Source of the DNA: a virus
Taxonomy: Duplodnaviria; Caudoviricetes
Length of the DNA stretch: 64,000 nucleotides
Reading direction: 5' to 3' (one strand)
IMG/VR virus record: IMGVR_UViG_3300044733_004704
Coordinates: 67,023-131,022 of that record
Shown here piece after piece: positions 1 to 64,000 of this stretch. The notes below the pieces were generated by a model. That model was not told the origin of the DNA. It saw only the letters and a list, made by a program, of their open reading frames with translations, and did no database searches. How positions within the stretch are numbered: the first letter of the stretch is position 1; each line of letters begins with the position of its first letter. The position numbers and the translations under genes are program-made.

Positions 1-285
1 ATATGCTGATTTGGATTCGAGTTTTTTAAGTGTGCTGGCTGGATTTGGAGCATATCTATATAATATATTTCCAAATTTATCATTTAAAGGATATCTTGTT
101 GTCCAAAAAATAGGAATAGATTCGTCGTTCTGTTGCGCCCCATGAATACTGTCTATAGCCTGCATAATCTGATCCCACTCGTTGGATTTAATCGGATTGT
201 TAGCAATTTCGGTATCTTTTTCCATTAGATTCAATGGTTTAGAACCCGCATATATGACTATAGAAAATTTTTTATCAATAATCAT
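1..285 (-). CDS. hypothetical protein, 3' end runs off the window
   Basis: Manual translation from ATG at 285 (MIIDKKFSIVIYAGSKPL...) stays open to base 1; GGTGTATA motif upstream at 320-327. Confidence 0.6.
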   Translation of the reverse strand, partial: MIIDKKFSIVIYAGSKPLNLMEKDTEIANNPIKSNEWDQIMQAIDSIHGAQQNDESIPIFWTTRYPLNDKFGNILYRYAPNPASTLKKLESKSAY

Positions 286-337
286 TATTTATTCTCTAAA
301 TTTAAGTGTTTCATATAAATATACACCAAATCATTAT

Positions 338-1267
338 TTATATAGTTGACAAACATATAGAGTCATTTACAACTCTATTTGCTCCATAAATATCTACTAA
401 TCCAGGAATCGGAACAGGAGAGTTTTCGCCAACTAGTGCATCAAAATTTTTAATATTGAGCAATATAGAAATATTGTCGTCATTTATACCACTATATTTA
501 ATAAATTGAGCAACAACTCTATCTCTAAAGGAGAAGGTCCAATTGTTGTCCTTATCGAGAACCAAAAACCTGTTATTGAATTCTATCTCGGCAAGATCAG
601 CTGGTGTAGGACAACTTACTATTTGAGTAAACGTATACTGTCCTGCTGCGGAATCGTAGGAAAGATTAGAACTGAGAACAAAATCAAAAGGAAAAAGCTC
701 CATTTCTGCTCTGTTGCCATCTATAAAACCATAGATACTAACTTGTTGATCTGCTGGTATGCCTGGTCCAGTAACAGACATTCTGGTTAATAACAAACTT
801 ACGGCATCCACAGACTCATCGGTGCGAATTCTTAAAACTCTTCCATTATTTGGTCCTCTTTTTTCTAAGCTAGATAATATAGATCCATTTAATTTTACTA
901 CTTTATTTGGTGAACAAATAACTAAGATATAATCAGTATATAATATATTGTTATATATATCTTTAACATTTAATCTAATCAAACTCTGAGTTTCTGCTTT
1001 ATGGATAGATTTAATACTAATTCCTATTTGAATACTATCTTTAATAGATGATTTTAGATAAGATTCTTGAGCTGGATTATTATTCGAGTCTGGTGTGAAT
1101 ATTATTTCAGCCGGGGGATGAAGAGGCAATCGTGCGGCAACATCAAAACTAACTATATATCTATCTAATATGGGTACGGATGTTTCTGGAGGTGGAGGAA
1201 ATGTTAATAAAAATCCTTTATCTCCCTCTTCCAAACTAACATTGATTTTTTTAATATCATTACTCAT
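338..1267 (-). CDS. hypothetical protein, probably virion-associated
   Basis: 309-aa ORF overlapping the upstream gene by 4 bp in the tail operon. Confidence 0.6.
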   Translation of the reverse strand: MSNDIKKINVSLEEGDKGFLLTFPPPPETSVPILDRYIVSFDVAARLPLHPPAEIIFTPDSNNNPAQESYLKSSIKDSIQIGISIKSIHKAETQSLIRLNVKDIYNNILYTDYILVICSPNKVVKLNGSILSSLEKRGPNNGRVLRIRTDESVDAVSLLLTRMSVTGPGIPADQQVSIYGFIDGNRAEMELFPFDFVLSSNLSYDSAAGQYTFTQIVSCPTPADLAEIEFNNRFLVLDKDNNWTFSFRDRVVAQFIKYSGINDDNISILLNIKNFDALVGENSPVPIPGLVDIYGANRVVNDSICLSTI

Positions 1268-1827
1268 ATATTACCTTCGAGGCACTTGATTGTTAATATC
1301 TTTTCGCCACCGCGTATAATTTTATTACTTAAATTATCATATACTGCGAATTGAAATAAACTTATGCTATTATAATTAGTATCAGTTATAGAAATAGTAG
1401 CTGGTATTGTAGCTCTTCTATATGTTCGTTCTTCTCCATTTTCGGTTTCTGTGTATGTTACAAAACTTGGAGATGATAAAGAGATATTTTGAGGTAATGT
1501 ATTTTGAGTTAATTCTGTTAAGACAAAATTATAATCAAATGGTGCTGGTTTAAGTTTGTCCACTGTTATTGTAAATAATCCACCCGCACAACAGAAGTTG
1601 TTTATAAGATAGTTGGGTGGAACCACTGCTGTATTTTCATAAAAAAATAAAATTTCTGGTATTGGTTCAAAACAAATTTTTTGACTTATAAACTCCACAA
1701 TACTACCATCTGTTAACTTTGTGTATAATCTACCAGTAGTGCTATTAATAACCAATTCTCCGACATCAACCTGATCTGCGGCCGGGAATCCTGATTCTTC
1801 TATATCTCTTTTCAGTAATAATTTCAT
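1264..1827 (-). CDS. putative tail/fibre-associated protein
   Basis: N-terminus (LLLKR...P...VGELVINSTTGRLYTK) resembles fibre N-terminal anchoring motifs; GAGGAG RBS. Confidence 0.55.
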   Translation of the reverse strand: MKLLLKRDIEESGFPAADQVDVGELVINSTTGRLYTKLTDGSIVEFISQKICFEPIPEILFFYENTAVVPPNYLINNFCCAGGLFTITVDKLKPAPFDYNFVLTELTQNTLPQNISLSSPSFVTYTETENGEERTYRRATIPATISITDTNYNSISLFQFAVYDNLSNKIIRGGEKILTIKCLEGNI

Positions 1828-1839
1828 TTAAATTCTCCT

Positions 1840-4392
1840 CTAAACAGCACATATTCCAGTAAATAATATAACACCAAAATCAAAATTAGTCAATTCATCA
1901 TTTTTCTTATTCTCTTCTTCTTCTAAGTCTGGATCTTCTAATAAAACACCTGTAGTATATACATAATTATACGCACTTTTACCATTATTAGTGTTAATAG
2001 CGCTAATTCTATACAGATAATTTGTAATACCATCCAGGCCTGTTTCATTATGAGAGCTATCTTCATTGTACGGAATAAACGCTATATTAAACCAACTAGA
2101 TCCACCATCTGTTGATTCTTCTATTAGATATCCACTAGCACCATATGATCCCCATGAATTAGTCGGTGTCCAAGATAGATCAACATCAGATATTGTAAGA
2201 GTATCTATTTTTCTAGTAACAGTAAAATTTGTTGGACTCTGAGGAAGACCCGTGTTGCTCACAAAAGTGATATCGGTAGCCTCAGAATAAGGACCAATAC
2301 CAACTCCATTTTGTGCAGCTACTCTAAAAATAGCTGGGGCAGCAACCTGTGTTATTGTAGCCGATGTTTGAGTATTAAAACCCCTAAGAACACCGATTGT
2401 TTCGTTAGGTACATCTATCCAGTTTTCTCCATTATTATGAGATAGTTGTATTAGATAATTAAGTATTGCTGATCTACCATCACTAACTGGCGCGTCCCAG
2501 CGAATAGAGTGCTCATTATTTCCAACTCCACCATAACCATTAGCTATTCCGGCCACGCCGGACGGAGCGTCTGGTATAATAGGATTAACTCTTGGAGTTC
2601 TTGATACTATCTGACCTTCCGAATTTACTGTTAATAAAGCATTTCTTATATATTTCCCTTTATTATCTACAGCTGGTTTTGGTCTAAGAAATATATCCTC
2701 TGTAATAATACTTTTACTATATGTATGACCACTAATCGTCACATCGGCATAAGCTATCAATTCTCCATTACCACTTGGTATTGATCCCATTTTATACGGA
2801 TCATTAGTTTTTATACAAACCTTACCGGCGCGATCAAAACCCCAGCCTATCGGATGTGTTTTGGCTCTATCTATAAACTTACTATATATTACGCCACTCG
2901 GTGATCCACTAACGCTATTAGGAACACTAGCGTCCACACGGAAAACAGGTGTTAGTCCTTGTGGTAGAAAATTATCATTAAGATCAAAGATACTATTATA
3001 GTTATTAAAGTTTGTATTTTCTTTTCCATAAATAACAAAATCTATATCCTCTCCTAGCATATTAAAAGCAGTATGGATACTTGGTCTTATACTAAGATTA
3101 TTAATTGTAGAAGGTTTAAATCTTAATGGAATAGTAATAGGTGTTTCTAACAGAGTTCCATCGTCTTGTGTTTCTATTGTACCAATAGCATCTATTTCTT
3201 CATTTTGGTTGTTAGTATATGTTATATTATCTGTAGCATTTGGTTCCAATTGCATAGGAAAATAACCGCCTTTTGTAACAGAAAATAGTAGCACATTTGC
3301 TCCTATCGCCCCTGAGCCTATTCCTTCTGGTTCTTCGGGAGCTATCTCTATTTCATAGGCTGGTACCGCGCCTTCGTTAGCAGGACCATTTGGATCGATA
3401 ATGCTTACGGTTTTTAAACTTTCCTCAAAATTAAATTCTGCTTCGATCTTTTCTTGGCTAGAAGCTTTCGCTACGAAAGCAAATTTGGTATATCCTACAA
3501 TAATATCTCCTATAGCAGTTTCAACACATAAAGTGTCTGAACCGGTACCCAATTCATTCGCAAGAATTTCTGTATCAGATCCTATCGCCGGATACGGCGA
3601 CCATGATCTGTTTGTCTTATAAATATATAGCCGACCATTTCTTATTAAAGCCGGTCTTTTAGGATATCTAATCCAGTTTATACCTATTCTTTCTAATCCT
3701 TCTAGTGGTGCATCGACACTATAATTTTCTCTTAGATAAACTGCCGGTTTCCATTCGGCTGGTTCTCCTGAGCCAGCATGTGTGAGTATGAATCCTCTAT
3801 AAGAATCCAAATTATTATTTGGTCCAAGATTTATTCCAGAATTAGCATAAATAATAGTATTTGCTGTTATGGTTGCTGGTGTTATGACTGGCGGTTCAGA
3901 AGCGTCTGTTTCTTCTGGTTTTAGTATAAGCCCATCAAATGAAGAAAGATTTGCCAAATCAACTATTTCTCCGGCTTCATAATGTGGCGGAACAACATAT
4001 AAAGGACCGCCAGGATTAGCGGATGGGAATTTTAAAATATTATTTCCACTATCATATGTTATGATATCTGTTGCCAAAATATTATCATCGTCAATTTTTA
4101 CAGCTATACCGCCAGTCACACCCGGATAGAAAGGCAAAGGATTACCTAAATTATCTATTTTGGAATATTCTACAGAACTAAGATTTATACTTCTTAGTCC
4201 GCTAACATCAACAAAAGATGGACTTATTAATCTAATTCCACTATTTGCTACTAAGTACATTGTTCCACTAGCAGCTAGACTAACATCTTTACTACTTAAT
4301 AGATTATAATATACTCCATCTACTTTTTTATTTCCTGTTTGTAATCTTACTCCAGACCAGTTTCTGGGACTAAGAATATTATACCATAACAT
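1840..4392 (-). CDS. tail protein with two C-terminal fibronectin type III domains
   Basis: FN3 signatures PDAPSGV...IRWDAPVSDGRSAILNYLIQ...FRVAAQNGVGIGPYS and LSWTP...YLYRISAIN. Confidence 0.75.
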   Translation of the reverse strand: MLWYNILSPRNWSGVRLQTGNKKVDGVYYNLLSSKDVSLAASGTMYLVANSGIRLISPSFVDVSGLRSINLSSVEYSKIDNLGNPLPFYPGVTGGIAVKIDDDNILATDIITYDSGNNILKFPSANPGGPLYVVPPHYEAGEIVDLANLSSFDGLILKPEETDASEPPVITPATITANTIIYANSGINLGPNNNLDSYRGFILTHAGSGEPAEWKPAVYLRENYSVDAPLEGLERIGINWIRYPKRPALIRNGRLYIYKTNRSWSPYPAIGSDTEILANELGTGSDTLCVETAIGDIIVGYTKFAFVAKASSQEKIEAEFNFEESLKTVSIIDPNGPANEGAVPAYEIEIAPEEPEGIGSGAIGANVLLFSVTKGGYFPMQLEPNATDNITYTNNQNEEIDAIGTIETQDDGTLLETPITIPLRFKPSTINNLSIRPSIHTAFNMLGEDIDFVIYGKENTNFNNYNSIFDLNDNFLPQGLTPVFRVDASVPNSVSGSPSGVIYSKFIDRAKTHPIGWGFDRAGKVCIKTNDPYKMGSIPSGNGELIAYADVTISGHTYSKSIITEDIFLRPKPAVDNKGKYIRNALLTVNSEGQIVSRTPRVNPIIPDAPSGVAGIANGYGGVGNNEHSIRWDAPVSDGRSAILNYLIQLSHNNGENWIDVPNETIGVLRGFNTQTSATITQVAAPAIFRVAAQNGVGIGPYSEATDITFVSNTGLPQSPTNFTVTRKIDTLTISDVDLSWTPTNSWGSYGASGYLIEESTDGGSSWFNIAFIPYNEDSSHNETGLDGITNYLYRISAINTNNGKSAYNYVYTTGVLLEDPDLEEEENKKNDELTNFDFGVILFTGICAV

Positions 4393-4405
4393 ATAAACTC
4401 CTCAC

Positions 4406-7400
4406 TTAGAATAAACCGGGTCTACCATCGTCTCGACACCAATGCGGAATATTATTTGTAGCAATTAAATTTTCATCTTCACAATCTGCTTCGTTTTCTG
4501 TTCCATCCGCATTAACAATGGGAGGCGGATTAGTTTCGCCATATATACCACCTCCACCACCCCAACTCGATGAAGTATTATTATTCCAGAATGTATCGCT
4601 ATTGATACCTCCGACATCTGTGCTTAACGGAGGTATTACGCCAGCCGCTTGTTGTTCTATAGTGTCGGCGGTAAGATCTGGTACGAATCCAATATCTTTC
4701 AATGAGGATCTAACGGTGCCGTCTCTTACAAAAATCTTATCAACCACCAACCAACCACTAACAGTTAAATTAGCTAAAACTTGTTTTGGTGGATCGGTAC
4801 TGTTTTCAGATAACAATTCTGTTGCTACAACATACGGCTCAAAAGTACCCATTGTAATAGCTGGTGAACCACTAACAAAGATTGATTCCTGGTATTCGAA
4901 ATACGCAGCTTTATGCCATTGGTTAAAGCTGGGTAAGAAATACTTTCTATTATTATTAGCTGTTATATAATAAGTACTACCAGCTAATAGTATTGTATAT
5001 GCACCATCATTAATAATACTATTTGCATCATTTGAACTAACTTCTTCCGGAGCGTCATTATGTAACCAATTAATAAATTGCAAGCTATTAATATAATTAA
5101 CATAATTAACAGGTTTATCTTCCATATTTGGTTTTATTGAATATTCAAATACTAAACCATTAGTAGATCTTAGTATACCCCCATTTTGAGCATTTGTCAT
5201 ATTTGGATTATATAATCCGGTAGTAACAGGATCTCCAACAGTGGTTGCTACACTATTTAAGAATTGAACATATTGCTTATTAGTAACCTCGTATCTGCCT
5301 ATACGATAATTTTTATCCACAACACCAAGATTTGGAATAATAATATTTTGATAAGTATTGTTAGAAAATTGTAAGTACAGATCCTTTGTATCTGCTATAT
5401 TATTCTCATTAATAATATTTACAAAACTTAAATTTAAACTTGAACTATTTGATATATTGGCATTATCAACTAGATTACTAATGCTAGCTACTCTAAAACC
5501 AACGTAATCGTATCCGGAAATAATCGGAAATTGCTGTATTCCTCTTAAATAGATAGAATCAGCATCCGGAGATACGCTGCCAGTAACAGGTGTTCTGTAG
5601 GATCCGCCAGCAGCATATTCTAATGTTACTATACCATCCGTAATATCGGACTCTATCCACTCTGCAACATTACCATTTTGATCATATGTTCCATAATAAC
5701 TACTCTTACCATTAGTACCAACAGAAGATAGTATACCACTAAATAAATTATTAGTTAAGCTATAGTTATAATTAGCTGTGCTAAAATTATTAGTTAAACC
5801 GCTACCAACAGTATTTATTACAATAGGTTTTATATTATCGTCTTTAGTGGCAAAATTATAATATGTTCCAGAAACCGTTGTGATAGATCCTACACTAGCA
5901 TGTACTTTTAGTGCTGGTCTAATATCAGCACCATAAACTGTAAAATCAATATCTTTTTGAGCAGTATTAAAGACTGTCTCCGTTTTTGGTCTTACGCTAA
6001 GAATATTCGATGTGCTATCCGATGAAGATTCAGAAGAAAATTTTTGAATTGTTAAATAGCCACCCTTTGTTACTGAAGCAATAGTAATATTATTAATTTC
6101 ATTGGTAGAAACATTTTGATCTAAAATTATTTCTGTTATGAAAGCTTCGTTGGTTACTAAGGATGTTATATTCCTATATATAGAACTATTACTAGTAATA
6201 ATTTCTACCTGATCTCCAACACTAAATTCTTCTATTGGAGTATCCTCAGATAAAATAACTTGTTTTAAACACACACTAGCTATTTTTGGAGTATATTTGT
6301 TCCAGGTTATATCTTTTTCTGTTAGAAAATAATCATCTAAATCATATAATCCAACAAGATTGTTGGTACTGTCTGTGGTTAAAAATTTATTGCCAGATAT
6401 ATTATTGAAGATTAAGCCATTATTTCCACTATTAACTGTTATACCATTAATCGGAACAATAGTCTTATTATTAGATATGGTCAACAAACTACTAGTTGCT
6501 ATATTGGGTAGTGTTATGGTATTAGAACTAATATTATTAGCAGATAAAGTGCCGTTACTGGTGATGGATCCCGTACCCAAAAGTAGTGAATTATAGTCTA
6601 AAGATATGCTTCTATTGGTATTATTAAGCGTTATATATGTATTAGATGTTCCAATAGTACTTAGAGTAGATGATCTAATATCAATATTATCACCAGAAAT
6701 ATTTATATTACCATTATTATTAATATTTATTCTTTTATTGTTACTATAACCAAGATTAATACTATCTAAGCTTCCGGACACTAGTGGCTGTTGACTCGAA
6801 CCAGAACTAACAGTCAATACCAACCCACCATTACCGTTGGTAGTGTCAGATGCTATACTATATATGGTTGCATAATCTTTTTGATTATTATTAACATCTC
6901 TTCCAGCTAAGTTTAATATAGAACATACTCCACCATTACTAAGTGATGATGGTTTGTGATAAACTGTTAATTTTGCTGGTTGACAAGTTGTTCTATTTTC
7001 CAGTCTTAATATTTCACTGCAACTATAATTTACAACATGAAAAATAGTTTGTGGTCTGGATCCTGATGGAATATTTATACCAACCCTACCATCATAACTA
7101 AAGAAAAGATTTCGATACGGTTGTCCACTGCCATAAACTATAAAATCACTCGGTTGCAAATCTTGATTAAATATTGTGTTTGCTGAACCGGATGTTGGTA
7201 TAACAGTATGGGCCAAAGATTCTGAGCTTGATCCTAATAATAATTTATTAGTATTTCCAGAACTCCAATACAATTCTGAGCCTAATAAGCCATTGGATCC
7301 ATCATTATATTGAAAAGAATATGCTGCTCCACCAGGATTACTTAACGACGAAAAAGAGTCATCTGATAACGAAGCAAAATTTAATTGATCATTTTGATTA

Positions 7401-7975
7401 AGAGAGTACCATGCTTGTCCATCGCAAACCAGCCTGGTTGATGTGCTTGTTGACTCAAAAATTAAACCATCACAATCTCTAATTATTATGTTGTGAGCAG
7501 AAGACAGTGCTTTGATATCTATAACAATATTTCTAGCTTTTTTAGGGTCTGGTAATACACAATCAATATTTTTATCATTGTTATCTACCAAATAAATGCT
7601 TGTTACATTATCGATAGTAAAATGATCGTTCTTAACAATAACATTATTAAAACTACTATTAAAATTATTATTATTTACAAAAAGATAAAACTCATTTTCA
7701 TTACCAATAAAATTAACTGGTTTGTTATTATTTGATGAATTTGTAACCTCTATTCTTTTAACTACTAATAAACCATCACTATACTGTATTTCGCCAACTC
7801 CGGTTTCCCATTTGTATCCATCTTTAATATTACGAATTAAGTATGGAATAAAATATCCAATAGTATCTTGTTCTAATGCTTTATAGCCATTAATAGCATT
7901 ATGCTGAATAAAAGTGTTATTACTAACAGAACAAAGAAATCCTATGTTATTAAATATTTTAGTAATTTTATTCAT
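4406..7975 (-). CDS. tail protein with an inserted FGE-sulfatase (SUMF1/C-type-lectin fold) domain
   Basis: Motifs YDQNGNVAEW, GGSY, GFRV, YEVTNKQY, PVNYVNY, LPSFNQWHKAAY; lies directly after the tape measure gene. Confidence 0.75.
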   Translation of the reverse strand: MNKITKIFNNIGFLCSVSNNTFIQHNAINGYKALEQDTIGYFIPYLIRNIKDGYKWETGVGEIQYSDGLLVVKRIEVTNSSNNNKPVNFIGNENEFYLFVNNNNFNSSFNNVIVKNDHFTIDNVTSIYLVDNNDKNIDCVLPDPKKARNIVIDIKALSSAHNIIIRDCDGLIFESTSTSTRLVCDGQAWYSLNQNDQLNFASLSDDSFSSLSNPGGAAYSFQYNDGSNGLLGSELYWSSGNTNKLLLGSSSESLAHTVIPTSGSANTIFNQDLQPSDFIVYGSGQPYRNLFFSYDGRVGINIPSGSRPQTIFHVVNYSCSEILRLENRTTCQPAKLTVYHKPSSLSNGGVCSILNLAGRDVNNNQKDYATIYSIASDTTNGNGGLVLTVSSGSSQQPLVSGSLDSINLGYSNNKRININNNGNINISGDNIDIRSSTLSTIGTSNTYITLNNTNRSISLDYNSLLLGTGSITSNGTLSANNISSNTITLPNIATSSLLTISNNKTIVPINGITVNSGNNGLIFNNISGNKFLTTDSTNNLVGLYDLDDYFLTEKDITWNKYTPKIASVCLKQVILSEDTPIEEFSVGDQVEIITSNSSIYRNITSLVTNEAFITEIILDQNVSTNEINNITIASVTKGGYLTIQKFSSESSSDSTSNILSVRPKTETVFNTAQKDIDFTVYGADIRPALKVHASVGSITTVSGTYYNFATKDDNIKPIVINTVGSGLTNNFSTANYNYSLTNNLFSGILSSVGTNGKSSYYGTYDQNGNVAEWIESDITDGIVTLEYAAGGSYRTPVTGSVSPDADSIYLRGIQQFPIISGYDYVGFRVASISNLVDNANISNSSSLNLSFVNIINENNIADTKDLYLQFSNNTYQNIIIPNLGVVDKNYRIGRYEVTNKQYVQFLNSVATTVGDPVTTGLYNPNMTNAQNGGILRSTNGLVFEYSIKPNMEDKPVNYVNYINSLQFINWLHNDAPEEVSSNDANSIINDGAYTILLAGSTYYITANNNRKYFLPSFNQWHKAAYFEYQESIFVSGSPAITMGTFEPYVVATELLSENSTDPPKQVLANLTVSGWLVVDKIFVRDGTVRSSLKDIGFVPDLTADTIEQQAAGVIPPLSTDVGGINSDTFWNNNTSSSWGGGGGIYGETNPPPIVNADGTENEADCEDENLIATNNIPHWCRDDGRPGLF

Positions 7976-7981
7976 ATTAGC

Positions 7982-10900
7982 CTATGCAATATCATTAGGG
8001 TTAATATCTATATCAAAGTTGATAGTATTATTTTCTGGATTTTTAGCTTTTAGATCTTGGAAAGCGGATCTTATAGCAGATATGGCTATTCCTGCCATGT
8101 CTGGTCGTAATTGATTCAAAACTGTGTCTCCGTTGATAGTAACAACAACATCGTGTTTTCCTGTGATAGTAATTTGTGGAGGTATATAAATATTACTAAG
8201 TATATTGGCGATATTATTTAATCTATTAACAAAATTATCAATACTAGAAATATCACCGCCACTGTTAGATACACCACCAGAGCTATTGTTTGGTTGTTTT
8301 AGTGCCGAAACAGCTTTATTGAAAGCTTCTGTTATACTACTAGAAACAGATACCATAATATTGTTCATAAAAGAGGTAAAATCGAAACCGGATCCGGCCG
8401 GTGTTCCTCCTCCGCCTTCTCTGTATAGTGGCAAATAGCCACCACCGCTAAGATAGTTTACAATACCTCCTCTGCTATAATTCCCATTATTAATAGCTTC
8501 AAGGACTGGTCTGTATTTTTGAGTCGAAGCTCTGTTAATAACAAATTCACCAGGAGTTAGCATGGCCGGAACAGTATCTGTTCCTTTTGGTCTAAAATTA
8601 ATAAAGCTCCCATTGCTAGCGTATACTATACCTCCACGAGCAAGAGCTTGTTGGTTTTCTGGTTTTTGTTCTTCTGTTTTAGACTCTTGTATTCTAACTG
8701 TTATTAAATCTTTCATTCTGTTAGTGTCTGGTAATTCGCCATATTTATCTGCGGTTAATAACTTATGATGCTGAATATAATTATCTTTATTCCCAATAGT
8801 TGTAACAGGATCTTCTAAATTCCTATCACCACCAGCTGTAGTATTTGGTTTGGGGGCATTACCATTGAGAGCATCTAAACTGCCTTGTAACATATCATTA
8901 TTTAATCCAGCATTTAATAAAGTGTCTTGCGCCGTGTACCATGGTTTAAGACCCTCTGCTGCTGCTGCAAATTCTGATAAATTATTTTTAGTAAAATAAT
9001 CGGATAAAACCTTAAGATAGCTCTGTCGTTTTTCGCTATTTTCAAATAAATTTTCTGGAGCTAATCCTATACGTTCAACATCCTGAATAGTTTTAGGATT
9101 TTTTATATTATCAGATTTTATTTCTGTTTTATTACCATCTTTATCAACAGTATACAGCTTTGTTTTTGATGCTTCCAGATCTAAACTTTTTAATGAATCT
9201 TCTGGTATTTCTCCACTGGCATTTTTACTAATAGCTATAGCCTTTTCTCTTGCTATAATTTGTTTAATTCCATCTGCATCAACTGTTCCCTTTTCAACAT
9301 CAACACCAAAAGTTTTCAAATATGCCACAGTAGCCGGTATTCTGCTTTCTGCATCTTTACCTATACCTCCTGGTTGATATAATTCGCTAAATAGTGCTCT
9401 CCAAGCGTTAATTTCTGCCCATTGAGGAGATTTATTATCTATTTTTTTGAGATAATTATTTAAATATCCAGCAACACCTCCAACGTCTTCTATCTTTGTT
9501 ATACTAGGAACTCCGATTCCGTAGGCGCTCAATGTAGTAGATGCAATTCTCTGTATTTCTTGTGCTAATTTTGTTCTTGTTGCTGTTGTAAATGCGCTTT
9601 CTGCTGTTGATAATTTTTTGAATCTATCTCCTGTGACTTTTGAGGCTCTTTCTTTAGTCAACTCCATTTCTTTAGCTTTTATTCTTTCGTCTCTTGCTTT
9701 TTGGTATTCTGTAGCATCAATAGTCATACTTTCTAAAATAGGATTCGTGCCATCACTAGACGGTATAATATATGGTTTAATATCTTCTGGTAAATCTTTA
9801 ATTACTCTAAATTCGCTTGGATCAACACTGCTGATACCTCCTATATATTGTCCATTCAATTTTAAGCTTGATAAAGATCCAAATTCTTCATTAACTGGAG
9901 GCATCTCTCCTGTATCAGTATTCCATGATGGTAATCTAGCACCTAAATATTCATTAAGACTTGTTCCAGCATACAGTATCGGCTTCTCTGTATTGTATAA
10001 TGGATTTAATTTTGGATCTCCAGCTTTTGGTGGAATATAAGTATATTCATAAGGGCTACCATAGTTTCGCGATGTTGTATTTAATAGGTTACCTGTTATA
10101 GTTTTTGCTGGAATAAAAAATCGACCACCAGCAGATCCAATGGGTGTTTCTGTTACCTTAAATAAAGCATCTCCAGCTTCTGTGTTAAATTCTTTTTGTG
10201 CTAATTTTAAATTACTCACATCTAATTTTGTATCATTTGTAATCCATGGAAATTGACGTTTGTTGTCAGTGTTTGGTTGATTATTGACTATAGGGATAAT
10301 ACTTATTGTATCATTCCAATTGGACATGGCTGTGTTATCTTCTACTGCTTTCTGATAATTCGGATCTGATTGAATGGTATTCCATTTTTCTTCTGCCATA
10401 TTATATAATGTTATTGGCTTCTTAACAAAATCCGGATCGCCGATAGACGTATGAAATATTCTATTCTTATACAAAGCATCTAATGAGGCTAGTGTTTCTT
10501 TGTTATAAATAGAGGCATCGGACTCTACGGTAGAAGTATCAACTTTCTCACCGGCTCCTTCTCCAGGATCTAGTATCTTATCATCAAAAAGACTAAGAGC
10601 CTTAAGAGCCTGTCGAGTTTTTTGTATAACTTGTATCGTATTATTGACTAAATCAACTTTATTATGAGAGTCTAAATTATCTTGTTGTAAATCTTTACCA
10701 GCTAATACTCGAGGAGGAGTATTTACATACGCTGCAAACTTTGCTGGTGAATCCGCTAATGTAAATGGCGACACTCCCTCAAAGCCAACACCTCCTTGTT
10801 TAAGGATACGTGGTATTTCATCAAATATACCCCAATAGGATTTCTCATTGTCTTGTATAAGATCTTCAACTACCTTTAGATAGGAGTATCCCTTATAGTC

Positions 10901-13900
10901 TCCGTCGCGACGAGTACGTCTTTTTGGTTTTCTTGAAAAATTAGGAGAAATATTTGGCAATGGCTCCGTATTGATCTCTTTAATAAATGTTTCTATTTTG
11001 GTATTTCCGGATGGTCCTTCCATAAGTTTAGTATATAATGATTGATAGCCCAAGATCAGGTCTGTAAACTCACCATCTTTTCCATTTTTATATATGTCAG
11101 ATTTGGTTAATTGTTTTTCTGATCCGATAATACTATCAATATCTTGTATTCCCCAAAATAAACTTTTTTGATATTTTGGTAATTCAGCTTTTTTAGTTCC
11201 AGTGATTGAACCATAATTATTATATAATGTACCAATTTTTTCTCCAAGATATATTCTTTCAAAAGATTCACCAATGCCGGACTTGCCTCTATTTCCAACA
11301 GCAATAAAATTATCTGTTTGAATTGTTCCTAATTTTTTAAAGTCTTTATCACCATATTGTTCTAAAATAGGTAGTTTTAATTTAGTAGCCTGTTCTGCAT
11401 TTTTAGCTGTTTTTTGTTTTTCTGTTGATTGGCTAACGGCTTCTTGTAATTTAGGCGCATCGTCATCTTTTCCGGTTCCGGCGGTTGCTACTCCTCCAGC
11501 TAAAACATATCCTCCCTCATTGTAGTATCTTACTTTTCCACCATTACTATATTTTTTACTATTAATATTTTGTAATAATGGAAGATTAGCTTTTGTTGCT
11601 GCTCGATTAACCACAAACTCTCCGGGAGTCAACATTGCAGGAACAGTATCAGTTCCTTTTGGAGCAAAATCAATAGCTCTGCCCATTGATGCGTATATTA
11701 CGCCTCCTTTGCGTTTGTTTTGAGCAGGAATAGGGTCTTTTCCTTCTTCGTCTCTTTTACCTACGATCTCGACCAATTTTTGTATATTGTCTCTTATATC
11801 ATTAAATACTTGTTGATCGAAAGTTAAAGGAACACTACTAATTGCTGTTGCTAGTTTTGTTGCTGCTATTTCTGCGGTATTCTCGCTCATCATCCTTTGT
11901 AGTTCACCTAATATATCATTAGCTTGTGTTTGTTTAGCCAAACTTTCTCTATAAACACTAATAGCTTCTGCCATTTGAGGATCCCCTTCGGGATTTCTTA
12001 AACTATCCAAAACTGATTGAAAAGTACTATCTATACCAACACCGCTTTCTTTAAGCATACTTTCTAACACATTAGCTTTTAATTCATTTTGTTGCTGTCC
12101 ATCTCCTAATAGTGGAGCAAGCATATTAAAAGCCTGTAAACTTTCACCTCTTTGTTCTGCTGTGCTACCAACATTTAATCCGCCTCTCATATTATTATTT
12201 AATCGTCCTATTGAAGCATTTAATCTGGCTAATTCTTCCGGATTAGAAGTTACCATTTTTTCTATAAGATTAGCTCCGGCTTGTCTTCTAGCTTGTACCT
12301 CTTGAATTTTAGCTAAAGCTGCTTGTGCTAAATCGGTACTGTCCGCCATTTGTTTTAATGCATCAATATTTTCTCTAAGAGCCACGTTAGTGTTTCTTAG
12401 TCGATTTTGCATAACGGCGAATTCGTCTTTTGCGGCCGGACCTCTATTGCCAGCATTATCAGCAGCTGTTTGTAATGTTCGTCTTTGAGCTTCTAAATTC
12501 ACAACGTTTCTACCAATATCACCAGGATTTGTTAATCCTCCTGTCATAGATCTTATTGGCGCTTCTGTTACATTTCTTGTTTCTGTTAAAGATACTGTTT
12601 GCCCTAATGTTTTAGCTAGTTCCATAGCTCCTTTAGCTTGAACCTCGCTAGCTTTTCTCATCCTATTATTAGCTTCTATCTGAAAATCAACCATTTGATT
12701 CATAGCTTGAGCATACTCATTAAGATTCTTTTGATAAAATTCCATAGCTTTAACAGCTAATTCTTGTGCTCTTTGTGCTGAGCTAATAGCTTTTGCAAAA
12801 GCGGGAACTTCTTCTGTTATCTGATCAAAGTTTAATCTTGTATCTTCTCCGCCTCTTTCGCTTCTTATCTTTTCAAAAGCTAATTTAGTTTGTCCTGCTA
12901 ACTTATCTGCTATATTAGGAGGTAATCCTAAATCTTTTAATTGAGCATCTAGAGCATTTCTAATATTTGACGCTATTCCTTCTGTGCTACCTGTTGGATT
13001 AGCCTGAACAGAACGATTGATAGTACTCATTACCGTACTTTCTAACTTATCTCCAAGTCCCAATAGTGGCCTAACAAGATCAGCTTGAGATCCAAAAAAT
13101 CCTGCTGCTTGATCAAAAGCTGCTCCTTGCTCTTGTCCTGAATATGCTCTTGGATTTTGTAACACATTAATACTGTCGAGCATAACATCTCCAGCCTTAG
13201 CATTTCCGCTTAAAGCTGCTGCTGATAATTCTGCTGAACGAGAAAGTTTACTTAATTCAAAGTCTGTTTTATTTATGGCCTGTTCCATCCCATTAAACAT
13301 TCTTTCCAAACTTGTTGCAAAATTATTGGTTTGTCTACCTAGTTTCTCAAACTCAATTTGTTTCATACTATTTTTCATATTAACACTAGCAACTCTGTTA
13401 GCTTCGGATGTTGTTATTTCTTTGATAATAGCGCTTTTGCGTTGTTCTGATATGTTTCTATCATTCTCTATCAACATAATTTGTTCATTGATTTTCGGAT
13501 TCATTCTAGCAAGAACTTCAGCTGATTGATTACCAGCAGCATTTAATTCAGCAAGAATAGTATCCATGTCCATACCGGACCGAAGTTTATTTTCGAACTG
13601 TTTTAATATATTTTGGCCTTGTGGCTGAACCTTTTGAGCTGTTTCAACGGCCTTTTCTGGTGCAATTCTGCCTATTGCCGCTTGTTGAGCATTATTAGAA
13701 AATACAGATGAGATATAGCTTCCAATACCTTCTTTTTCCAATATCATACTTCTACCAGCAGCCTGCGAACCACCATCAAGATCTAATAGATTAGCCCACA
13801 TTGCTTTTGGAACTTTTAAATCAGTTTCAAGATTTTTCATCAACTGTTTGGATCCGTAACTTAATTCACTATCAATTTTACTAAGAAAATCTATATTAGT

Positions 13901-16900
13901 AGTATCTTTTTCAAATTGTGCAAATAGGTCGCTTACTCTACTTAAACTTTCGTCTACTCTTTTTTGACTTGTTTGTAAATCAAACTCTCTAGCAGCATTA
14001 TATGCTTCTTTAAAACCAGCTGCTATGGCAACTGCCCCACCCGCTAACGATGCTCCGACTAAAGCCATAGGACTTGCTATAAAACCCATTATCTTAGGAG
14101 CTAAACTAGTGGCTACTTTACCTATACCGCCTCCCATTCCTTGCATAGTATCTAAAACAAATTTTATACCTCCTGGTAATTGACTTAGAGAAGCTCCTAA
14201 TGTACTGACGGTACTAGCTACGCTACTTATACCAGTACTAAGAACAGCAGTATCTTTATTTTCCGACCCTCCTAATGATTTGATAGTAGACGATATGACA
14301 GATCCTATTCCACCAATAGCTAAACTAGTTTTAGCCAATGTAGACGCCATTTTTTGAGCAGCTGCTACGTTCTTGTCGTAAAGATTACTTGCTGCTAATT
14401 CGGCAGAACTTGCTAGTTTTTGCAAAGCTTCCTCAGGAATACCCAAACTAACGCTAAGTTTTTGGGTTGCTGATTGTAAAGCTGTTGCATCTGTTGATGA
14501 TTGTTTGAATGCTTCTTGTAATTCTTGCGAATTATTAATAATATCAACAAATGTTTTATCGGTATCCCCCATACTTGCTGCTAAATCATCAATTATAGTT
14601 GTTATTTGAGACGATTCAAGATTTGTTCCAAGATCAGCTAATTGTTTAGCTAATTGTTCTTTAGCTTTAGTAATTTTATCTTCATCTCCACTGTTAATAT
14701 CTCCTCGTAAACTAACAGCAGTTTCATTAAACTTACTAATTTTACCAGGAGCTGATTTTTGTAGATCTTTAGCAAGATTCAAAATATTTTGTTTAAGATT
14801 ACTTTGATACTGTGATAGTGTTTGTCCGTTTTGTTCTGCTTTGAGTCTCATGAGTTCTAATGCGTCAGCCGCTCTTGTAGCAGCTGCTGCTTTGGCTTTG
14901 TCTGCCTCGGCGGCAAGATCATTGTTTTTTGATACTTGTGCAATAATACTATTTAAATCAGTACCTTCTCCTAAGCCCGGAACATTAAATGCTTGTAGTC
15001 CTCTGGAACTAATTGTTTCATTAAGTGCTTGTTGTCTTGCTTCTGGTGCTGACGGAGCTTCTGGCCCTAAAGCATTGCTAAAATCTTGTTCCATAATATC
15101 AACTGATCTAGCATCAATTTCTTGTTGTAGTCCGGATATATATTCTGCTGTAGACTGATTAGCTTCTTTAGCTTTTTGTGCTAATAATTCTTGTAATATT
15201 GCTTGTTGTTGAGCAGCTTTATTAGCCTGTATGGTAGCATCAGCAGCCTGAAATTTTGATCTGGCGTCATCCTGAATAGCCTGTTTATCTTCTTTAGACG
15301 ATGCTCCTCTATATACTGGATCGTATTCGGATTTAATATTTTGTTTAGTTTCTATTCTTTGAGCAATTGCTTCGTTTTCTGCTGCTGCTAGTTTTTGCTC
15401 GGCAGATTTTGGTACGGGAGGCGGCGTTCTTGGTAAAGAAGTTTTGGGGGTTGTTGAAGTGTCGTCGGGATCGGGCGGGATTTGAGGACTCGGTGGAGTA
15501 ACCGCATATGTTGTGGCTGATTTTGGCGGCTCTATAGGAGCAGAATTTTGGTATGCGTCTATTCCTTTATTTAAAGCATCAATATAATTCGTCATAATAG
15601 CATCAATTTCTGCCGCGCTTTTTCCTTGTTTAGCCAAAGACACGGCTACTGCACGATAGCTTTGCATCATCAAACTAGCATCTTCTACTGTTCCATTGAT
15701 AGTACTAAAATATCTATCTAAAGCGTTTGCTAAAACCGGAGCCACTTTGTCTATCTCTTGCCAGGCCGAATAACCATTACTTATGATTTGTTCTGTGGTT
15801 CTAAAACTGTCTGCTAATAATATTGCGCTTGTCTTTAGAAATCCAAGATCGGGCACTGGCGCCTGAATACCAGTTGCATGTTTTCTATAAGAAACCTTGT
15901 CACCATCTTTGAATTTTCTTACTCCAACAGCACCACCACTATTTAAACCTAATGCTTTAGTTGCCTTTTCTCTTATAACAAAACTACCTACAGGCAGATT
16001 TGTTGGTATACTATCACTGGTTCCGTTTCCGGGGCCCTTAAATACGCTAATACCTCCTTCACTGAACTCTGTCATACCATTTTTATCAGCTTGATTCATA
16101 CGTTCTAATTTTCCATAGCCAATTTGTTTAGCAAGTTTGGGTGGCACAAAAGCCTCTCCGTTACTGACTAGAGCAGGAACTGATCCTCCGCCTTTAAGTT
16201 TGCTAATTAATCCACCAACTGATAGTTTTTGTCTACTTATTCCGGCGCCTCCCAATAAGTCATCCAGAGTACTATCCAAAATTCCACTTAAATTTTCATC
16301 CAACAATGGTAATTTTTGTACTAGTGTTGTTAAAAATTCTTCTTTACCATTATCTTCATATTTATCTATAACATCTTGACTTATTTTACCTCTTAATAAA
16401 ATATCATTAACTCTAGGATTCAGTGGCTTGAAAGCTTTAGCATTTGTGGTGGACTGTGTTTCGGCCCAAGTTTTTCTTAATTCTGGAACATATTCCGGAT
16501 CACTATTAACATATTTTTCAAATGACTCTTTTTTAGCGGAGCCTATCATTAAACTGCTTAGTCCACTAAGTTTATAACTTCTTCCATAAGCAACATCAGC
16601 ACTATTATATCCAGTATTTCCCACCAAAGCATCAAAAGCATCGGCCACATCATCATTATTTCCACTAAATAAACTAGCAACTTTGGCCTTGTATGCTTCA
16701 AATGATTGAGCATTTTTAGTTCTAAGACTATTAAAAAGTTGATGAGTTAATTCATGATATAAAATACTATAATCTTGACGTTGACTTGTATTAAACGGAT
16801 TAGTCGCTATACCAACGCTACCACGACCACTCTGGTTTGCAGATTGTAATCTAGATTCTTTTGCAGCTTTAATAGCCACATTATTTTTATCAATAAGAGA

Positions 16901-19900
16901 TCTTTGTTGTTTTTGTAAATCTTCTAATTCTGCTCTTAGTTTTTCTGTTAGAGCCACATCATAACCAAAACTACCATCTTCATATGTTGTAACAGAAGTT
17001 TTGATTGTTTTTAATATTTGTTTCTTTTTTTCTTCTATTAGTTTAGTATATCCAAATAAATCTTGTTTATCTTGTTCAGTATAACCATATGGTGTCAGGT
17101 CCACTCCTTGTAGTCCTCTGGTTCCTGGGCCAGAAGGATCCTTGTTAAATAGTGCTGTAGCAGGATAATTAACACCAAAATCTAACTGAGTTGGTATAGC
17201 AGACAAGAAGTCTGTGGGTGGTAATCCTATGACTCGTGCAAATTGTCCCATTCTTTCAAAAACTGTATTTCTACTTATTTTATCCTTAAACGAATTTATG
17301 AATAGTTCTCTACTAAAAGGAGATTCGTATCCTTTTTGTACAGCCTCTTCGTCTACAATCATTCTTTCATTACCAGGATACGTTGAAAAAACCTTCTCCA
17401 TTTGTTCTTGTTCTAATAATTTTTCCATTTCCCGAACATAAGCATTACTTATTCTTTTGGGAAATTTAAATGATCCAGAGCCAATTGTTGCTGCTCCTCC
17501 TTTAGCATAGGCTTGTGGATTTTCTGTAAAGTATCTACTAAATTCTTCTCTGGCTTTTGAAAAACTGTCTCCATCCAAAGTTCTTTTTACTTCTGTTTCA
17601 ATATTCGGAGGTAATCCAAAAAGTTGAGCACCTCTACCTAGTCCTTGTGGAAAATCAATCGCCCTATTTCTTTGTAAAGCATCAACATTTATATTATAGC
17701 CCAATAATTGTGATAGTGCCGCTTCTAACATACCTCCTTCAATATTAGATTGTCCAAATTTTTCTTCTGCTGGTCCTTTAAGTTCTGGAACTTCACCATA
17801 ACGAAAAGTGCTTTTACCAGCAGCCATTGTTGCTCTAATATTTTCTTCACTATCATCGATTAATTTTTCGGCTGCTGCAACATTAGCAGCTTTAGCTTTT
17901 GCTATATTTGTTCCTAATCCTTGACTAACTCCAGTAACATCTTGTTCTAAATAGGGTAATCCAAATCTATTAAGAGTAGATGCTATAATATCTGCTGTAC
18001 TTTGAGGACGAGCCGTTAAGATGCGACTATACATCCTAACATATCCAGGATTTTTTTGTTCTATACTAGCCAATCTTTTAGCTAGTGAGGTTGGTCTAGC
18101 TTGGGCTAGACTTTCCATAACTTTTTTTCTATCCGAATAGGCTGGTAAATCTTCTTTACCATTTTCATCTAGCATTTTTGTTCCAAGAGCTAATGTTTCA
18201 TCAAAATCTATTGCTAATGGTTGAATTGGCCCCTGAATATTTCTATTACCTAATCCGCCTAATGCTGCCGTATCTTGAATATCTTCAGCAAATTTTTGAC
18301 GAGTAGCTCTATTAGCCTCTTGCATAGCTTCTATTTGTGGTAAAAAGCTAGATTGAAATCCTCTAACATAACCATAAATTTCTCTACCATCTTCCAACTT
18401 CCAGTCTGAAAAATCTTTATTATAATCTAATGGAAATAATCCGGCAATTGCAACTTTTCTCATGGCTGCTTCTTTTGCTTCTCTAGCAGCATCTGTTTTT
18501 CCTGTCTTAGCTAGCGCCCTATTTATAAATTTAATAGCTTTTTCTATGTTTTTACCGGCTCTAATATTACTAGCATTCAATATAGAGCTAATCTCTCTTT
18601 CTCCAGCTCCTAATCCTAGTATTTTTTTAACTCCGCTAGCATCTCCAAAACTGGATAATTGTTCTAAAATTACAGTTTCAATAGATTTTTTTTCTTTAGC
18701 AGCTATGTTTTCTACTGTTCCGCCAACCGCAAACCTTCGTCTTGCTGCTTTTTGATCACCATAAACCATGCGTTTACCAACCGGACCACGCGAAGCTTGT
18801 GTTGCTAATTTTCCTCTTTTTATAAACTCTCTAATAGTTTCTTCATCTTTGAGTTCATCAAATCTCATACTCTGAAGACCGCCGATAGCATCATATCTAG
18901 CAACTGGAAATCCATTTAAAACACCAACAGAAGATGATTTTTCTGAAAATAGTTTTTTAAATAATGGCAACTGTGATCTAGATGATTCTAAATTAGCAAT
19001 AATTTTATCAGCACGAGCCTCATCAATTATCATAGAATTAGAAATTGATTTTGATATAAGTTGTTCATCGCTCCCATAAAATTCGCCCAAAAGAGTTCTT
19101 ATAGTTGATAATTTAGATTGTAGCGCTTCTCCTCCGCCAGCAAATTTTTTAATTAATCCACCAGAATTTAATAGTTCTTTATATGCTCCGGATCTAGACT
19201 GTGTTCTAGTCCTCTGTAGTCCTGTTGCACCGCTTACATATGACGATCCAAATTTTGATGGTTTGAATAATAGATCGATATAACTAGATTCCTCTAAATT
19301 ATCTTGAGTTATAATCCTCTTTAAGCTGTCTAGCTCACTATCAATATCAAAACTAGAAATACTTGGAAATTCTGATGGCGGTGGATTATTTTTATTTGTA
19401 TATTGTTTTGTTGGTAAAGATTTTATAGCAGTAACGAGTTGTTGTCTTGTATCTTTTTTATCATTTTTAGGCAATCTACCATATTGCCCAACAAACAAAG
19501 AATCTTCTGATGTTGCTATAAAATTAGCTAAATCATTTTGACTAACTAAATTAGGATTATTGGCTCTAAGAGCTTGATTCCAATTTGATGGTAAATTTAA
19601 TATAACTCTATCTTTAATTCTAAGTTGCATTTTTTTAATCAAATTATTAAAATCAAAATCTCCTGATTCTAATTGTTGTTTTGTTACTCCGGCATTGTCG
19701 TATGCAGAAGCGAAAAACTCTTTACTTCTATAATTTCTTGCATAATTTTGTAGATTTTTTTTACTTATTTGTATATCAGATCCTATATGAGATTTATTAA
19801 GAGTATTATTTTGCGGAACGATTTTTCTAACTTGATCTCCTTTAGCATATCTATTCATTCTTACCAAATTACCTCTTCCATACTTATTAACAGCACGATT

Positions 19901-22222
19901 GCTCATTACTACTTCGCCCGGCTCTAACAATGCTGGAACTTTGTCTCCTCTTCCGTTACCAGGAACACTTCCTCCTTTAGAGAAACCCAAAATACGACCA
20001 CCGCCACTAGCAGTAGTTGGTCCACCGCCTCCGCCGAAATCTTTTCTATCTAAAGTAGCATCTAAATTAACCAAAGCAGCATAAACATTTTCTAGAGAAC
20101 TATTATTACTAGATAAAGTATTCGTATTATTTTGTAGTGTTGTATTATAGGTAGATAAACTATTACTAATAGCATTAAAATTAGTATTAAAAGTATTGAT
20201 ACCAGCAGACAATTCCTGTATAGCGGTAGTATCTATTCCGGAAGATTTGTTTTTTTCATTTTGTATTTGTTGAATTCTTATTTTTTTTTCTGTACTATTT
20301 AGTGTTTTATCAGTTCTAATATTTCTAATTTGTTGGGCTTGAATTTTTCTTTGTGTAGGATCCTGACCAGAATCTGTCGATGTTAACTTTTGATTATTAA
20401 TAGTATCATTTAAAGTTGATATAGACGATATCAAATTAGTAACTAATGATGGATCTATAACTTGTTCTTTTTCTTTTGAACTTAGATCAATTAAGGATTG
20501 TATTGTTGTAGTAAGAGACGTAAGCTTATCAGAAATACCATTCAAAGCTTCTGTATTCTTTTCAATATCTCTACTAGTTTGTTCTGTTTTAGCTCCAACT
20601 AAACTACTACCCAAATTACTGCCTATAGATCTTGCTATTCCGGGTTGTTCTTCTCCCTCTTGTCCTTTTGGTACTTTCTTTAATCCTCCTATAAAACCAC
20701 CAGCAAATTGAGTAATACCTCGTAAGCTAGCCCCTGCTCCTAATATTGCTAATGCTGGTAGTACTCCTTTTAATGCGCTAGTAATTTTTATTAAACCACT
20801 TGCAAATCCTAAAGCGCCTCTAGCAAGAGTTTGGAATGTGTCGCTTTGACCTAAACTTCTAATTAAACTTAAAAATTCTTCTCTTACTTTAGCTATTTGA
20901 TTAGCAAGACTTAATTGAGCTTTTAATGCGTCTGCTGCTAAACTACCCTGACCAGCTTGTGCGACTTTTAGGGCCTCCTGCGCTGTTGCAAACTGTTGAA
21001 TTAATGGGATAACTTTGCCAATCTGTCTGAATCCACCAAGCTCTTCAACAATTTGACTAAATTTTATATCTCTAGGATCAATTCTATTTAATCCTTCGCT
21101 AAGTAATTGTACCGCTTTATATGCTCCAACAAATTTTCCTTCGGCATCTGTTAGTGTTACTCCAAAGTCTCTTAATGCATCTATTGTTCCTTGTCTTTGA
21201 ATACGAGTAAAAATAGTTCTTAAACCGGTAGCAATAGTTTCTGCGCTTTCGCGTGTTGTAGCACGAACACTTGTAAAAACAGCAATAAACTCATTTAGAG
21301 CATCTGTTCCTTCGCTTACTCCTTTGCTGGCATTTGCAAACACACCACCAGTACGTTGAATAGCAGCAATAATATCACTAGACTCAACAGCAAATGCTGC
21401 CGCAACACTATTAACACTACCCAATGCTTTTTCTAGTTCTTTGGCACTAATACCAAACTGTCTCATTAATGCAATAGAACCTTCTACTGTTTGATTAATA
21501 TCGTCAAAACTTGGAGCAAGGCTACTACGGGCTAATGCCTCTAATGCTGCTCTAGTTTCTGTTGCACTTAAACCAGCCTGTGCTAAGGTGCTAGAAACCT
21601 GAACTAAACTATCAGAGCTAACACCAAGATTGATAGATAGTCTAGTAATTTCATTTTGTAGATCTTGTAATCCTTCGGCATTTTTGCCAGTTACTTGTTG
21701 TAATTTTACTAATTCTTTATCAAACTCTATAAAGCTTTTTAAACCATTATTAATTGCTCTATTAAGACTAAAAAAGACTCCTGTTACAGCACTAAATGCT
21801 GCGAAACGACGAACGGCCAAGGCGCTTTGACGACCAAACTCTTCCATCTCTGTTCTTGCTACGCTAACATTTTTAGCTGTTTTAGTAAGAGATGATCCAA
21901 CATTATCTGCGCTTTTTGTTGTTTTGTCTAAATTAGATGATAATTTATTAGAAGAACCACTAATAGATGTGACACTTTGACCAAAACTCTTTATGGCAGA
22001 AGAGGCTGCTCTGGCATTGGTTGACACATTAGCTAGATTGGCATTTAATTCTTGTAACGACTTACTTAACCTCGAAGTATTATTTATGCTTGCTGGATCA
22101 ATATTAAATTTTATATCACCAGTAATAGTTCCTAGTTGTTTTTTAACATCCGAAACTATCTGTCTAACATTTGATGGTCCACGCAAATTTAATTGTGCGG
22201 TTAGATTAAAGGCTTGTGCCAT
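7982..22222 (-). CDS. tail tape measure protein (4746 aa) with internal cargo domains
   Basis: N-terminal TP901-type tape-measure core, long Ala/Gln/Lys-rich helical tracts, repeated DTVPAMLTPGEFV-type motifs, position after tube and chaperone genes. Confidence 0.9.
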   Translation of the reverse strand: MAQAFNLTAQLNLRGPSNVRQIVSDVKKQLGTITGDIKFNIDPASINNTSRLSKSLQELNANLANVSTNARAASSAIKSFGQSVTSISGSSNKLSSNLDKTTKSADNVGSSLTKTAKNVSVARTEMEEFGRQSALAVRRFAAFSAVTGVFFSLNRAINNGLKSFIEFDKELVKLQQVTGKNAEGLQDLQNEITRLSINLGVSSDSLVQVSSTLAQAGLSATETRAALEALARSSLAPSFDDINQTVEGSIALMRQFGISAKELEKALGSVNSVAAAFAVESSDIIAAIQRTGGVFANASKGVSEGTDALNEFIAVFTSVRATTRESAETIATGLRTIFTRIQRQGTIDALRDFGVTLTDAEGKFVGAYKAVQLLSEGLNRIDPRDIKFSQIVEELGGFRQIGKVIPLIQQFATAQEALKVAQAGQGSLAADALKAQLSLANQIAKVREEFLSLIRSLGQSDTFQTLARGALGFASGLIKITSALKGVLPALAILGAGASLRGITQFAGGFIGGLKKVPKGQEGEEQPGIARSIGSNLGSSLVGAKTEQTSRDIEKNTEALNGISDKLTSLTTTIQSLIDLSSKEKEQVIDPSLVTNLISSISTLNDTINNQKLTSTDSGQDPTQRKIQAQQIRNIRTDKTLNSTEKKIRIQQIQNEKNKSSGIDTTAIQELSAGINTFNTNFNAISNSLSTYNTTLQNNTNTLSSNNSSLENVYAALVNLDATLDRKDFGGGGGPTTASGGGRILGFSKGGSVPGNGRGDKVPALLEPGEVVMSNRAVNKYGRGNLVRMNRYAKGDQVRKIVPQNNTLNKSHIGSDIQISKKNLQNYARNYRSKEFFASAYDNAGVTKQQLESGDFDFNNLIKKMQLRIKDRVILNLPSNWNQALRANNPNLVSQNDLANFIATSEDSLFVGQYGRLPKNDKKDTRQQLVTAIKSLPTKQYTNKNNPPPSEFPSISSFDIDSELDSLKRIITQDNLEESSYIDLLFKPSKFGSSYVSGATGLQRTRTQSRSGAYKELLNSGGLIKKFAGGGEALQSKLSTIRTLLGEFYGSDEQLISKSISNSMIIDEARADKIIANLESSRSQLPLFKKLFSEKSSSVGVLNGFPVARYDAIGGLQSMRFDELKDEETIREFIKRGKLATQASRGPVGKRMVYGDQKAARRRFAVGGTVENIAAKEKKSIETVILEQLSSFGDASGVKKILGLGAGEREISSILNASNIRAGKNIEKAIKFINRALAKTGKTDAAREAKEAAMRKVAIAGLFPLDYNKDFSDWKLEDGREIYGYVRGFQSSFLPQIEAMQEANRATRQKFAEDIQDTAALGGLGNRNIQGPIQPLAIDFDETLALGTKMLDENGKEDLPAYSDRKKVMESLAQARPTSLAKRLASIEQKNPGYVRMYSRILTARPQSTADIIASTLNRFGLPYLEQDVTGVSQGLGTNIAKAKAANVAAAEKLIDDSEENIRATMAAGKSTFRYGEVPELKGPAEEKFGQSNIEGGMLEAALSQLLGYNINVDALQRNRAIDFPQGLGRGAQLFGLPPNIETEVKRTLDGDSFSKAREEFSRYFTENPQAYAKGGAATIGSGSFKFPKRISNAYVREMEKLLEQEQMEKVFSTYPGNERMIVDEEAVQKGYESPFSRELFINSFKDKISRNTVFERMGQFARVIGLPPTDFLSAIPTQLDFGVNYPATALFNKDPSGPGTRGLQGVDLTPYGYTEQDKQDLFGYTKLIEEKKKQILKTIKTSVTTYEDGSFGYDVALTEKLRAELEDLQKQQRSLIDKNNVAIKAAKESRLQSANQSGRGSVGIATNPFNTSQRQDYSILYHELTHQLFNSLRTKNAQSFEAYKAKVASLFSGNNDDVADAFDALVGNTGYNSADVAYGRSYKLSGLSSLMIGSAKKESFEKYVNSDPEYVPELRKTWAETQSTTNAKAFKPLNPRVNDILLRGKISQDVIDKYEDNGKEEFLTTLVQKLPLLDENLSGILDSTLDDLLGGAGISRQKLSVGGLISKLKGGGSVPALVSNGEAFVPPKLAKQIGYGKLERMNQADKNGMTEFSEGGISVFKGPGNGTSDSIPTNLPVGSFVIREKATKALGLNSGGAVGVRKFKDGDKVSYRKHATGIQAPVPDLGFLKTSAILLADSFRTTEQIISNGYSAWQEIDKVAPVLANALDRYFSTINGTVEDASLMMQSYRAVAVSLAKQGKSAAEIDAIMTNYIDALNKGIDAYQNSAPIEPPKSATTYAVTPPSPQIPPDPDDTSTTPKTSLPRTPPPVPKSAEQKLAAAENEAIAQRIETKQNIKSEYDPVYRGASSKEDKQAIQDDARSKFQAADATIQANKAAQQQAILQELLAQKAKEANQSTAEYISGLQQEIDARSVDIMEQDFSNALGPEAPSAPEARQQALNETISSRGLQAFNVPGLGEGTDLNSIIAQVSKNNDLAAEADKAKAAAATRAADALELMRLKAEQNGQTLSQYQSNLKQNILNLAKDLQKSAPGKISKFNETAVSLRGDINSGDEDKITKAKEQLAKQLADLGTNLESSQITTIIDDLAASMGDTDKTFVDIINNSQELQEAFKQSSTDATALQSATQKLSVSLGIPEEALQKLASSAELAASNLYDKNVAAAQKMASTLAKTSLAIGGIGSVISSTIKSLGGSENKDTAVLSTGISSVASTVSTLGASLSQLPGGIKFVLDTMQGMGGGIGKVATSLAPKIMGFIASPMALVGASLAGGAVAIAAGFKEAYNAAREFDLQTSQKRVDESLSRVSDLFAQFEKDTTNIDFLSKIDSELSYGSKQLMKNLETDLKVPKAMWANLLDLDGGSQAAGRSMILEKEGIGSYISSVFSNNAQQAAIGRIAPEKAVETAQKVQPQGQNILKQFENKLRSGMDMDTILAELNAAGNQSAEVLARMNPKINEQIMLIENDRNISEQRKSAIIKEITTSEANRVASVNMKNSMKQIEFEKLGRQTNNFATSLERMFNGMEQAINKTDFELSKLSRSAELSAAALSGNAKAGDVMLDSINVLQNPRAYSGQEQGAAFDQAAGFFGSQADLVRPLLGLGDKLESTVMSTINRSVQANPTGSTEGIASNIRNALDAQLKDLGLPPNIADKLAGQTKLAFEKIRSERGGEDTRLNFDQITEEVPAFAKAISSAQRAQELAVKAMEFYQKNLNEYAQAMNQMVDFQIEANNRMRKASEVQAKGAMELAKTLGQTVSLTETRNVTEAPIRSMTGGLTNPGDIGRNVVNLEAQRRTLQTAADNAGNRGPAAKDEFAVMQNRLRNTNVALRENIDALKQMADSTDLAQAALAKIQEVQARRQAGANLIEKMVTSNPEELARLNASIGRLNNNMRGGLNVGSTAEQRGESLQAFNMLAPLLGDGQQQNELKANVLESMLKESGVGIDSTFQSVLDSLRNPEGDPQMAEAISVYRESLAKQTQANDILGELQRMMSENTAEIAATKLATAISSVPLTFDQQVFNDIRDNIQKLVEIVGKRDEEGKDPIPAQNKRKGGVIYASMGRAIDFAPKGTDTVPAMLTPGEFVVNRAATKANLPLLQNINSKKYSNGGKVRYYNEGGYVLAGGVATAGTGKDDDAPKLQEAVSQSTEKQKTAKNAEQATKLKLPILEQYGDKDFKKLGTIQTDNFIAVGNRGKSGIGESFERIYLGEKIGTLYNNYGSITGTKKAELPKYQKSLFWGIQDIDSIIGSEKQLTKSDIYKNGKDGEFTDLILGYQSLYTKLMEGPSGNTKIETFIKEINTEPLPNISPNFSRKPKRRTRRDGDYKGYSYLKVVEDLIQDNEKSYWGIFDEIPRILKQGGVGFEGVSPFTLADSPAKFAAYVNTPPRVLAGKDLQQDNLDSHNKVDLVNNTIQVIQKTRQALKALSLFDDKILDPGEGAGEKVDTSTVESDASIYNKETLASLDALYKNRIFHTSIGDPDFVKKPITLYNMAEEKWNTIQSDPNYQKAVEDNTAMSNWNDTISIIPIVNNQPNTDNKRQFPWITNDTKLDVSNLKLAQKEFNTEAGDALFKVTETPIGSAGGRFFIPAKTITGNLLNTTSRNYGSPYEYTYIPPKAGDPKLNPLYNTEKPILYAGTSLNEYLGARLPSWNTDTGEMPPVNEEFGSLSSLKLNGQYIGGISSVDPSEFRVIKDLPEDIKPYIIPSSDGTNPILESMTIDATEYQKARDERIKAKEMELTKERASKVTGDRFKKLSTAESAFTTATRTKLAQEIQRIASTTLSAYGIGVPSITKIEDVGGVAGYLNNYLKKIDNKSPQWAEINAWRALFSELYQPGGIGKDAESRIPATVAYLKTFGVDVEKGTVDADGIKQIIAREKAIAISKNASGEIPEDSLKSLDLEASKTKLYTVDKDGNKTEIKSDNIKNPKTIQDVERIGLAPENLFENSEKRQSYLKVLSDYFTKNNLSEFAAAAEGLKPWYTAQDTLLNAGLNNDMLQGSLDALNGNAPKPNTTAGGDRNLEDPVTTIGNKDNYIQHHKLLTADKYGELPDTNRMKDLITVRIQESKTEEQKPENQQALARGGIVYASNGSFINFRPKGTDTVPAMLTPGEFVINRASTQKYRPVLEAINNGNYSRGGIVNYLSGGGYLPLYREGGGGTPAGSGFDFTSFMNNIMVSVSSSITEAFNKAVSALKQPNNSSGGVSNSGGDISSIDNFVNRLNNIANILSNIYIPPQITITGKHDVVVTINGDTVLNQLRPDMAGIAISAIRSAFQDLKAKNPENNTINFDIDINPNDIA

Positions 22223-22248
22223 AATAGATCAAATTCCTAGGTAAAGAT

Positions 22249-22289
22249 AAAAATATTCCCCGATTAGAATTTCTTCTAGCCGGGGAATA
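22249..22289 (-). terminator. hairpin plus T-run in the leader of the tape measure gene
   Basis: Minus strand TATTCCCCG-GCTAGAA-GAAA-TTCTAAT-CGGGGAATA followed by TTTTT. Confidence 0.55.
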
Positions 22290-22319
22290 ATATAACCCAG
22301 TATAATATACACTAATTTA

Positions 22320-23228
22320 TTAATTTGTTGAAACTGTTTGTTCTGTTGGTGCAGAAACTTGGGGTTGGGTATCAACCGCTTGGGAAACTGCTTCAACAGA
22401 TGGTTCAACTTTATCATCTTTGGGTTGTTCCTCATCTAAAATAATTGGATTTCCATTTTCATCAAGGAATGGTTGACTATCAACAAGATACTCTCCATCT
22501 TTGTCTACTTTGTTACCGAACTTATCAACAAAGTTACCCTCTTCATCAATAAATCTACCACTCTCATCTATTAGTCTGCCTTCTCTATCTATTAGCCTAC
22601 CCTTTTTGTCTACCAAGCGTAATTTCTCATCAATAAATTTAAATTTCTTTAAAAATTTATTTTCTGGTAAATTAGTTTCATAGTCATTATCTAAGCCATA
22701 TAACATGTTAGCCAAATTTTGAGCACCCATTATAGCAACCTTCTCGGTTGAGCTATTTAGATACTCTTCCATATTTTTATATACTGGTTGTTTAGTATCA
22801 TTATACACCAAACAAACACTTACTAAATAATTAAATCTACTATTATCAGCTTGACCTTCTGCGCTATGATTATCCAAGCTGGTACGAACACTAATAAGAT
22901 CTCGTATTTCATCACGAATACTCTTCATTTTAATAGCTAGGTCTTTAGCTTCATTTAAACTAAAACCGCCTTTAGCCAAGCGTTTTTCGCCCTCTAGAAG
23001 CTCTCGTTGAAGCTCTGTAAATTTAGCTTGTTTTTCGTCATTCCATAGTCCCTGATCTTCTAATAGATCATCGAGTTTAGCTCTTACAACACTTTTACTT
23101 TTAATAGCATCTGTAAAAGCCTGATTATAAATTTTTTGAGCTTCTCTCTGGTTATCTAATGTTGGGCTTCGAACCAAATATTCTTTTTCAACACCGTCTA
23201 CTTCTAATTTAAATGTTTTTGTCTTCAT
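22320..23228 (-). CDS. putative tail assembly chaperone with 7-aa xxDxxGx repeats
   Basis: Position between tube and tape measure; LVDKKGR LIDREGR LIDESGR FIDEEGN FVDKFGN KVDKDGE. Confidence 0.6.
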   Translation of the reverse strand: MKTKTFKLEVDGVEKEYLVRSPTLDNQREAQKIYNQAFTDAIKSKSVVRAKLDDLLEDQGLWNDEKQAKFTELQRELLEGEKRLAKGGFSLNEAKDLAIKMKSIRDEIRDLISVRTSLDNHSAEGQADNSRFNYLVSVCLVYNDTKQPVYKNMEEYLNSSTEKVAIMGAQNLANMLYGLDNDYETNLPENKFLKKFKFIDEKLRLVDKKGRLIDREGRLIDESGRFIDEEGNFVDKFGNKVDKDGEYLVDSQPFLDENGNPIILDEEQPKDDKVEPSVEAVSQAVDTQPQVSAPTEQTVSTN

Positions 23229-23512
23229 ACATCCTTCTCCTGTTTAAGATTAAATTTATAGGTATACTTACTATTTGTTTTATTTTGTGATAAAAATTTT
23301 TTTAAATCATCTAGTGCTGCTCGTGCTTGTTTATTGCCATTATTTAGTATGCTATTTCTGGTAAATTCCCAAGCGTCCCATACCGGACTATTGTCTGGTT
23401 CATTTTCCCAAACATGACCGAAATTATCTTCGAATCTTGCTAATGCTCCAATCATAGTGGTTTGAAATCTTTTATATATATTATCTAGTAATTGTTGTTC
23501 ATCATGAGTCAT
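23225..23512 (-). CDS. hypothetical protein
   Basis: 95-aa ORF tightly packed in the tail operon. Confidence 0.6.
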   Translation of the reverse strand: MTHDEQQLLDNIYKRFQTTMIGALARFEDNFGHVWENEPDNSPVWDAWEFTRNSILNNGNKQARAALDDLKKFLSQNKTNSKYTYKFNLKQEKDV

Positions 23513-23514
23513 AT

Positions 23515-24540
23515 TTATTTCCTATTTTTATTTTGTTGATTAAGTTGATTTCTTAGATCCATCTGTACATCTGGTAATTTGCTTTCTTCTGTTATTCCAA
23601 ACTTATTAACATGAGATATTTTACTTCTCATTTTATTTAATCCTTCCATATTATTTAAACCAATAATTTCTTCTGCTTCTTGTTGGTTATTTGCGAATAA
23701 GAAAACTTCCTGGGCATTTTTAAGCTTAGGATTCAAAGTATCTATCTGATGTTGCTTTTTTTCTTTTTCTATTTTACGTCTTTGAGTTATCATCCATCCA
23801 TCTAAAGCGTCGTTATCTTCAATAACTTCATCACTTGGACATTCTGGATGTTCATAAACTCTGTCATACATTTGACTAATACCAATTAGTGTTCTTTGAT
23901 CATCTGATAGTTGATTTTCGAATAAGTTATTTTTTTTAGTATTCCAATACGATCTCCAAATATTACTTCTTGCTAATTTTTTAAAATCCTCTAAAGATAT
24001 AGAGTATTTATTTAGTTCATTAACAATAGTATTAAATAACAGATAGTTATTATTATTATTCTTATTATCAAATACTAAATTATTATTTTTATATAGCGTT
24101 TGAGTAATAATAAATTCGTTTTTTATACTATTAGCATATCCTTCTAATGTATTAGAATACAGCTCTTCTTTTTTGCTTAAAATAGAATTTAACTGTTTTT
24201 TATAACTATCTAGATTTTTTTTGATATTTTTTCTTTTATCTGTTAATTTAAATGCGCTATAGTAGTCTACTTTAGCATTGTCTATTTTTTTTTCAATATC
24301 CTTAATTATCATAGATGTATCTTTTGTCCATAAATTTAAATATATCAGTAGGTTGTCTAAATTGTCCTCTCTTAACCAATCATTGTATTTTTCATCGTTA
24401 ATAATATTATTGTATAATATTTGAGCTTCATATTTTAAATCTATAGTTGCTGATCGTAATATGTATTTATCATTATTGATGTAAAATATTAAATATCCAT
24501 TAAAAATTCTATATAGTAATAATTCAAGATCCTCATTCAT
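23515..24540 (-). CDS. putative tail assembly protein
   Basis: 341-aa helical ORF after the tail tube; YEHPECPSDEVIEDNDALDGW motif. Confidence 0.55.
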   Translation of the reverse strand: MNEDLELLLYRIFNGYLIFYINNDKYILRSATIDLKYEAQILYNNIINDEKYNDWLREDNLDNLLIYLNLWTKDTSMIIKDIEKKIDNAKVDYYSAFKLTDKRKNIKKNLDSYKKQLNSILSKKEELYSNTLEGYANSIKNEFIITQTLYKNNNLVFDNKNNNNNYLLFNTIVNELNKYSISLEDFKKLARSNIWRSYWNTKKNNLFENQLSDDQRTLIGISQMYDRVYEHPECPSDEVIEDNDALDGWMITQRRKIEKEKKQHQIDTLNPKLKNAQEVFLFANNQQEAEEIIGLNNMEGLNKMRSKISHVNKFGITEESKLPDVQMDLRNQLNQQNKNRK

Positions 24541-24711
24541 CCGAACTTTCTGAACTAATATTCTTTAAATTTTGAATCTGATTTTCCTTGTCCTGAAGTT
24601 GCTGTCGCATAATTTCTAATACCTTTTGGGTATTATACATATCAACATACAACTTACCTATAATATTAAACAATTCGTCCATACATCCATTTCCGTAACT
24701 ATCGAATCGTA

Positions 24712-25821
24712 TCAGTCACCGAGAATGTTAGCATCATCAACAGCATCTACCCAACTAGCAGCTTTAAACGAACCACTAGCATCAACAACAAACTTGTTAA
24801 AAGTCTGATAACTATAGGTTACGGTAGCATTATCTCCACCAGCTTCTCCACCAGTATAGTTAACACTAGTAAGTTTATTTTTATTACCAATATCAATGAT
24901 TAAAGCATCATTAATACCACTACCGCACATAACAATTTTAACAGATTTATCTTGGAGATTTTTGTAAACAACATCGCATCCAACTTGGCCAGCAAAATCT
25001 TTGCCTTCTACAAAATCGCCACTAGAAGCAACAATTTCAAATTCACTAGTTACTTCTACTGGAAATGTTACATAACGATAGTATGGAGCCATAGCACCAA
25101 GTTCGTTAATAGCTTCGCGACCAAGATCCATACTAATAGTAACATTTTGTAGGTATGGCATTGTTCTGCCTGCTGGAATTGGAATACCTCCACCAGCACC
25201 TGTTGGAACAACGCTTGCTTCGCTGTTAAACTTGTAACGACGACCAATAGCTGGTGCTGTCATACTGCCGGTTGCAAAAGATGTTTGGGCAAATGCATCA
25301 ACAGCTCCGCCGAGAACACTAGTACCACTATTCCAATATTTGTTATTACCAACAAGAGTAACATCTTCTGTAGCATTACCGTCTACCGGAATGGTAAAAC
25401 TAACACTACTAAGATACATACCAGAGCAATCCACATAAGCTGATGGAGTTCCTGTGGCAGACGCTTGAGTATCATCAAATATACTCAATCTAAAATTAAC
25501 TCTGTTATTGGCTAAGGCAACAAGCTCTTTGTTGACAGCAGAGTCTATTCCGCCATTACCACCCATACAAAGAAGATACAAAGGTGGTGTTCCATCAATA
25601 ACCTTATTCATAGTTACTTCTACTTCTGGAACATCTTCAACGTTTTCATATAGTTCGATTTGGCCTAGTTGAAAAACTTGTTCCAAACCGAAATTTGTTG
25701 TGATTCCGGCACTTTGTACGCCTCTTGGAAAATACCAGTTACTATAAACAAGAGACCCCGTGTCATTTTGAGGTTTTAGGGCCACGGCTTGAGTTGCATA
25801 AAAAATTCTATTTTGTGCCAT
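24712..25821 (-). CDS. major tail (tube) protein
   Basis: 369 aa, beta-rich with internal duplication (GVQSAGITTNFGLEQVFQLG / LQNVTISMDLGREAINELG), GGAG RBS, position upstream of chaperones and tape measure. Confidence 0.7.
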   Translation of the reverse strand: MAQNRIFYATQAVALKPQNDTGSLVYSNWYFPRGVQSAGITTNFGLEQVFQLGQIELYENVEDVPEVEVTMNKVIDGTPPLYLLCMGGNGGIDSAVNKELVALANNRVNFRLSIFDDTQASATGTPSAYVDCSGMYLSSVSFTIPVDGNATEDVTLVGNNKYWNSGTSVLGGAVDAFAQTSFATGSMTAPAIGRRYKFNSEASVVPTGAGGGIPIPAGRTMPYLQNVTISMDLGREAINELGAMAPYYRYVTFPVEVTSEFEIVASSGDFVEGKDFAGQVGCDVVYKNLQDKSVKIVMCGSGINDALIIDIGNKNKLTSVNYTGGEAGGDNATVTYSYQTFNKFVVDASGSFKAASWVDAVDDANILGD

Positions 25822-25885
25822 TGAAGAATCTCCATTATATGGGATATTGTATTGGTATTAAGTAATACACCTTTTTTTAATTAAA

Positions 25886-26812
25886 CTAGGGAAAAATTTC
25901 TATTGACCATCTAACTATGCCATTGTATAATGAGCTGCTCAAACTATTTAATTCTCCAATGGTACTATCCTTTATAGTACACCAATAGTTAGAAAAATTC
26001 TGTGAGATAAATGAATAATTATATCCGCTAGGATTGATATTACCAAATCTATTTAGAGCATAGCGATTATTTTTAACTACTTCAGAAATATCATATAAAC
26101 TTAATGTTTTGTCTTTTTGGTGAATTAAAATATCTATTAAGGTATTGCGCTGATTAGCATTTTCACTATAAACGTGTAAAAATACATCTTGTATAATTAT
26201 ATTATCATATGTACCTAATTGTCTAGGAATCTGAACAGTTCTTGGTATTAATTCTACTATTATGGCTGGAAGTTGAACTCTATGAACACTGGTTATGCTA
26301 AAGTCTTGTTTATTAAAATTAGATGGATTATAGGTTTCTTTTTGTACTTCTTTCCACCAAATATTATCACTACTTTTATATACTTGAACATATCTATACG
26401 AATAATTGGCCAAAATAGAACTTTTAGGTGATACAGGATTATTAAAAACTATTTGACCAAGAGGATAATTAACATTGTATCCGTAATTTCCGCTGCCTGT
26501 TGGGGCGGGCAAAAAAGTATTATTTAGATAAATACCAGAAAATGCTATAGGACTACCACTTTCATAAACAATACCGCTTTCGTATATCCAGTCTTTGCGC
26601 GGCGATTGCCATACTTTATCTTTTAACGATGGATCCTCAGCGTTTTTTAGAATATGAAAAGATCCACCTGAGATTCCACTTGTTGGAATATTAACATTAA
26701 CAAATCCTCCAATATGTAAAAACGACCAATCTAAAAAACTTTTTACATTATCTTCTAATAATGATATACGATGTTTATTGGTAATGGATGATACATTATG
26801 AAAAGTTGTCAT
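25886..26812 (-). CDS. putative tail terminator/completion protein
   Basis: Position directly before the tube gene; VQLPAIIVE...QDVFLHVYSEN..QRNTLIDIL pattern. Confidence 0.55.
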   Translation of the reverse strand: MTTFHNVSSITNKHRISLLEDNVKSFLDWSFLHIGGFVNVNIPTSGISGGSFHILKNAEDPSLKDKVWQSPRKDWIYESGIVYESGSPIAFSGIYLNNTFLPAPTGSGNYGYNVNYPLGQIVFNNPVSPKSSILANYSYRYVQVYKSSDNIWWKEVQKETYNPSNFNKQDFSITSVHRVQLPAIIVELIPRTVQIPRQLGTYDNIIIQDVFLHVYSENANQRNTLIDILIHQKDKTLSLYDISEVVKNNRYALNRFGNINPSGYNYSFISQNFSNYWCTIKDSTIGELNSLSSSLYNGIVRWSIEIFP

Positions 26813-27465
26813 AAACTATTTTCTAAATTAGATTGAATAATTTGACCTATAGCTTTTTCTATTTTGCTGATTGCTCTTGTTGTCCAGTTATTTTCTGGTG
26901 TGCCACTAAAATTTGATGGTACTCTCCAACTAGAATCGGACTTAATCATGATCGCTAATCCACTACGAGATCTAGAACTACTACTATAGTTTACACTATA
27001 ATTTTGTACTAAAGACTCGTTTCCTTTTAATAATAACCATTCTAGCCACGGTAAAGAATAGTCTCCTTTTCTATCTACTACACTAGCAATATCTGTATAT
27101 ATAATTCCATTAATATCATCACTTTTAATCATTGTAAAAATAAAACCACCAGATAAACCATTACCAGTAGTTTTAATAGGGTTTTCTTTTATCTGAATAG
27201 TATTAACCATTGCTTCTATAACTTTATCAACAGATTCTGGGTCGCTTATACCAAGCTCTGCTCGTAATGTACCAGCTTTTAATGAAGCATATTCTGGTTC
27301 ACCGATAAGAGCTTCTTTAACCAAATTTTTAATTTCCAGAGTAATTTTAGGCAAAATTTTTTGTATGTGTTTAGAAATTTGATCTTTTAAATTTTCAAGA
27401 ATAACTTTAGTAATATCTATATTTTTATCAATTAGATCCAAGGAAAATTTCATTTCTTTTTCCAT
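26809..27465 (-). CDS. putative neck/tail completion protein
   Basis: Synteny; LPWLEWLL and NNWTTRAI motifs; true start may be the internal MKFS ATG near 27453. Confidence 0.5.
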   Translation of the reverse strand: MEKEMKFSLDLIDKNIDITKVILENLKDQISKHIQKILPKITLEIKNLVKEALIGEPEYASLKAGTLRAELGISDPESVDKVIEAMVNTIQIKENPIKTTGNGLSGGFIFTMIKSDDINGIIYTDIASVVDRKGDYSLPWLEWLLLKGNESLVQNYSVNYSSSSRSRSGLAIMIKSDSSWRVPSNFSGTPENNWTTRAISKIEKAIGQIIQSNLENSL

Positions 27466-27983
27466 AATGTTAAAATATATCTATTATCACCAAATCCCAA
27501 AGGCTCTGGATCGCTTGCTCTTTCGTACTTAAAATGACCAATATTAGATAAATTATTATCAAATGCTATTTCACTAGCATTCTTTATTTTGCTTAATAAA
27601 TTAATATTACATAAGCTTTGTATTGATCCATCTGGAATATTTACAACTTTAGAATTAATATTTAAGAAATATTTGCTATCAAAGATAAAAGCTAAATAAA
27701 TAGTTTCGCTAGAGCTAGAACCTTTAAGTGTTCCTTGACCAACACAAACAGGACAAACACCACCTTCCGGAAAGCTTGCTGGTCCAGTACCATTATAAAT
27801 ATTACTAGATAATAATGAAATAGGATCAAAAATACAATTATTACAGTATGTGGTTGTTATCTGATTATCAAAAAATATTTTGCATGGTAGAGATAGAGCA
27901 TTGTTTTCTAGTAAACTATCTATGGCATTATTAAAAGTATTTTTCAGTTCTTTAGAAATAATACCACTAAAAGGATTTGTCAT
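27450..27983 (-). CDS. putative head-closure/neck protein with Zn-binding CxxC pairs
   Basis: CNNC...CPVC motifs; synteny. Confidence 0.5.
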   Translation of the reverse strand: MTNPFSGIISKELKNTFNNAIDSLLENNALSLPCKIFFDNQITTTYCNNCIFDPISLLSSNIYNGTGPASFPEGGVCPVCVGQGTLKGSSSSETIYLAFIFDSKYFLNINSKVVNIPDGSIQSLCNINLLSKIKNASEIAFDNNLSNIGHFKYERASDPEPLGFGDNRYILTLWKKK

Positions 27984-28177
27984 GATTGTATCACTAGGGT
28001 CTCAATTGCGCTATCGTTTATTGTTAAAATAGATTTTATTAACAAAAAATTATTAATACTATTAGATTCGTTAACGGTTATGGTGTGAGAAATATTATTA
28101 ACATTATTAATATTTAATGTTTTATATACTATATTAAGAACATTGCTGCTAGTTTCATCCAAAAGATTGATTATCAT
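27980..28177 (-). CDS. hypothetical protein
   Basis: Overlapping stop/start codons with both neighbours. Confidence 0.45.
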   Translation of the reverse strand: MIINLLDETSSNVLNIVYKTLNINNVNNISHTITVNESNSINNFLLIKSILTINDSAIETLVIQS

Positions 28178-28401
28178 ACTGATTTTGGCTCACCGGCTAA
28201 ACCAGGACCAGAAGGAGCATAAGGGGCTAAAGGATCAAGTATAGAAGCTATACATAGTTCTGCCCAATTAACCGCCTCTGCATGGGTACTCCATGATGTG
28301 CCGTTGGGCCAATTGGGTTGGTATATAACAGGAGTATTATTGCCAGACACATATATACTGACAGCAAAAGAATTATTATTTATTGTATAAGTTAGATTCA
28401 T
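28174..28401 (-). CDS. hypothetical protein
   Basis: 75-aa ORF with QPNWPNGTSW...EAVNWA; tight packing. Confidence 0.55.
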   Translation of the reverse strand: MNLTYTINNNSFAVSIYVSGNNTPVIYQPNWPNGTSWSTHAEAVNWAELCIASILDPLAPYAPSGPGLAGEPKSV

Positions 28402-28415
28402 AATTTAGCCTTTTA

Positions 28416-29741
28416 TTAAGAGTTAAAAACTATACTATTCCAGTTATTATTACTAATGGATCTTTGTGTCCATGTTGTACCGTTTGTGGATGTTATAACT
28501 ATAGCACCGCTACTAATAGCAACAAAATTATTATTTCCATAAGCAATATCTGTCCAAGATGCATTAATAGCTAATCCTTGGGTCCAATTTATACCATCTG
28601 TAGAATACGCTGTTAATGCGCTGTTTGTTACCAAAACGACATATGTTCCATTTCCATATGATACACATTTCCATAATAATGAATCTGGTAGTGTTCCGGT
28701 ACTCCAATTAATACCATCAGAACTATATAACATGGTTGTTGTATTATTGCCAACAAGAATAAATTTACCATTAGCATAAATAATATCGGTCCAATCTTTT
28801 GTTTCAGGAAGTGCTCTTTGAGTCCATGTTATTCCATCTGATGATGTGGCTATCACAGAAGAATTGCTAGATATGGCTACATATGTACTATTACCATATG
28901 CTGCTGTTATCCAATTAGCATTTGGTAAGATAAAAGAACTCCATGATATTAGATCATAACTATATAGTCCTGTTGAACTGTTTGCAAACACAAGATATTT
29001 ACCATCGCCATAGATGGTTTTAGTAAATTGATTATTTGGATGAACAATATTATATGTATTATCTGACCAATTAATTCCATTGCTAGACGTATCATAATTT
29101 GAACTATTACTAGCTAATGCAAAATAACCATTATTACTATATGATAAACTTATCCAATTTCTATTATTGCTGAAACTACCACTGGTCCATGATGCTCCGT
29201 CACTACTTCTAGCATTAGCGGTTGTGGTACCAGCCGAAGCCACGAATAAAGGACCAATCGGTGTTACCGATGGTGTTGGGGTGGGTGTCAGTGTTGAGGT
29301 AAGAGTTGGAGTATTTGTTGGAGTAGGAGTAGGCGTTTCTGTATTAGAAGGAGTAATTGACGGTGTTGGCGTAGGTGTTTCTGTATTAGATGGTGTTACT
29401 GTTGGTGTTTCTGTACTAGACGGTGTTATTGTGAGAGTTTGTGTGTTTGAAGGTGTTACCGTCGGTGTTTCTGTGTTAGTAGGAGTAACGGATGGTGTTA
29501 CAGTTGGTGTTTGTGTGTTTGATGGTGTTACGGTTGGTGTTTGAGAAACAACGACTCCGCTATTGCAACATAACCAATAATAATTAGGATCATTAAAATT
29601 ATTACTATATAAATTTTGTATACTTGCTAATTCTGGATCTGTGTCTTTGCTAGTATCTAATACTTGAAAAGAATTTGCTATTTTAATAGTGGTACGACCA
29701 TTATTAATAGGATTAGTGTTTATAGATTTGTCTATATTCAT
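28416..29741 (-). CDS. virion surface protein: Thr/Pro-rich linker plus Asp-box (BNR) beta-propeller
   Basis: [10 protein letters not shown] repeats followed by [24 protein letters not shown] repeats. Confidence 0.7.
29260..29545 (-). repeat. coding tandem repeat (TPTVTPSNT[E/Q], ~30-bp unit)
   Basis: Degenerate ggtgttac/ggtgtttctgt units visible on the plus strand. Confidence 0.85.
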
Positions 29742-29764
29742 TGTATTATATTTCTTTGAAAGGA

Positions 29765-30763
29765 TTAAATATTACTATCATATGTTATAACTAGTTTCCA
29801 AGAATCAATATTTCCACTACTAGTTGGATCAGTATCTTTTATAATAAGATTCCATACACCGGTTACAGAACTATTAAATAAATGATCAAAATTACTATTT
29901 AGAGATTCATTATTATAGTTAACAATGGATGTTTTATCATAAATTCTACAAGTTTGACCATTAGATATATTATGTAAATATTTATTACTATCAGCTTTGT
30001 TACTAAACATAAAACTAAAATTATTGGAATAATTCGGTATTTTGTGATTAGCAGATAGTAGTATTTTATCTCCGCTTGGTGGAGACAACAACAAAACCAA
30101 GTCTGTTACGTTGGAGTGATTTAGTTTGTTAATAGCCAGTTCTATATTAGATATGATTCCTGTATTCGTAACATTAACAGAACCGCTTGTTGTAGACAAA
30201 TCATTAATAGTTAAACCACTGCCATTATAAACTACAGAAAATAGATCTAGTGGACCACAATCATATGGTAAACAAAAATCTGTTTGTTCTGTAACAGTTG
30301 GTGTTGGTGTTGGTATATTGCTGCCTGTGGTTGTTGGTAAATTGGTTGTTTGTACAACCAAAGGATCCAAACTAATTGCACAATTAGGATCAATAGTTAA
30401 ATTTCTATCTATTAGATTGATACTTCCTTGAGACAATCTAACATTATTAAGTTTAATGGTTCCGACATTTTTAACATCAAGATCATAAACCGCTGTTAAA
30501 AAATTAAAAGATTTTGTATGATCCGCACTAAATTTTATTACTATAGTTCCGAGATTATCTCCTGTTATGCTCCATCCATCAACATCATAATTAGCTAATG
30601 CTTGACTAGAATATTTTCTAATAGATCCGTCGTCGCCTAGTATGCCAAATTCGACACACTTATTACTAAGATTTATCGGGTCGCCGGAACTGTTATTATA
30701 TACAAAATTAATCTGAAAATCAGATCCTTTTTCTATTGGAAAATTATAATTAACAGCTACCAT
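29765..30763 (-). CDS. virion protein with C-terminal proprotein-convertase P-domain-like fold
   Basis: N-term [11 protein letters not shown] (shared with 39809..40213); C-term [16 protein letters not shown]...GVWNLIIKD...[10 protein letters not shown]. Confidence 0.65.
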
Positions 30764-30775
30764 AGAATTATTCCA

Positions 30776-31294
30776 TTAACTATAAAGGTCTCTAGCATGA
30801 TCACCAGGATATCGTAAATAACTCGGATCAAAATTATTACCAACAAACGGACTAAGAATACCCCGTAGTAAGCTAGTATTACCTATTTCATAATCAAGTT
30901 TTAGATCCTCATACATTTTACAAGGACCATTAACTAAAAGAAATTGATAAGAGCTATTTCCACCAACACTAATATTAGCTGGTCCTAAAGCGGCTCTGAT
31001 ACCCTCTGTAGCGGCCCGTGTGCGTAAACTACTTTGATCTAAAAAGCAAGACGATTTTAATGCTATAAAACTAATAAAATCTACATCTTTATTTTCTAAA
31101 AGAGTAGGATCAGGAATTATATCAGGATTGATAATATTAATACTATATTCGTTATTTAAATTAACTTCTCTTGTAACGTATTGAGCCGCTACAACTATTA
31201 GTTGCTGGATTCTTTCGTCACTATATGTTGGATTATCACTAAGATCATTAATTAAACTACGAACTATAATTGGTATTTCTAGCTGCCAGCTCAT
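30776..31294 (-). CDS. putative head-tail adaptor
   Basis: VRSLINDL..PTYSDERIQQLI pattern typical of connector proteins; size. Confidence 0.55.
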   Translation of the reverse strand: MSWQLEIPIIVRSLINDLSDNPTYSDERIQQLIVVAAQYVTREVNLNNEYSINIINPDIIPDPTLLENKDVDFISFIALKSSCFLDQSSLRTRAATEGIRAALGPANISVGGNSSYQFLLVNGPCKMYEDLKLDYEIGNTSLLRGILSPFVGNNFDPSYLRYPGDHARDLYS

Positions 31295-31363
31295 AGGGTA
31301 TCCCCTGAAGGTTAGTATTTAACTTATACACCATTTTATAGGTAGCAACTAGCTTAATACGCT

Positions 31364-31549
31364 TCAGGTCGGAGCTGGTGAATTTGATCCAACTTTATTA
31401 TTTTGTTCAGTTAAATTCTTGCTTATAGAACTTAGTTTCTCATAAAGTTGACCAATAGCTACCAAATCTTGGGCCTTAAAAACGCCTCTTTGAGTAGCAA
31501 GATCAATAACCACCATAAGATTCTGAATATCACCTTGATTTAATTCCAT
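31364..31549 (-). CDS. small hypothetical protein (fibre-associated)
   Basis: IDLATQRGVFKAQDLVAIGQLYEKL; follows the fibre genes. Confidence 0.55.
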   Translation of the reverse strand: MELNQGDIQNLMVVIDLATQRGVFKAQDLVAIGQLYEKLSSISKNLTEQNNKVGSNSPAPT

Positions 31550-31560
31550 AATTTTTCCCC

Positions 31561-31884
31561 TTATTCTGGACTGTTAATTGGAGCAATAACACCCTGTTCT
31601 GCTCCTGCTTTTCCTATATATAATAGTAATGATTGCACTATATTTGCAAGGTCACTATCTTCTACGCTTTTGCTTAATAAATTATCAATAACTAACCAAG
31701 TTCCGTTATCTCCCGGCATATATTCTGCCACACCATCAAATACTCCAAATTTTTTCAAACGAACTCTAGCAGTAGCCTCACCGCCCAAAGTTCCCGCACT
31801 AATAATTATTTCTTCAACCCATAATTTATCATATGTTTTTGCTGGAACTGTGGATACTATTGCTGGACTTAAAACTGGTAACAT
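31561..31884 (-). CDS. hypothetical protein (possible fibre chaperone)
   Basis: 107-aa ORF directly after the tail fibre. Confidence 0.55.
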   Translation of the reverse strand: MLPVLSPAIVSTVPAKTYDKLWVEEIIISAGTLGGEATARVRLKKFGVFDGVAEYMPGDNGTWLVIDNLLSKSVEDSDLANIVQSLLLYIGKAGAEQGVIAPINSPE

Positions 31885-31885
31885 A

Positions 31886-34800
31886 TTAATTTCCTTCTAG
31901 TATGGATAAACGATCTTTTAAATTATTAATTATAATTTGTTGATCTTGTATAGCTTTAATTAAAAGAGCAACCATATTACCATAATGTATGGAATCTGGT
32001 CTATTTTCATTATCATATTGTACAAATTCTGTTAATCCTATTTTATCTACTTCTTCAGCAATTAAACCACCAAATATTTTATTACCATCATTATAGCTTT
32101 TAAATATTACGCTTTTTAATTGTAAAACTTCATTTAGTCCATGAGTGGCATCATTTACATCGGTTTTATATCTTAATGATGATGTTGATCTATATAAAAA
32201 TCCATCGCTACCAACCACCATATTAGCAGCAGTGGCGGTTGTATTATTGTATGGAGAAACCGCTGCTGTACCAGTATTTATGGCCCCATCATCTCTGGTA
32301 TATAAAAGAGCTGCTCCACTACTATTCGAAATATAAAAAGAAACTGTTGAACTAGTAGCTCCAGATCCTCTTACCTCAAAACGATATGTTGGCGATACAC
32401 CAATGCCAGTATTACCACCAAAATAATTTTTACCAGTATGTTCTACATATATACCCCACCTATTGGTAACTGTAGCACCAGAACTAGCATCACTACAATA
32501 AATATCGAAAGCATTTGTTATTGTTCCAGCGGCTCTCCATAGTATATGTTGTATTCCAATTGCTGTTGTAGTTACTGGAGAAACAGCAGAAGTATTATAA
32601 TGACCATATTGATTATATATACCATATAATGTACTTAATGTGCCAATATCATTAGTTAATGCATAATTACGTAGATTATTATTAGCTATACCAATACTAC
32701 TACCACTATTTGTTATTCCAGAATTAATCTTAAAATATGTATTTATAGCTACATTTCTGATAGCATAATTACCATTAGTTGTAGCATAACTATATGTGGC
32801 GCTTGATAGATTATCTCCAGTATTGGTATTGGTAAAATCTTTTATAGCTACTAAAGATGGATTTGTAGTATACGAATCTGTTCTTGTTCCACCCCCAATA
32901 ACTAATTTATAATCATTAGAAGGAGATGCTCCTAGTCCAGTATTACCGCCACTTTGTACTGTTAGTAATGTGCTGTCACCAGCTCCATAACCACTATTTT
33001 CTATTAATTTTAGAGATCTTGTCCCACTTGAAGCATCGTTTTGCCATGCAAAGCCACCCTTTCCATTAACATCAATTTGAATAGCGGCTTTGCCAGTACC
33101 TCCACTAGTTGTTTGTAAACCTTGTGTTGTTATCAGTCCGTCGCTAGCTGTTGTATAGGATAATATACGACCTCTAATATCAACTTTAAATCCACTACTG
33201 ACTGAATTTGTTCCTATTCCAACATTTCCAGACGCATCGATACGTAATCTTTCAGTATCATTTGTCCAAAAAACAAGAGGAATATTTGCTCTTTGACGAA
33301 TGTGCGATGCTATTGTTCCACCATATATCTCTAAATCGCAGGCAGCGCTAGCTTGTGATAATATACGAAGTCCGGGAGCATTAGCATTAGAAATAACGAT
33401 ACCGCCATTCGGATTTGCAAAAGATGGACTATTAGTTCCTATTCCAACATTTCCACTGGAATCAATTCGCATAGCTTCTTGAAATCCAGCCCTCATGAAT
33501 CTAATAGCACCAGTAGTATTACTACCACCAAGACCAACAACCATATTACTACCATCAATTAACTCAAGAACTCTAGTTTCATTATTACATTGATCAATTA
33601 AAGTGGCATTGTTTTGAGCGTCATCATGAAGTATTATTTCTCCACCATTTTCGTTATAGTTAAATCTATGAGAAATTGACCCACTGTTTAGTTTAAAATC
33701 AATATTATTACTTGCTGTGATTCTAATCTTTTCTGTAGCAGCACTATTAGATCCGCTAGTAACAAATATTGTCATTCCATCAAAATAATCAGCATTAATA
33801 CGCCCCATTTCTACATTAGATCTTCTAAAACTGATTCCAGCACCATTAGAAAATCCACCACTAACTTCAGCAATAATGACCTGTTCTTCTGATGTTGTTG
33901 TATTCAACACATGCAAATGAGATGAAGGGCTACTTGTTCCTATGCCAACATTTCCATCACTAGTTATTCTCATTCTTTCTATTGGAGTACTAGTATTTGC
34001 TCCACCACTAGTAGTACGAAATACTAATGACGCATTAAAACTAGGAACATCTATTGCTAATATATCAGCACCCCAACCAGTAGTATAAATATTATGTTTA
34101 AATCTAATTCCAGCGAATGATTGACTTGTTCCAACAGTGCCGTCTAATAGTAAAGTGGCTTTTTCAGAATTTGATGTTGCGCTTGAAAATACAGAAAGAG
34201 GAAGAGTTGGACTACTAGTTCCTATCCCAACATTTCCAGAACTATCAATAACAAATGGCGAAGTATCACCAGTAACATCATTAACAACAAAACAGTTTCC
34301 AGTACCATCATGAGTAATAGTAAGAGGTACATTTGTGCCGCTAGAACTAATTGTAACACCAGTTGAGAAAACTGTAGCGGCGGTAAATGTTTTAGCTCCG
34401 CTAATAGTTTGAACGCCAGTTGTTCGCACAACCGTACTATCAACAGCTATACTATCCGCACTAACACTTATTCCATCGCCCTGACCGATATGTATTGTTC
34501 TGTTCGCAACAAGGCTTCCACCACCAGCCAAACCACTTCCTGCCGTAATTGTTATCCCATCCCAAGCAGCTTCTATGGCCCCTCTAGCAGCTGATAGAGA
34601 CTCTCCTTCTGGATGTAATGCGTAGAAAAAATAATTCAACAAATATCCGTCCAATGAATAGTACTCACCACCCAAATTAAAATATATCTGAGACGTATAA
34701 TGCGTATGAGTATTTAATTGTGTTTGTATAGAGCTTGCTACTCCTTTAACATAACTCAATTCTGTAAGTGAAGGATAAGTACTAGTACTAAGAGAAACAA

Positions 34801-35116
34801 CATTTTTATTAGCATCAAAACTTGCTACTCTACTAGCTGTTTGATTAGATATAGCTAATCCACTAGCGAAATTTCCACTACCAGTTACATTTAATAAGCT
34901 TCCATCAAAAGATAAATTACTTTCAGCATTAATTCCAACCGTCGAGCCGGTGCTAGTGAGTATTCTATTATCACCACTATTAGCAATGGTCGGCAGTAAT
35001 CCACTAACACTACTATTAAAATTACTATTATTAATATTTAAAGTAGTAAAATATCCACTAACTGCTGTTATTGTTCCACTAGTAGTTAAATCATGATCAT
35101 TAAAATTAATACTCAT
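31886..35116 (-). CDS. tail fibre with C-terminal peptidase S74 intramolecular chaperone
   Basis: Repeated RIDSSGNVGIGT units; C-term SSLRYKTDVND...GLIAEEV...coiled coil. Confidence 0.85.
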   Translation of the reverse strand: MSINFNDHDLTTSGTITAVSGYFTTLNINNSNFNSSVSGLLPTIANSGDNRILTSTGSTVGINAESNLSFDGSLLNVTGSGNFASGLAISNQTASRVASFDANKNVVSLSTSTYPSLTELSYVKGVASSIQTQLNTHTHYTSQIYFNLGGEYYSLDGYLLNYFFYALHPEGESLSAARGAIEAAWDGITITAGSGLAGGGSLVANRTIHIGQGDGISVSADSIAVDSTVVRTTGVQTISGAKTFTAATVFSTGVTISSSGTNVPLTITHDGTGNCFVVNDVTGDTSPFVIDSSGNVGIGTSSPTLPLSVFSSATSNSEKATLLLDGTVGTSQSFAGIRFKHNIYTTGWGADILAIDVPSFNASLVFRTTSGGANTSTPIERMRITSDGNVGIGTSSPSSHLHVLNTTTSEEQVIIAEVSGGFSNGAGISFRRSNVEMGRINADYFDGMTIFVTSGSNSAATEKIRITASNNIDFKLNSGSISHRFNYNENGGEIILHDDAQNNATLIDQCNNETRVLELIDGSNMVVGLGGSNTTGAIRFMRAGFQEAMRIDSSGNVGIGTNSPSFANPNGGIVISNANAPGLRILSQASAACDLEIYGGTIASHIRQRANIPLVFWTNDTERLRIDASGNVGIGTNSVSSGFKVDIRGRILSYTTASDGLITTQGLQTTSGGTGKAAIQIDVNGKGGFAWQNDASSGTRSLKLIENSGYGAGDSTLLTVQSGGNTGLGASPSNDYKLVIGGGTRTDSYTTNPSLVAIKDFTNTNTGDNLSSATYSYATTNGNYAIRNVAINTYFKINSGITNSGSSIGIANNNLRNYALTNDIGTLSTLYGIYNQYGHYNTSAVSPVTTTAIGIQHILWRAAGTITNAFDIYCSDASSGATVTNRWGIYVEHTGKNYFGGNTGIGVSPTYRFEVRGSGATSSTVSFYISNSSGAALLYTRDDGAINTGTAAVSPYNNTTATAANMVVGSDGFLYRSTSSLRYKTDVNDATHGLNEVLQLKSVIFKSYNDGNKIFGGLIAEEVDKIGLTEFVQYDNENRPDSIHYGNMVALLIKAIQDQQIIINNLKDRLSILEGN

Positions 35117-35127
35117 AAATATCTCTG

Positions 35128-37902
35128 TTATGGAATAAAGTTATATTTTTGTCCACCCATATAAGGTGGAGTAACTGTTGGTGTGGGCGTTGGTGTTTTT
35201 GTTACAGTATTTGTGACCGTTGGTGTTGTTGTAGGAGTTATAGTTGGTGTGGTTGTGACAGAAGGAGTGGGAGTTGGACTGGAAGCCACTCCACTATAAA
35301 TTGTTTGAACCAAATCTACTCCTGCTGTCCAAAGAATATTATTACTATTTAATCCATTAACATTAATATCTAAGCTATATGTTCCGGTATTGGCCACAAC
35401 AGTTGCTGTTACTCCATTAAGACTGCTATCAATAAAGTTTTCTTCTATAAGTGATCCAACCAATGATGTTGTTGAGCTATTTCTTTTAATACACCCTCTA
35501 AAATTCCAACTAGCAGCACCCTCATTGGTACTACTAAAACAATTTAAATTAATACTAAAATTCCATACGCTATTTGATGATAATACTAATTTAGAACTTA
35601 CTCCATCGGTATATAGAGTTGTTGAACTATTATCTGATGTGCTATTTCTAACAGTAAGCGAGCTTTTTTGAGAATCACCAGTAATATTAAAATAGCCATT
35701 ACTCAATCCTAAGTTTCCGTACGGATCGGTTGTGCCAATTCCTAATTTATTTCCACTAGATAAAAATATTAATCCGCTTTCGGCATCTATTCCTGTGCTA
35801 CTTCCATCACTAGTTAGTAATCTATTATCAGAGTAATTATTTATTGATACTCCACCAGCCGATCCAGTATATGCTATATTGATTATATTACTACTATCAT
35901 TATAACTAATATTAATTCCACTAATTCCAACTAGTAAATCATTTACTCTATCATCAACAGCCTCATCCCAGTTAGTAATATCGCTATTTGTATGAGTGTG
36001 ACCACTTAAACTTACGCCAGTACCATTAACTTGTAAACTTTGAGTAAAATTACCGCTAGGAGCGCTAATACTTCCAGTAAAAGTTGCTCCACTCAGACTT
36101 GCTTTACCAGCTAAAGTATTTGTAATCGTTGTGCTAAAATTAGCATCGTTTCCTAGCGCTGCTGCTAACTCATTCAAAGTATCCAGGGTAGATGGCGCAG
36201 AATTTACAAGATTACTAATTTCTGTTCTTACAAATGAGGTACTAGCTATTTGATTAGTATTTGTACCACTAGTTGCTGTTGGAACTAATGGAACTCCTGT
36301 AAAAGTTGGACTATTATTAAATACTAATAATCCAGAACCAGTCTCATCGGATATTACTGAACTTAATTGAGACGATGTAGTATTTGCAAATTGATTTAAT
36401 GTTCCTGTTAACGGAGCATATATACCATTAACCAAACCACTAACAGATGAGTTAAAATTAGTTATATCACTAGAACTATGAGTATGACCACTAAGACTAA
36501 CTCCAATATTATTAACGGCTAGATTTGTAAAATTTCCACTAGTAGAATTTATTAGCCCATTAGACGTAAGTCCATTAACAAAATTATGAATTGCATTAAC
36601 TGTTCTATTATTATCCACATGTAAATATTGAGAGTGATCATCATCACCTAGCCCGAACAAACTTCCGTGATCATTCTGAGTAACTCCAGCAATAGTGCTA
36701 ATTACGGCTACTCGTATATCAAGAATACTAAGTAAAGTACATTTGGGAACATTTGTATAATCACTGTCACCAGCAAATATTAATCGATAAAGAGGTTTAA
36801 CTTCGCTTAATGGAAGATTAGTAAGATTAACATCACTCCAAGAGTTATTGCTCTCAGCCGATCCTTGATTGCTATCAATTCTTTGACCCATAATACTAAT
36901 TATAGGATCATCAATCTGATTAGTTGCAAGAATCCATGCTGCAAAGTATCTTGTTTGTCCACCGGGACTAACATCGGGAATTGTCCAATTGCCACCAGTT
37001 AATAAGTTATATTGTGGTCCATTAGCGCCATATTTAACAGGATAGTCTGTTGCGGTATTCTTAACCCACTGACCAGTAGTTCCTTGGTGATAATAAACGG
37101 GAATTTGAGCAATCGGACTTAACTCTTGACAGAACGGATCAGTACTAGAACTATCAGTAATATTTATTTCAATATCTTCTTGATAAAGAGTACCGTTGCC
37201 AATTGATATGGTTGCATGACTATTGCTAGACCCATCTCCGCCTAAAACATAATTACCAATGCTCAAACCGTCAACATATTGTGCGCCAAAAGTATAATGA
37301 ATCCACTTGTGGGTGCTAGTGTCCATCACAATACCATGACGTTCTTCAGCAAAGAAAGTCATTTGTCCACTAGGACCAACTCCACTATTCCAAGCCACAT
37401 ATGCGATAGGAATATCAGTAGAAAAATCAAAGCTTGTAGTTTTATTTGATATTTGATTATTAATAGTGTCAAAATGAATATAATTAATTTGGGTAAGATT
37501 TGGTATAGTTAAACTATCACCACTAGTTTTAACAACTTTAATACCCTTATTATAATAACTATATGAACTTCCTGTGGGTTCTATTGTAAATATGTTTCCA
37601 CTAACACTAATTCTACTATCAGTTCTATTAACAAATCCTTGAGGTTGTTGACTGTCAACATGGACTAAGTTTGTAGAAGCAACGGTATAAATACCACTAT
37701 TATTAGTTATAGATATATCATATCCAGCCGCTATATTCTGATTGACTCCACTAAGCTGTGTCCAAACCGAAATACCATCACCTATCTTAAAGATTTTATT
37801 AGTTAAATCATATCCTGGTTCACCGCTAGCTAATACTGGATTAGCACTACTCCATTCTGTACTGGAGCCTTTTCTGAATAGAATATAATCATTTACTGGC
37901 AT
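35128..37902 (-). CDS. fibre protein (Mtd-N-like start, HTH repeats, C-terminal Thr/Pro tract)
   Basis: FRKGSSTEWSSANPVLASGEPGYD...KIGDG; APSTLDTLNELAAALGNDANF; SGHTH motifs. Confidence 0.8.
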   Translation of the reverse strand: MPVNDYILFRKGSSTEWSSANPVLASGEPGYDLTNKIFKIGDGISVWTQLSGVNQNIAAGYDISITNNSGIYTVASTNLVHVDSQQPQGFVNRTDSRISVSGNIFTIEPTGSSYSYYNKGIKVVKTSGDSLTIPNLTQINYIHFDTINNQISNKTTSFDFSTDIPIAYVAWNSGVGPSGQMTFFAEERHGIVMDTSTHKWIHYTFGAQYVDGLSIGNYVLGGDGSSNSHATISIGNGTLYQEDIEINITDSSSTDPFCQELSPIAQIPVYYHQGTTGQWVKNTATDYPVKYGANGPQYNLLTGGNWTIPDVSPGGQTRYFAAWILATNQIDDPIISIMGQRIDSNQGSAESNNSWSDVNLTNLPLSEVKPLYRLIFAGDSDYTNVPKCTLLSILDIRVAVISTIAGVTQNDHGSLFGLGDDDHSQYLHVDNNRTVNAIHNFVNGLTSNGLINSTSGNFTNLAVNNIGVSLSGHTHSSSDITNFNSSVSGLVNGIYAPLTGTLNQFANTTSSQLSSVISDETGSGLLVFNNSPTFTGVPLVPTATSGTNTNQIASTSFVRTEISNLVNSAPSTLDTLNELAAALGNDANFSTTITNTLAGKASLSGATFTGSISAPSGNFTQSLQVNGTGVSLSGHTHTNSDITNWDEAVDDRVNDLLVGISGINISYNDSSNIINIAYTGSAGGVSINNYSDNRLLTSDGSSTGIDAESGLIFLSSGNKLGIGTTDPYGNLGLSNGYFNITGDSQKSSLTVRNSTSDNSSTTLYTDGVSSKLVLSSNSVWNFSINLNCFSSTNEGAASWNFRGCIKRNSSTTSLVGSLIEENFIDSSLNGVTATVVANTGTYSLDINVNGLNSNNILWTAGVDLVQTIYSGVASSPTPTPSVTTTPTITPTTTPTVTNTVTKTPTPTPTVTPPYMGGQKYNFIP

Positions 37903-37934
37903 AAAATATCCTCAAAATCTACCAGTATTATAAA

Positions 37935-39560
37935 TTATGGAGAGCCACCATCAATTATAGCATAGTATATATAAGTTGGATTAAGAGCACTAACACCACT
38001 AATTCTTGTTAATCCATCAATAACACTGCTAGTTTGACCAAGATTAATATTAGTGCTACCTAAAGTTATTCCACTACTAGCTAATTTAGTCACAGCAATA
38101 GCGGCACTAGCATTAATATCTTCATTTACTATAGTACCATTAACAATTTTAGCACTAGTAACAGTGTTATCAGATAGTGTTGTACTAATACTTAGTGTTC
38201 CATTACCAAGATCTGTTAATGTTACACTACTACTTCCGGTAACATCTCCAGTTAATGTTCCAGTAATAATTGGGTCGGGTAATCCTGTTAAGCTAGCAAA
38301 ATTTCGATAATAACTACCATGCTCTCCATCTAACAAATCAGCATTTAGATTAGTAACCAAGTCTGTAGATGTTACTTGTAAACTATCGCTAATAAAATCA
38401 CCAGACGTATAAACATTTCCACCAGTAAATTCCCATCTATTATCACTAATATCCCATACTATGCTACGAGCAATAGTGTTATCATGATCATAAACTTGCA
38501 AACCGCCTTGAGTTTCAGCACCAGATACATTAACTTGAATTATATTATCTCCAATATCAACAGTGGTACTATTTACTGTTGTGGTTGTACCTTGAACAGT
38601 AAGATCTCCACCAACAATAACATTACCAGTTGTAGTTATACTACCAATTCCATTAATATTTTTATTACCATCTAATACAACAGCTCGATTAGAGCTAGCG
38701 GTACCAGCAACAACACCAGAAAGATATGCTAATTCACCAGTAGTAACAATGCTACTAGCATCGGTTATATTGCTCCATACATGAGTATGATTTAATAATG
38801 AATATCCACTAGTATGAATTGTTAAAGTATCTGTTCCACTATTATAATTTAGTACAACTCCAGTACCAGCAGCAAGAGTCGTATCTACTTGATCGCTTAC
38901 TGCACTAGCAAAATCTGTAATTAAAGATGATGGAATGCCAGTAACGCCGATTGTTAATGTATTACCACCATCATCATAAGTCCAGGCTACTCCACTACCA
39001 TTTCTTAAAAATCCGCTTGATCCAGCATTAGTTCCAATAGCATCTTGAGACGCTTCACCAAAATCTGTTATATCAGAGCTAGAGTGGGTATGGTTGAGTA
39101 ATGAATATCCACTAACATTAATGCTAACAAAATTACTAGCATCGTCATAATTTATAACTACCCCGGTGCCATTTCTTAAAAATCCTGTAGTTAAATGGTC
39201 ACCACTAGCAACAATATCTTGAACTTGTTCTTCACTAACAGAAGCAGCGGTAACTCTAGCATCAACAGCAGCATTAAAATCATTAATTTGTGAAGATAAT
39301 ATTCCGGTAACACTAACTGTTACGGGTGTTCCTGTTGTGGCAGAAAAGCTAATACCGATACCGCTAGTTCCTACAAGATCACTACTATTAGGTAATATGC
39401 TAGCATAAGGTAGACTATTCCATGCTGTTAATCCATCTCCTATTTTATACTTTCTAAGTGATGTGTCTAAGCCCCATTCGCCAGCACTTAGTGTTGGATT
39501 AGCGCTGATCCATTCGCTTGTTGTTCCTCTACGAACTTGAAGTAATGTTTGAACTGCCAT
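37935..39560 (-). CDS. fibre protein (Mtd-N-like start)
   Basis: QVRRGTTSEWISANPTLSAGEWGLDT...KIGDGLTAWNSLPY; NLNADLLDG; GDLTVQGTTTTVNS. Confidence 0.8.
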   Translation of the reverse strand: MAVQTLLQVRRGTTSEWISANPTLSAGEWGLDTSLRKYKIGDGLTAWNSLPYASILPNSSDLVGTSGIGISFSATTGTPVTVSVTGILSSQINDFNAAVDARVTAASVSEEQVQDIVASGDHLTTGFLRNGTGVVINYDDASNFVSINVSGYSLLNHTHSSSDITDFGEASQDAIGTNAGSSGFLRNGSGVAWTYDDGGNTLTIGVTGIPSSLITDFASAVSDQVDTTLAAGTGVVLNYNSGTDTLTIHTSGYSLLNHTHVWSNITDASSIVTTGELAYLSGVVAGTASSNRAVVLDGNKNINGIGSITTTGNVIVGGDLTVQGTTTTVNSTTVDIGDNIIQVNVSGAETQGGLQVYDHDNTIARSIVWDISDNRWEFTGGNVYTSGDFISDSLQVTSTDLVTNLNADLLDGEHGSYYRNFASLTGLPDPIITGTLTGDVTGSSSVTLTDLGNGTLSISTTLSDNTVTSAKIVNGTIVNEDINASAAIAVTKLASSGITLGSTNINLGQTSSVIDGLTRISGVSALNPTYIYYAIIDGGSP

Positions 39561-39584
39561 AGTAATTAACCCTTTATGTTATAA

Positions 39585-39812
39585 TTATGGTGAGCCGCAA
39601 TCTATTTCATAGCTATCTATAAAATTTGCTAAATAATTATCTAATCCAATAACATCACTAGCATAAACTATTGTTGCTGAATATCCAGAAACTATTTCAA
39701 CGCTTCTGTCGCTACTAGTTTCAATTTCTAAATTATTTAATATGTTCCCAACAGTGGTTTCAATTTCCACTATATTTTTAGTGTCAAAAATTTCTATAGT
39801 AAAATCGCTCAA
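39585..39812 (-). CDS. hypothetical virion protein
   Basis: C-term IDCGSP echoes the IDGGSP end of the adjacent fibre. Confidence 0.5.
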   Translation of the reverse strand: MSDFTIEIFDTKNIVEIETTVGNILNNLEIETSSDRSVEIVSGYSATIVYASDVIGLDNYLANFIDSYEIDCGSP

Positions 39813-40213
39813 GTGTCACACTCCAATAACGAAGATGATTGACTAAATCGTTTAACAATATTAATTGTGCCGTATATTAATCGTATAATATATTTACCAC
39901 CGCCAACATATAAATCGTCATCGCTTTGTAATTCCAAATCATATTTTGCAGCATTAAACGTGAAACTATTGGTGGTGCTAGCCGGTATCATAAGGGTTAT
40001 TTTACCAATTAATGGCTCTATACTAAATTTATATACACTATAATCTATATTCTCTGTGCTAAAAGTTTGAGTAAGATTAGTGTTAGTTTTCCATGTTAAT
40101 CGCGCACACCAATTTGTAAGATCAATAGGATTTCCATTATCATCTTTATAAACCAAACTTAGCTTAAAAGAACTTCCTTGTTCTATACTAAAATCGTATT
40201 TTGATGCGGCCAT
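39809..40213 (-). CDS. virion Ig-like (BppU-N-like) protein
   Basis: YDFSIEQGSSF...PIDLTNW...YDLEL; paralogous to the N-terminus of 29765..30763. Confidence 0.6.
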   Translation of the reverse strand: MAASKYDFSIEQGSSFKLSLVYKDDNGNPIDLTNWCARLTWKTNTNLTQTFSTENIDYSVYKFSIEPLIGKITLMIPASTTNSFTFNAAKYDLELQSDDDLYVGGGKYIIRLIYGTINIVKRFSQSSSLLECDT

Positions 40214-40274
40214 TAAGGATTTTCCTTATGGTAATTATGCTAGAATAATGATAAAATTATTATACACCATAAAG

Positions 40275-41975
40275 CTATTTTAGCTTTAATAGGTATTTTG
40301 CTTGGCCACAATCATAAATCTTAAAAAGATCGTTGTTATATCCACTATTACCGGGAAATTTTAGTCTATGAAAAGTTTGGAATCCATCCGTCCATCTGAA
40401 ACTAGGATAAATATGAATATAATCAAAACCTAAATTTTTTAAATAATGACCTCTACCATATCTCTTGTCTATAAAAGTCATAATAGTATCGGGTTGTTTA
40501 TCTTTAATCGCGAAGTTTAATAGTTTACTAAAAGCACCAGTTATGCTATAAAATTTACTATTACAAAATCGACTAATTTCATAATCATTATTTTTATTTC
40601 TTTTGAGTCTCAGGGCTGCTACTATCTCGTCCTTAAAGCTTAAAACATATGTTGTTCCACGGCCCTTTCCCATTAAATGATTGGTTTCAAAATAAACATC
40701 AGACTCTTTATCATTGATTTTATCTAAATCACACTTTCTTGCAAATACCTTATTTGATCTCCCCAGTCTGTTCAATACCATGCTTTTAACAATCTCAAAT
40801 TTATCTCTGATTTCATCCTCTCTAAAAAACAAACTATCATAATTAGTATTTTCATAGGATATTTTTTTATTTATGTGATAATCGTCATCTCTACAGTTAT
40901 CGCTATGCCAGTATAGTCCATCTACTTCTACGATTAAATTATCTATTATAAAATCAGGAATATAAGTTTTATCATTAATATTTAATCTAGTATGAATCTT
41001 ATAATTTAATTCACTCTCATCTAAAAAGCTTTTAAATCTTAGTTCTAAACTTGAGTAACTATCTGTTCTATACATATTTTTGGCAACATCGAAGCCGTAC
41101 TGATTAATTAGTTGATTAAATCTACTCAAACAATAACCCGTTTTTTCTGCCCAAAAAGAAGCTCCTTTACCGTCAAATAATCTGGCGTTACCATTAATTA
41201 TCATAGTGTTTACTATTTTAGTTTTAACATCAGGATGTTGGGTAGCATGAGAGTATCCATATTTATCTAAATTAGTATTTTTGATCTTATCCTGAATTAC
41301 TGGAGACTGAGAAACATTTTCACATCCATATTTATTTAAGTTAGTAATTTTAACTCTTTGTTTCATTTCATTACTTTGCATATGATGATCTTTACCATAT
41401 TTGGTTCTCATAGTTTCTACAATTTTACTTTTAATATCATCATTAGCAAATGGATTATCGTGTCCATATTTAATTAAGTTAGTATTTTTTCTTTTCTCTA
41501 AAAATTGTTCTTTATAATTTTCTCCATATTTTTCCTTAAAAGTTTTTTCTTTCTTTTTCTGTAAATCTCCATAAGTATCGATATTTTGAAGATTTAGATA
41601 CCTTGTTAATGAGGTTTTTGGAATATTTAGTTTTTTACTAATATGAACTATGCTATAATTTTGAGCTAATAAATCCATAATACTTTCTTTATGCTGTTCT
41701 ATATTATAATCTGATAGTTTTTCTTTTACATCTTGTCTTTGAGCCGAGTTTTTAACTCCATGCTTTAATAAACTAAGCTCCTCTCTTTTCTTAAATTTAC
41801 ATTTGATACAACAATCTTTGTTTAGTTCTTTATTTTGAAGATTACGAGCTTTGTAGGATTTGTCAAATGTATTATTACAATAATCACAAATTACTACTAT
41901 CTTTTTGCTTGATCCGGAGCTAAGGGACTCTATTGAGTATCCGTATTTTTGTAGTGTTTTTGTATTTTCTAACAT
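40275..41975 (-). CDS. free-standing homing endonuclease-like protein
   Basis: CDYC/CCIKC Zn motif, K..TNL.KYG repeats, PDF...IVEVDGLYWH PD-(D/E)xK/Vsr-like core, C-terminal GNAT-like region; inserted after the capsid gene. Confidence 0.7.
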   Translation of the reverse strand: MLENTKTLQKYGYSIESLSSGSSKKIVVICDYCNNTFDKSYKARNLQNKELNKDCCIKCKFKKREELSLLKHGVKNSAQRQDVKEKLSDYNIEQHKESIMDLLAQNYSIVHISKKLNIPKTSLTRYLNLQNIDTYGDLQKKKEKTFKEKYGENYKEQFLEKRKNTNLIKYGHDNPFANDDIKSKIVETMRTKYGKDHHMQSNEMKQRVKITNLNKYGCENVSQSPVIQDKIKNTNLDKYGYSHATQHPDVKTKIVNTMIINGNARLFDGKGASFWAEKTGYCLSRFNQLINQYGFDVAKNMYRTDSYSSLELRFKSFLDESELNYKIHTRLNINDKTYIPDFIIDNLIVEVDGLYWHSDNCRDDDYHINKKISYENTNYDSLFFREDEIRDKFEIVKSMVLNRLGRSNKVFARKCDLDKINDKESDVYFETNHLMGKGRGTTYVLSFKDEIVAALRLKRNKNNDYEISRFCNSKFYSITGAFSKLLNFAIKDKQPDTIMTFIDKRYGRGHYLKNLGFDYIHIYPSFRWTDGFQTFHRLKFPGNSGYNNDLFKIYDCGQAKYLLKLK

Positions 41976-41994
41976 AGTTTCTCCTTGTTTACTT

Positions 41995-42022
41995 ATAATA
42001 AAGCAAATCCTTTGTTTGTCAA
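41995..42022 (-). promoter_or_regulatory. sigma70-type promoter of the endonuclease gene
   Basis: TTGACA-N16-TATTAT, then AAGGAG RBS. Confidence 0.65.
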
Positions 42023-42046
42023 AGCATAGGGTCCTATTGTGTATAC

Positions 42047-42074
42047 AAAATAAGGGCTGGCAGAGCCAACCCTT
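42047..42074 (-). terminator. intrinsic terminator after the major capsid gene
   Basis: AAGGGTTGGC-TCT-GCCAGCCCTT-ATTTT. Confidence 0.7.
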
Positions 42075-42100
42075 AAATTGTTAACGTGAAAAACTAGATA

Positions 42101-43111
42101 TTATAGTGAGCCAATCAATACTCTACGATTATCTAGTACAGCAAAGCCAAGTTCGGCCCAGCCGTAGAAACCTGCTCGTTTCTGACGATGTAGTGTTTCA
42201 TCTTCGAAGATTTGAACTTCTTGACGAATTGGCATAACGAAACTGTCGTTCTTGCGAAGATCAAGACCCACAACAACTTCTGTATCACTTCCTGGCATAC
42301 TAGCGCCAAGAGTTGATGTGTAGAATAGTTGATATTCTTGACCAACGCCCAATTCGTCTAGGTCATGAAGATTAACACCAAATACTCGATTAAGAGCACC
42401 ATCAGCAGCAGTGTAGATTTCTCTACGAGTAACTTCGTCAACTTGATCAACACCCCAGTTACGGATATCTTCCATAGCTTCTGGAGAAACATAAAGATCA
42501 GTTAACATACCTCTGTTATTGGAGGTCGAGTTACCACCACCATTACGTCTCATAACAGTTTTCATCAAGCTAACAAGACGCTTGGTAAACTGACTAGCGT
42601 TGGCGTCACTGTCATAAACAACAATGTTGCGATCAACACCAGCGGCCAATAGTGTGTGCCAGCCATCATCATTCATCTTCTTGACAAATGAGGCTTCTAG
42701 CACTTCCATAGCACGACCAACAACGTCCCAACGAGCATCACGAGCATACTTTAAGAGATAATCAATGCTGGCACCAACATCATATGTTGGAACCATAACA
42801 TAATCACCCTCAACATGACGCTCTGGAATATAACCGTGGTTAGGAATTGTGTAGGCCACAAAGTCCTTCTCGGTACCAGGAGCTAAGAAATCAAGAGGAA
42901 ACTCTGGTGTGGCACTTTGATCAAGACGAATTGGTTCAAAGATACCATCAAGAACATCACCATTAAGAACGCCCTGACGAAGAGGTAGTTCTAGGGCTTT
43001 TGCAAATTCGGCATTAGCTGCTAAAGCAACCTCTCGTTGAGCTGATCCAGAACGCTTTAGTAAATCACTAAGTTCTGGAGTTGGTTGAAATTTTTCAGTT
43101 TTGGCTGACAT
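42101..43111 (-). CDS. major capsid protein (HK97 fold)
   Basis: 336 aa; order portal-protease/scaffold-decoration-capsid; C-term QKRAGFYGWAELGFAVLDNRRV; terminator follows. Confidence 0.85.
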   Translation of the reverse strand: MSAKTEKFQPTPELSDLLKRSGSAQREVALAANAEFAKALELPLRQGVLNGDVLDGIFEPIRLDQSATPEFPLDFLAPGTEKDFVAYTIPNHGYIPERHVEGDYVMVPTYDVGASIDYLLKYARDARWDVVGRAMEVLEASFVKKMNDDGWHTLLAAGVDRNIVVYDSDANASQFTKRLVSLMKTVMRRNGGGNSTSNNRGMLTDLYVSPEAMEDIRNWGVDQVDEVTRREIYTAADGALNRVFGVNLHDLDELGVGQEYQLFYTSTLGASMPGSDTEVVVGLDLRKNDSFVMPIRQEVQIFEDETLHRQKRAGFYGWAELGFAVLDNRRVLIGSL

Positions 43112-43134
43112 ATTTATTTCTCCGTGTATGAAAA

Positions 43135-43593
43135 TTATAGGTTAACTGATACTTTAGCATAGCCGTCAGTGTCTTTGCCGCTTAAGAACTGACCAACTTT
43201 AACAGCATTGGTACTACTTGTACCGATCAAGCCACTAGCACCAACATAAGCATCTGTTCCAGCGGATGGAGTGATGCCAGCAACTAACATATTTGTTGTA
43301 ACTTGGCCGTTACGCAATAGTGTTACTTTGCCACCGACCTGAACCTCGTCTTTGTGCCAATTGATGTGTTGGCGAGTAAGATCAAGATTCACAACATCAT
43401 TAAGTAGAACGCCTACTGGCTTCGCACCAGATGCCACAGCGGCGTAAGCAACAACAGCATTGGCATCATCCATAGATACGCCAACACCAGTTGTTAAAGT
43501 TACAGCGCTAACAACACCACCGCGCTCTGCTGTAGTAGCCATGAAAAAAGAGATATCTGTTAATAATTCGATACGATCAGGTTTTAGAGCCAT
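43135..43593 (-). CDS. head decoration/cement protein
   Basis: 152 aa, Gly/Val-rich, between scaffold and capsid genes. Confidence 0.7.
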   Translation of the reverse strand: MALKPDRIELLTDISFFMATTAERGGVVSAVTLTTGVGVSMDDANAVVAYAAVASGAKPVGVLLNDVVNLDLTRQHINWHKDEVQVGGKVTLLRNGQVTTNMLVAGITPSAGTDAYVGASGLIGTSSTNAVKVGQFLSGKDTDGYAKVSVNL

Positions 43594-43615
43594 TTTTAGT
43601 TCTCCGTATAAGAAT

Positions 43616-45211
43616 TTACTTGGATTTTTTGCCTAACTTACTGTAAACAAACTCAACAAGAGCTGCACGAGTGGTATTTTCTTCTTCTTCAGAAGAATCT
43701 GAGCCAACTGTTAAATCAATAGCGCTTTCTGTTTCAACATTATCTAGATCAGAAGCACTTACTTTGGGTTCAACAACCTCTTCTGCTTCTGCAACTTCTT
43801 CTGCTTTCATTTTCATTTTCATAGCGTCTTCTTTTTTCATCTTCATAGCAGCAAAAAGAGTTGCCATAGCATCAAATGCTTCGTCTTCGATATTTTCATA
43901 TTTTTCAACAAAAGCCAGAGCAGCATCTTCTTCGACGCCATTATCTACAAGGGCAGCTTTTCTTTTGGTCATTTTTTCTTTCTTGACCATTTCTGCTTCT
44001 TTTGTTTTATAAGCAGCGACTGTTTCGTTGGCGCTATCAAGTTCTGCTTTCATTTTCTTCATTTCTTCTTCTTTTTTCTTCATCTCTTCATTTTTCATTG
44101 CAATAGCTTCTGAAAGTTCTGAGATTTGTGCTTCTAATGAAGTTTTGAGTGCTAAAAGCTCTTCTGAAGCAGAAGCTTTGACTTCTTCGATTTCTTTTTT
44201 CATAGCAGTTTCTCTTTCTGTGAATTCGTTAGTTTGGGTTTGTAATTGAGATTCTAGTGCAATATTTTTTTCGGTTAATGAATTAACAGATGCGTTAGCT
44301 TCAGCTACAGCCTCTTGACAAGAAGTTTCCATAGCCACCAATTTGTTTTTGATTTCAGTTACATCTTGTTCTACACTCATTGTATTATTCTCCATTTGAT
44401 TATTCAATCGAATACTTATTACACCTAAATTTTCATTTTCGTTATTTTTTTCTTGAAGATTATCAATTTTTTTATTTTCTTCAAAAAGATTCTTATTAAA
44501 AATTATACTATCTTCGTTTGCTGGTTTGTCAACAAATCCTTTACCAGTAAAGGTAATATTTCTTAAAACTCTACCAATTTTATAATCATTATTTTCGCCT
44601 TTACCGCCATATGCTCTAAGATATTTTGTTAAATAAGCTGTCTCATCGCTTCTGCTCAATACTTTATATTCATTAGTTTGTTTATTAACTACCCCATAAT
44701 CAAAACCTTTAAAAAAGCATTCCATACTAACAAACTTAGTACCATTTTGAATTTCACTAATTAATTTTTCTGATCTCTCTCTAAGTTCGGAAGTACTAAA
44801 TCCCTTGTATATAACAGAGCCTGTAAGGATGTGGAACTTATTTGGTAAATTTTCTACCGGGGTTTCTGGATCTATTAATAGCCCATCCTCGGTGATAGGC
44901 CAATTTGATATTATATGACCAACAATTAAACTTTCGTTGTGCTCTAGATTTGTGGGTTTGTGTTCTGGAGTATGTTTAGCGTTCCATACCTCGTACTTAT
45001 CAAATACATCATCATTTTTATTCCATGATGAAGTTACTAGAATAGATTGAACATAAAAAAGATCACTATCATCGTAGGATGCTAAACTTTTAAATGATTT
45101 AGATGATAATCTGAGAGAGCATGGCTCTGCAACACTAGCATAAGCAATAGAAGACGAGGCTAATATTTTTGATGTTAAGCCATCTTCTTGTTCTTGTGGA
45201 TATATTATCAT
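43616..45211 (-). CDS. prohead protease-scaffold fusion
   Basis: N-term WNKNDDVF..KPTNLEH..IVGH..VSMEC..FTGKGFVDKPAN protease-like domain; C-term acidic coiled coil. Confidence 0.75.
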   Translation of the reverse strand: MIIYPQEQEDGLTSKILASSSIAYASVAEPCSLRLSSKSFKSLASYDDSDLFYVQSILVTSSWNKNDDVFDKYEVWNAKHTPEHKPTNLEHNESLIVGHIISNWPITEDGLLIDPETPVENLPNKFHILTGSVIYKGFSTSELRERSEKLISEIQNGTKFVSMECFFKGFDYGVVNKQTNEYKVLSRSDETAYLTKYLRAYGGKGENNDYKIGRVLRNITFTGKGFVDKPANEDSIIFNKNLFEENKKIDNLQEKNNENENLGVISIRLNNQMENNTMSVEQDVTEIKNKLVAMETSCQEAVAEANASVNSLTEKNIALESQLQTQTNEFTERETAMKKEIEEVKASASEELLALKTSLEAQISELSEAIAMKNEEMKKKEEEMKKMKAELDSANETVAAYKTKEAEMVKKEKMTKRKAALVDNGVEEDAALAFVEKYENIEDEAFDAMATLFAAMKMKKEDAMKMKMKAEEVAEAEEVVEPKVSASDLDNVETESAIDLTVGSDSSEEEENTTRAALVEFVYSKLGKKSK

Positions 45212-45238
45212 TATAAACCTTTCAAAAAGATTTGATTA

Positions 45239-47440
45239 TTATTTTGTACTATACACCATTGTGTAAAAAGATGATTTGGCTTGTTTAATTTCATCAACCG
45301 TTAATTCTCTGGATAGTTCTAGCTTAACCAAATTTAACCAATTATAAAAAGTTTTAGTGTCATTACTAGTTGATGCTGATAAATATTCTGTTATATTATC
45401 TTCATTAAGTTTAGCAAAAGGTTGTGTTTGAAAAAGAATGTTCGTTTTGATTTTCTCTAATTCTTCATTTTCAGCATTAGATAAACTTCTTAAATTTTTC
45501 TTATCAAAATATTCTAAAATTAATGGATTAATTATAGAACTAATCTTATCTTGTGCAGAAGATGACCATATTAGGAGTTTAGCGCCGGTTTGGGGCGAAA
45601 ATGTTCTGTCTTTTCTTTTTTCAGTATCTTTTGAAAGTTTGGGTCTGCCTTCGCCTGCTTCTTTCGGCAACGATTCCGAGGACGGATCGTTAGCCACCTT
45701 GGGTGCTCCAAAAGGAGACTTTACTTGTTCTGCTTTTTGTTCTAATGCTGTTTTTTCGCTTGGTTTTTTCTTTGGTAAATCTAATCCTACTTGACTTGGT
45801 GTTACAATTCCTAGTTGTAAAGATATTTTCTTAAGAGCGTTTTCAAATTGAGGATCATGCCACGGACCAGCTTTTTGTACCATTCTTTCGGAATCTCTTT
45901 CTTTTCTTTCTCTATTAAGTCTTGATTTTTCCATATCTGGATCGAAACCAAATTTGGTCTGCAATAACTCATCACTAATAAGACTTCTATCTGCTAGTTG
46001 TATTAATAGTGCCTTCTCTGCGTCTTCGTTACTTAGATCCATTCTATCAAATTCTATTTTAGCCGGATACCTAAAACCCATAGCTTTTTGTACAATTTCT
46101 ATTTCGCCTTCCCAAAATTTAACCAACATATCTCTACCATATTGTAGTCTTTGTGTTAAGGTTTTTAGACTAATAAAATTATTAGTAGTTCCTGCTGCTC
46201 CGAATGTGCCAGTAAGTGTTGGAGGAATTCCCAAACCAGCATAGATAGCATTTAAATGAGGAGTATATTTACCTTCTCCAAGAAAATTATGAACATTAGT
46301 ATTACTTTCTAACAATTCAATATCTGGACCCCAAACCAAATCCATTGTACCACCACCAACATTGTTTCCTAAAATTTGTGCTAGTTTGGCTGTTGCTGCT
46401 TTTGTTGGAGCAATTTTATGTTCTAAATTACCTAATTTGAAAATTCTAATATTACTTATAGCGCCATCTAAAGCAGCCATATCTGCTAATTTTAATTTCT
46501 CAATAACAGTAATATCATCCATAATAGCATATATCATAGGATATGCCCATGCTTGCCAATCGTCTTTTTTGTAATGAAAAACTAATGTCTTTTCAGGATC
46601 CAATGGATATGGTCTTTTAGTTTTAGCTGCTAATACTATTGCTTCTGGAAGAAGAGATACTACTTGTTTTTCTGCTTCTGTTTTTGGATTATTAATATTT
46701 TTTCTAAAAGTAGCTGGTAAAACTAATTCATATCTTTTTTCACTAACAAATGAAGACAAAGACCCGGCAGCACTCTCAACATAAACTGGGTCTATAAAAG
46801 TATATCTCCAAGGAATTTCTTTTTTTTCTATCTTAAATTGATCCATCTGCTTGACGTTAAGATCAGGAGATCCAATAGCTTTATATAGATTATCAGTAAC
46901 TTTTAATGATATTTTGGCTGTTTGTTTATGAATAACAATATTGCCTGTTTTGTATAGATTGTTTAAAAATCTTTCGCTACGATCTTTGCCATTAATTTTT
47001 TTGAACCACTGTCTATAAAATCTTTCTATTCTTTTATTTTTATGAACTAATTTAATACCATGTACAGCAAAATCGCCCATAAGATCGATAACATTTTTTA
47101 CCAAACCAACACGATGATAAATATCTTCTGCTCTTCGGATAACTAGTTTAATCCTTTTAGGAACAGCTTCGTCTGGTCTAAAAGCATAGTAGTCATTACG
47201 GGTTAATCCTGGACGGCCACCAGTATCACCATCTAAATTAGAAAAATCTATACTATATCTTCTACCACCGCCAAAAGCTGCTGTAGAATTTTGAATTCCT
47301 GTAAACTCATCTAGAGATTCTGATGATCTTTTAAGAGCATCTTGTTTGCTAGATAAATCCTCTCCCCATGTGACATAAGCATCCTCTCCTATAGATGATG
47401 CATTTTTAATAACGTCTTCTTTATTTGGTTTTCTGGGCAT
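45239..47440 (-). CDS. portal protein
   Basis: 733 aa directly after terminase; LVKNVIDLMGDF, GLGIPPTL motifs. Confidence 0.8.
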   Translation of the reverse strand: MPRKPNKEDVIKNASSIGEDAYVTWGEDLSSKQDALKRSSESLDEFTGIQNSTAAFGGGRRYSIDFSNLDGDTGGRPGLTRNDYYAFRPDEAVPKRIKLVIRRAEDIYHRVGLVKNVIDLMGDFAVHGIKLVHKNKRIERFYRQWFKKINGKDRSERFLNNLYKTGNIVIHKQTAKISLKVTDNLYKAIGSPDLNVKQMDQFKIEKKEIPWRYTFIDPVYVESAAGSLSSFVSEKRYELVLPATFRKNINNPKTEAEKQVVSLLPEAIVLAAKTKRPYPLDPEKTLVFHYKKDDWQAWAYPMIYAIMDDITVIEKLKLADMAALDGAISNIRIFKLGNLEHKIAPTKAATAKLAQILGNNVGGGTMDLVWGPDIELLESNTNVHNFLGEGKYTPHLNAIYAGLGIPPTLTGTFGAAGTTNNFISLKTLTQRLQYGRDMLVKFWEGEIEIVQKAMGFRYPAKIEFDRMDLSNEDAEKALLIQLADRSLISDELLQTKFGFDPDMEKSRLNRERKERDSERMVQKAGPWHDPQFENALKKISLQLGIVTPSQVGLDLPKKKPSEKTALEQKAEQVKSPFGAPKVANDPSSESLPKEAGEGRPKLSKDTEKRKDRTFSPQTGAKLLIWSSSAQDKISSIINPLILEYFDKKNLRSLSNAENEELEKIKTNILFQTQPFAKLNEDNITEYLSASTSNDTKTFYNWLNLVKLELSRELTVDEIKQAKSSFYTMVYSTK

Positions 47441-47494
47441 ATATTTATTTCTAATGTAATAGTAATGCTATTTGATTACTTTAATAATACACTT

Positions 47495-49522
47495 TTATCT
47501 ATAAATTCCTTGATAAATATCATCATCATTAACGTTTGACGTGAACCATTCTGGACCTTTGTATAACTTATTGCTTTGTTGATTAACTAGATCTTTACTA
47601 TTTCCGCCAACAATATCATAATTTGGAGACTGTAAAGTCCTATTTAATTGTCTAGCTATCATATTAGCTATTAGTAATGAGCTATATCGGTCTTTTCGTA
47701 ATCTTCCTTTTTTACCATTTGGTAATTTTACTTCCGGAGTATCCCATCTGTCTCTTGCTTGTGGACCAGTACTAGTTTGAGTCATAACTATAGTTGTTAA
47801 TTCATTTTTAAGTTCTTCTATTTCTAGTATGCATTCACTAACACTATCATACAATGGATTTAAATCGTCGTCTAAGATATTTTTTCCTTCTTTTTCCATA
47901 GCAAGACCAAGTGTAAGATTATCAAAACGTGGAAATAGTAATATTTTATCCTCTAGATCTTTTCTTAATCCATGATTAGCTTGACTTGTCCAATCTGCCT
48001 TTGCAAATTGCACTAGTTCCAGAATGTGTAGACCTTGTTGAGAATCAGTATCTTTTGCTTTGTCATAATCAATAATTGGCCATATTAGTTGTTCATTATC
48101 TTGAAGCTTACCAGGATCATGTAAAGCTTCTTCTATTGCAACACCACCTCCTTGAGCATCCATCCCTATCCTAATAGGAGGAAAGGTTTTCATAAGATCT
48201 CTAATTTTTCTAGAACAAAAACTATAAAAGTCATATTCTTGTGCTAGTCCAACCTTTTGTCTTTCTTTAAAATTATTTCTATTTGTTGCCCAACAATATA
48301 CTATTCTAGAATGATCCGGATGAACTTCTAATATTACTATGCTAAAATTATCTTGTTCACTAGCAGGGTCGATACCATAAACATAATGTAAATTAGGATT
48401 ACCTTGAGTTATAGCGTCAAAAACTACTGGCTTGTTGCCAATTGTTATTGCTGGATAATCTTTTGTAACACAACTTTCTATCAAACTTCTTCTAAAAAAT
48501 CCCTGACTGTCATTCACAAAACACGCAGCATATTCCATATTATATATACCAACATGAATAGTAGCTTTTGCTCTACTTACTTGTTTATCATCCATAAATC
48601 CTTTAGGTATTAATTCATATGGTATGCGAATAATACTATAATCTTTCCAATTAAAATTTGGTGGAATTTCTCCATTAAAAATTTCTCGTAGTTTTCTTTC
48701 TTCTCCTTTACTTTCTATAATACTTTTATATCTTTTCCAGTACTGAGCAAAATGCTTGAAACCATAGTCTGCTGTTCCGCTTATTACTGCTTGATTATTA
48801 ATTCTTCTAGAAATAGTATCTAGTTCTTCGCTCCATACTCCTGCTAATTTCATAGCTGCTTTTTTAGCTTCTTCTTTAACGTTCTGAATTGGACTGGCGC
48901 TAACAGCAGCGAAACCAGAAACCACCGTCTCATAAATATCTGGAGATATACTGCTAAACTCATCCGCTAAAATAATATGAGCGCGTAAACCTCTAATTTT
49001 ATCACCATTACCTAAAGGGATAGCAATGGCCCAACTATCTCCTAGTCTTATAGTACATCTATCAACATCTCGTCGTGGACCATCTTCATTGCCATTAAAT
49101 ATACTTCTTAAAATAGGACTATTTTTCCACATATTTTCCATATACTCAAAGATAATTTTGCTTTGTCTAAAAGCAGCGCCAACTATAACCACCTTGGTAC
49201 CTGGATAGAAAGCGCACTTTAGTACCGCATAAAGAGCCAACAAAAAGCTTTTACTAAAACCACGACTACCAATAAGCATAGGAAAAGGACGATTCCACAT
49301 TTCTTGTAGAACCATAGTCTGCATAGGGTGTAGTTCTATATTAAAAATAAGTTTACAAGTTGATCCTATGTAATAAGGATTTCTTAAAATTCTTAATAGA
49401 TGCAAGTCTGGATTTTCTATATCTTCCTTGGTCCTATGAATCATGGGATTATTAGGAATACTAAGAGCGCTTACGTCTCCTAATCCAAGCCAAGCATTAT
49501 CAAAACTTTTAAAATCAACCAT
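47495..49522 (-). CDS. terL: terminase large subunit
   Basis: Walker A-like GSRGFSKS, IRGLRAHIILADEF Walker B, YGIDPA RNase H-like nuclease, RKDRYSS. Confidence 0.92.
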   Translation of the reverse strand: MVDFKSFDNAWLGLGDVSALSIPNNPMIHRTKEDIENPDLHLLRILRNPYYIGSTCKLIFNIELHPMQTMVLQEMWNRPFPMLIGSRGFSKSFLLALYAVLKCAFYPGTKVVIVGAAFRQSKIIFEYMENMWKNSPILRSIFNGNEDGPRRDVDRCTIRLGDSWAIAIPLGNGDKIRGLRAHIILADEFSSISPDIYETVVSGFAAVSASPIQNVKEEAKKAAMKLAGVWSEELDTISRRINNQAVISGTADYGFKHFAQYWKRYKSIIESKGEERKLREIFNGEIPPNFNWKDYSIIRIPYELIPKGFMDDKQVSRAKATIHVGIYNMEYAACFVNDSQGFFRRSLIESCVTKDYPAITIGNKPVVFDAITQGNPNLHYVYGIDPASEQDNFSIVILEVHPDHSRIVYCWATNRNNFKERQKVGLAQEYDFYSFCSRKIRDLMKTFPPIRIGMDAQGGGVAIEEALHDPGKLQDNEQLIWPIIDYDKAKDTDSQQGLHILELVQFAKADWTSQANHGLRKDLEDKILLFPRFDNLTLGLAMEKEGKNILDDDLNPLYDSVSECILEIEELKNELTTIVMTQTSTGPQARDRWDTPEVKLPNGKKGRLRKDRYSSLLIANMIARQLNRTLQSPNYDIVGGNSKDLVNQQSNKLYKGPEWFTSNVNDDDIYQGIYR

Positions 49523-50087
49523 TATTTGTTTGTTTCATTAATCTTTTTGAGGTGTTTATTGCTCTTTTTACTATCATAGATGCTACAGACTCAATATATG
49601 GCAAATTTCTTTTTGAGCTTTCTTCTTTTAGCCAACCTAGTATGGTTGGTAAATTTTGTTCACACCAGTCTGATCCTTTTTCATTCATCTCTATAGCATG
49701 ATGTCTACAAGAACAATTGGGAGTGCTCTTTATTCCTAAACTACTTATCATACTTGTTAATATAGTTCCTGGGCCATTAGGAAATTCTTCTAAGGTTTTG
49801 GGAAATTTGCTTCTGAGCTTGGTCGCAGTATCGTCTTTAATACTATCGTATAATAGTTGTTCTAGCGTGGATCTATTAACGTCACCGAGCTTCTCATAAT
49901 CGATACCATTTGCAATAATGAATGAACCAGGAATATTTCTAACAGTAGCTGATACTACTTTATTGGTTGGGTTATCATGATAAGTAACGTCTAAATAATC
50001 CATAACTAATGGTGGTGGATTAATTAATTGATTATTTTGATCAGTATACGGTGGCGGATAGATAGTGACTGAATTTTCAAGTTTCAT
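49515..50087 (-). CDS. hypothetical protein, paralog of 55128..55727
   Basis: Shared PPPY.D, PGT.L..MI.SLGI, CSC..HA..MNE.G.DWCEQN motifs. Confidence 0.7.
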   Translation of the reverse strand: MKLENSVTIYPPPYTDQNNQLINPPPLVMDYLDVTYHDNPTNKVVSATVRNIPGSFIIANGIDYEKLGDVNRSTLEQLLYDSIKDDTATKLRSKFPKTLEEFPNGPGTILTSMISSLGIKSTPNCSCRHHAIEMNEKGSDWCEQNLPTILGWLKEESSKRNLPYIESVASMIVKRAINTSKRLMKQTNNG

Positions 50088-50565
50088 TTTGGTTCTCCTT
50101 TGGCTTATTATTTATAAGATAAATCCTTTTAATAACATATTCTGCTACTTTTTCTGCATTAGATGCATTATTACAAAATAATACTTTAATGTCGTATTTA
50201 AGTTGCCAATCTAATATATTCTTCATTATAAATGCTGGAGTAATTCTAACTTTATCCCACATTCTTTTTGGTAGATTTGATCCTACTGGATAGTTTAACA
50301 CATCATTCATGCTAAATTCTAATAGGAAAAATGAATATTTAAGTTGGCTCATTCTATGTACAACATCTTTGAACCGTGGTTCAATAATATTATTAGCAAT
50401 TTCATTTATACTCTTTTTACGTTCTATAGCAAAAACGTCCTGAAGACCTTCTATACTATAATCGCCAGTATCTAATTTTTTATTAGCAACTACATAATCC
50501 TCAAAAGACCACGGTTGTTGCTCTCTGGTATCTATTATGATCGTAAAGTCTTCATTATTTATCAT
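50077..50565 (-). CDS. ERCC4 (XPF/Mus81-type) nuclease
   Basis: IIIDTREQ...LDTGDYS...IERKKS signature. Confidence 0.85.
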   Translation of the reverse strand: MINNEDFTIIIDTREQQPWSFEDYVVANKKLDTGDYSIEGLQDVFAIERKKSINEIANNIIEPRFKDVVHRMSQLKYSFFLLEFSMNDVLNYPVGSNLPKRMWDKVRITPAFIMKNILDWQLKYDIKVLFCNNASNAEKVAEYVIKRIYLINNKPKENQNET

Positions 50566-50833
50566 TTGATTTTTTATTATCAGATATTAATTTGCTAAAA
50601 ACTGCTTCGTATGCGTTTTCGTTTCCTTCTATAAGAGAGTGATGAAATTTACACAAAGTGATTCCGTTATTTATATTATATCTCAAATCAACGCTATCAA
50701 CCCATCTTTTGATATGGTGAACATGTAATTTTTTAGATGCTAAACATCCTGGCCATTGACATTTGTATTGATCTCGTTTTTTAACCTCTTGTCTAAAAGT
50801 TTTGTATAATGGATCGTTATAATTTCTAAACAT
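50555..50833 (-). CDS. HNH endonuclease
   Basis: RDQYKCQWPGC...HVHHI...NGITLCKFHH; start taken at MFRNY. Confidence 0.85.
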   Translation of the reverse strand: MFRNYNDPLYKTFRQEVKKRDQYKCQWPGCLASKKLHVHHIKRWVDSVDLRYNINNGITLCKFHHSLIEGNENAYEAVFSKLISDNKKSNDK

Positions 50834-51818
50834 TAGCGTAAACTTTAATATCACTTTGTATCATTTCGCTAACTAAATCATCAAAAGAAGTTGATGGAAT
50901 CCATCCTAGTACTTTTTGAGCCTTAAGAGATCGGCCGCATAAATAGTCAACTTCTGCTGGTCGATATAATGACGGATCAATTTCTACATATTGTTTGTAG
51001 TCTAGATCCACACTCTCAAAAGATTTGATAACAAAATTTAATACGCTATGAGTTTGACCGGTACAAATAACAAAGTCGTCAGGAACATCTTGCTGTAGCA
51101 TCAAATACATAGCATATACATAATCTTTAGCATGACCCCAATCTCTGTAAGCTTGAAGATTGCCCAGTTTTAAATTGTCTGATGTTTTATTGTTAACTAA
51201 TTGGCCAATATATTTGGTAACTTTTCGCGTTAGAAAATTTTCACCACGACGCGGACTTTCATGATTAAATAGTATGCCGCTAGTAGCAAAGATATTATAG
51301 GCGTCACGATATATGCGTACCAAATTGTGACTAGCAACTTTGCTAACAGCATACGGACTTTGTGGAATTAATGGAGTATTTTCATCTTGATATTTGTTAT
51401 TGTTTTTATCCACGCTATAATTTTTACCAAACATTTCGCTAGTGCTAGCTTGATAATATTTTGTAGCAGATGATGTGGTTCTTATACCCTCTAAAATATG
51501 TAAAACTCCCATGGTATTAATATCAAAAGTTGTGGAGGGCTGGTGAAAACTGGTTCCCACATGACTCATAGCGGCCAAGTTATAGAATTCGTCTGGTTCG
51601 TATTGTTTTAATATGGATAGTATTACTGAAGGATCTGTAAGATCAAATTCTAAAAGAGTTAAATTAGGATGATCTACTATGCTGGATATTCTTTCAAAAT
51701 GGTACGAACTACTACGTCGATATAATCCAATAACCTTGTAGTCTTTTTCTAATAATAGTTCGGCCAGATAGCTGCCGTCTTGACCAGTAATGCCTGTTAT
51801 TATAGCTGTTTTATTCAT
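50826..51818 (-). CDS. gmd: GDP-mannose 4,6-dehydratase
   Basis: ITGITGQDGSYLAELLL, YNLAAMSHV, YQASTSEMFG, SPYAVSK, FNHESPRRG, RDWGHAKDY. Confidence 0.96.
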   Translation of the reverse strand: MNKTAIITGITGQDGSYLAELLLEKDYKVIGLYRRSSSYHFERISSIVDHPNLTLLEFDLTDPSVILSILKQYEPDEFYNLAAMSHVGTSFHQPSTTFDINTMGVLHILEGIRTTSSATKYYQASTSEMFGKNYSVDKNNNKYQDENTPLIPQSPYAVSKVASHNLVRIYRDAYNIFATSGILFNHESPRRGENFLTRKVTKYIGQLVNNKTSDNLKLGNLQAYRDWGHAKDYVYAMYLMLQQDVPDDFVICTGQTHSVLNFVIKSFESVDLDYKQYVEIDPSLYRPAEVDYLCGRSLKAQKVLGWIPSTSFDDLVSEMIQSDIKVYANV

Positions 51819-52641
51819 TGTGATTTTCCATAAATTCTGGTGTTAGTAATGGTACGTCCACAGTGTCGTCTTGATAAGTGTGATATTGTTGCATTCTTTC
51901 TTTGGCTCCGATTGCTGCCATTCCAAGAATTTCCATTTCTTTGCCTTCTTTTTCTCTTACTATTTCGTCTTCTAGCATTCGTATTAAACCAACCCAACTA
52001 CTTTTACCATCTTCTATTCTTTTTATTCTTTGTTCCCTAGTAGCTTTAAGATCTTTGCTAATTTTTTGTTGTTCGTTAAGAAGTTTGGTATATTCATTAG
52101 TGTAATTAGCGATACTGTTGCGGGCAAACGACAATTGAGTTTCGAGATTAGCCAATTTCGGTATATCTCTTTGATCCTCACTTTTTTCATACTCTTTGTC
52201 CACAAGCTTCTGTAATTTTTCAGTTTCGCTAATGTGTCTTTTTCGTTCTTTCATGCTGCGATTAATTAATATATCAATAGTGATAAATTGTTTAATTTGC
52301 AACTCTTCTGCTGGTAAAACATCTTCTCTAAACTGTTTTATTAGTCCAACCCAGGTATCTTCAAAGTATTGGAGTTCGCCGCTGTCCGCATCAAATTGAC
52401 GTGTAATTTCTACCCAAAAGGTTTTGCTATGTAATTTATCTTTTAGAGTTTCATAAGCCGCTTTGTCTTCTGGATCAATTAGTAAATTATTTTCATTAAT
52501 ATATCGCTTAATTGGTCCTTCGTGACGATTAAGATTAGAGGCTATAGCATCTATGCTTAATAAATTAACATTCTCACGAATATAAGCTTCTTCATCTAAA
52601 CTTAGTTGTCCTCGTTTTTTGGGAATTCTGCTGTTTTCCAA
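51811..52641 (-). CDS. hypothetical coiled-coil protein (terminase small subunit candidate)
   Basis: N-term HTH-like segment plus coiled coil; upstream of terL in the same operon. Confidence 0.45.
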   Translation of the reverse strand: MENSRIPKKRGQLSLDEEAYIRENVNLLSIDAIASNLNRHEGPIKRYINENNLLIDPEDKAAYETLKDKLHSKTFWVEITRQFDADSGELQYFEDTWVGLIKQFREDVLPAEELQIKQFITIDILINRSMKERKRHISETEKLQKLVDKEYEKSEDQRDIPKLANLETQLSFARNSIANYTNEYTKLLNEQQKISKDLKATREQRIKRIEDGKSSWVGLIRMLEDEIVREKEGKEMEILGMAAIGAKERMQQYHTYQDDTVDVPLLTPEFMENHNE

Positions 52642-53243
52642 TTGTGTTCCTCCATTATTTCCATAATATGTTTTTTAAGCTTGTTAAGATCGGACTTGTT
52701 AATTTTTTGATTGTGTTTTAGTTTTAGATAACTTTCTCTATATTCTGAGCGGATATTTTTGTCAAGAAAATTAACCATCTCGTTGTGCTCGTGAGAACCA
52801 TTAGGTGACGATGCTAAATTTAAGTCTTCAAAATAAGATGGTTTAGCAATATTCTTTTTAGCATCATTTCGTTTGGCCCACGAAGCGTATGGTTCGCATT
52901 CCTTTTTGTCAATAAATTTAGAGCACTGATTGTTAGAAACTTTATAAGTAGCATCGTATAGTGGACACGTTAAACAAGGCTTGTCGGGTCTTTGGTAGTT
53001 GTTTCTCTTGTAGTTAAATAATCGATTTCGCACATGAGTCCACAAAAAGTTTTCAAGGGGCCTTTTGTGATCATAATTTTTTAATCCTTCTAGTGCAAAT
53101 ATGGCCGCTTGTTGTTTCATATCCTCTATGCTATGATAGCCGAATTTAAATTTGTGAGCTAATCTTTTAGTAATTTTGTCTAAAACGGCTAAAAATTCGT
53201 CGTCACTCACCGCTTTGATGGTTTGATTTGTTTTTTTCTTCAT
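52602..53243 (-). CDS. sigma70-family (region 2) sigma-factor-like protein
   Basis: EDMKQQAAIFALEGLKNYD...LENFLWTHVRNRLFNYKR matches the region 2 pattern; Cys-rich insert. Confidence 0.7.
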   Translation of the reverse strand: MKKKTNQTIKAVSDDEFLAVLDKITKRLAHKFKFGYHSIEDMKQQAAIFALEGLKNYDHKRPLENFLWTHVRNRLFNYKRNNYQRPDKPCLTCPLYDATYKVSNNQCSKFIDKKECEPYASWAKRNDAKKNIAKPSYFEDLNLASSPNGSHEHNEMVNFLDKNIRSEYRESYLKLKHNQKINKSDLNKLKKHIMEIMEEHNWKTAEFPKNEDN

Positions 53244-53379
53244 TATTTAATAGAGTAGTTATGTCGTCTCCGTCTGGTAAATTAAGATCATTTTGAATTT
53301 GTTCAATTATTGATCCTGATGCTTTGACCGATAAGATCGAGGATGTAAGATTGGTAATATTAGAATCAAAATTAATCAT
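53203..53379 (-). CDS. small hypothetical protein
   Basis: ORF between the promoter at 53416-53443 and the sigma-like gene. Confidence 0.4.
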   Translation of the reverse strand: MINFDSNITNLTSSILSVKASGSIIEQIQNDLNLPDGDDITTLLNNEEKNKSNHQSGE

Positions 53380-53415
53380 ATTGAGCCCCTTGCTTAAAAG
53401 AACCAAAACTATAAT

Positions 53416-53443
53416 ATAATAGAGTTGATCATCACATTGTCAA
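53416..53443 (-). promoter_or_regulatory. sigma70-type promoter for the sigma/gmd/terminase operon
   Basis: TTGACA-N16-TATTAT. Confidence 0.6.
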
Positions 53444-53469
53444 TATTTACACTATATGGGGAGAATAAA

Positions 53470-53706
53470 ATGAGCTACAGAAAATGGGGTCAGGTTGAAT
53501 TGGATTTTATCCGTGATAATTTTAATGTTATTTCCGATGATGAGATTGCTGTACGATTGAGTCAAATAACAAATAGCAGTATTACTACTCCTATGGTGCG
53601 ACGACAAAGGCGCAAGCTTGGTATTCAAAAGCCACGAGGTCGTCAACCAAAGAACAAAAACGCCTCAATGCCCGCATCGTTTGCATCATCAAATGATAAT
53701 GGTTGA
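53470..53706 (+). CDS. small HTH-type DNA-binding protein
   Basis: GGGAGA RBS, WGQVELDFIRDN...DEIAVRL...VRRQRRKLGI. Confidence 0.65.
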   Translation: MSYRKWGQVELDFIRDNFNVISDDEIAVRLSQITNSSITTPMVRRQRRKLGIQKPRGRQPKNKNASMPASFASSNDNG

Positions 53707-53739
53707 ACATAAAGTTTTAAATTAGATCATTATAAAATT

Positions 53740-53763
53740 GGGGCATTAAGTTGCCCCTTTTTT
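53740..53763 (+). terminator. intrinsic terminator
   Basis: GGGGCA-TTAAGT-TGCCCC-TTTTTT. Confidence 0.75.
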
Positions 53764-53792
53764 ATTTAACCATATAGCATAAGGAAAATAAT

Positions 53793-54710
53793 ATGAAAGT
53801 TTTAGTTACTGGTGGCAATGGATTTTTAGGGTCTAGAATTATGAAAGTTCTAAAAGACCAAGGTTATGATGCTTCAACATTCAGATCACGAAATTTTGAT
53901 TTGTGTAATCCTAGACAAACTAAGGATGCTTTTGATAGATATCGGCCAGATGCTGTGATACACTGTGCTGCTGTGGTTGGTGGAATAGGTGCGAATAGGG
54001 TTAATCCAGGATCATTTTTTTATCAAAACATGATGATGGGATTAAATGTTATTGAAAATTGTAGAATTTTTGATGTACAAAAGGTTGTGCAGATAGGAAC
54101 GGTTTGTAGTTATCCTAAATATACTCCGGTTCCTTTTAGTGAAGATGGTTTGTGGGACGGCTATCCTGAAGAAACTAATGCTCCGTACGGAATAGCTAAA
54201 AAAGCTCTTTATGTTATGGTAGAAGCTTATAAAAATCAATATAATCTAAATGGTTGCGTATTGGTTCCTTGTAATTTATATGGGCCAAATGATAATTTTG
54301 ATCCTGGTAGTAGTCATGTTATTCCGGCTTTGATTAAAAAGTTTATTGATGCAAAACAAAATAACGATACCGAGGTAGAATGTTGGGGAAGCGGAAGTGC
54401 CACACGAGAATTTTTATATGTGGATGATGCTGCTGAAGCTATAGTAAAAAGCTTGAGTGTGGATACTGATACTAAGCCTATTAATTTGGGCGGTGGTATT
54501 GAAATAACAATAAAAGATTTAGCAGAAAAAATAAAAGCACTTGTTGGATATAACGGAAATATAGCTTGGAATAGTGATCAGCCAGATGGTCAACCACGAA
54601 GATTTTTGGACGTGTCACGCGCCAAAAAGATATTAGATTGGGAACCAAAGGTAAGTTTTGATGCTGGATTAAAAGAAACTATAGAGTGGTATGGGGCTAA
54701 TAAAAAATGA
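53793..54710 (+). CDS. fcl: GDP-L-fucose synthase
   Basis: VTGGNGFLG, AAVVGGIGAN, GTVCSYP, YGIAK, NLYGPNDNF, SHVIPAL, REFLYVDD, PDGQPRR. Confidence 0.95.
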   Translation: MKVLVTGGNGFLGSRIMKVLKDQGYDASTFRSRNFDLCNPRQTKDAFDRYRPDAVIHCAAVVGGIGANRVNPGSFFYQNMMMGLNVIENCRIFDVQKVVQIGTVCSYPKYTPVPFSEDGLWDGYPEETNAPYGIAKKALYVMVEAYKNQYNLNGCVLVPCNLYGPNDNFDPGSSHVIPALIKKFIDAKQNNDTEVECWGSGSATREFLYVDDAAEAIVKSLSVDTDTKPINLGGGIEITIKDLAEKIKALVGYNGNIAWNSDQPDGQPRRFLDVSRAKKILDWEPKVSFDAGLKETIEWYGANKK

Positions 54711-55126
54711 ATATTAAACTTTTAGAAGCTACGGACAATATACAAGATTATATAGATTGTGTTAAAGACCTAAATAATCATTGTACTAAGTTGAGTTCAA
54801 TAGAAGATATTAAATATGTATTAGAGAACAGACCATCTAATATACTAACTTTTGTTATGGTAAACGACGATAGTAGGATAGTATCAACAGCTACTGTTAT
54901 TATGGAACAAAAGTTAAGATATCAAAATTTATGTATGCATATAGAAGATGTTGGTACCCATCCTAGCTTTAGAAATGCTGGATACGCATCAACTATTATT
55001 AAATATTGTATAGATTTAGCAAAAAATAAAGACTGTTATAGAATAAAATTAAGTTGTGAAAATAATCTAGTAGATTTTTATAAAAAACTAGGATTTAAAA
55101 TTCACGGTAATTTTATGTTTATGTAA
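54707..55126 (+). CDS. GNAT acetyltransferase (glucosamine-6-phosphate N-acetyltransferase-like)
   Basis: EQKL...HIEDV...FRNAGY...CYRIKLSC...FYKKLGF. Confidence 0.8.
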   Translation: MNIKLLEATDNIQDYIDCVKDLNNHCTKLSSIEDIKYVLENRPSNILTFVMVNDDSRIVSTATVIMEQKLRYQNLCMHIEDVGTHPSFRNAGYASTIIKYCIDLAKNKDCYRIKLSCENNLVDFYKKLGFKIHGNFMFM

Positions 55127-55127
55127 T

Positions 55128-55727
55128 TTACTCTTTGTCTAAATCTTCATCGTTGTCTGGTACTGGTTGATTAGCTAATAGTTTGCGAGACTTCTTAATA
55201 GCTCTAGTTACCATTATTCTACCGATCATATCAACAAATGGTAATCCTCGTCGTTTAGCTTCGTCTCTTAGCCAACCAACAATAGTATCAATGTTTTGTT
55301 CGCACCAATCGTTACCTTGTTCGTTCATTGCTAGAGCATGTCTTTTGCATGAACAACTATCACTCATATGAATACCAAGACTTTTTATCATTGTGGACAA
55401 TACTGTGCCAGGAGAGTGTGGATTTTCTTCCATTGTTGGATTAAACAATTTTCTCAAAACCTTACTAGGATTGTCTCCTAATAGAAATTTGATTCTATCA
55501 TTAAGTTGTTTTTTTGTCCAATCTCCAAGTTCGTCGTACTCATGGTCAGAATATAGAATTAGCGGCAAATCAAATTTTTCTATATCAACATGAATTGTTC
55601 TGTCTTGTGGATTATCTACATATGTAATATATAAAGTGTCTGTTTGTATGGGTTCAGGATGAGTTATTTTGCCGCTATGATCAGAGTATGGTGGTGGCTG
55701 AACACTTATTTTGCTATCTAGTTTCAT
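55128..55727 (-). CDS. hypothetical protein, paralog of 49515..50087
   Basis: Shared motifs; own TTGACA-N16-TATTAT promoter at 55769-55796. Confidence 0.7.
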   Translation of the reverse strand: MKLDSKISVQPPPYSDHSGKITHPEPIQTDTLYITYVDNPQDRTIHVDIEKFDLPLILYSDHEYDELGDWTKKQLNDRIKFLLGDNPSKVLRKLFNPTMEENPHSPGTVLSTMIKSLGIHMSDSCSCKRHALAMNEQGNDWCEQNIDTIVGWLRDEAKRRGLPFVDMIGRIMVTRAIKKSRKLLANQPVPDNDEDLDKE

Positions 55728-55894
55728 GATTTAGTATTCCTATGATATAAGAATTGATACTTTAGTATATAATAATTGCTTAGAATCTAGTGTCAATATA
55801 AAATTTATTATTAGTAAATAGGATGATCATTATAGTTTAGGTAAGACATTTATGTTGGTTTTGGCTTACTATGTTTAGACCACCGCCGGTTTTC

Positions 55895-55911
55895 TGCAAA
55901 ATCTGTGCCAA
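55895..55911 (-). promoter_or_regulatory. sigma54 -24/-12 promoter motif
   Basis: Minus strand TTGGCACAGATTTTGCA (GG-N10-GC). Confidence 0.65.
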
Positions 55912-55948
55912 ACCAAAAGAAAATGAAAAAACCCCCCTACTGAGCGGG

Positions 55949-56100
55949 TGACGCAAAATGCTGTGCAAAATGCTACAGTGTGACGCAAAATGCTACAGTG
56001 ATCCTTACCCCCGTCTCAAATTGAGAATGCTGTAACCCTATATTTTTCAAGGGGTTATGGAAAATCGTATTTTTTTTCTCGAATGGCACGACATTCGCAT
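55949..56100 (+). promoter_or_regulatory. sigma54 promoter module, copy 1
   Basis: 3x GCAAAATGC, TCTCAAATTGAGA, 11-7-11 palindrome at 56031-56059, TGGCACGACATTCGCAT at 56084. Confidence 0.6.
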
Positions 56101-56134
56101 ATATGTATGGCAACAAAGAAAGAGAGAAAGAAAA

Positions 56135-56365
56135 ATGGAAAACCTTATCGTCCTCAACACCGTTTCTGAACTTCGTGATCTGATCAATACCACGACGATG
56201 ACCACGTTTGTTGGTCGCGTTGCTTTTGCAATGGATCTTCTGGAAAGTGTTCGCCAGAATGACAACATGATCGAAATCAATCATGAGTTGGGATTCTGCG
56301 ATGATGGTGGATTCATCCAGATTGATGAGATGGGTTATGTGGTCGATGATTATGCGATCCAGTGA
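56135..56365 (+). CDS. small acidic hypothetical protein
   Basis: Purine-rich leader then MENLIVLNTV. Confidence 0.65.
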   Translation: MENLIVLNTVSELRDLINTTTMTTFVGRVAFAMDLLESVRQNDNMIEINHELGFCDDGGFIQIDEMGYVVDDYAIQ

Positions 56366-56366
56366 T

Positions 56367-56410
56367 TCCCTATAAGGGGGGTTGTGGCGGAAGAAAAGTT
56401 TGGTAGAATC
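56367..56410 (+). promoter_or_regulatory. repeated hairpin plus extended -10 promoter (also 57326-57370, 58421-58464)
   Basis: CCC..GGGGG-TTGWKG-N16 ending AAAGTTTGG-TAGRMT in three copies. Confidence 0.6.
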
Positions 56411-56432
56411 CTAGAAAGAAAGAGAGAAAAAG

Positions 56433-56618
56433 ATGGTTTACAATGTTGGTGATAGGTTGAGTGTGGTCTATAGCACTGGCGAATCGTTCACTGGTGAACT
56501 GGTTAGCGTTCGTGAGATTCCGAACAAGGGAACGTTGATTCTGGTCAACGATGATACGGTGGGCTATCGGTCCATGTATGCCGACAAGGTTGTGAGCGTG
56601 ATCGTGGAGAATGTTTGA
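56433..56618 (+). CDS. small SH3/Sm-like beta-barrel protein
   Basis: VGDRLSVVYSTGESFTGELVSV...YRSMYADKV. Confidence 0.6.
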   Translation: MVYNVGDRLSVVYSTGESFTGELVSVREIPNKGTLILVNDDTVGYRSMYADKVVSVIVENV

Positions 56619-56825
56619 ATGGATACTAACTACTTTCAATCATCGTTCGAGAGTATGGAAACGAGTACCATACGATTGTGGCTCCACGAAGCCCAAGTAC
56701 GACTGCCCCATGAGAGCGGTAGCGTTCGTGAAATACTGAAAGAAGGTATACGTGCGTCTGCTCGTGAACTGTTGTTCAGGTATCGAGAGGATATGAAAAG
56801 AATCTTTTCAAAAAACTCGACGTAA
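56619..56825 (+). CDS. hypothetical protein
   Basis: GGAG RBS; stop codon lies in arm 1 of 82-bp element A. Confidence 0.55.
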   Translation: MDTNYFQSSFESMETSTIRLWLHEAQVRLPHESGSVREILKEGIRASARELLFRYREDMKRIFSKNST

Positions 56826-56902
56826 ACCCTTGATATGTAAGGACTTACGGCGAAATTGGGCCGCCATTTTTGACGTAACTCCTTATGGTTCAAGCACTTA
56901 CG
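56821..56902. repeat. 82-bp double-palindrome element A
   Basis: CGTAAACCCTT GATATGT AAGGACTTACG N24 CGTAACTCCTT ATGGTTC AAGCACTTACG. Confidence 0.92.
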
Positions 56903-56918
56903 GCGACCCCAAAGGTAG

Positions 56919-57070
56919 TGTAGCAAAATGCTGTAGCAAAATGCGTCACCTGTAGCAAAATGCCTCACCTTGGCACACCCCCGTCTCAAAATGAGAATGA
57001 TGTAAAGTATTGTGGCGTAATGACTTAGGAAGAAAAAAAGATTTTTTGGTGAATGGCATGGGAAGTGCAT
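56919..57070 (+). promoter_or_regulatory. sigma54 promoter module, copy 2
   Basis: 3x GCAAAATGC, TCTCAAAATGAGA, palindrome at 57001-57029, TGGCATGGGAAGTGCAT at 57054; offset 970 bp from copy 1. Confidence 0.6.
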
Positions 57071-57103
57071 TATATAGAGACAAGAAAGAAAGAGAGAAAG
57101 AGA

Positions 57104-57322
57104 ATGAGAATGAGTCGTTATAGTTCAGCCCTTCGGTCCTATCGTGATGAGCGGTCTAACCGCCATCGTCATGTTCGTACTAACCTGTGGATCGTTTACC
57201 AGAATGGTAAGCGTATCGGCAAGGTTGGTGGAATCAGTGAGGGTGAAGCCCTTGCAAAGATTCCGCAGTCCTATAAGGACAACGGTCCTATCGAACTGGA
57301 AAGGGTCGTGATCGAAGAGTGA
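57104..57322 (+). CDS. hypothetical protein, paralog of 62669..62848
   Basis: WIVYQNGKRIGKV...SE..A...ER. Confidence 0.6.
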   Translation: MRMSRYSSALRSYRDERSNRHRHVRTNLWIVYQNGKRIGKVGGISEGEALAKIPQSYKDNGPIELERVVIEE

Positions 57323-57394
57323 TCCTTCCCCACAAGGGGGGTTGTGGTGGCGGAAAAGTTTGGTAGACTCACAGAATCACTAGGAGAAAAAGAG

Positions 57395-57712
57395 ATGGAA
57401 AAGTTTCGAATCGTTGAAGAATACAAGCGTACAGTTCGTGGTATCTTCTATGGTATGGCGATCCCTTGCGAAAAGCGTACCGCTGATGGTGGTATGATTA
57501 CCAGTGAGAAGGTATTGAAGTTCAATCGTTCAGCATTGCGAAAGATTGGCAAGCGTAGGATCGAAAAGGTTGATCCTCGCATAGTAGGTGGCGAGGATCG
57601 TATGCGTTTCCCCGTTGGCAAGCCCGGTTCCCCCGAAAGACTGGTTGCTCTTGCAGAGCAGTATGCTAGTTTAGCAGATGACGAGATGAGTCCCTTTATT
57701 GGAGATGAGTGA
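57395..57712 (+). CDS. hypothetical protein
   Basis: AGGAG RBS, MEKFRIVEEY..., GKPGSPER motif. Confidence 0.65.
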   Translation: MEKFRIVEEYKRTVRGIFYGMAIPCEKRTADGGMITSEKVLKFNRSALRKIGKRRIEKVDPRIVGGEDRMRFPVGKPGSPERLVALAEQYASLADDEMSPFIGDE

Positions 57713-57716
57713 GTAT

Positions 57717-57791
57717 ATGTTCACTGCGCTTTTGTTCACCCTGTCATACGTTGGCTTTCTGTATTGTATGCTAACTGCGGAAAAATCTTGA
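57717..57791 (+). CDS. 24-aa membrane peptide
   Basis: MFTALLFTLSYVGFLYCMLTAEKS, manual translation. Confidence 0.4.
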   Translation: MFTALLFTLSYVGFLYCMLTAEKS

Positions 57792-57822
57792 TCTAAGCCC
57801 TTACCTTCTAGATGAGTGAAAC

Positions 57823-58011
57823 ATGACGATTCAGATGGCGGTGGAAAAGACGTTGCTTCGTTTGATTGCGGTTCATGGTCATTCGGCCATGTATGTATGC
57901 GACTTGGGCGGCGATGTTAGTTTGTACACTGTGGGTGGCGTTCACTATGCTATTCGTGATGATGGTACGGCCCACGCTATTCACCCGGCCGAGGTATTTC
58001 CCACCCTGTAG
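57823..58011 (+). CDS. hypothetical protein
   Basis: 62-aa ORF ending 14 bp before element B. Confidence 0.55.
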   Translation: MTIQMAVEKTLLRLIAVHGHSAMYVCDLGGDVSLYTVGGVHYAIRDDGTAHAIHPAEVFPTL

Positions 58012-58025
58012 AGGGACGGACTCGA

Positions 58026-58107
58026 CGTAAAGTCTTGAGCCGTAAGGACTTATGGCGAAATCGGGCCCGTAATTTTGACGTAAGTGCTTATGAGACAATG
58101 ACTTACG
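58026..58107. repeat. 82-bp double-palindrome element B
   Basis: CGTAAAGTCTT GAGCCGT AAGGACTTATG N24 CGTAAGTGCTT ATGAGAC AATGACTTACG. Confidence 0.92.
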
Positions 58108-58129
58108 ACAAACTCTATACCATGATTTT

Positions 58130-58163
58130 TGGCATGAAAATTGCTCTAGCATATGGTGTGCCA
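58130..58163. promoter_or_regulatory. head-to-head pair of sigma54 motifs
   Basis: TGGCATGAAAATTGCT (+) and TGGCACACCATATGCT (-) separated by 2 bp. Confidence 0.55.
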
Positions 58164-58286
58164 ATATGGAAGAAAATTATGAAAAGTTTTGTCAAAATCT
58201 CTTGACACAAAAATTTCCAGATTTTTCTTGCACCCTAAAGAATCCATGGTATAATGTCGATATAAGAGAAAGAAAGAGAGAAAGAA

Positions 58287-58430
58287 ATGAGCAAGATTGA
58301 AGTTTACTATTCCGATTGCTGTGGTGTTGAGATTGTTGGTGATATCGCTGGTCTCGAATTGTGTCCCCGATGCTGGGAACACTGTGACTGCGTTATCGAG
58401 GAAATCGACGATCCATCATGCCCCGCCTAA
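58287..58430 (+). CDS. 47-aa Cys-rich Zn-ribbon-like protein
   Basis: SDCCG...CPRCWEHC; promoter TTGCAC-N16-TATAAT at 58228-58255. Confidence 0.6.
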   Translation: MSKIEVYYSDCCGVEIVGDIAGLELCPRCWEHCDCVIEEIDDPSCPA

Positions 58431-58486
58431 TGGGGGTTGATGCGGCGACAAAGTTTGGTAGGATTATAGAAAAGAAAAGGAAAGAG

Positions 58487-58585
58487 ATGTACAAGGATTT
58501 TCTTAGCAATCTGATTGTTTGTTTTCTGCTGTTTTGTTGGGCATATTTGTTCGTTCTGGTTCCCGCGTACTTTTTCTTTGGATAA
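58487..58585 (+). CDS. 32-aa membrane peptide
   Basis: MYKDFLSNLIVCFLLFCWAYLFVLVPAYFFFG, AAGGA RBS. Confidence 0.5.
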   Translation: MYKDFLSNLIVCFLLFCWAYLFVLVPAYFFFG

Positions 58586-58591
58586 AATAAT

Positions 58592-58780
58592 ATGAATAGC
58601 CTCGATAAAATTCTGTCTGCTATGCGAACTGGCAAGTATGGTAGCGTGGTGGATACTAAGGGTAAGATTCATGTTGGCATTATCAATTCACTATTGCGTG
58701 AAGATGGCAGTAATAAAAATTGGATTGTAACGGTGAGCAACCGTACAGTTACTGAACAAGTGTTCATTCATGCTAGTTAG
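58592..58780 (+). CDS. small beta-rich hypothetical protein
   Basis: 62-aa ORF ending 11 bp before element C. Confidence 0.6.
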   Translation: MNSLDKILSAMRTGKYGSVVDTKGKIHVGIINSLLREDGSNKNWIVTVSNRTVTEQVFIHAS

Positions 58781-58791
58781 GATTGTCTCGA

Positions 58792-58873
58792 CGTAAAGTC
58801 TTGAACCGTAAGGACTTATGGCGAGGCCGGGCAGCCCCCGGCGACGTAACTCCATATGGGACAAGCACTTACG
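58792..58873. repeat. 82-bp double-palindrome element C
   Basis: CGTAAAGTCTT GAACCGT AAGGACTTATG N24 CGTAACTCCAT ATGGGAC AAGCACTTACG. Confidence 0.92.
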
Positions 58874-58987
58874 ACGAGTAGCAGAGCAAACGCTGTGCCG
58901 CAAAAAATAATCTTTTTTCTAAGATTTTCTGCTTGACAGTGCCGATGATTAGTGTAGAATCCACGCATCACCCCAAGGGACTTTACA

Positions 58988-59164
58988 ATGTACGATTTCG
59001 AGGACATCAACGCGATTCTTGCTGATATGGCCGACGAGGGTATTCTGGAACCGATGGTCGAGCCGATTGATGAGAACGACTGCCACCCCCTCGACTGGGC
59101 GGAAGTGGTCGGTTGTGCGGACGATATTTTTGAAGAGATTTATCTTGACACGATGGGCTACTAG
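58988..59164 (+). CDS. 58-aa highly acidic protein
   Basis: MYDFEDINAILADMADEG...; no Lys/Arg; promoter TTGACA-N16-TAGAAT at 58933-58960, AAGGGA RBS. Confidence 0.65.
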   Translation: MYDFEDINAILADMADEGILEPMVEPIDENDCHPLDWAEVVGCADDIFEEIYLDTMGY

Positions 59165-59192
59165 TGGTATCTTAGTTGATAAGGAGAAAGTC

Positions 59193-59336
59193 ATGTATCA
59201 GACCATGTGGAAGATGTATCAGACCGGACAGATCACCGAGAGGAAGTGGCTGGTGTTCTGCGATTGGTACATGTGGAACTGTATCATGGTTCGGCCTGAG
59301 ATTGTTGAGATGATGGTTCGGATGAAGTATAACTGA
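59193..59336 (+). CDS. 47-aa hypothetical protein
   Basis: AAGGAG RBS; promoter TTGACA-N17-TATCTT at 59145-59173. Confidence 0.6.
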   Translation: MYQTMWKMYQTGQITERKWLVFCDWYMWNCIMVRPEIVEMMVRMKYN

Positions 59337-59348
59337 AAGGTAAAAGTC

Positions 59349-59621
59349 ATGAGTCACCCCGATCCACTGTATGATCCCGATAACTCTGAGGATGATGATA
59401 TGAATTATGATGATCACGACGATTTCTATCAAGAGGTCGAAGATTACAACGATTATTATATCGAAGAAAATAGCGTGGACGATGATGACGACTACGATGA
59501 TAGCATGGACGGCGACCATGATAGTGCCATGACTTCAGCCGGTTGGGGAACCGATGAGGATTATGGATCGTATCACGATGATATTGACGCTTATCACGAT
59601 TACTACGGGGAGGATTTCTGA
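59349..59621 (+). CDS. extremely acidic Asp/Tyr-rich protein
   Basis: About 40% Asp+Glu and no Lys/Arg by manual count. Confidence 0.7.
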   Translation: MSHPDPLYDPDNSEDDDMNYDDHDDFYQEVEDYNDYYIEENSVDDDDDYDDSMDGDHDSAMTSAGWGTDEDYGSYHDDIDAYHDYYGEDF

Positions 59622-59623
59622 AC

Positions 59624-59830
59624 ATGATCAATTACATGTGCGATAACATCACGGTTGACAACGATTCGGAAGATGGTATTTTTCTTGGAAACAAGATGGT
59701 TGTAATTTCTGTTCCAGCATGTACTAGTGCTGATCCTTTGGACAGGTATGACCACCTTGTGGCAATATCCGGAGCGTTGGAAAATGCTCTGGACTGCGGT
59801 GTACGCTCGTTCAGTTACAACAAACTTTGA
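59624..59830 (+). CDS. hypothetical protein
   Basis: GGAGG RBS; stop codon abuts element D. Confidence 0.55.
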   Translation: MINYMCDNITVDNDSEDGIFLGNKMVVISVPACTSADPLDRYDHLVAISGALENALDCGVRSFSYNKL

Positions 59831-59912
59831 CGCAAACCCTTGCTGCGTAAGGACTTACGACGCGGCGGGCGGGCCGATTTTGACGTAAGTCTTTATGCAC
59901 CAAGGACTTAGG
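59831..59912. repeat. 82-bp double-palindrome element D
   Basis: CGCAAACCCTT GCTGCGT AAGGACTTACG N24 CGTAAGTCTTT ATGCACC AAGGACTTAGG. Confidence 0.92.
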
Positions 59913-60003
59913 GCTAAAAAATAATTTTCGGATTTTTTGCTTGACAACCTAAAGTTCTTTTGATAGAATGCCGATAATAGAAGTAGAAGCAGAGGACAGA
60001 GCG

Positions 60004-60204
60004 ATGTTCATCATAATGAAAAGTTCACGGGCATATGAGGGTGCTACTCCCGCTAATGCTTACAGACAGCCCGAAACGTGTGCTTGTGCTGGTGTTGAGC
60101 CGGGCAAGGTGTACACTAGTAGGGAGTCTGCCAAGGTCGATGCCGACAAGTTGAGCGTATGCAATTCTGTCGGTTTTGTTGTTGTTGCTTGTTGTATGGA
60201 TTAA
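60004..60204 (+). CDS. hypothetical protein
   Basis: GAGGA RBS; promoter TTGACA-N17-TAGAAT at 59941-59969. Confidence 0.6.
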   Translation: MFIIMKSSRAYEGATPANAYRQPETCACAGVEPGKVYTSRESAKVDADKLSVCNSVGFVVVACCMD

Positions 60205-60304
60205 AGAGGAATCGGATGAAGTATAACTAAAGGAAAGATTTAACGATGAGAATCATTATAGATAATGGCCTTACTTATGAATGTTCTGAGTATCGCCCCA
60301 TCGC

Positions 60305-60386
60305 TCTAAGTTCTTGCTACCAAAGGACTTAGGGCGAGATGGGCGGGCCAATTTTGACGTAACTCCTTATGGATCAAGCACTTAGA
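60305..60386. repeat. 82-bp double-palindrome element E
   Basis: TCTAAGTTCTT GCTACCA AAGGACTTAGG N24 CGTAACTCCTT ATGGATC AAGCACTTAGA. Confidence 0.92.
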
Positions 60387-60438
60387 AAACATTACAGTTT
60401 TTCTTGACAAGTGTCGATAAGTATGGTATTCTAACATC

Positions 60439-60609
60439 ATGAGCAAGCGAAAAAAGAGTATCGTTGTGCAACTGAATGTGCGTCCGTTGTGGGCTATCGG
60501 CACGGGTCATCACGACCACAAGAGCGGAAGCGGACAGCACGACAATCGACCAAAGCGACTTCGCACTCGCGGAGCCAAGAATCGACAGGCCGTGAGGGAT
60601 GGTTGGTAG
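60439..60609 (+). CDS. 56-aa basic protein, probably leaderless
   Basis: MSKRKKS...GSGQHDNRPKRLRTRG; ATG 6 nt after the -10 of TTGACA-N17-TATTCT (60404-60432). Confidence 0.6.
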   Translation: MSKRKKSIVVQLNVRPLWAIGTGHHDHKSGSGQHDNRPKRLRTRGAKNRQAVRDGW

Positions 60610-60716
60610 TCCTACCTAATCCTACGGATTTGGATTGTGTGGATGTAGTCAGCCAAAAAATAGATCTCTTGACAAAATAGATTTCTCGACTAAAATATCG
60701 TTCAAAGGAGAAAACG

Positions 60717-61178
60717 ATGCTTACTCTTCGACATTTTCGTAAGATCGAGAAGGAAATCAAGGGACTGAAAAAGTGCCAAAGTATTTATAGCCGGAAAAAG
60801 AATGCTCTGTGCTATAAACTTTCTAAGATGGGTACTCAGCACAGGGCCAACGCTATTGAGCGTATGATTCGTGATTATTTAATCACTATGGGTAATAGGG
60901 TTGATTATTTTGGTGGTAATCATTCTTATGATATGGTTGTAAATGGAAAAAAGGTAGAAGTAAAGTCCTCCCTTGCACAACCCATATCTGGTAAAAAGTA
61001 TCGTTATAGGTTTCAAAATATCAAAAGTGGTTATTTTCACGAAATTATTTTAGTATTTGTTACCCCAAAGGGTATCAAGATCAAACGCATGAATAAAAAT
61101 CGTTTGGAAAATCAAATCAGATATGCTAAGTGTTATTCAAATGGTAAGACTTTAGAGTTAAAAGAACTAGCGGCCTAA
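60717..61178 (+). CDS. PD-(D/E)xK nuclease-like protein
   Basis: E...YDMVVNGKKVEVKSS motif; own promoter at 60669-60696; AAGGAG RBS. Confidence 0.65.
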   Translation: MLTLRHFRKIEKEIKGLKKCQSIYSRKKNALCYKLSKMGTQHRANAIERMIRDYLITMGNRVDYFGGNHSYDMVVNGKKVEVKSSLAQPISGKKYRYRFQNIKSGYFHEIILVFVTPKGIKIKRMNKNRLENQIRYAKCYSNGKTLELKELAA

Positions 61179-61239
61179 AGTTTTGGCTCTTGACAAACGA
61201 TAAAAACAATGTAGAATTGTGCAGAACAAGGAGGTTCTC

Positions 61240-61311
61240 ATGGATGGGGCAATTGTGCTTATTGTGGTGGTTATGATTATTGGTCTAATTGTGGAGATAT
61301 TGTGGAAATGA
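61240..61311 (+). CDS. 23-aa membrane peptide
   Basis: AAGGAGG RBS; MDGAIVLIVVVMIIGLIVEILWK; promoter at 61190-61217. Confidence 0.55.
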   Translation: MDGAIVLIVVVMIIGLIVEILWK

Positions 61312-61388
61312 TTAGTAGTTTTCATGCTTTTGTAATTATCTCTTGTGCTTTTATCATGTATTTTGCCATTATGACCGATAGTTTATAA
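61308..61388 (+). CDS. 26-aa membrane peptide
   Basis: ATGA overlap; MISSFHAFVIISCAFIMYFAIMTDSL; stop in arm 1 of element F. Confidence 0.45.
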   Translation: MISSFHAFVIISCAFIMYFAIMTDSL

Positions 61389-61465
61389 ATCCTTGTCCTG
61401 TAAGGACTTAGATCAAAACGGCGCGGCCCGGCTCGACGTAAGTGCTTGATTCTCAACAACTTGCA
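61384..61465. repeat. 82-bp double-palindrome element F
   Basis: TATAAATCCTT GTCCTGT AAGGACTTAGA N24 CGTAAGTGCTT GATTCTC AACAACTTGCA. Confidence 0.9.
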
Positions 61466-61543
61466 TCAAAAAAATTTTTCTAAAGATTACCTCTTGCGTT
61501 GGCCGATAAATATGGTATGCTTGAGACTCACCAACGGAGAAAG

Positions 61544-61855
61544 ATGATGACTCATTCTGAAGCGGTTAGGATGGTTCGTGGCAAGCGGAATGCGGAGCGT
61601 CGCAAGGTTGGCAACAATACCTACGCGGAGATTCTGAGCGATGGTAGCGTTGGAATCATGCTGCATAGTACCTATGTGGTCAAGATTCATGAGGATGGTA
61701 CTTATACCCTGAATAGTGGGGGTTGGCAAACCTTGACCACTAAGGATCGTATCAATCAGTATAGCCCGCGTTATGTTTTCCAGAAGAATTATGAATGGTT
61801 CGTGAAAATCAACGACAAGCCGTATCCGTTTATCGACGGGATGGTGGTGAGTTGA
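61544..61855 (+). CDS. hypothetical phage protein
   Basis: GGAGA RBS; TLNSGGWQTLTTKDRINQY; promoter at 61494-61521. Confidence 0.65.
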   Translation: MMTHSEAVRMVRGKRNAERRKVGNNTYAEILSDGSVGIMLHSTYVVKIHEDGTYTLNSGGWQTLTTKDRINQYSPRYVFQKNYEWFVKINDKPYPFIDGMVVS

Positions 61856-62049
61856 AAAATATCAACCAGATTTTGAAAGGATTGGGAAAACTTGGTTTTA
61901 GGGTAGAGTTTTGTGATGGTAGTTTGGTCAAGTTATATCCGGCAGATTCTAGCCAGCCTTTTTATTCATTACATGTGGGAGAACGTGCGATTCACCCGCT
62001 AAAGAGGTTTGCCAAGAAAAACTGGAATATCGAACTTGACAAGGTGTGA
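61852..62049 (+). CDS. HicA-like fold protein
   Basis: TTG start overlapping the previous stop; INQILKGLGKLGF....DGSLVKLYP...LH pattern. Confidence 0.45.
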   Translation: MKNINQILKGLGKLGFRVEFCDGSLVKLYPADSSQPFYSLHVGERAIHPLKRFAKKNWNIELDKV

Positions 62050-62096
62050 GATGATGGTATACTTGTGACATAAGGTAACTAACTGAAAGGAAAAAG

Positions 62097-62504
62097 ATGA
62101 ACGATTTTATTGCTGCTGCTCTGGTTTCTACGATTTGTCTGGTTGGTCTGGTCTGCTTTGTGTTGTTTCATATCTATCGTGGATTGAATGATTCGCTGAT
62201 TACTGCTAGGATCGGTAGTGTTTATAACTTTGAGTATGAACAGCCGGTTACTGGTGATCCTGAGCGTTTTATGGCTAAGGTACTTAGTGTGCATCGTCTT
62301 AGCAATGATAGTATCGCTAGGCTGAATGCTACTAGCCGTTATCGAAGACACGATGGACAGTTTGTGCGTACTCATCATCTGGTGACCGCTCAAACGCCGG
62401 ATGGTAAGATTCGCAATTTCTACGCCGAACGTACTCGCAATGTGCGTCGCCCCCTTTTGGGTGGTACGCTCTTCAAGAGTGGTTTGGCCGCTATGATGTT
62501 CTGA
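62097..62504 (+). CDS. membrane-anchored WYL/SH3-like protein
   Basis: N-term TM helix; YNFEYEQP..G..ER...LVTA...GKIRNFYAERTRNV; promoter at 62036-62063. Confidence 0.55.
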   Translation: MNDFIAAALVSTICLVGLVCFVLFHIYRGLNDSLITARIGSVYNFEYEQPVTGDPERFMAKVLSVHRLSNDSIARLNATSRYRRHDGQFVRTHHLVTAQTPDGKIRNFYAERTRNVRRPLLGGTLFKSGLAAMMF

Positions 62505-62519
62505 GTATCGCCCCATCGC

Positions 62520-62601
62520 TCTAAGTTCTTGCTAGTAAAGGACTTAGGGCGAGATGGGCGGGCCGGCCGCGACGTAAGTGCTTATTCATCAACCACTTAG
62601 G
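62520..62601. repeat. 82-bp double-palindrome element G
   Basis: TCTAAGTTCTT GCTAGTA AAGGACTTAGG N24 CGTAAGTGCTT ATTCATC AACCACTTAGG. Confidence 0.92.
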
Positions 62602-62668
62602 ATTTTCTAAAGAAAACCTCTTGACAAGCCGATACTATCTAGTAGAATGACTCGAACAGGAGAAAATT

Positions 62669-62848
62669 ATGAGTTATACTTGGGCCGTTTGGCAAAATAA
62701 TCGTCTGGTGGGTTATGTCGAGTCGTCTAGTGAATGGAATGCTATTAGATTAGCCCATAGCAATTATGGGTCTTGTTTGTATGTGGAACGATGTTTGGTT
62801 GGTGTTGGTCCAAAAAATCTTAAAGAAAATGTCTTGACAGGCCGATAA
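62669..62848 (+). CDS. 59-aa hypothetical protein, paralog of 57104..57322
   Basis: AGGAG RBS; WAVWQNNRLVGYVESSSEWNA...YVER; promoter at 62621-62648. Confidence 0.6.
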   Translation: MSYTWAVWQNNRLVGYVESSSEWNAIRLAHSNYGSCLYVERCLVGVGPKNLKENVLTGR

Positions 62849-62861
62849 TAGAGTGTAGAAT
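62834..62861 (+). promoter_or_regulatory. sigma70-type promoter driving the ncRNA array
   Basis: TTGACA-N16-TAGAAT with no RBS/ORF downstream. Confidence 0.75.
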
Positions 62862-62893
62862 ACGAGAGTTCGAAGCGATCATTGACAATACAA

Positions 62894-63040
62894 TAGGGAC
62901 TGCTAGGTTGCGTGAGCAACTTCCCCAAAGCCCAACTGCCTGCTACGGTGGGAAGAGGCGGGCAGTGAAGTAGATGGTCAAGTGGCGGGTCGAGGTGGTA
63001 GCACACTGTTGACAACCCAAAATGAATCCATCCGTCCCTA
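62894..63040 (+). ncRNA. structured tRNA-like RNA, unit 1
   Basis: Closing stem TAGGGAC/GTCCCTA; GTTGC-GTGA-GCAAC; ACTGCCTGC/GCGGGCAGT; GATGG/CCATC. Confidence 0.6.
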
Positions 63041-63042
63041 AA

Positions 63043-63145
63043 TAATGCGTAGGTTAAGCGTTGAGCAGCCAGCGGTGGCGGGAGTACTACCAACACCGTC
63101 CGCTAGACCACCAGAGGGAAGTGCGGGTAAAATCCCGTCGCATTA
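63043..63145 (+). ncRNA. structured tRNA-like RNA, unit 2
   Basis: Acceptor-like TAATGCG/CGCATTA, D-like GGTT/AGCC, AGCGG/CCGCT arm, T-like GCGGG-TAAAAT-CCCGT. Confidence 0.65.
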
Positions 63146-63154
63146 AAAACTTTC

Positions 63155-63288
63155 GTGGGTCCATGCCTTGGACTAGATTAGGATAAGCCATTACGATAAA
63201 CCTACGGCTGTTACGCAGCGTGGGGTTGCCAGCGGGCTTATACGTTGGATAGTAATGCTAATCTATGGGGGATCGCGTCCTCACCATG
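63155..63288 (+). ncRNA. structured four-way-junction RNA, unit 3
   Basis: GTGGG/CCCAT, TCC/GGA, TAGATTAG/CTAATCTA enclosing ATAAGCC/GGCTTAT, TGGGGG/TCCTCA. Confidence 0.6.
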
Positions 63289-63301
63289 AGCAATACAATA
63301 T

Positions 63302-63445
63302 GGGGTTATAAGGTAGTTCCCAAAAGGTTCTGATCAAACTTTTTGATAAATATACCGAATAGATACGTGAACCTATTAGCATATGAACCATGGTTTTAGT
63401 GTGCTAATAATGTAACGGCGGGTTTGAATCCCGATAACCTCTCCA
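63302..63445 (+). ncRNA. enlarged tRNA-like RNA with 3' CCA, unit 4
   Basis: GGGGTTA/TAACCTC-T-CCA, GGTA/TACC D-like stem, AATAG/CTATT arm, AGCATAT/GTGTGCT variable arm, CGGG-TTTGAAT-CCCG T arm. Confidence 0.7.
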
Positions 63446-63451
63446 TTACAA

Positions 63452-63505
63452 TAGATAGGCGGAGTAACTGAGGCGCTCCATCGTATGTGTGTCCCGGCCT
63501 GTCTA
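63452..63505 (+). ncRNA. structured RNA, unit 5
   Basis: TAGATAGGC/GCCTGTCTA closing stem, GGAGT/GCTCC inner stem. Confidence 0.5.
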
Positions 63506-63512
63506 CAATACA

Positions 63513-63594
63513 ACCAGTAACCGTTCCCAAGAGCCAGACGATATGAGTCATGAACATATCTAGGGAGGATTTCCGTGGACGGTTTCTTACTGGT
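63513..63594 (+). ncRNA. structured RNA, unit 6
   Basis: ACCAGTAA/TTACTGGT, CCGTTC/GGACGG, GATATG/CATATC. Confidence 0.5.
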
Positions 63595-63607
63595 CCGTAA
63601 CAGGGCT

Positions 63608-63652
63608 ACCAGTAAGGCTAGAATCGGGGCGTAAAAGATTCGCTGGTTTTTT
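63608..63652 (+). terminator. terminator-like hairpin closing the ncRNA array
   Basis: ACCAGT..GAATC/GATTC-GCTGGT followed by a T run. Confidence 0.45.
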
Positions 63653-63702
63653 CCTATTGACTTGACGATAACTAAGAGTATAATGGTGGAAAAGGAGATA
63701 AA

Positions 63703-63939
63703 ATGACCGTTAACGAACTGATTGAGCAGTTGAAGAGTTATCCATCAGATATGAGGGTTCTTACTCTTGGTTATGAGGGTGGGTATGATGATATCAACCT
63801 CAAGACTAAGGATATTATTTTCAATGTGAATAGTAAGGATACTTGGTATCTTGGTAGCCATGACGAACCGGGCATGGTGAATAATATGGATAATGATGAA
63901 ACCGGAACAAAGTGTGTTGTTATTGTGAGAACAGCATGA
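63703..63939 (+). CDS. hypothetical phage protein
   Basis: AAGGAG RBS; MTVNELIEQLKSYPSDMRV..GYEGG; promoter TTGACT-N16-TATAAT at 63657-63684. Confidence 0.7.
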   Translation: MTVNELIEQLKSYPSDMRVLTLGYEGGYDDINLKTKDIIFNVNSKDTWYLGSHDEPGMVNNMDNDETGTKCVVIVRTA

Positions 63940-64000
63940 AAGTTTACGTTGTATTTGATATTCCCGGTATTGATCCAGACGATGAAGATGCTGACGAGAT
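63936..64000 (+). CDS. hypothetical protein, partial
   Basis: ATGA overlap; MKVYVVFDIPGIDPDDEDADE open to the window end. Confidence 0.45.
   Translation, partial: MKVYVVFDIPGIDPDDEDADE

Follow-up and report, generated by a model that had tools for sequence, protein, structure and literature searches.

Mobile cassettes with sigma-54 enhancer-promoter architecture ahead of early genes in a lake phage, probably dependent on a host activator

Two modules that precede the first, small early genes of an uncultured lake siphophage are probably mobile sigma-54 enhancer-promoter cassettes dependent on an NtrC/LuxO-type activator of the host. The cassettes have a common architecture and a distinct conservation pattern, they are mobile, and no activator gene is detectable in the phage. 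A sigma-54 promoter is supported because both promoter blocks are conserved with a free spacer, because the motif stands at a set distance from the upstream sites and in a set orientation to them, the internal controls being clean, because diverged relatives match both the sigma-54 consensus and a LuxO-type 13-mer exactly, and because a scan gave no usable sigma-70 promoter for the genes concerned. The DNA analysed (the window) is the terminal 64 kb of a 131-kb siphophage contig with a G+C content of 33%, obtained from lake water.

The order of parts is the same in both modules, namely three GCAAAATGC sites, a TCTCA-N3-TGAGA palindrome, an A/T tract, TGGCAYG-N4-KYGCA, a purine-rich leader and an ATG (Table 1). 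A sequence-only reading of this DNA had described two modules 970 bp apart, each with three GCA-AAA-TGC sites, a TCTCA palindrome, a GG-N10-GC motif and a purine-rich leader running to ATG, and all of these were found at the positions it gave. The 11-7-11 palindromes that it had placed at 56031 and 57001 proved weaker: the first is a stem of only 6 bp (TAACCC/GGGTTA), the second is a degenerate half of the hairpin of an 88-bp repeat, and an inverted-repeat search with a minimum length of 8 found neither.

Table 1. Positions in the window of the two modules and neighbouring elements; starts and binding roles are predictions
Feature	Position	Strand	Remarks
Module 1	55953-56099	+	one of two copies of a control unit of ~170 bases
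Module 2	56923-57069	+	offset 970 bp from module 1
Module 1 enhancer (putative)	55953..55993	+	three GCAAAATGC at 55953, 55965, 55985
Module 2 enhancer (putative)	56923..56963	+	three GCAAAATGC at 56923, 56936, 56955
Module 1 proximal palindrome TCTCAAATTGAGA	56014..56026	.	centre ~ -90
Module 2 proximal palindrome TCTCAAAATGAGA	56984..56996	.	
Module 1 spacer	56031..56077	.	weak 6-bp hairpin; IHF-like TTTCAAGGGGTTA 56045-56057; T8 tract 56070-56077
Module 2 A7/T6 tract	57033..57048	.	directly 5' of -24 element
Module 1 putative -24/-12 element (P1) TGGCACGACATTCGCA	56084..56099	+	predicted start G 56110
Module 2 putative -24/-12 element (P2) TGGCATGGGAAGTGCA	57054..57069	+	predicted start near 57080
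Leader and first gene, module 1	56110..56365	+	ATG 56135, 76 aa, no known family
Leader and first gene, module 2	57080..57322	+	ATG 57104, 72 aa, basic, no known family
Leftward sigma-54-like motif TGGCACAGATTTTGCA	55895..55910	-	1 mismatch to TGGCACGNNNNTTGCW; predicted start near 55884
Overlapping sigma-54-like motifs without enhancer	58130..58163	.	TGGCATGAAAATTGCT (+, 58130-58145), TGGCACACCATATGCT (-, 58148-58163)
Leftward-class motif CGGCACAGCGTTTGCT	58885..58900	-	adjoins 88-bp repeat; no enhancer
Sigma-70-type promoter TTGACA-16-TATTAT	55769..55796	-	11/12 match; serves 199-aa gene 55128-55727; outside cassette

Relative to the predicted start, the site centres of module 1 lie at about -153, -141 and -121, with spacings of 12 + 20 = 32 bp or some three helical turns; those of module 2 lie at about -153, -140 and -121, with 32 bp from site 1 to site 3. 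At least two dyads about 80-150 bp upstream on one face of the helix characterise the enhancer of an enhancer-binding ATPase (bEBP), and both modules show this arrangement. The GG and GC doublets are exactly 10 nt apart (56085-56086 with 56097-56098, and 57055-57056 with 57067-57068). The order of enhancer, IHF site and promoter proposed earlier is borne out in its enhancer distance, whereas the IHF-like site is weak and confined to module 1. There, TTTCAAGGGGTTA has, by our reading, one mismatch to the IHF consensus, P2 and most diverged cassettes have no such site, and the A/T tract is present in all cassettes, including those without an IHF-like site.

The modules are placed at the switch between leftward and rightward genes. 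Directly 5' of module 2 lies a copy (56815..56902, + strand) of an 88-bp two-hairpin/terminator repeat, a family with 7 copies of 60-100% identity that delimits the early transcription units. The 76-aa and 72-aa proteins had no match in Pfam, PHROGs or a protein atlas. By blastn, the phage DNA had no match among 50,697 phage records, queries with TerL, DnaE and a Gp96-like protein found no close cultured phage, and the nearest cultured TerL, that of a Microcystis phage, is only 22.8% identical. Rfam gave no RNA family over 52000-64000 at E up to 0.1, and no tRNA was found in the phage genome; the relative G001 has one tRNA-Leu. We rejected the provirus label of G001, which is collinear phage DNA cut within the early region and has no host flank.

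GCAAAATGC occurs 7 times in the window against 0.95±0.94 expected, a number reached by 0/100 shuffles, and 9 times across the 131-kb genome, with 6 copies inside the two module clusters. The sequence TCTCAAAWTGAGA has two genome copies only, at 56014 and 56984. Allowing up to 2 mismatches, TGGCACGNNNNTTGCW has 10 matches in the window (4.70±2.17 expected; 1/100 shuffles reaches 10), 6 of which, including all three with a single mismatch, fall within 55895-58900. The purine-rich leader AAGAAAGAGAGAAAG, at up to 1 mismatch, occurs 4 times, two of them directly 3' of the modules.

The cassette is also found in related phages of IMG/VR. The comparative evidence comes from 42 unique clusters of 3-5 GCAAAA[TC]GC sites in IMG/VR loci, which were chosen blind to any promoter and scored against TGGCAC-N5-TTGC over 10 positions. 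Downstream on the same strand, 28/42 clusters scored at least 9/10 and a further 5 scored 8/10 in the matching position, as against 0/42 at 8 or more downstream on the opposite strand and 1/42 upstream on the same strand; the cassettes are all homologous, hence these counts are not independent events. The 9 clusters without a motif have unrelated spacings, for example 7-7 or 17-17 tandem repeats. The distance from the last site to the motif (n=28) is 64-68 bp in 11 cassettes, 74 bp in one and 87-90 bp in 16, with the two distance classes about two helical turns apart, and the commonest site spacings among the cassettes are (12,20), (13,19) and (12,19).

The 33 unique cassettes contain 26 non-redundant ones, in which GG and GC were required by the selection. 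Taking the T of TGGCAC as position 0, T0, C3, A4 and A15 are each present in 26/26, C5 in 22/26, G6 in 25/26 and T12 in 24/26, and the N4 spacer between these fixed blocks takes at least 11 forms. In the same set the predicted +1 is a purine and an A5-6/T5-6 tract at -17 to -7 from TGGCAC is conserved.

Against the extended sigma-54 consensus YTGGCACG-N4-TTGCW (quoted in PMC3352281), P1 has 1 mismatch and P2 has 2. Both -12 blocks of the window deviate (TCGCA, GTGCA) and P2 reads TGGCAT, where close relatives have TGGCACG. The diverged cassettes L116, L202, L170/L171, L147, L146 and L122 have a perfect TGGCACG-N4-TTGCA, and L116 and L202 also have a perfect 13-mer TTGCAAAATGCAA, which fits the LuxO consensus TTGCA-N3-TGCAA and is the LuxO ChIP site of Vibrio cholerae qrr1 (PMC10328515 Table 1). 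The window sites keep only the 9-bp core GCA-AAA-TGC and match 9-11/13 positions of the LuxO 13-mer. The proximal palindrome TCTCAAATTGAGA resembles the SypG site TTCTCANNNTGMDWN as quoted in a passage of PMC10162802 and is a possible second regulator site; diverged cassettes have other 5-N3-5 palindromes at its position.

The cassettes, of which there are 2-3 per genome, are not tied to one gene. The first ORFs behind 53 cassettes comprise 39 distinct small ORFs of 17 unrelated families, and behind each rightward cassette a leader and an ATG follow at constant spacing. Furthermore, orthologues can differ between phages in what precedes them, a cassette or a sigma-70 promoter, as comparison of 58287-58430 with L001/L011 and of 56433-56618 with L010 shows; this exchange points to promoter function.

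A near-perfect divergent sigma-54 motif claimed in the sequence-only reading is indeed present on the minus strand, and it is not unique to this phage, since the leftward class TGGCACAG-N3-TTGC was found in 9/42 cassettes against 0/42 in a matched opposite-strand control. Behind this motif, at 73-105 bp, are the three GCAAAATGC sites of module 1. The 199-aa gene has a sigma-70-type promoter of its own, which is conserved before the orthologue in cassette-free distant relatives, and therefore does not need the leftward motif. The overlapping pair at 58130..58163 may be the remnant of a third cassette; the gene downstream of it (58287-58430) is preceded by a full cassette in L001/L011. A counterpart of CGGCACAGCGTTTGCT, reading TGGCACAGCGTTTGC, lies at the matching relative position in L115.

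It is improbable, in our view, that the modules are instead promoters for a factor of the sigma-70 family, either the host's or a 213-aa sigma-like protein of the phage (52602-53243) with Sigma70_r2. On that view the AT run would be the -10, a phage or host regulator would use the upstream repeats as operators, and the likeness to sigma-54 would be incidental. ATATATA or TTATATA does follow the GC in 26/26 non-redundant cassettes, and the -10 of the phage middle/late promoters, TTGACA-N16/17-TATTAT(A), resembles the AT run of module 2; sigma-54 promoters are not defined by such an alternating run, which could be a -10-like element. However, no -35 is conserved at 16-18 bp, where the sequence varies among cassettes. 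A sigma-70 scan gave no usable pair for either promoter: no candidate for P1, and for P2 only a 9/12 match that falls within the module (56970-56998) and has a -35 that relatives do not conserve. In addition, the conserved TGGCACG block and the AT run are 11 nt apart, a distance that matches no geometry of the sigma-70 family, the 10-nt spacing of GG to GC is unlike the -35/-10 geometry of this family, and the GGCAC...GCAT motif is absent upstream of the late genes, the expected targets of a phage sigma.

We give equally little weight to a role outside transcription, in which the motifs bind sigma-54 holoenzyme, the host activator or both, and act as decoys that titrate the host regulator as phage DNA replicates or as roadblocks formed by stable closed complexes between transcription units. 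The 2-3 copies per genome would suit such a role, as would the enhancer-less motifs that adjoin 88-bp terminator repeats (58130, 58148, 58885) and the leftward motifs, which in their 9/42 cassettes face terminators or a long untranslated stretch. Against this stand the leader and ATG at a fixed distance behind every rightward cassette and the replacement of sigma-70 promoters by cassettes on orthologous genes. Least probable of all is that the repeats serve as replication-origin iterons or for packaging, both of which the sequence-only reading had allowed, or as an injection signal: direct repeats, here three, with a palindrome and an A/T-rich tract are what an origin usually consists of, and the modules do sit at the gene switch, but the cassettes do not form a single locus free of any tie to the orientation of a downstream gene, each of the 2-3 copies facing a small ORF at a fixed leader distance, they move between unrelated genes, their sigma-54 blocks are conserved around a free spacer, and no initiator or terminase gene adjoins the modules.

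For the sigma-54 cassettes, the question is then the source of the activator. The first genes had been proposed to be wired to a host or phage bEBP; comparative conservation upholds the sigma-54 enhancer-promoter architecture, whereas a contig search for rpoN and bEBP genes, which the same reading suggested, detected none in the phage. PF00158 (the bEBP ATPase) was found in 0/1 phage genome and 0/5 related records, including one of 177,880 bp rated 100% complete. An HTH_8 search of the phage found none, there is no GAFTGA-type motif in the six frames of G000 or G001, and Sigma54_DBD and Sigma54_CBD had no phage match at E up to 1. No RNA polymerase gene was detected in the phage; a search for a T7-type RNA polymerase gave no match, yet its control was silent too, hence this result is not evidence of absence. 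With neither a bEBP nor a sigma-54 gene detected in the phage, the host would have to supply the activator, and the activation step would depend wholly on an unseen host protein.

The same class of site as in the cassettes lies 93-106 bp from sigma-54 motifs on bacterial contigs, adjoining a REC-Sigma54_activat-HTH_8 gene in L278 and upstream of an ECF sigma gene in L341. As it occurs in unrelated bacteria, it does not identify LuxO itself. In a metagenome scan for paired 11-mers, most matches were tandem repeats of 7 nt, which are noise, and only 14/128 had a sigma-54-like motif within 170 bp. Among 401 Burkholderiales genomes, the site-plus-promoter pattern gave 2 matches against 2 in a reversed control.

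The GDP-mannose dehydratase of the phage is 43-52% identical to proteins in genomes of many phyla and gives no host call. Besides the distant TerL match to a Microcystis phage, there is one early gene whose family takes its name from cyanophages; Cyanobacteria are not known to have sigma-54, and a cyanobacterial host would break the sigma-54 reading. A Bacteroidota host was rejected: the Bacteroidota promoter type, with 7 matches where 9.7 are expected, shows no enrichment, and TTGACA-N16-18-TAnnnT does, with 31 where 8.6 are expected (maximum 14 in 20 resamples). A Vibrio host is unlikely because of the 33% G+C and the lake water source. RNA-library run X24 contained 16% of the sampled words, in contigs 90-99% alike; these assembled contigs span the enhancer too, and are therefore uninformative on starts.

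Sigma-54 promoters stay silent until a signal-activated ATPase opens them, and they are the tightest switch in bacteria. In the model that we propose, host RNA polymerase with sigma-54 would wait in a closed complex on TGGCAYG-N4-KYGCA, and a host enhancer-binding ATPase of the NtrC/LuxO type, bound about 120-155 bp upstream at the three GCAAAATGC sites, would loop across the A/T-rich spacer to the promoter and open it. Transcription would start near 56110 and 57080, and the first small gene of each unit would be made only while the host regulator is active, with the remaining early region served by strong sigma-70 promoters. We infer from the DNA that sigma-54 binds and that expression is conditional, and likewise which kind of activator acts, where it comes from and where transcription starts.

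More tentatively, and with doubts that outweigh our confidence, we suggest that this is a lineage of abundant lake phages with mobile, sometimes bidirectional sigma-54 enhancer cassettes and no regulator of their own, in which the first early genes would follow a host two-component pathway of the LuxO/NtrC kind, their expression would be set by the signalling state of the host, and a change of host or of conditions would lead to the exchange of cassettes for sigma-70 promoters. If so, enhancer-promoter units before early genes would let the virus read the state of its host in a simple way, with no need to encode a sensor, and the host pathway could report cell density or nutrient status to the phage. 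Host prediction would also be narrower, as a host would need both rpoN and an activator that binds GCAAAATGC-type dyads. The cassette, at about 170 bp, is a compact part that can be tested.

In enteric promoters of the glnAp2 type, NtrC binds sites about three helical turns apart and more than 100 bp upstream of the -24/-12 element and acts by DNA looping. Spacing and distance are alike in the phage modules; the half-site sequence differs, the context is a phage and there is no sign of a link to nitrogen status. In cyanophages, Pho-box genes come under host PhoR/PhoB control, so that phage expression follows the state of the host, but this is sigma-70-type activation of auxiliary metabolic genes and not a sigma-54 enhancer before early genes. 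The mobile element of L278 and 9 similar metagenome loci, with integrases and excisionase-like genes, has two TTGCATTTTGCAA sites 93 bp from TGGCACG-CAGG-ATGC. In contrast to the phage, where none was found, it carries its own REC-Sigma54_activat-HTH_8 regulator together with a hybrid kinase, a pair that presumably resembles rteA/rteB of Bacteroides conjugative transposons.

The Vibrio qrr promoters likewise have 13-bp dyads, LuxO sites of the form TTGCA-N3-TGCAA, upstream of a -24/-12 promoter. The exact V. cholerae qrr1 13-mer occurs in diverged phage cassettes, and a SypG-like second palindrome is also there; at V. fischeri qrr1 the LuxO and SypG site types overlap, according to the passage concerned in PMC10162802. 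The qrr promoters drive a regulatory RNA, whereas the phage cassette precedes small protein genes and retains only the 9-bp core in the window. The earlier remark that such wiring is rarely described in phages agrees with our full-text search, in which no account of phage enhancer cassettes was found and only one phage sigma-54-like promoter in print, that of Pseudomonas phage YuA, which is assigned to host sigma-54 (PMC10914365, citing Ceyssens et al. 2008). That is a single promoter of a cultured phage, with no enhancer mentioned in the passage that describes it (PMC10914365), whereas the unit in the lake phages combines enhancer and promoter, is present in duplicate, and is both conserved and swapped among many uncultured phages.

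The two modules, offset by 970 bp, are quite probably sigma-54 promoter cassettes in which enhancer sites precede a sigma-54 motif. All the elements that the sequence-only reading had listed for them were found, at the positions it gave. Of the upstream site GCAAAATGC there are 7 copies in the window where 0.95 would be expected, and none of 100 shuffles had as many; six of the 7 make up the two triplets. The proximal palindrome TCTCAAAWTGAGA lies at 56014 and 56984 and nowhere else in the whole genome. The sigma-54 search pattern TGGCACGNNNNTTGCW (up to two mismatches) gave 10 window matches against 4.7 expected, six of which, including all three with one mismatch, fall within 55895-58900. 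The 11-7-11 palindromes also assigned to the modules are present but weak, one being a 6-bp stem and the other a degenerate half-copy, and were not reported by the repeat tool.

An exact 21-mer from the module retrieved 12 IMG/VR stretches, and relaxed patterns based on the promoter core or on paired sites retrieved 17 and 118, respectively. In order to avoid circularity, the survey was anchored on the upstream sites alone and the motif TGGCAC-N5-TTGC was scored afterwards, using 42 unique clusters with 3-5 GCAAAA[TC]GC sites each and complete flanks. A match of at least 9/10 was found downstream on the same strand in 28 of the 42 clusters, and in five more it scored 8/10 at that position. On the opposite strand downstream, none of 42 reached 8, and upstream on the same strand one of 42 did; the nine motif-less clusters are unrelated, differently spaced repeats. 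The distance between the last site and the motif is 64-68 bp in 11 clusters, 74 bp in 1 and 87-90 bp in 16, the first and last classes differing by about two helical turns.

Across 26 non-redundant cassettes, out of 33 unique, TGGCACG and GCA are nearly invariant, with at least 11 different four-base spacers between them. Also conserved are an A5-6/T5-6 tract immediately 5' of the promoter and a purine where transcription is predicted to start (+1). In sequence terms, fixed blocks with a free spacer are what a -24/-12 promoter should show, and the 10-nt block spacing does not suit a -35/-10 pair of the sigma-70 family. Diverged cassettes are nearer the textbook form than those of the window: TGGCACG-N4-TTGCA is perfect in six (phage loci L116, L202, L170/171, L147, L146 and L122), and the 13-mers TTGCAAAATGCAA of L116 and L202 are perfect as well. 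As all cassettes are homologous, these counts measure constraint rather than independent origins.

The 53 cassettes precede 39 distinct first ORFs of 17 families. The gene at 58287-58430 has a sigma-70-type promoter here versus a full cassette in the related phage loci L001 and L011, and the gene at 56433-56618 stands behind a cassette in L010. Swaps of this kind on orthologous genes would be expected if the cassettes are interchangeable promoters, but not if they are origins or packaging sites. In a sigma-70 scan the sole 11/12 match was the promoter that serves the 199-aa gene (leftward, 55128-55727), a promoter conserved in distant relatives without the cassette. The two cassette-controlled gene products have no known relatives in Pfam, PHROGs or the protein atlas.

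The near-perfect divergent sigma-54-like motif was confirmed at 55895-55910, facing left. It is also present in the 98%-identical relative L013, but relatives of the 199-aa gene that are more distant lack it. In 9 of the 42 cassettes a motif of the class TGGCACAG-N3-TTGC lies to the left of the enhancer, at 3-45 bp or, in one, 125 bp. The leftward motif could be a second promoter on a shared enhancer or a holoenzyme docking site.

The window is the terminal 64 kb of one 131,022-bp IMG/VR phage contig, and 23 lake-water DNA runs carry the region almost identically. The phage is a siphophage, with structural and packaging genes (large terminase, portal, tail fibres, 4746-aa tape-measure protein) and its own replication genes (DnaE-type polymerase, DnaB, primase, RecA, ribonucleotide reductase). 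Its tail would be unusually long if the entire 4746-aa protein sets tail length. A PD-(D/E)XK/LAGLIDADG protein is encoded directly upstream of the split polymerase gene. Several proteins are of the Mtd_N and C-type-lectin-like kind targeted by diversity-generating retroelements. Leftward genes start at about 55727 and rightward ones at about 56135, so that the modules mark the divergence point, to the right of which G+C rises abruptly from about 33% to about 44%; the 41-45% of the early region (56000-64000) is reached nowhere else on the contig.

Features of the phage and of the bacterial comparison locus
Feature	Coordinates	Strand	Remarks
Tape-measure ORF, 4746 aa	window 7982-22222	-	family matches (PhageMin_Tail, phrog_28) confined to N-terminus
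Mtd_N + FGE-sulfatase (C-type-lectin-like) proteins, several	window 4406-7975, 35128-37902, 37935-39560	-	
Mtd_N + FGE-sulfatase (C-type-lectin-like) proteins, further	genome 2507-3922, 5048-6625	+	
DNA polymerase III alpha gene	genome 27152-32640 (L029 8152-13640)		three pieces split by LAGLIDADG-domain ORFs
213-aa protein, weak Sigma70_r2 match	window 52602-53243	-	phage-encoded, behind TTGACA-N17-TATTAT promoter
Module 1; module 2	window 55953-56099; 56923-57069		
Sigma-54-like motifs without enhancer	window 58148, 58885		beside 88-bp repeats
88-bp two-hairpin/terminator repeat, 7 copies	window 56815-62601	+	separates early transcription units
68-nt repeat	window 56366-56433, 57326-57393, 58421-58488		short hairpin, extended -10 promoter-like GTTTGGTAGAAT, purine-rich leader
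793-nt ORF-poor stretch	window 62868-63660	+	between consensus sigma-70 promoter (62834-62861) and terminator-like end
L278 integrative element (bacterial)	L278 8244-13072		hybrid kinase, REC-Sigma54_activat-HTH_8 regulator, integrases, excisionase-like genes

The activating signal had been attributed to host or phage. A search of the contig found no match to a sigma-54 interaction domain, sigma-54 or Fis-type HTH, nor did five related records, one of them 177,880 bp and rated complete, and a GAFTGA-type motif is absent from every frame of two phage genomes (G000 and the related G001). Sigma-54 and the activator would both have to come from the host. This host appears to be a bacterium that uses canonical sigma-70 promoters: across the phage genome TTGACA-N16-18-TAnnnT is strongly over-represented (31 occurrences, 8.6 expected), promoters of the Bacteroidota type are not enriched, and GGAG ribosome sites are frequent. 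A TATTAT(A) -10 is common to the capsid-region promoters and that of the Sigma70_r2-like gene.

Beyond the modules the rightward early region is a row of small ORFs. Each unit there opens with an 88-bp repeat, in which two related 11-7-11 hairpins stand either side of a G+C-rich hairpin and its T run. Downstream of most copies come an A/T-rich tract and a near-consensus sigma-70 promoter, TTGACA-N17-TAGAAT. The 68-nt repeat appears to give each unit's second gene its own promoter. The ORF-poor stretch is possibly transcribed as a large non-coding RNA of the early region; it contains no ORF above 53 aa on either strand except one 110-aa antisense frame, has no Rfam match and gave a folding z-score of -1.76 (20 shuffles). 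In contigs from sequencing runs X1 and X8, depth over window 55936-60000 is 2-5x that of the late genes alongside, with numerous alternative joints, which suggests that several co-existing phage strains share and shuffle early cassettes.

A sigma-54-like promoter has been reported for phage YuA (PMC10914365), and a preprint proposes that a phage AAA+ protein acts on sigma-54 polymerase. No account of complete enhancer-promoter cassettes in the early regions of phages turned up in the full text searched, which covered few subscription papers. PMC3352281 gives, in a figure legend, consensus sequences for sigma-54 and for LuxO, the latter being TTGCA-N3-TGCAA. Table 1 of PMC10328515 has, as its LuxO ChIP-seq entry for V. 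cholerae qrr1, the very 13-mer that is perfect in L116 and L202. A metagenome scan for the site class returned mostly noise (7-nt tandem repeats) together with L278 and nine similar loci, all ten belonging to one bacterial mobile element. This element has two TTGCATTTTGCAA sites 93 bp from a sigma-54 motif, TGGCACG-CAGG-ATGC, facing three HTH_17 genes and two integrases; its regulator, hybrid kinase, integrase and excisionase-like genes adjoin these sites. A further find of the scan was a bacterial contig of 31% G+C with three 13-mers 106 bp upstream of a sigma-54 motif, ahead of an ECF sigma gene. On these occurrences the site class is not Vibrio-specific, and the upstream sites are therefore best named NtrC/LuxO-type activator sites rather than LuxO sites. 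The proximal palindrome of the modules resembles the SypG site quoted in PMC10162802.

What the first reader, a model, noticed from the sequence alone, without database searches (positions are those of the whole stretch)
56821..62601. Seven exactly 82-bp double-palindrome elements divide the accessory region into cassette-like units
Seen: copies at 56821, 58026, 58792, 59831, 60305, 61384 and 62520. Every copy is arm(11)-N7-arm(11)-N24-arm(11)-N7-arm(11), with arm consensus CGTAAGTCCTT / AAGGACTTACG. The spacers vary in sequence but never in length, so the palindrome centres are always 53 bp apart (about 5 helical turns). The two palindromes are mutually inverted (spacers G....T/A and mostly AT....C), so the whole element is a dyad. 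Each copy starts within ~15 bp of an ORF stop (inside arm 1 for A and F, abutting it for D; E instead truncates a short ORF) and is followed by a promoter. This gives 0.47-1.2 kb units of promoter plus 1-4 tiny ORFs plus element. Established: tyrosine recombinase core sites are inverted arms around a 6-8 bp spacer, and integron attC sites have the four-arm R''-L''-loop-L'-R' layout downstream of ORFs. Inference: this is either a phage gene-cassette array reshuffled by site-specific recombination or a phased nucleoprotein scaffold. No recombinase gene is in the window, and the arms lack the attC GTTRRRY core.
Basis: partly seen in the sequence, partly recalled or inferred. Interest (0 to 1): 0.9.

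Follow-up and report, generated by a model that had tools for sequence, protein, structure and literature searches.

The report
Phased twin-palindrome boundary elements, phage early genes
Seven rigid 82-base DNA elements between the small early genes of an uncultured lake phage look like paired docking sites for a DNA-bending protein, sit in helical register with the next promoter, and mark where related phages gain, lose or swap gene units.

Summary
All seven copies have the 11-7-11-24-11-7-11 layout, and the 131-kb phage record has no others. They belong to a large family: 531 copies in 117 IMG/VR loci plus the window, 517 without any indel.

The element behaves as double-stranded DNA, not as a folded strand. 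Pairing is no commoner than chance, and real copies fold no better than column-shuffled chimeras.

Between orthologues the arms diverge 3-5.5% against 18-25% for the spacers. The distance to the next sigma-70-type -35 box falls into classes of 18, 28-29, 39-40, 49-51 and 59-63 bp, from either end of the element.

Homology between relatives switches at the element edges, and hybrid elements occur. No integrase, resolvase or Y1 transposase is in the record.

Best reading: paired palindromic protein sites with IHF/HU-type geometry form a phased module upstream of early promoters. They also serve as crossover points for homologous exchange, like T4 PeSLs. Site-specific recombination is not supported.

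This scan reported the same 82-bp family on other genomes before. My literature searches found no description of it.

The parts
56821..56902 (+). Element A (82 bp, four arms). The stop of ORF 56619-56825 lies in arm 1. It is followed by a sigma-54-type module.
58026..58107 (+). Element B. Its left half is nearly identical to that of C.
58792..58873 (+). Element C. A promoter (TTGACA-16-TAGAAT) starts at 58933, 59 bp after the element.
59831..59912 (+). Element D, which abuts the stop of ORF 59624-59830. A promoter starts at 59941, 28 bp after the element.
60305..60386 (+). Element E. Its left half and upstream bases are shared with G. A promoter starts at 60404, 17 bp after the element. The unit D-end to E is absent in L008 and L095, where one hybrid element stands.
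61384..61465 (+). Element F, the most degenerate right palindrome. It is followed 28 bp later by a weak promoter-like site with a CCGATA spacer motif, judged by eye.
62520..62601 (+). Element G. A promoter starts at 62621, 19 bp after the element.
56031..56059 (+). Single 11-7-11 palindrome of the same kind. Its centre lies about 65 bp upstream of the predicted start of a sigma-54-type promoter (TGGCAC-N5-TCGCA, 56084-56099), between that promoter and three GCAAAATGC boxes.
57001..57029 (+). Second single palindrome, in the same position relative to TGGCAT-N5-GTGCA (57054-57069). It is conserved in L008, L095, L103 and L115.
55900..64000 (+). GC-rich island (about 44% against 33% for the genome) of small ORFan genes, all on the + strand. 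It holds at least 8 near-consensus sigma-70-type promoters and runs off the end of the record.

Best explanation
Each element is a dyad-symmetric site on double-stranded DNA made of two 29-bp palindromes whose centres lie 53 bp (five helical turns) apart around a GC-rich core. Each palindrome most likely docks a dimeric DNA-bending protein. The geometry fits the IHF/HU family, so the binder is probably supplied by the host. The bound pair forms a fixed nucleoprotein module at the upstream edge of an early transcription unit, on a set face of the helix relative to the next host-type promoter.

Its likely role is to shape or insulate strong early promoters, and perhaps to time them. Because the same conserved arms recur every 0.5-1.2 kb, they also act as preferred crossover points for ordinary homologous recombination. 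Small early genes are therefore gained, lost and swapped as units, as described for PeSLs in T4-type phages.

Shown: the architecture, the selection on the arms, the lack of selection for pairing, the phasing, and the breakpoints. Inferred: that a protein binds, which protein it is, and the effect on transcription.
For: (1) Family and rigidity. There are 531 copies in 117 IMG/VR loci plus the window, and 517 have no indel. In two complete relatives the pattern scan finds copies only in one GC-rich island of about 17-20 kb. The finer profile scan of those islands gives 15 and 25 copies. All 16 and 30 strong promoters there lie on one strand.

(2) DNA, not a fold. Over 425 unique copies the top 45 mutual-information pairs are all at most three columns apart. 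Watson-Crick frequency equals the independence expectation for both the local hairpins and the whole dyad. Positions 6/24, 7/23, 61/75 and 62/74 are mostly non-complementary. Real copies fold no better than column-sampled chimeras on either strand.

(3) Footprint. In 169 orthologous pairs the arms diverge 0.03-0.055, the spacers 0.18-0.25, the centre 0.14 and the flanks 0.09-0.12.

(4) Link to a promoter. Of 460 copies, 65% have a promoter scoring at least 10 of 12 within 200 nt downstream on the same strand, against 5% on the other strand.

(5) Helical phasing. Distances from the element end to the -35 box cluster at 18, 28-29, 39-40, 49-51, 59-63 and 71-73 bp. With one copy for each of 134 sequence clusters, R = 0.49 at a period of 11.0, and 0 of 5000 jittered nulls reach that value. 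The same distance classes appear from the arm-1 side in 46 reverse-oriented cases.

(6) IHF-type geometry. The most invariant bases are TAA/TTA and the TT/AA steps, giving YAA-N4-T|T, then 9 bp, then A|A-N4-TTR. In IHF complexes WATCAR lies between two kinks 9 bp apart and TTR lies in the flank (bioRxiv 10.1101/382655, passages read). Single palindromes sit about 65 bp upstream of two sigma-54-type promoters, between enhancer-like boxes and the promoter.

(7) Exchange. Breakpoints are enriched at the element edges. Hybrid D/E elements occur in L008 and in a contig of run X23. Within a locus, copies share parts in a mosaic way: 67 of 1138 pairs share one or two parts and 0 share all three.
Against: No binding was tested, and the record has no HU/IHF gene (PF00216), so the binder is only inferred.

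The WAT part of the IHF consensus is absent. The C of CAA is present in only 51-67% of outer arms and 12-18% of inner arms. The inner arms (AAGGAC) are more conserved than an indirect-readout IHF site would need, which may point to a dedicated protein instead.

The host is unknown. The 12 genome-contig hits are lake and other environmental MAG contigs with mixed taxon labels.

At least 5 near-consensus promoters in the window lack an element, and 35% of elements lack a strong sigma-70 promoter within 200 nt.

The phasing could partly reflect phased A/T tracts and UP-element sequence in the spacer rather than a protein. The copies are related to each other, so the statistics overstate independence. 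Most homology breakpoints (about 83%) lie away from the elements.
Confidence: 0.55

Rival explanations
1. The sites are bound by a dedicated phage-encoded regulator rather than by host IHF/HU. This could be, for example, an early-to-middle switch repressor or an activator that co-regulates the whole early island, possibly by looping between neighbouring elements.
For: The inner arms are conserved more strongly than the IHF consensus requires. Single palindromes in other loci overlap the -35 box or the start site of sigma-70 promoters, which are operator-like positions. Elements occur only in the early island. A conserved 78-aa protein is encoded just upstream of the island (53470-53706). It is found in 28 loci and folds as a three-helix DNA-binding bundle with an RGRP tail. 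Its best fold match is the GcrA DNA-binding domain 5yiu (probability 0.97, but E 0.49).
Against: No link between that protein and the sites was tested. The fold match is weak by E-value, and Pfam gave no family for it. The promoters are near consensus with UP-like tracts and would not need an activator.
Confidence: 0.25
2. The element acts at the RNA level, as a factor-dependent terminator, an RNA 3'-end stabiliser or a processing site at the end of each early transcript.
For: The element starts a median of 9.5 bp after the upstream stop codon (crude ORF calls). The island has many strong promoters but no excess of intrinsic terminators (6 found against 6.3 expected). The 82 nt can fold at about -24 kcal/mol. 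In PeSLs the equivalent part is a terminator stem-loop (PMC2839356, passages read).
Against: There is no covariation, and real copies are no more stable than chimeras. The middle of each arm is mismatched in a conserved way. No U-tract follows either hairpin. The element works in both orientations, with the same spacing classes to the promoter. The helical phasing is a property of DNA. The RNA-library runs were available only as contigs and say nothing about 3' ends.
Confidence: 0.08
3. The elements are site-specific recombination sites (tyrosine-recombinase-like cores, or folded attC/CTX-attP-like sites) that a recombinase uses to excise and insert cassettes.
For: The 11-7-11 form resembles tyrosine-recombinase core sites, a point I recall and did not test. 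Units are gained and lost with a single hybrid element left behind. Breakpoints are enriched at the element edges.
Against: Phage_integrase, Resolvase and Y1_Tnp gave no match in the about 90% complete record. Spacers differ between copies, so canonical strand exchange between them would fail. Exchange points are spread over left, centre and right parts. There is no support for a folded strand. The cassettes carry their own promoters. The phasing to promoters is not explained by this reading.
Confidence: 0.05
4. The elements are selfish MITE- or REP/BIME-like repeats that spread through the island and have no function for the phage.
For: Copies are many, intergenic and palindromic. In G003 they are strikingly homogeneous within one genome.
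Against: The arms are conserved 3-6 times better than the spacers in orthologues, and the length is invariant in 517 of 531 copies. Copies are confined to one island. They are phased to promoters. No Y1 transposase was found.
Confidence: 0.03

Closest known systems
PeSLs (promoter-early stem-loops) of T4-type phages (Arbiol et al. 2010, PMC2839356, passages read; Comeau et al. 2014, PMC4122927, abstract and outline read)
   Same: Both are composite intergenic modules in a hyperplastic early region: a GC-rich symmetric element, then an AT-rich tract, then a sigma-70-type early promoter. Both flank ORFans. In both, indels and replacements between relatives are bounded by the modules, chimeric modules are left behind, and no dedicated recombinase is present.
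   Different: This element is a rigid 82-bp four-arm unit with conserved sequence and drifting spacers, not a stem-loop of variable sequence. It shows no selection for pairing. It is helically phased at variable multiples of about 10.6-11 bp from the promoter. It occurs in a different, uncultured lake phage clade with a 4746-aa tape measure protein. Terminator activity and mini-circles, shown for PeSLs, were not tested here.
IHF binding sites (consensus WATCARnnnnTTR, two kinks 9 bp apart; bioRxiv 10.1101/382655, passages read). The use of such sites upstream of sigma-54 and some sigma-70 promoters is recalled.
   Same: AA-N4-TTR is present in all four arms. The TT/AA steps lie 9 bp apart. The invariant TT of TTR is the best conserved position of the element. 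A single site stands about 65 bp upstream of sigma-54-type promoters. The sites are phased to promoters.
   Different: These sites are two-fold symmetric, lack the WAT part and carry conserved extra bases (GGAC). They come in rigid pairs 53 bp apart around a GC core, and are repeated 7 to about 25 times per genome.
Integron attC sites and gene cassettes
   Same: Both have a four-arm layout directly after an ORF stop, and arrays of small-gene units.
   Different: There is no integrase. The element lacks the GTTRRRY core. Its length is fixed rather than variable. There is no evidence for a folded strand. The units have their own promoters.
REP/BIME elements of enterobacteria, including IHF-containing BIMEs (recalled, not checked in a paper here)
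   Same: Both are pairs of inverted palindromic units at the 3' ends of transcription units, and both are candidate sites for architectural proteins.
   Different: No RAYT transposase was found, the sequence motif is different, and copies are confined to one phage island and phased to promoters.
Phage phi29 p4/p6 nucleoprotein hairpin at early and late promoters (PMC3100819, seen in a search listing only)
   Same: Both involve the idea that phased protein sites bend promoter DNA into a fixed complex that controls early promoters.
   Different: The sites are unrelated, phi29 has a single locus, and its proteins are known and phage-encoded.

Membership tests
Integron (attC cassette array) | IntI-type tyrosine recombinase encoded next to the array | tested here: not met
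   PF00589 gave no match in the 131-kb record, which is about 90% complete; the control rang in 14 of 14 genomes.
Integron (attC cassette array) | R''/R' cores RYYYAAC and GTTRRRY, with variable attC length | tested here: not met
   The arm consensus is CGTAAGTCCTT / AAGGACTTACG. 517 of 531 copies have the identical length.
Integron (attC cassette array) | Conserved folded single-strand structure | tested here: not met
   Whole-dyad pairing equals the independence expectation, and real copies fold no better than chimeras.
Integron (attC cassette array) | Mostly promoterless cassettes read from a common promoter | tested here: not met
   65% of 460 elements are followed by their own promoter scoring at least 10 of 12. 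The window has 8 promoters scoring 11 of 12.
PeSL-type regulatory cassette | Sigma-70-type early promoter with an AT-rich upstream tract next to a GC-rich symmetric element | tested here: met
PeSL-type regulatory cassette | The element is a stable stem-loop that terminates transcription | tested here: inconclusive
   The element can fold, but there is no selection for pairing and no U-tract. Termination cannot be tested with contigs alone.
PeSL-type regulatory cassette | Lies in a hyperplastic region flanking ORFans, with indels and replacements bounded by the modules | tested here: met
   The genes are ORFans. Breakpoints are enriched at the element edges and hybrid elements occur.
PeSL-type regulatory cassette | Sequence relatedness to PeSLs, or a T4-type host phage | not tested
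   No PeSL sequence was compared. The phage has a giant tape measure protein and is not obviously T4-like.
IHF/HU-type binding site | WATCAR-N4-TTR consensus | tested here: inconclusive
   AA-N4-TTR is present in all arms at 88-100% per base. C precedes AA in 51-67% of outer arms and 12-18% of inner arms. WAT is not conserved.
IHF/HU-type binding site | Two kink steps 9 bp apart with a flank clamp on TTR | tested here: met
   The T10|T11 and A19|A20 steps are 9 bp apart, with TTR 4 bp outside each. This was compared with passages of 10.1101/382655. It is a match of geometry only.
IHF/HU-type binding site | Binding and bending by the protein | not testable with these tools
   Needs EMSA, footprinting or bending assays.
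Tyrosine-recombinase core site (dif/lox type) | Inverted arms around a 6-8 bp spacer | tested here: met
   The layout is 11-7-11 in both halves. This is form only.
Tyrosine-recombinase core site (dif/lox type) | Cognate recombinase, and matching spacers in partner sites | tested here: not met
   No recombinase was found. Spacer columns carry about 0-0.6 bits, and spacers differ between copies of one genome.
Intrinsic terminator | GC-rich hairpin followed by a U-tract | tested here: not met
   The flanks after each palindrome read nCAAn. Terminator-like sites number 6 against 6.3 expected, and none lies on the + strand at a unit end.
REP/BIME | Associated RAYT (Y1) transposase and spread over the genome | tested here: not met
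   PF01797 gave no match. Copies are confined to one island.
Rfam RNA family | Match to a curated covariance model | tested here: not met
   There were 0 matches at the gathering threshold over the window and 0 at E up to 1 over 55500-64000.

The most novel reading that the evidence does not exclude
The twin palindromes are more than passive homology. They would be the working parts of a phage boundary-element system in which a bound protein complex sets up each early promoter on a fixed DNA face and also actively promotes exchange of the gene unit between elements. That would make it an integrase-free functional analogue of an integron, spread through a large clade of uncultured lake phages.
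Probability: 0.1. Interest if true: 0.85.

Novelty: new variant of a known kind. Interest (0 to 1): 0.6.

Why it matters
Early "host-takeover" and anti-defence genes of large phages are the fastest-changing part of their genomes, and how they are regulated and reshuffled is poorly understood outside T4.

This element offers a defined, testable handle on that question. It is a rigid DNA motif more conserved than the genes around it. It is present 7 to about 25 times per genome in a clade with records of about 120-230 kb, two of them complete. It is tied by helical phase to host-type promoters and coincides with the joints of gene exchange.

If a host bending protein is the binder, these phages depend on it for their first minutes of infection. 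The motif would then be a marker for early regions, and a hint to host biology, in uncultured phages.

Tried and rejected
RNA family searches found nothing. blastn of the stretch against 50,697 deposited phage genomes found nothing.

The folded-strand readings (two hairpins, or one long hairpin) were examined and set aside because there is no covariation and no extra stability.

An intrinsic terminator was set aside because no U-tract follows either hairpin.

The genome-contig scan, run to find a host, gave only 12 MAG contigs with mixed taxon labels. I read these as mis-binned phage contigs, so no host could be named.

Public runs: 22 lake-water DNA runs and 2 RNA-library runs hold the stretch, but all four runs that I laid were contigs. 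They give no RNA ends, strand or level. Contig breaks at elements may come from repeats or from strain variation and prove nothing. Parts without cover are not evidence.

Pfam and PHROGs gave no family for most ORFs of the island; of those tested, only 61499-61855 (Kyano_Gp96, phrog_554) matched clearly.

The model of the most widespread island protein (57395-57712) had pLDDT 71 and pTM 0.32, and I did not search with it.

The crude ORF calls put 115 elements 'inside' spurious ORFs, so I used GC skew and promoters instead to judge orientation.

In one search the lookup of the L095 element picked the wrong copy, so only the L008 comparison is used.

Literature searches that found no description of this family are 0 papers; listings read. 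Supplementary files of papers were not consulted.

Full report
**Setting**

The window is the last 64 kb of a single 131,022-bp IMG/VR virus record, classed as linear and about 90% complete by CheckV. It is a tailed phage. It has a 4746-aa tape measure protein, a portal and a large terminase on the minus strand. The other half of the record carries ribonucleotide reductase, a DnaB-type helicase and a DNA polymerase split by an HNH endonuclease.

The genome has 33% G+C, but window 56000-64000 has about 44%, with a sharp switch near 56000. Several independent contigs cross that switch at 87-93% identity (L103, L095, L008), so the junction is not an assembly chimera.

**The observation**

All seven copies stand at the stated coordinates with the layout 11-7-11-24-11-7-11. 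The consensus palindrome with up to 3 mismatches matches 6 times, against 0 in 100 shuffles. A looser 20-position pattern finds 7 sites in the whole record, all in this stretch; the backwards control pattern finds 1.

The arms are imperfect, with 2-4 mismatches per palindrome. Each arm position has its own consensus, and arm 2 (AAGGACTTA) is invariant.

Promoters scoring at least 10 of 12 follow C, D, E and G. A is followed by a sigma-54-type module. B and F are followed by weaker matches, judged by eye.

**A large family**

One or two of these (L006, L047) look like chance matches.

A profile built from 145 seed copies found 531 elements in those 117 loci (974 kb) plus the window, and 517 of them have no indel.

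All 5 contigs that I tested carry a homologue of the window's terminase, at 42-78% identity. On those five, the family looks confined to one clade.

In two complete relatives (200 kb and 229 kb) the pattern scan finds copies only in one island of about 17-20 kb and nowhere else. The finer profile scan of those islands gives 15 and 25 copies. The islands are GC-rich, and all 16 and 30 strong promoters there lie on one strand.

The genome-contig scan gave only 12 MAG contigs with mixed taxon labels, so no host can be named. 22 lake-water DNA runs hold the stretch.

**DNA site or folded strand?**

I worked with 425 unique full copies. The information profile shows near-invariant TAA, CTT, AAG and TTA in every arm, a GC-rich centre (G38 to C45) and almost random N7 spacers.

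- The 45 strongest mutual-information pairs are all at most three columns apart.
- For the two local hairpins and for the whole dyad, the share of Watson-Crick pairs equals what independent columns would give.
- Positions 6/24, 7/23, 61/75 and 62/74 are mostly non-complementary.
- Real copies fold no better than chimeras sampled column by column, on either strand and for every sub-structure. The centre folds no better than its own shuffles.
- No U-tract follows either palindrome.

The palindromy is therefore a by-product of four conserved half-sites, not a selected fold.

**Selection**

In 169 orthologous pairs the arms differ at 3-5.5% of sites. The spacers differ at 18-25%, the centre at 14% and the flanks at 9-12%. 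The length almost never changes.

**Context**

By GC skew, about 95% of 422 copies lie between co-directional genes, and 80-88% point the same way as those genes. The rule is not strict: in one complete relative 10 of 25 copies are reversed although every promoter is on one strand.

With crude ORF calls, the element starts a median of 9.5 bp after the upstream stop. Of 460 copies, 65% have a sigma-70-type promoter scoring at least 10 of 12 within 200 nt downstream on the same strand. The figures are 5% on the other strand and 3.7% upstream on the same strand. About 10% are followed instead by a sigma-54-type box.

**Helical phasing**

The number of bases from the element end to the -35 hexamer is quantised. 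The peaks are at 17-19, 28-29, 39-40, 49-51, 59-63 and 71-73 bp, with near-empty troughs between them.

Taking one copy from each of 134 clusters of different downstream sequence, the resultant length is 0.49 at a period of 11.0, and 0 of 5000 jittered nulls reach it. The signal survives when the two largest peaks are removed: 0 of 5000 for distances of 34 bp or more, and p = 0.024 for 45 bp or more.

The 46 reverse-oriented cases show the same classes measured from arm 1. The 53 bp between the two palindrome centres is five turns at 10.6 bp per turn.

The 28-bp class of spacer reads like a full UP element, a consensus I recall and did not check. In the window, C, D, E and G fall in the 59, 28, 17 and 19 classes.

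Phasing is a property of the double helix. It argues for a complex on the element that is read together with RNA polymerase at the promoter. Phased A/T tracts in the spacer may contribute to the signal.

**Who binds?**

The passages I read of bioRxiv 10.1101/382655 say three things. IHF kinks DNA at two steps 9 bp apart. WATCAR lies between the kinks, with one kink inside the consensus. TTR lies in the flank and is common to all known sites.

Each palindrome here reads YAA-N4-T|T, then 9 bp, then A|A-N4-TTR. This is a two-fold symmetric version of that plan, and the TT of TTR and the TT/AA steps are the most invariant bases of the element.

Two single palindromes in the window are centred about 65 bp upstream of the predicted starts of sigma-54-type promoters (TGGCAC-N5-TCGCA and TGGCAT-N5-GTGCA). 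They lie between those promoters and three GCAAAATGC boxes. From memory, this is the classical place of an IHF site.

Several points count against IHF:
- The WAT part of the consensus is missing.
- The C of CAA is frequent only in the outer arms.
- The inner arms carry conserved extra bases.
- The record has no HU/IHF gene, so the protein would have to come from the host.

A phage protein remains possible. Single palindromes in other loci overlap a -35 box or a start site like operators. A conserved 78-aa protein just upstream of the island models as a three-helix bundle with an RGRP tail, and its best fold match is the GcrA DNA-binding domain (probability 0.97, E 0.49). Nothing links it to the sites.

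**Cassette exchange**

The unit between D and E (59912 to about 60322, with ORF 59968-60204) is absent from L095 and L008. In L008 a single hybrid element remains, D-like on the left and E-like on the right, with the switch in arm 3 or spacer 2. A contig of run X23 shows the same joint, 59891 to 60375.

I collected 2473 ends of alignments of at least 300 bp and at least 75% identity between loci. Of these, 97 fall in the 10 bp before the element and 108 in the 10 bp at its end, against about 16 expected per bin. This is what is expected if the neighbouring units differ while the element itself aligns.

Within a locus, 67 of 1138 pairs of copies share one or two near-identical parts out of left, centre and right, and none shares all three.

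Other changes lie elsewhere:
- A small ORF at 59195-59336.
- A 0.7-kb insertion at 55098-55825.
- ORF shuffling at a second intergenic repeat.

About 83% of alignment ends are not near an element.

No Phage_integrase, Resolvase or Y1_Tnp gene is in the record. Spacers differ between copies, so a canonical tyrosine recombinase could not exchange them. The pattern fits homologous recombination at conserved regulatory sequence, as proposed for PeSLs (PMC2839356, passages read; PMC4122927, abstract read).

**Comparison and novelty**

The closest known system is the PeSL. It has the same logic: a GC-rich symmetric element, an AT-rich tract and a sigma-70 early promoter flanking ORFans in a hyperplastic region, with chimeric modules at indels. 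The differences are the rigid four-arm sequence, the lack of a selected stem-loop, the helical phasing and the phage clade.

It is not an integron, not a REP/BIME element, not an intrinsic terminator and not a known Rfam family (see the membership table).

My paper searches gave no description of the element. Supplementary files were not seen.

This scan has reported the same 82-bp family, and 72-79-bp relatives, on other genomes with similar conclusions. I treated those notes as leads and re-derived each point on this window's own data.

**Verdict**

I put 0.55 on a phased, double-stranded protein-docking module, with an IHF/HU-type bender as the leading candidate, that also serves as a homologous crossover point. 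I put 0.25 on a dedicated phage regulator as the binder, and less on the RNA, recombinase and selfish-repeat readings.

Noticed in passing
window 55947-56110 and 56915-57080: Two sigma-54-type promoter modules in a phage. Each has three GCAAAATGC palindromes, TCTCAAAWTGAGA, a single 11-7-11 palindrome, and then TGGCAC-N5-TCGCA or TGGCAT-N5-GTGCA. The record has no Sigma54_activat gene. 44 of 460 elements in relatives are followed by a similar box.
   Followed up: partly
window 56366-56436, 57326-57398, 58428-58489: A second intergenic repeat (GGGGGTTG..GCGG..AAAGTTTGGTAG) lies between ORFs inside units. Contigs of runs X23 and X24 join 56363 to 58450 at it, and L008 has ORFs reshuffled there.
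   Followed up: partly
window 58939-58950, 62629-62634, 62842-62847, and most array promoters in the loci: A conserved CCGATA motif lies inside the -35/-10 spacer of the early promoters, or just after the -10 box.
   Followed up: no
window 62862-63652: About 790 bp have no credible ORF, directly after a consensus promoter (62834-62861). No Rfam match was found, even at E up to 1.
   Followed up: no
window 56000-64000; L134-L137: The early island is a GC-rich patch (41-50% against 29-36% in the flanks) in this phage and in two complete relatives. The reason is unknown.
   Followed up: partly
window 53470-53706: A conserved 78-aa protein models as a three-helix bundle (pLDDT above 90) with a basic RGRP tail. 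Its best fold match is the GcrA DNA-binding domain (5yiu, probability 0.97, E 0.49). It is a candidate DNA binder at the edge of the island.
   Followed up: partly
window 55098-55825: A 0.7-kb stretch with a 199-aa ORF on the minus strand is absent from the close relatives L103 and L095. The ORF has no Pfam or PHROG family.
   Followed up: no
window 50077-50833 and 52602-53243: An ERCC4-domain nuclease and a small HNH protein lie next to the terminase, and there is a 213-aa protein with a weak Sigma70_r2 match (E 2e-4, below the cut-off).
   Followed up: no
own record 27152-32640 (L131): The DNA polymerase is split into three ORFs, with an HNH/endonuclease ORF between the first two.
   Followed up: no
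loci L005, L025, L027, L038, L055, L065, L104, L114 (spacer between element and -35 box): A mini-palindrome, CCTTAC(G)-N4-6-GTAAGG, is built from the outer arm bases in the opposite order. It recurs between the element and the promoter.
   Followed up: no
window 59349-59621: A 90-aa extremely acidic ORF (rich in D, E and Y) belongs to a family present in 34 loci. It may be a DNA mimic; this was not tested.
   Followed up: no
G003:C1:28587-43190: In this relative most of the 14 copies share nearly the same spacers and centre. This points to recent spread or homogenisation within one genome.
   Followed up: no
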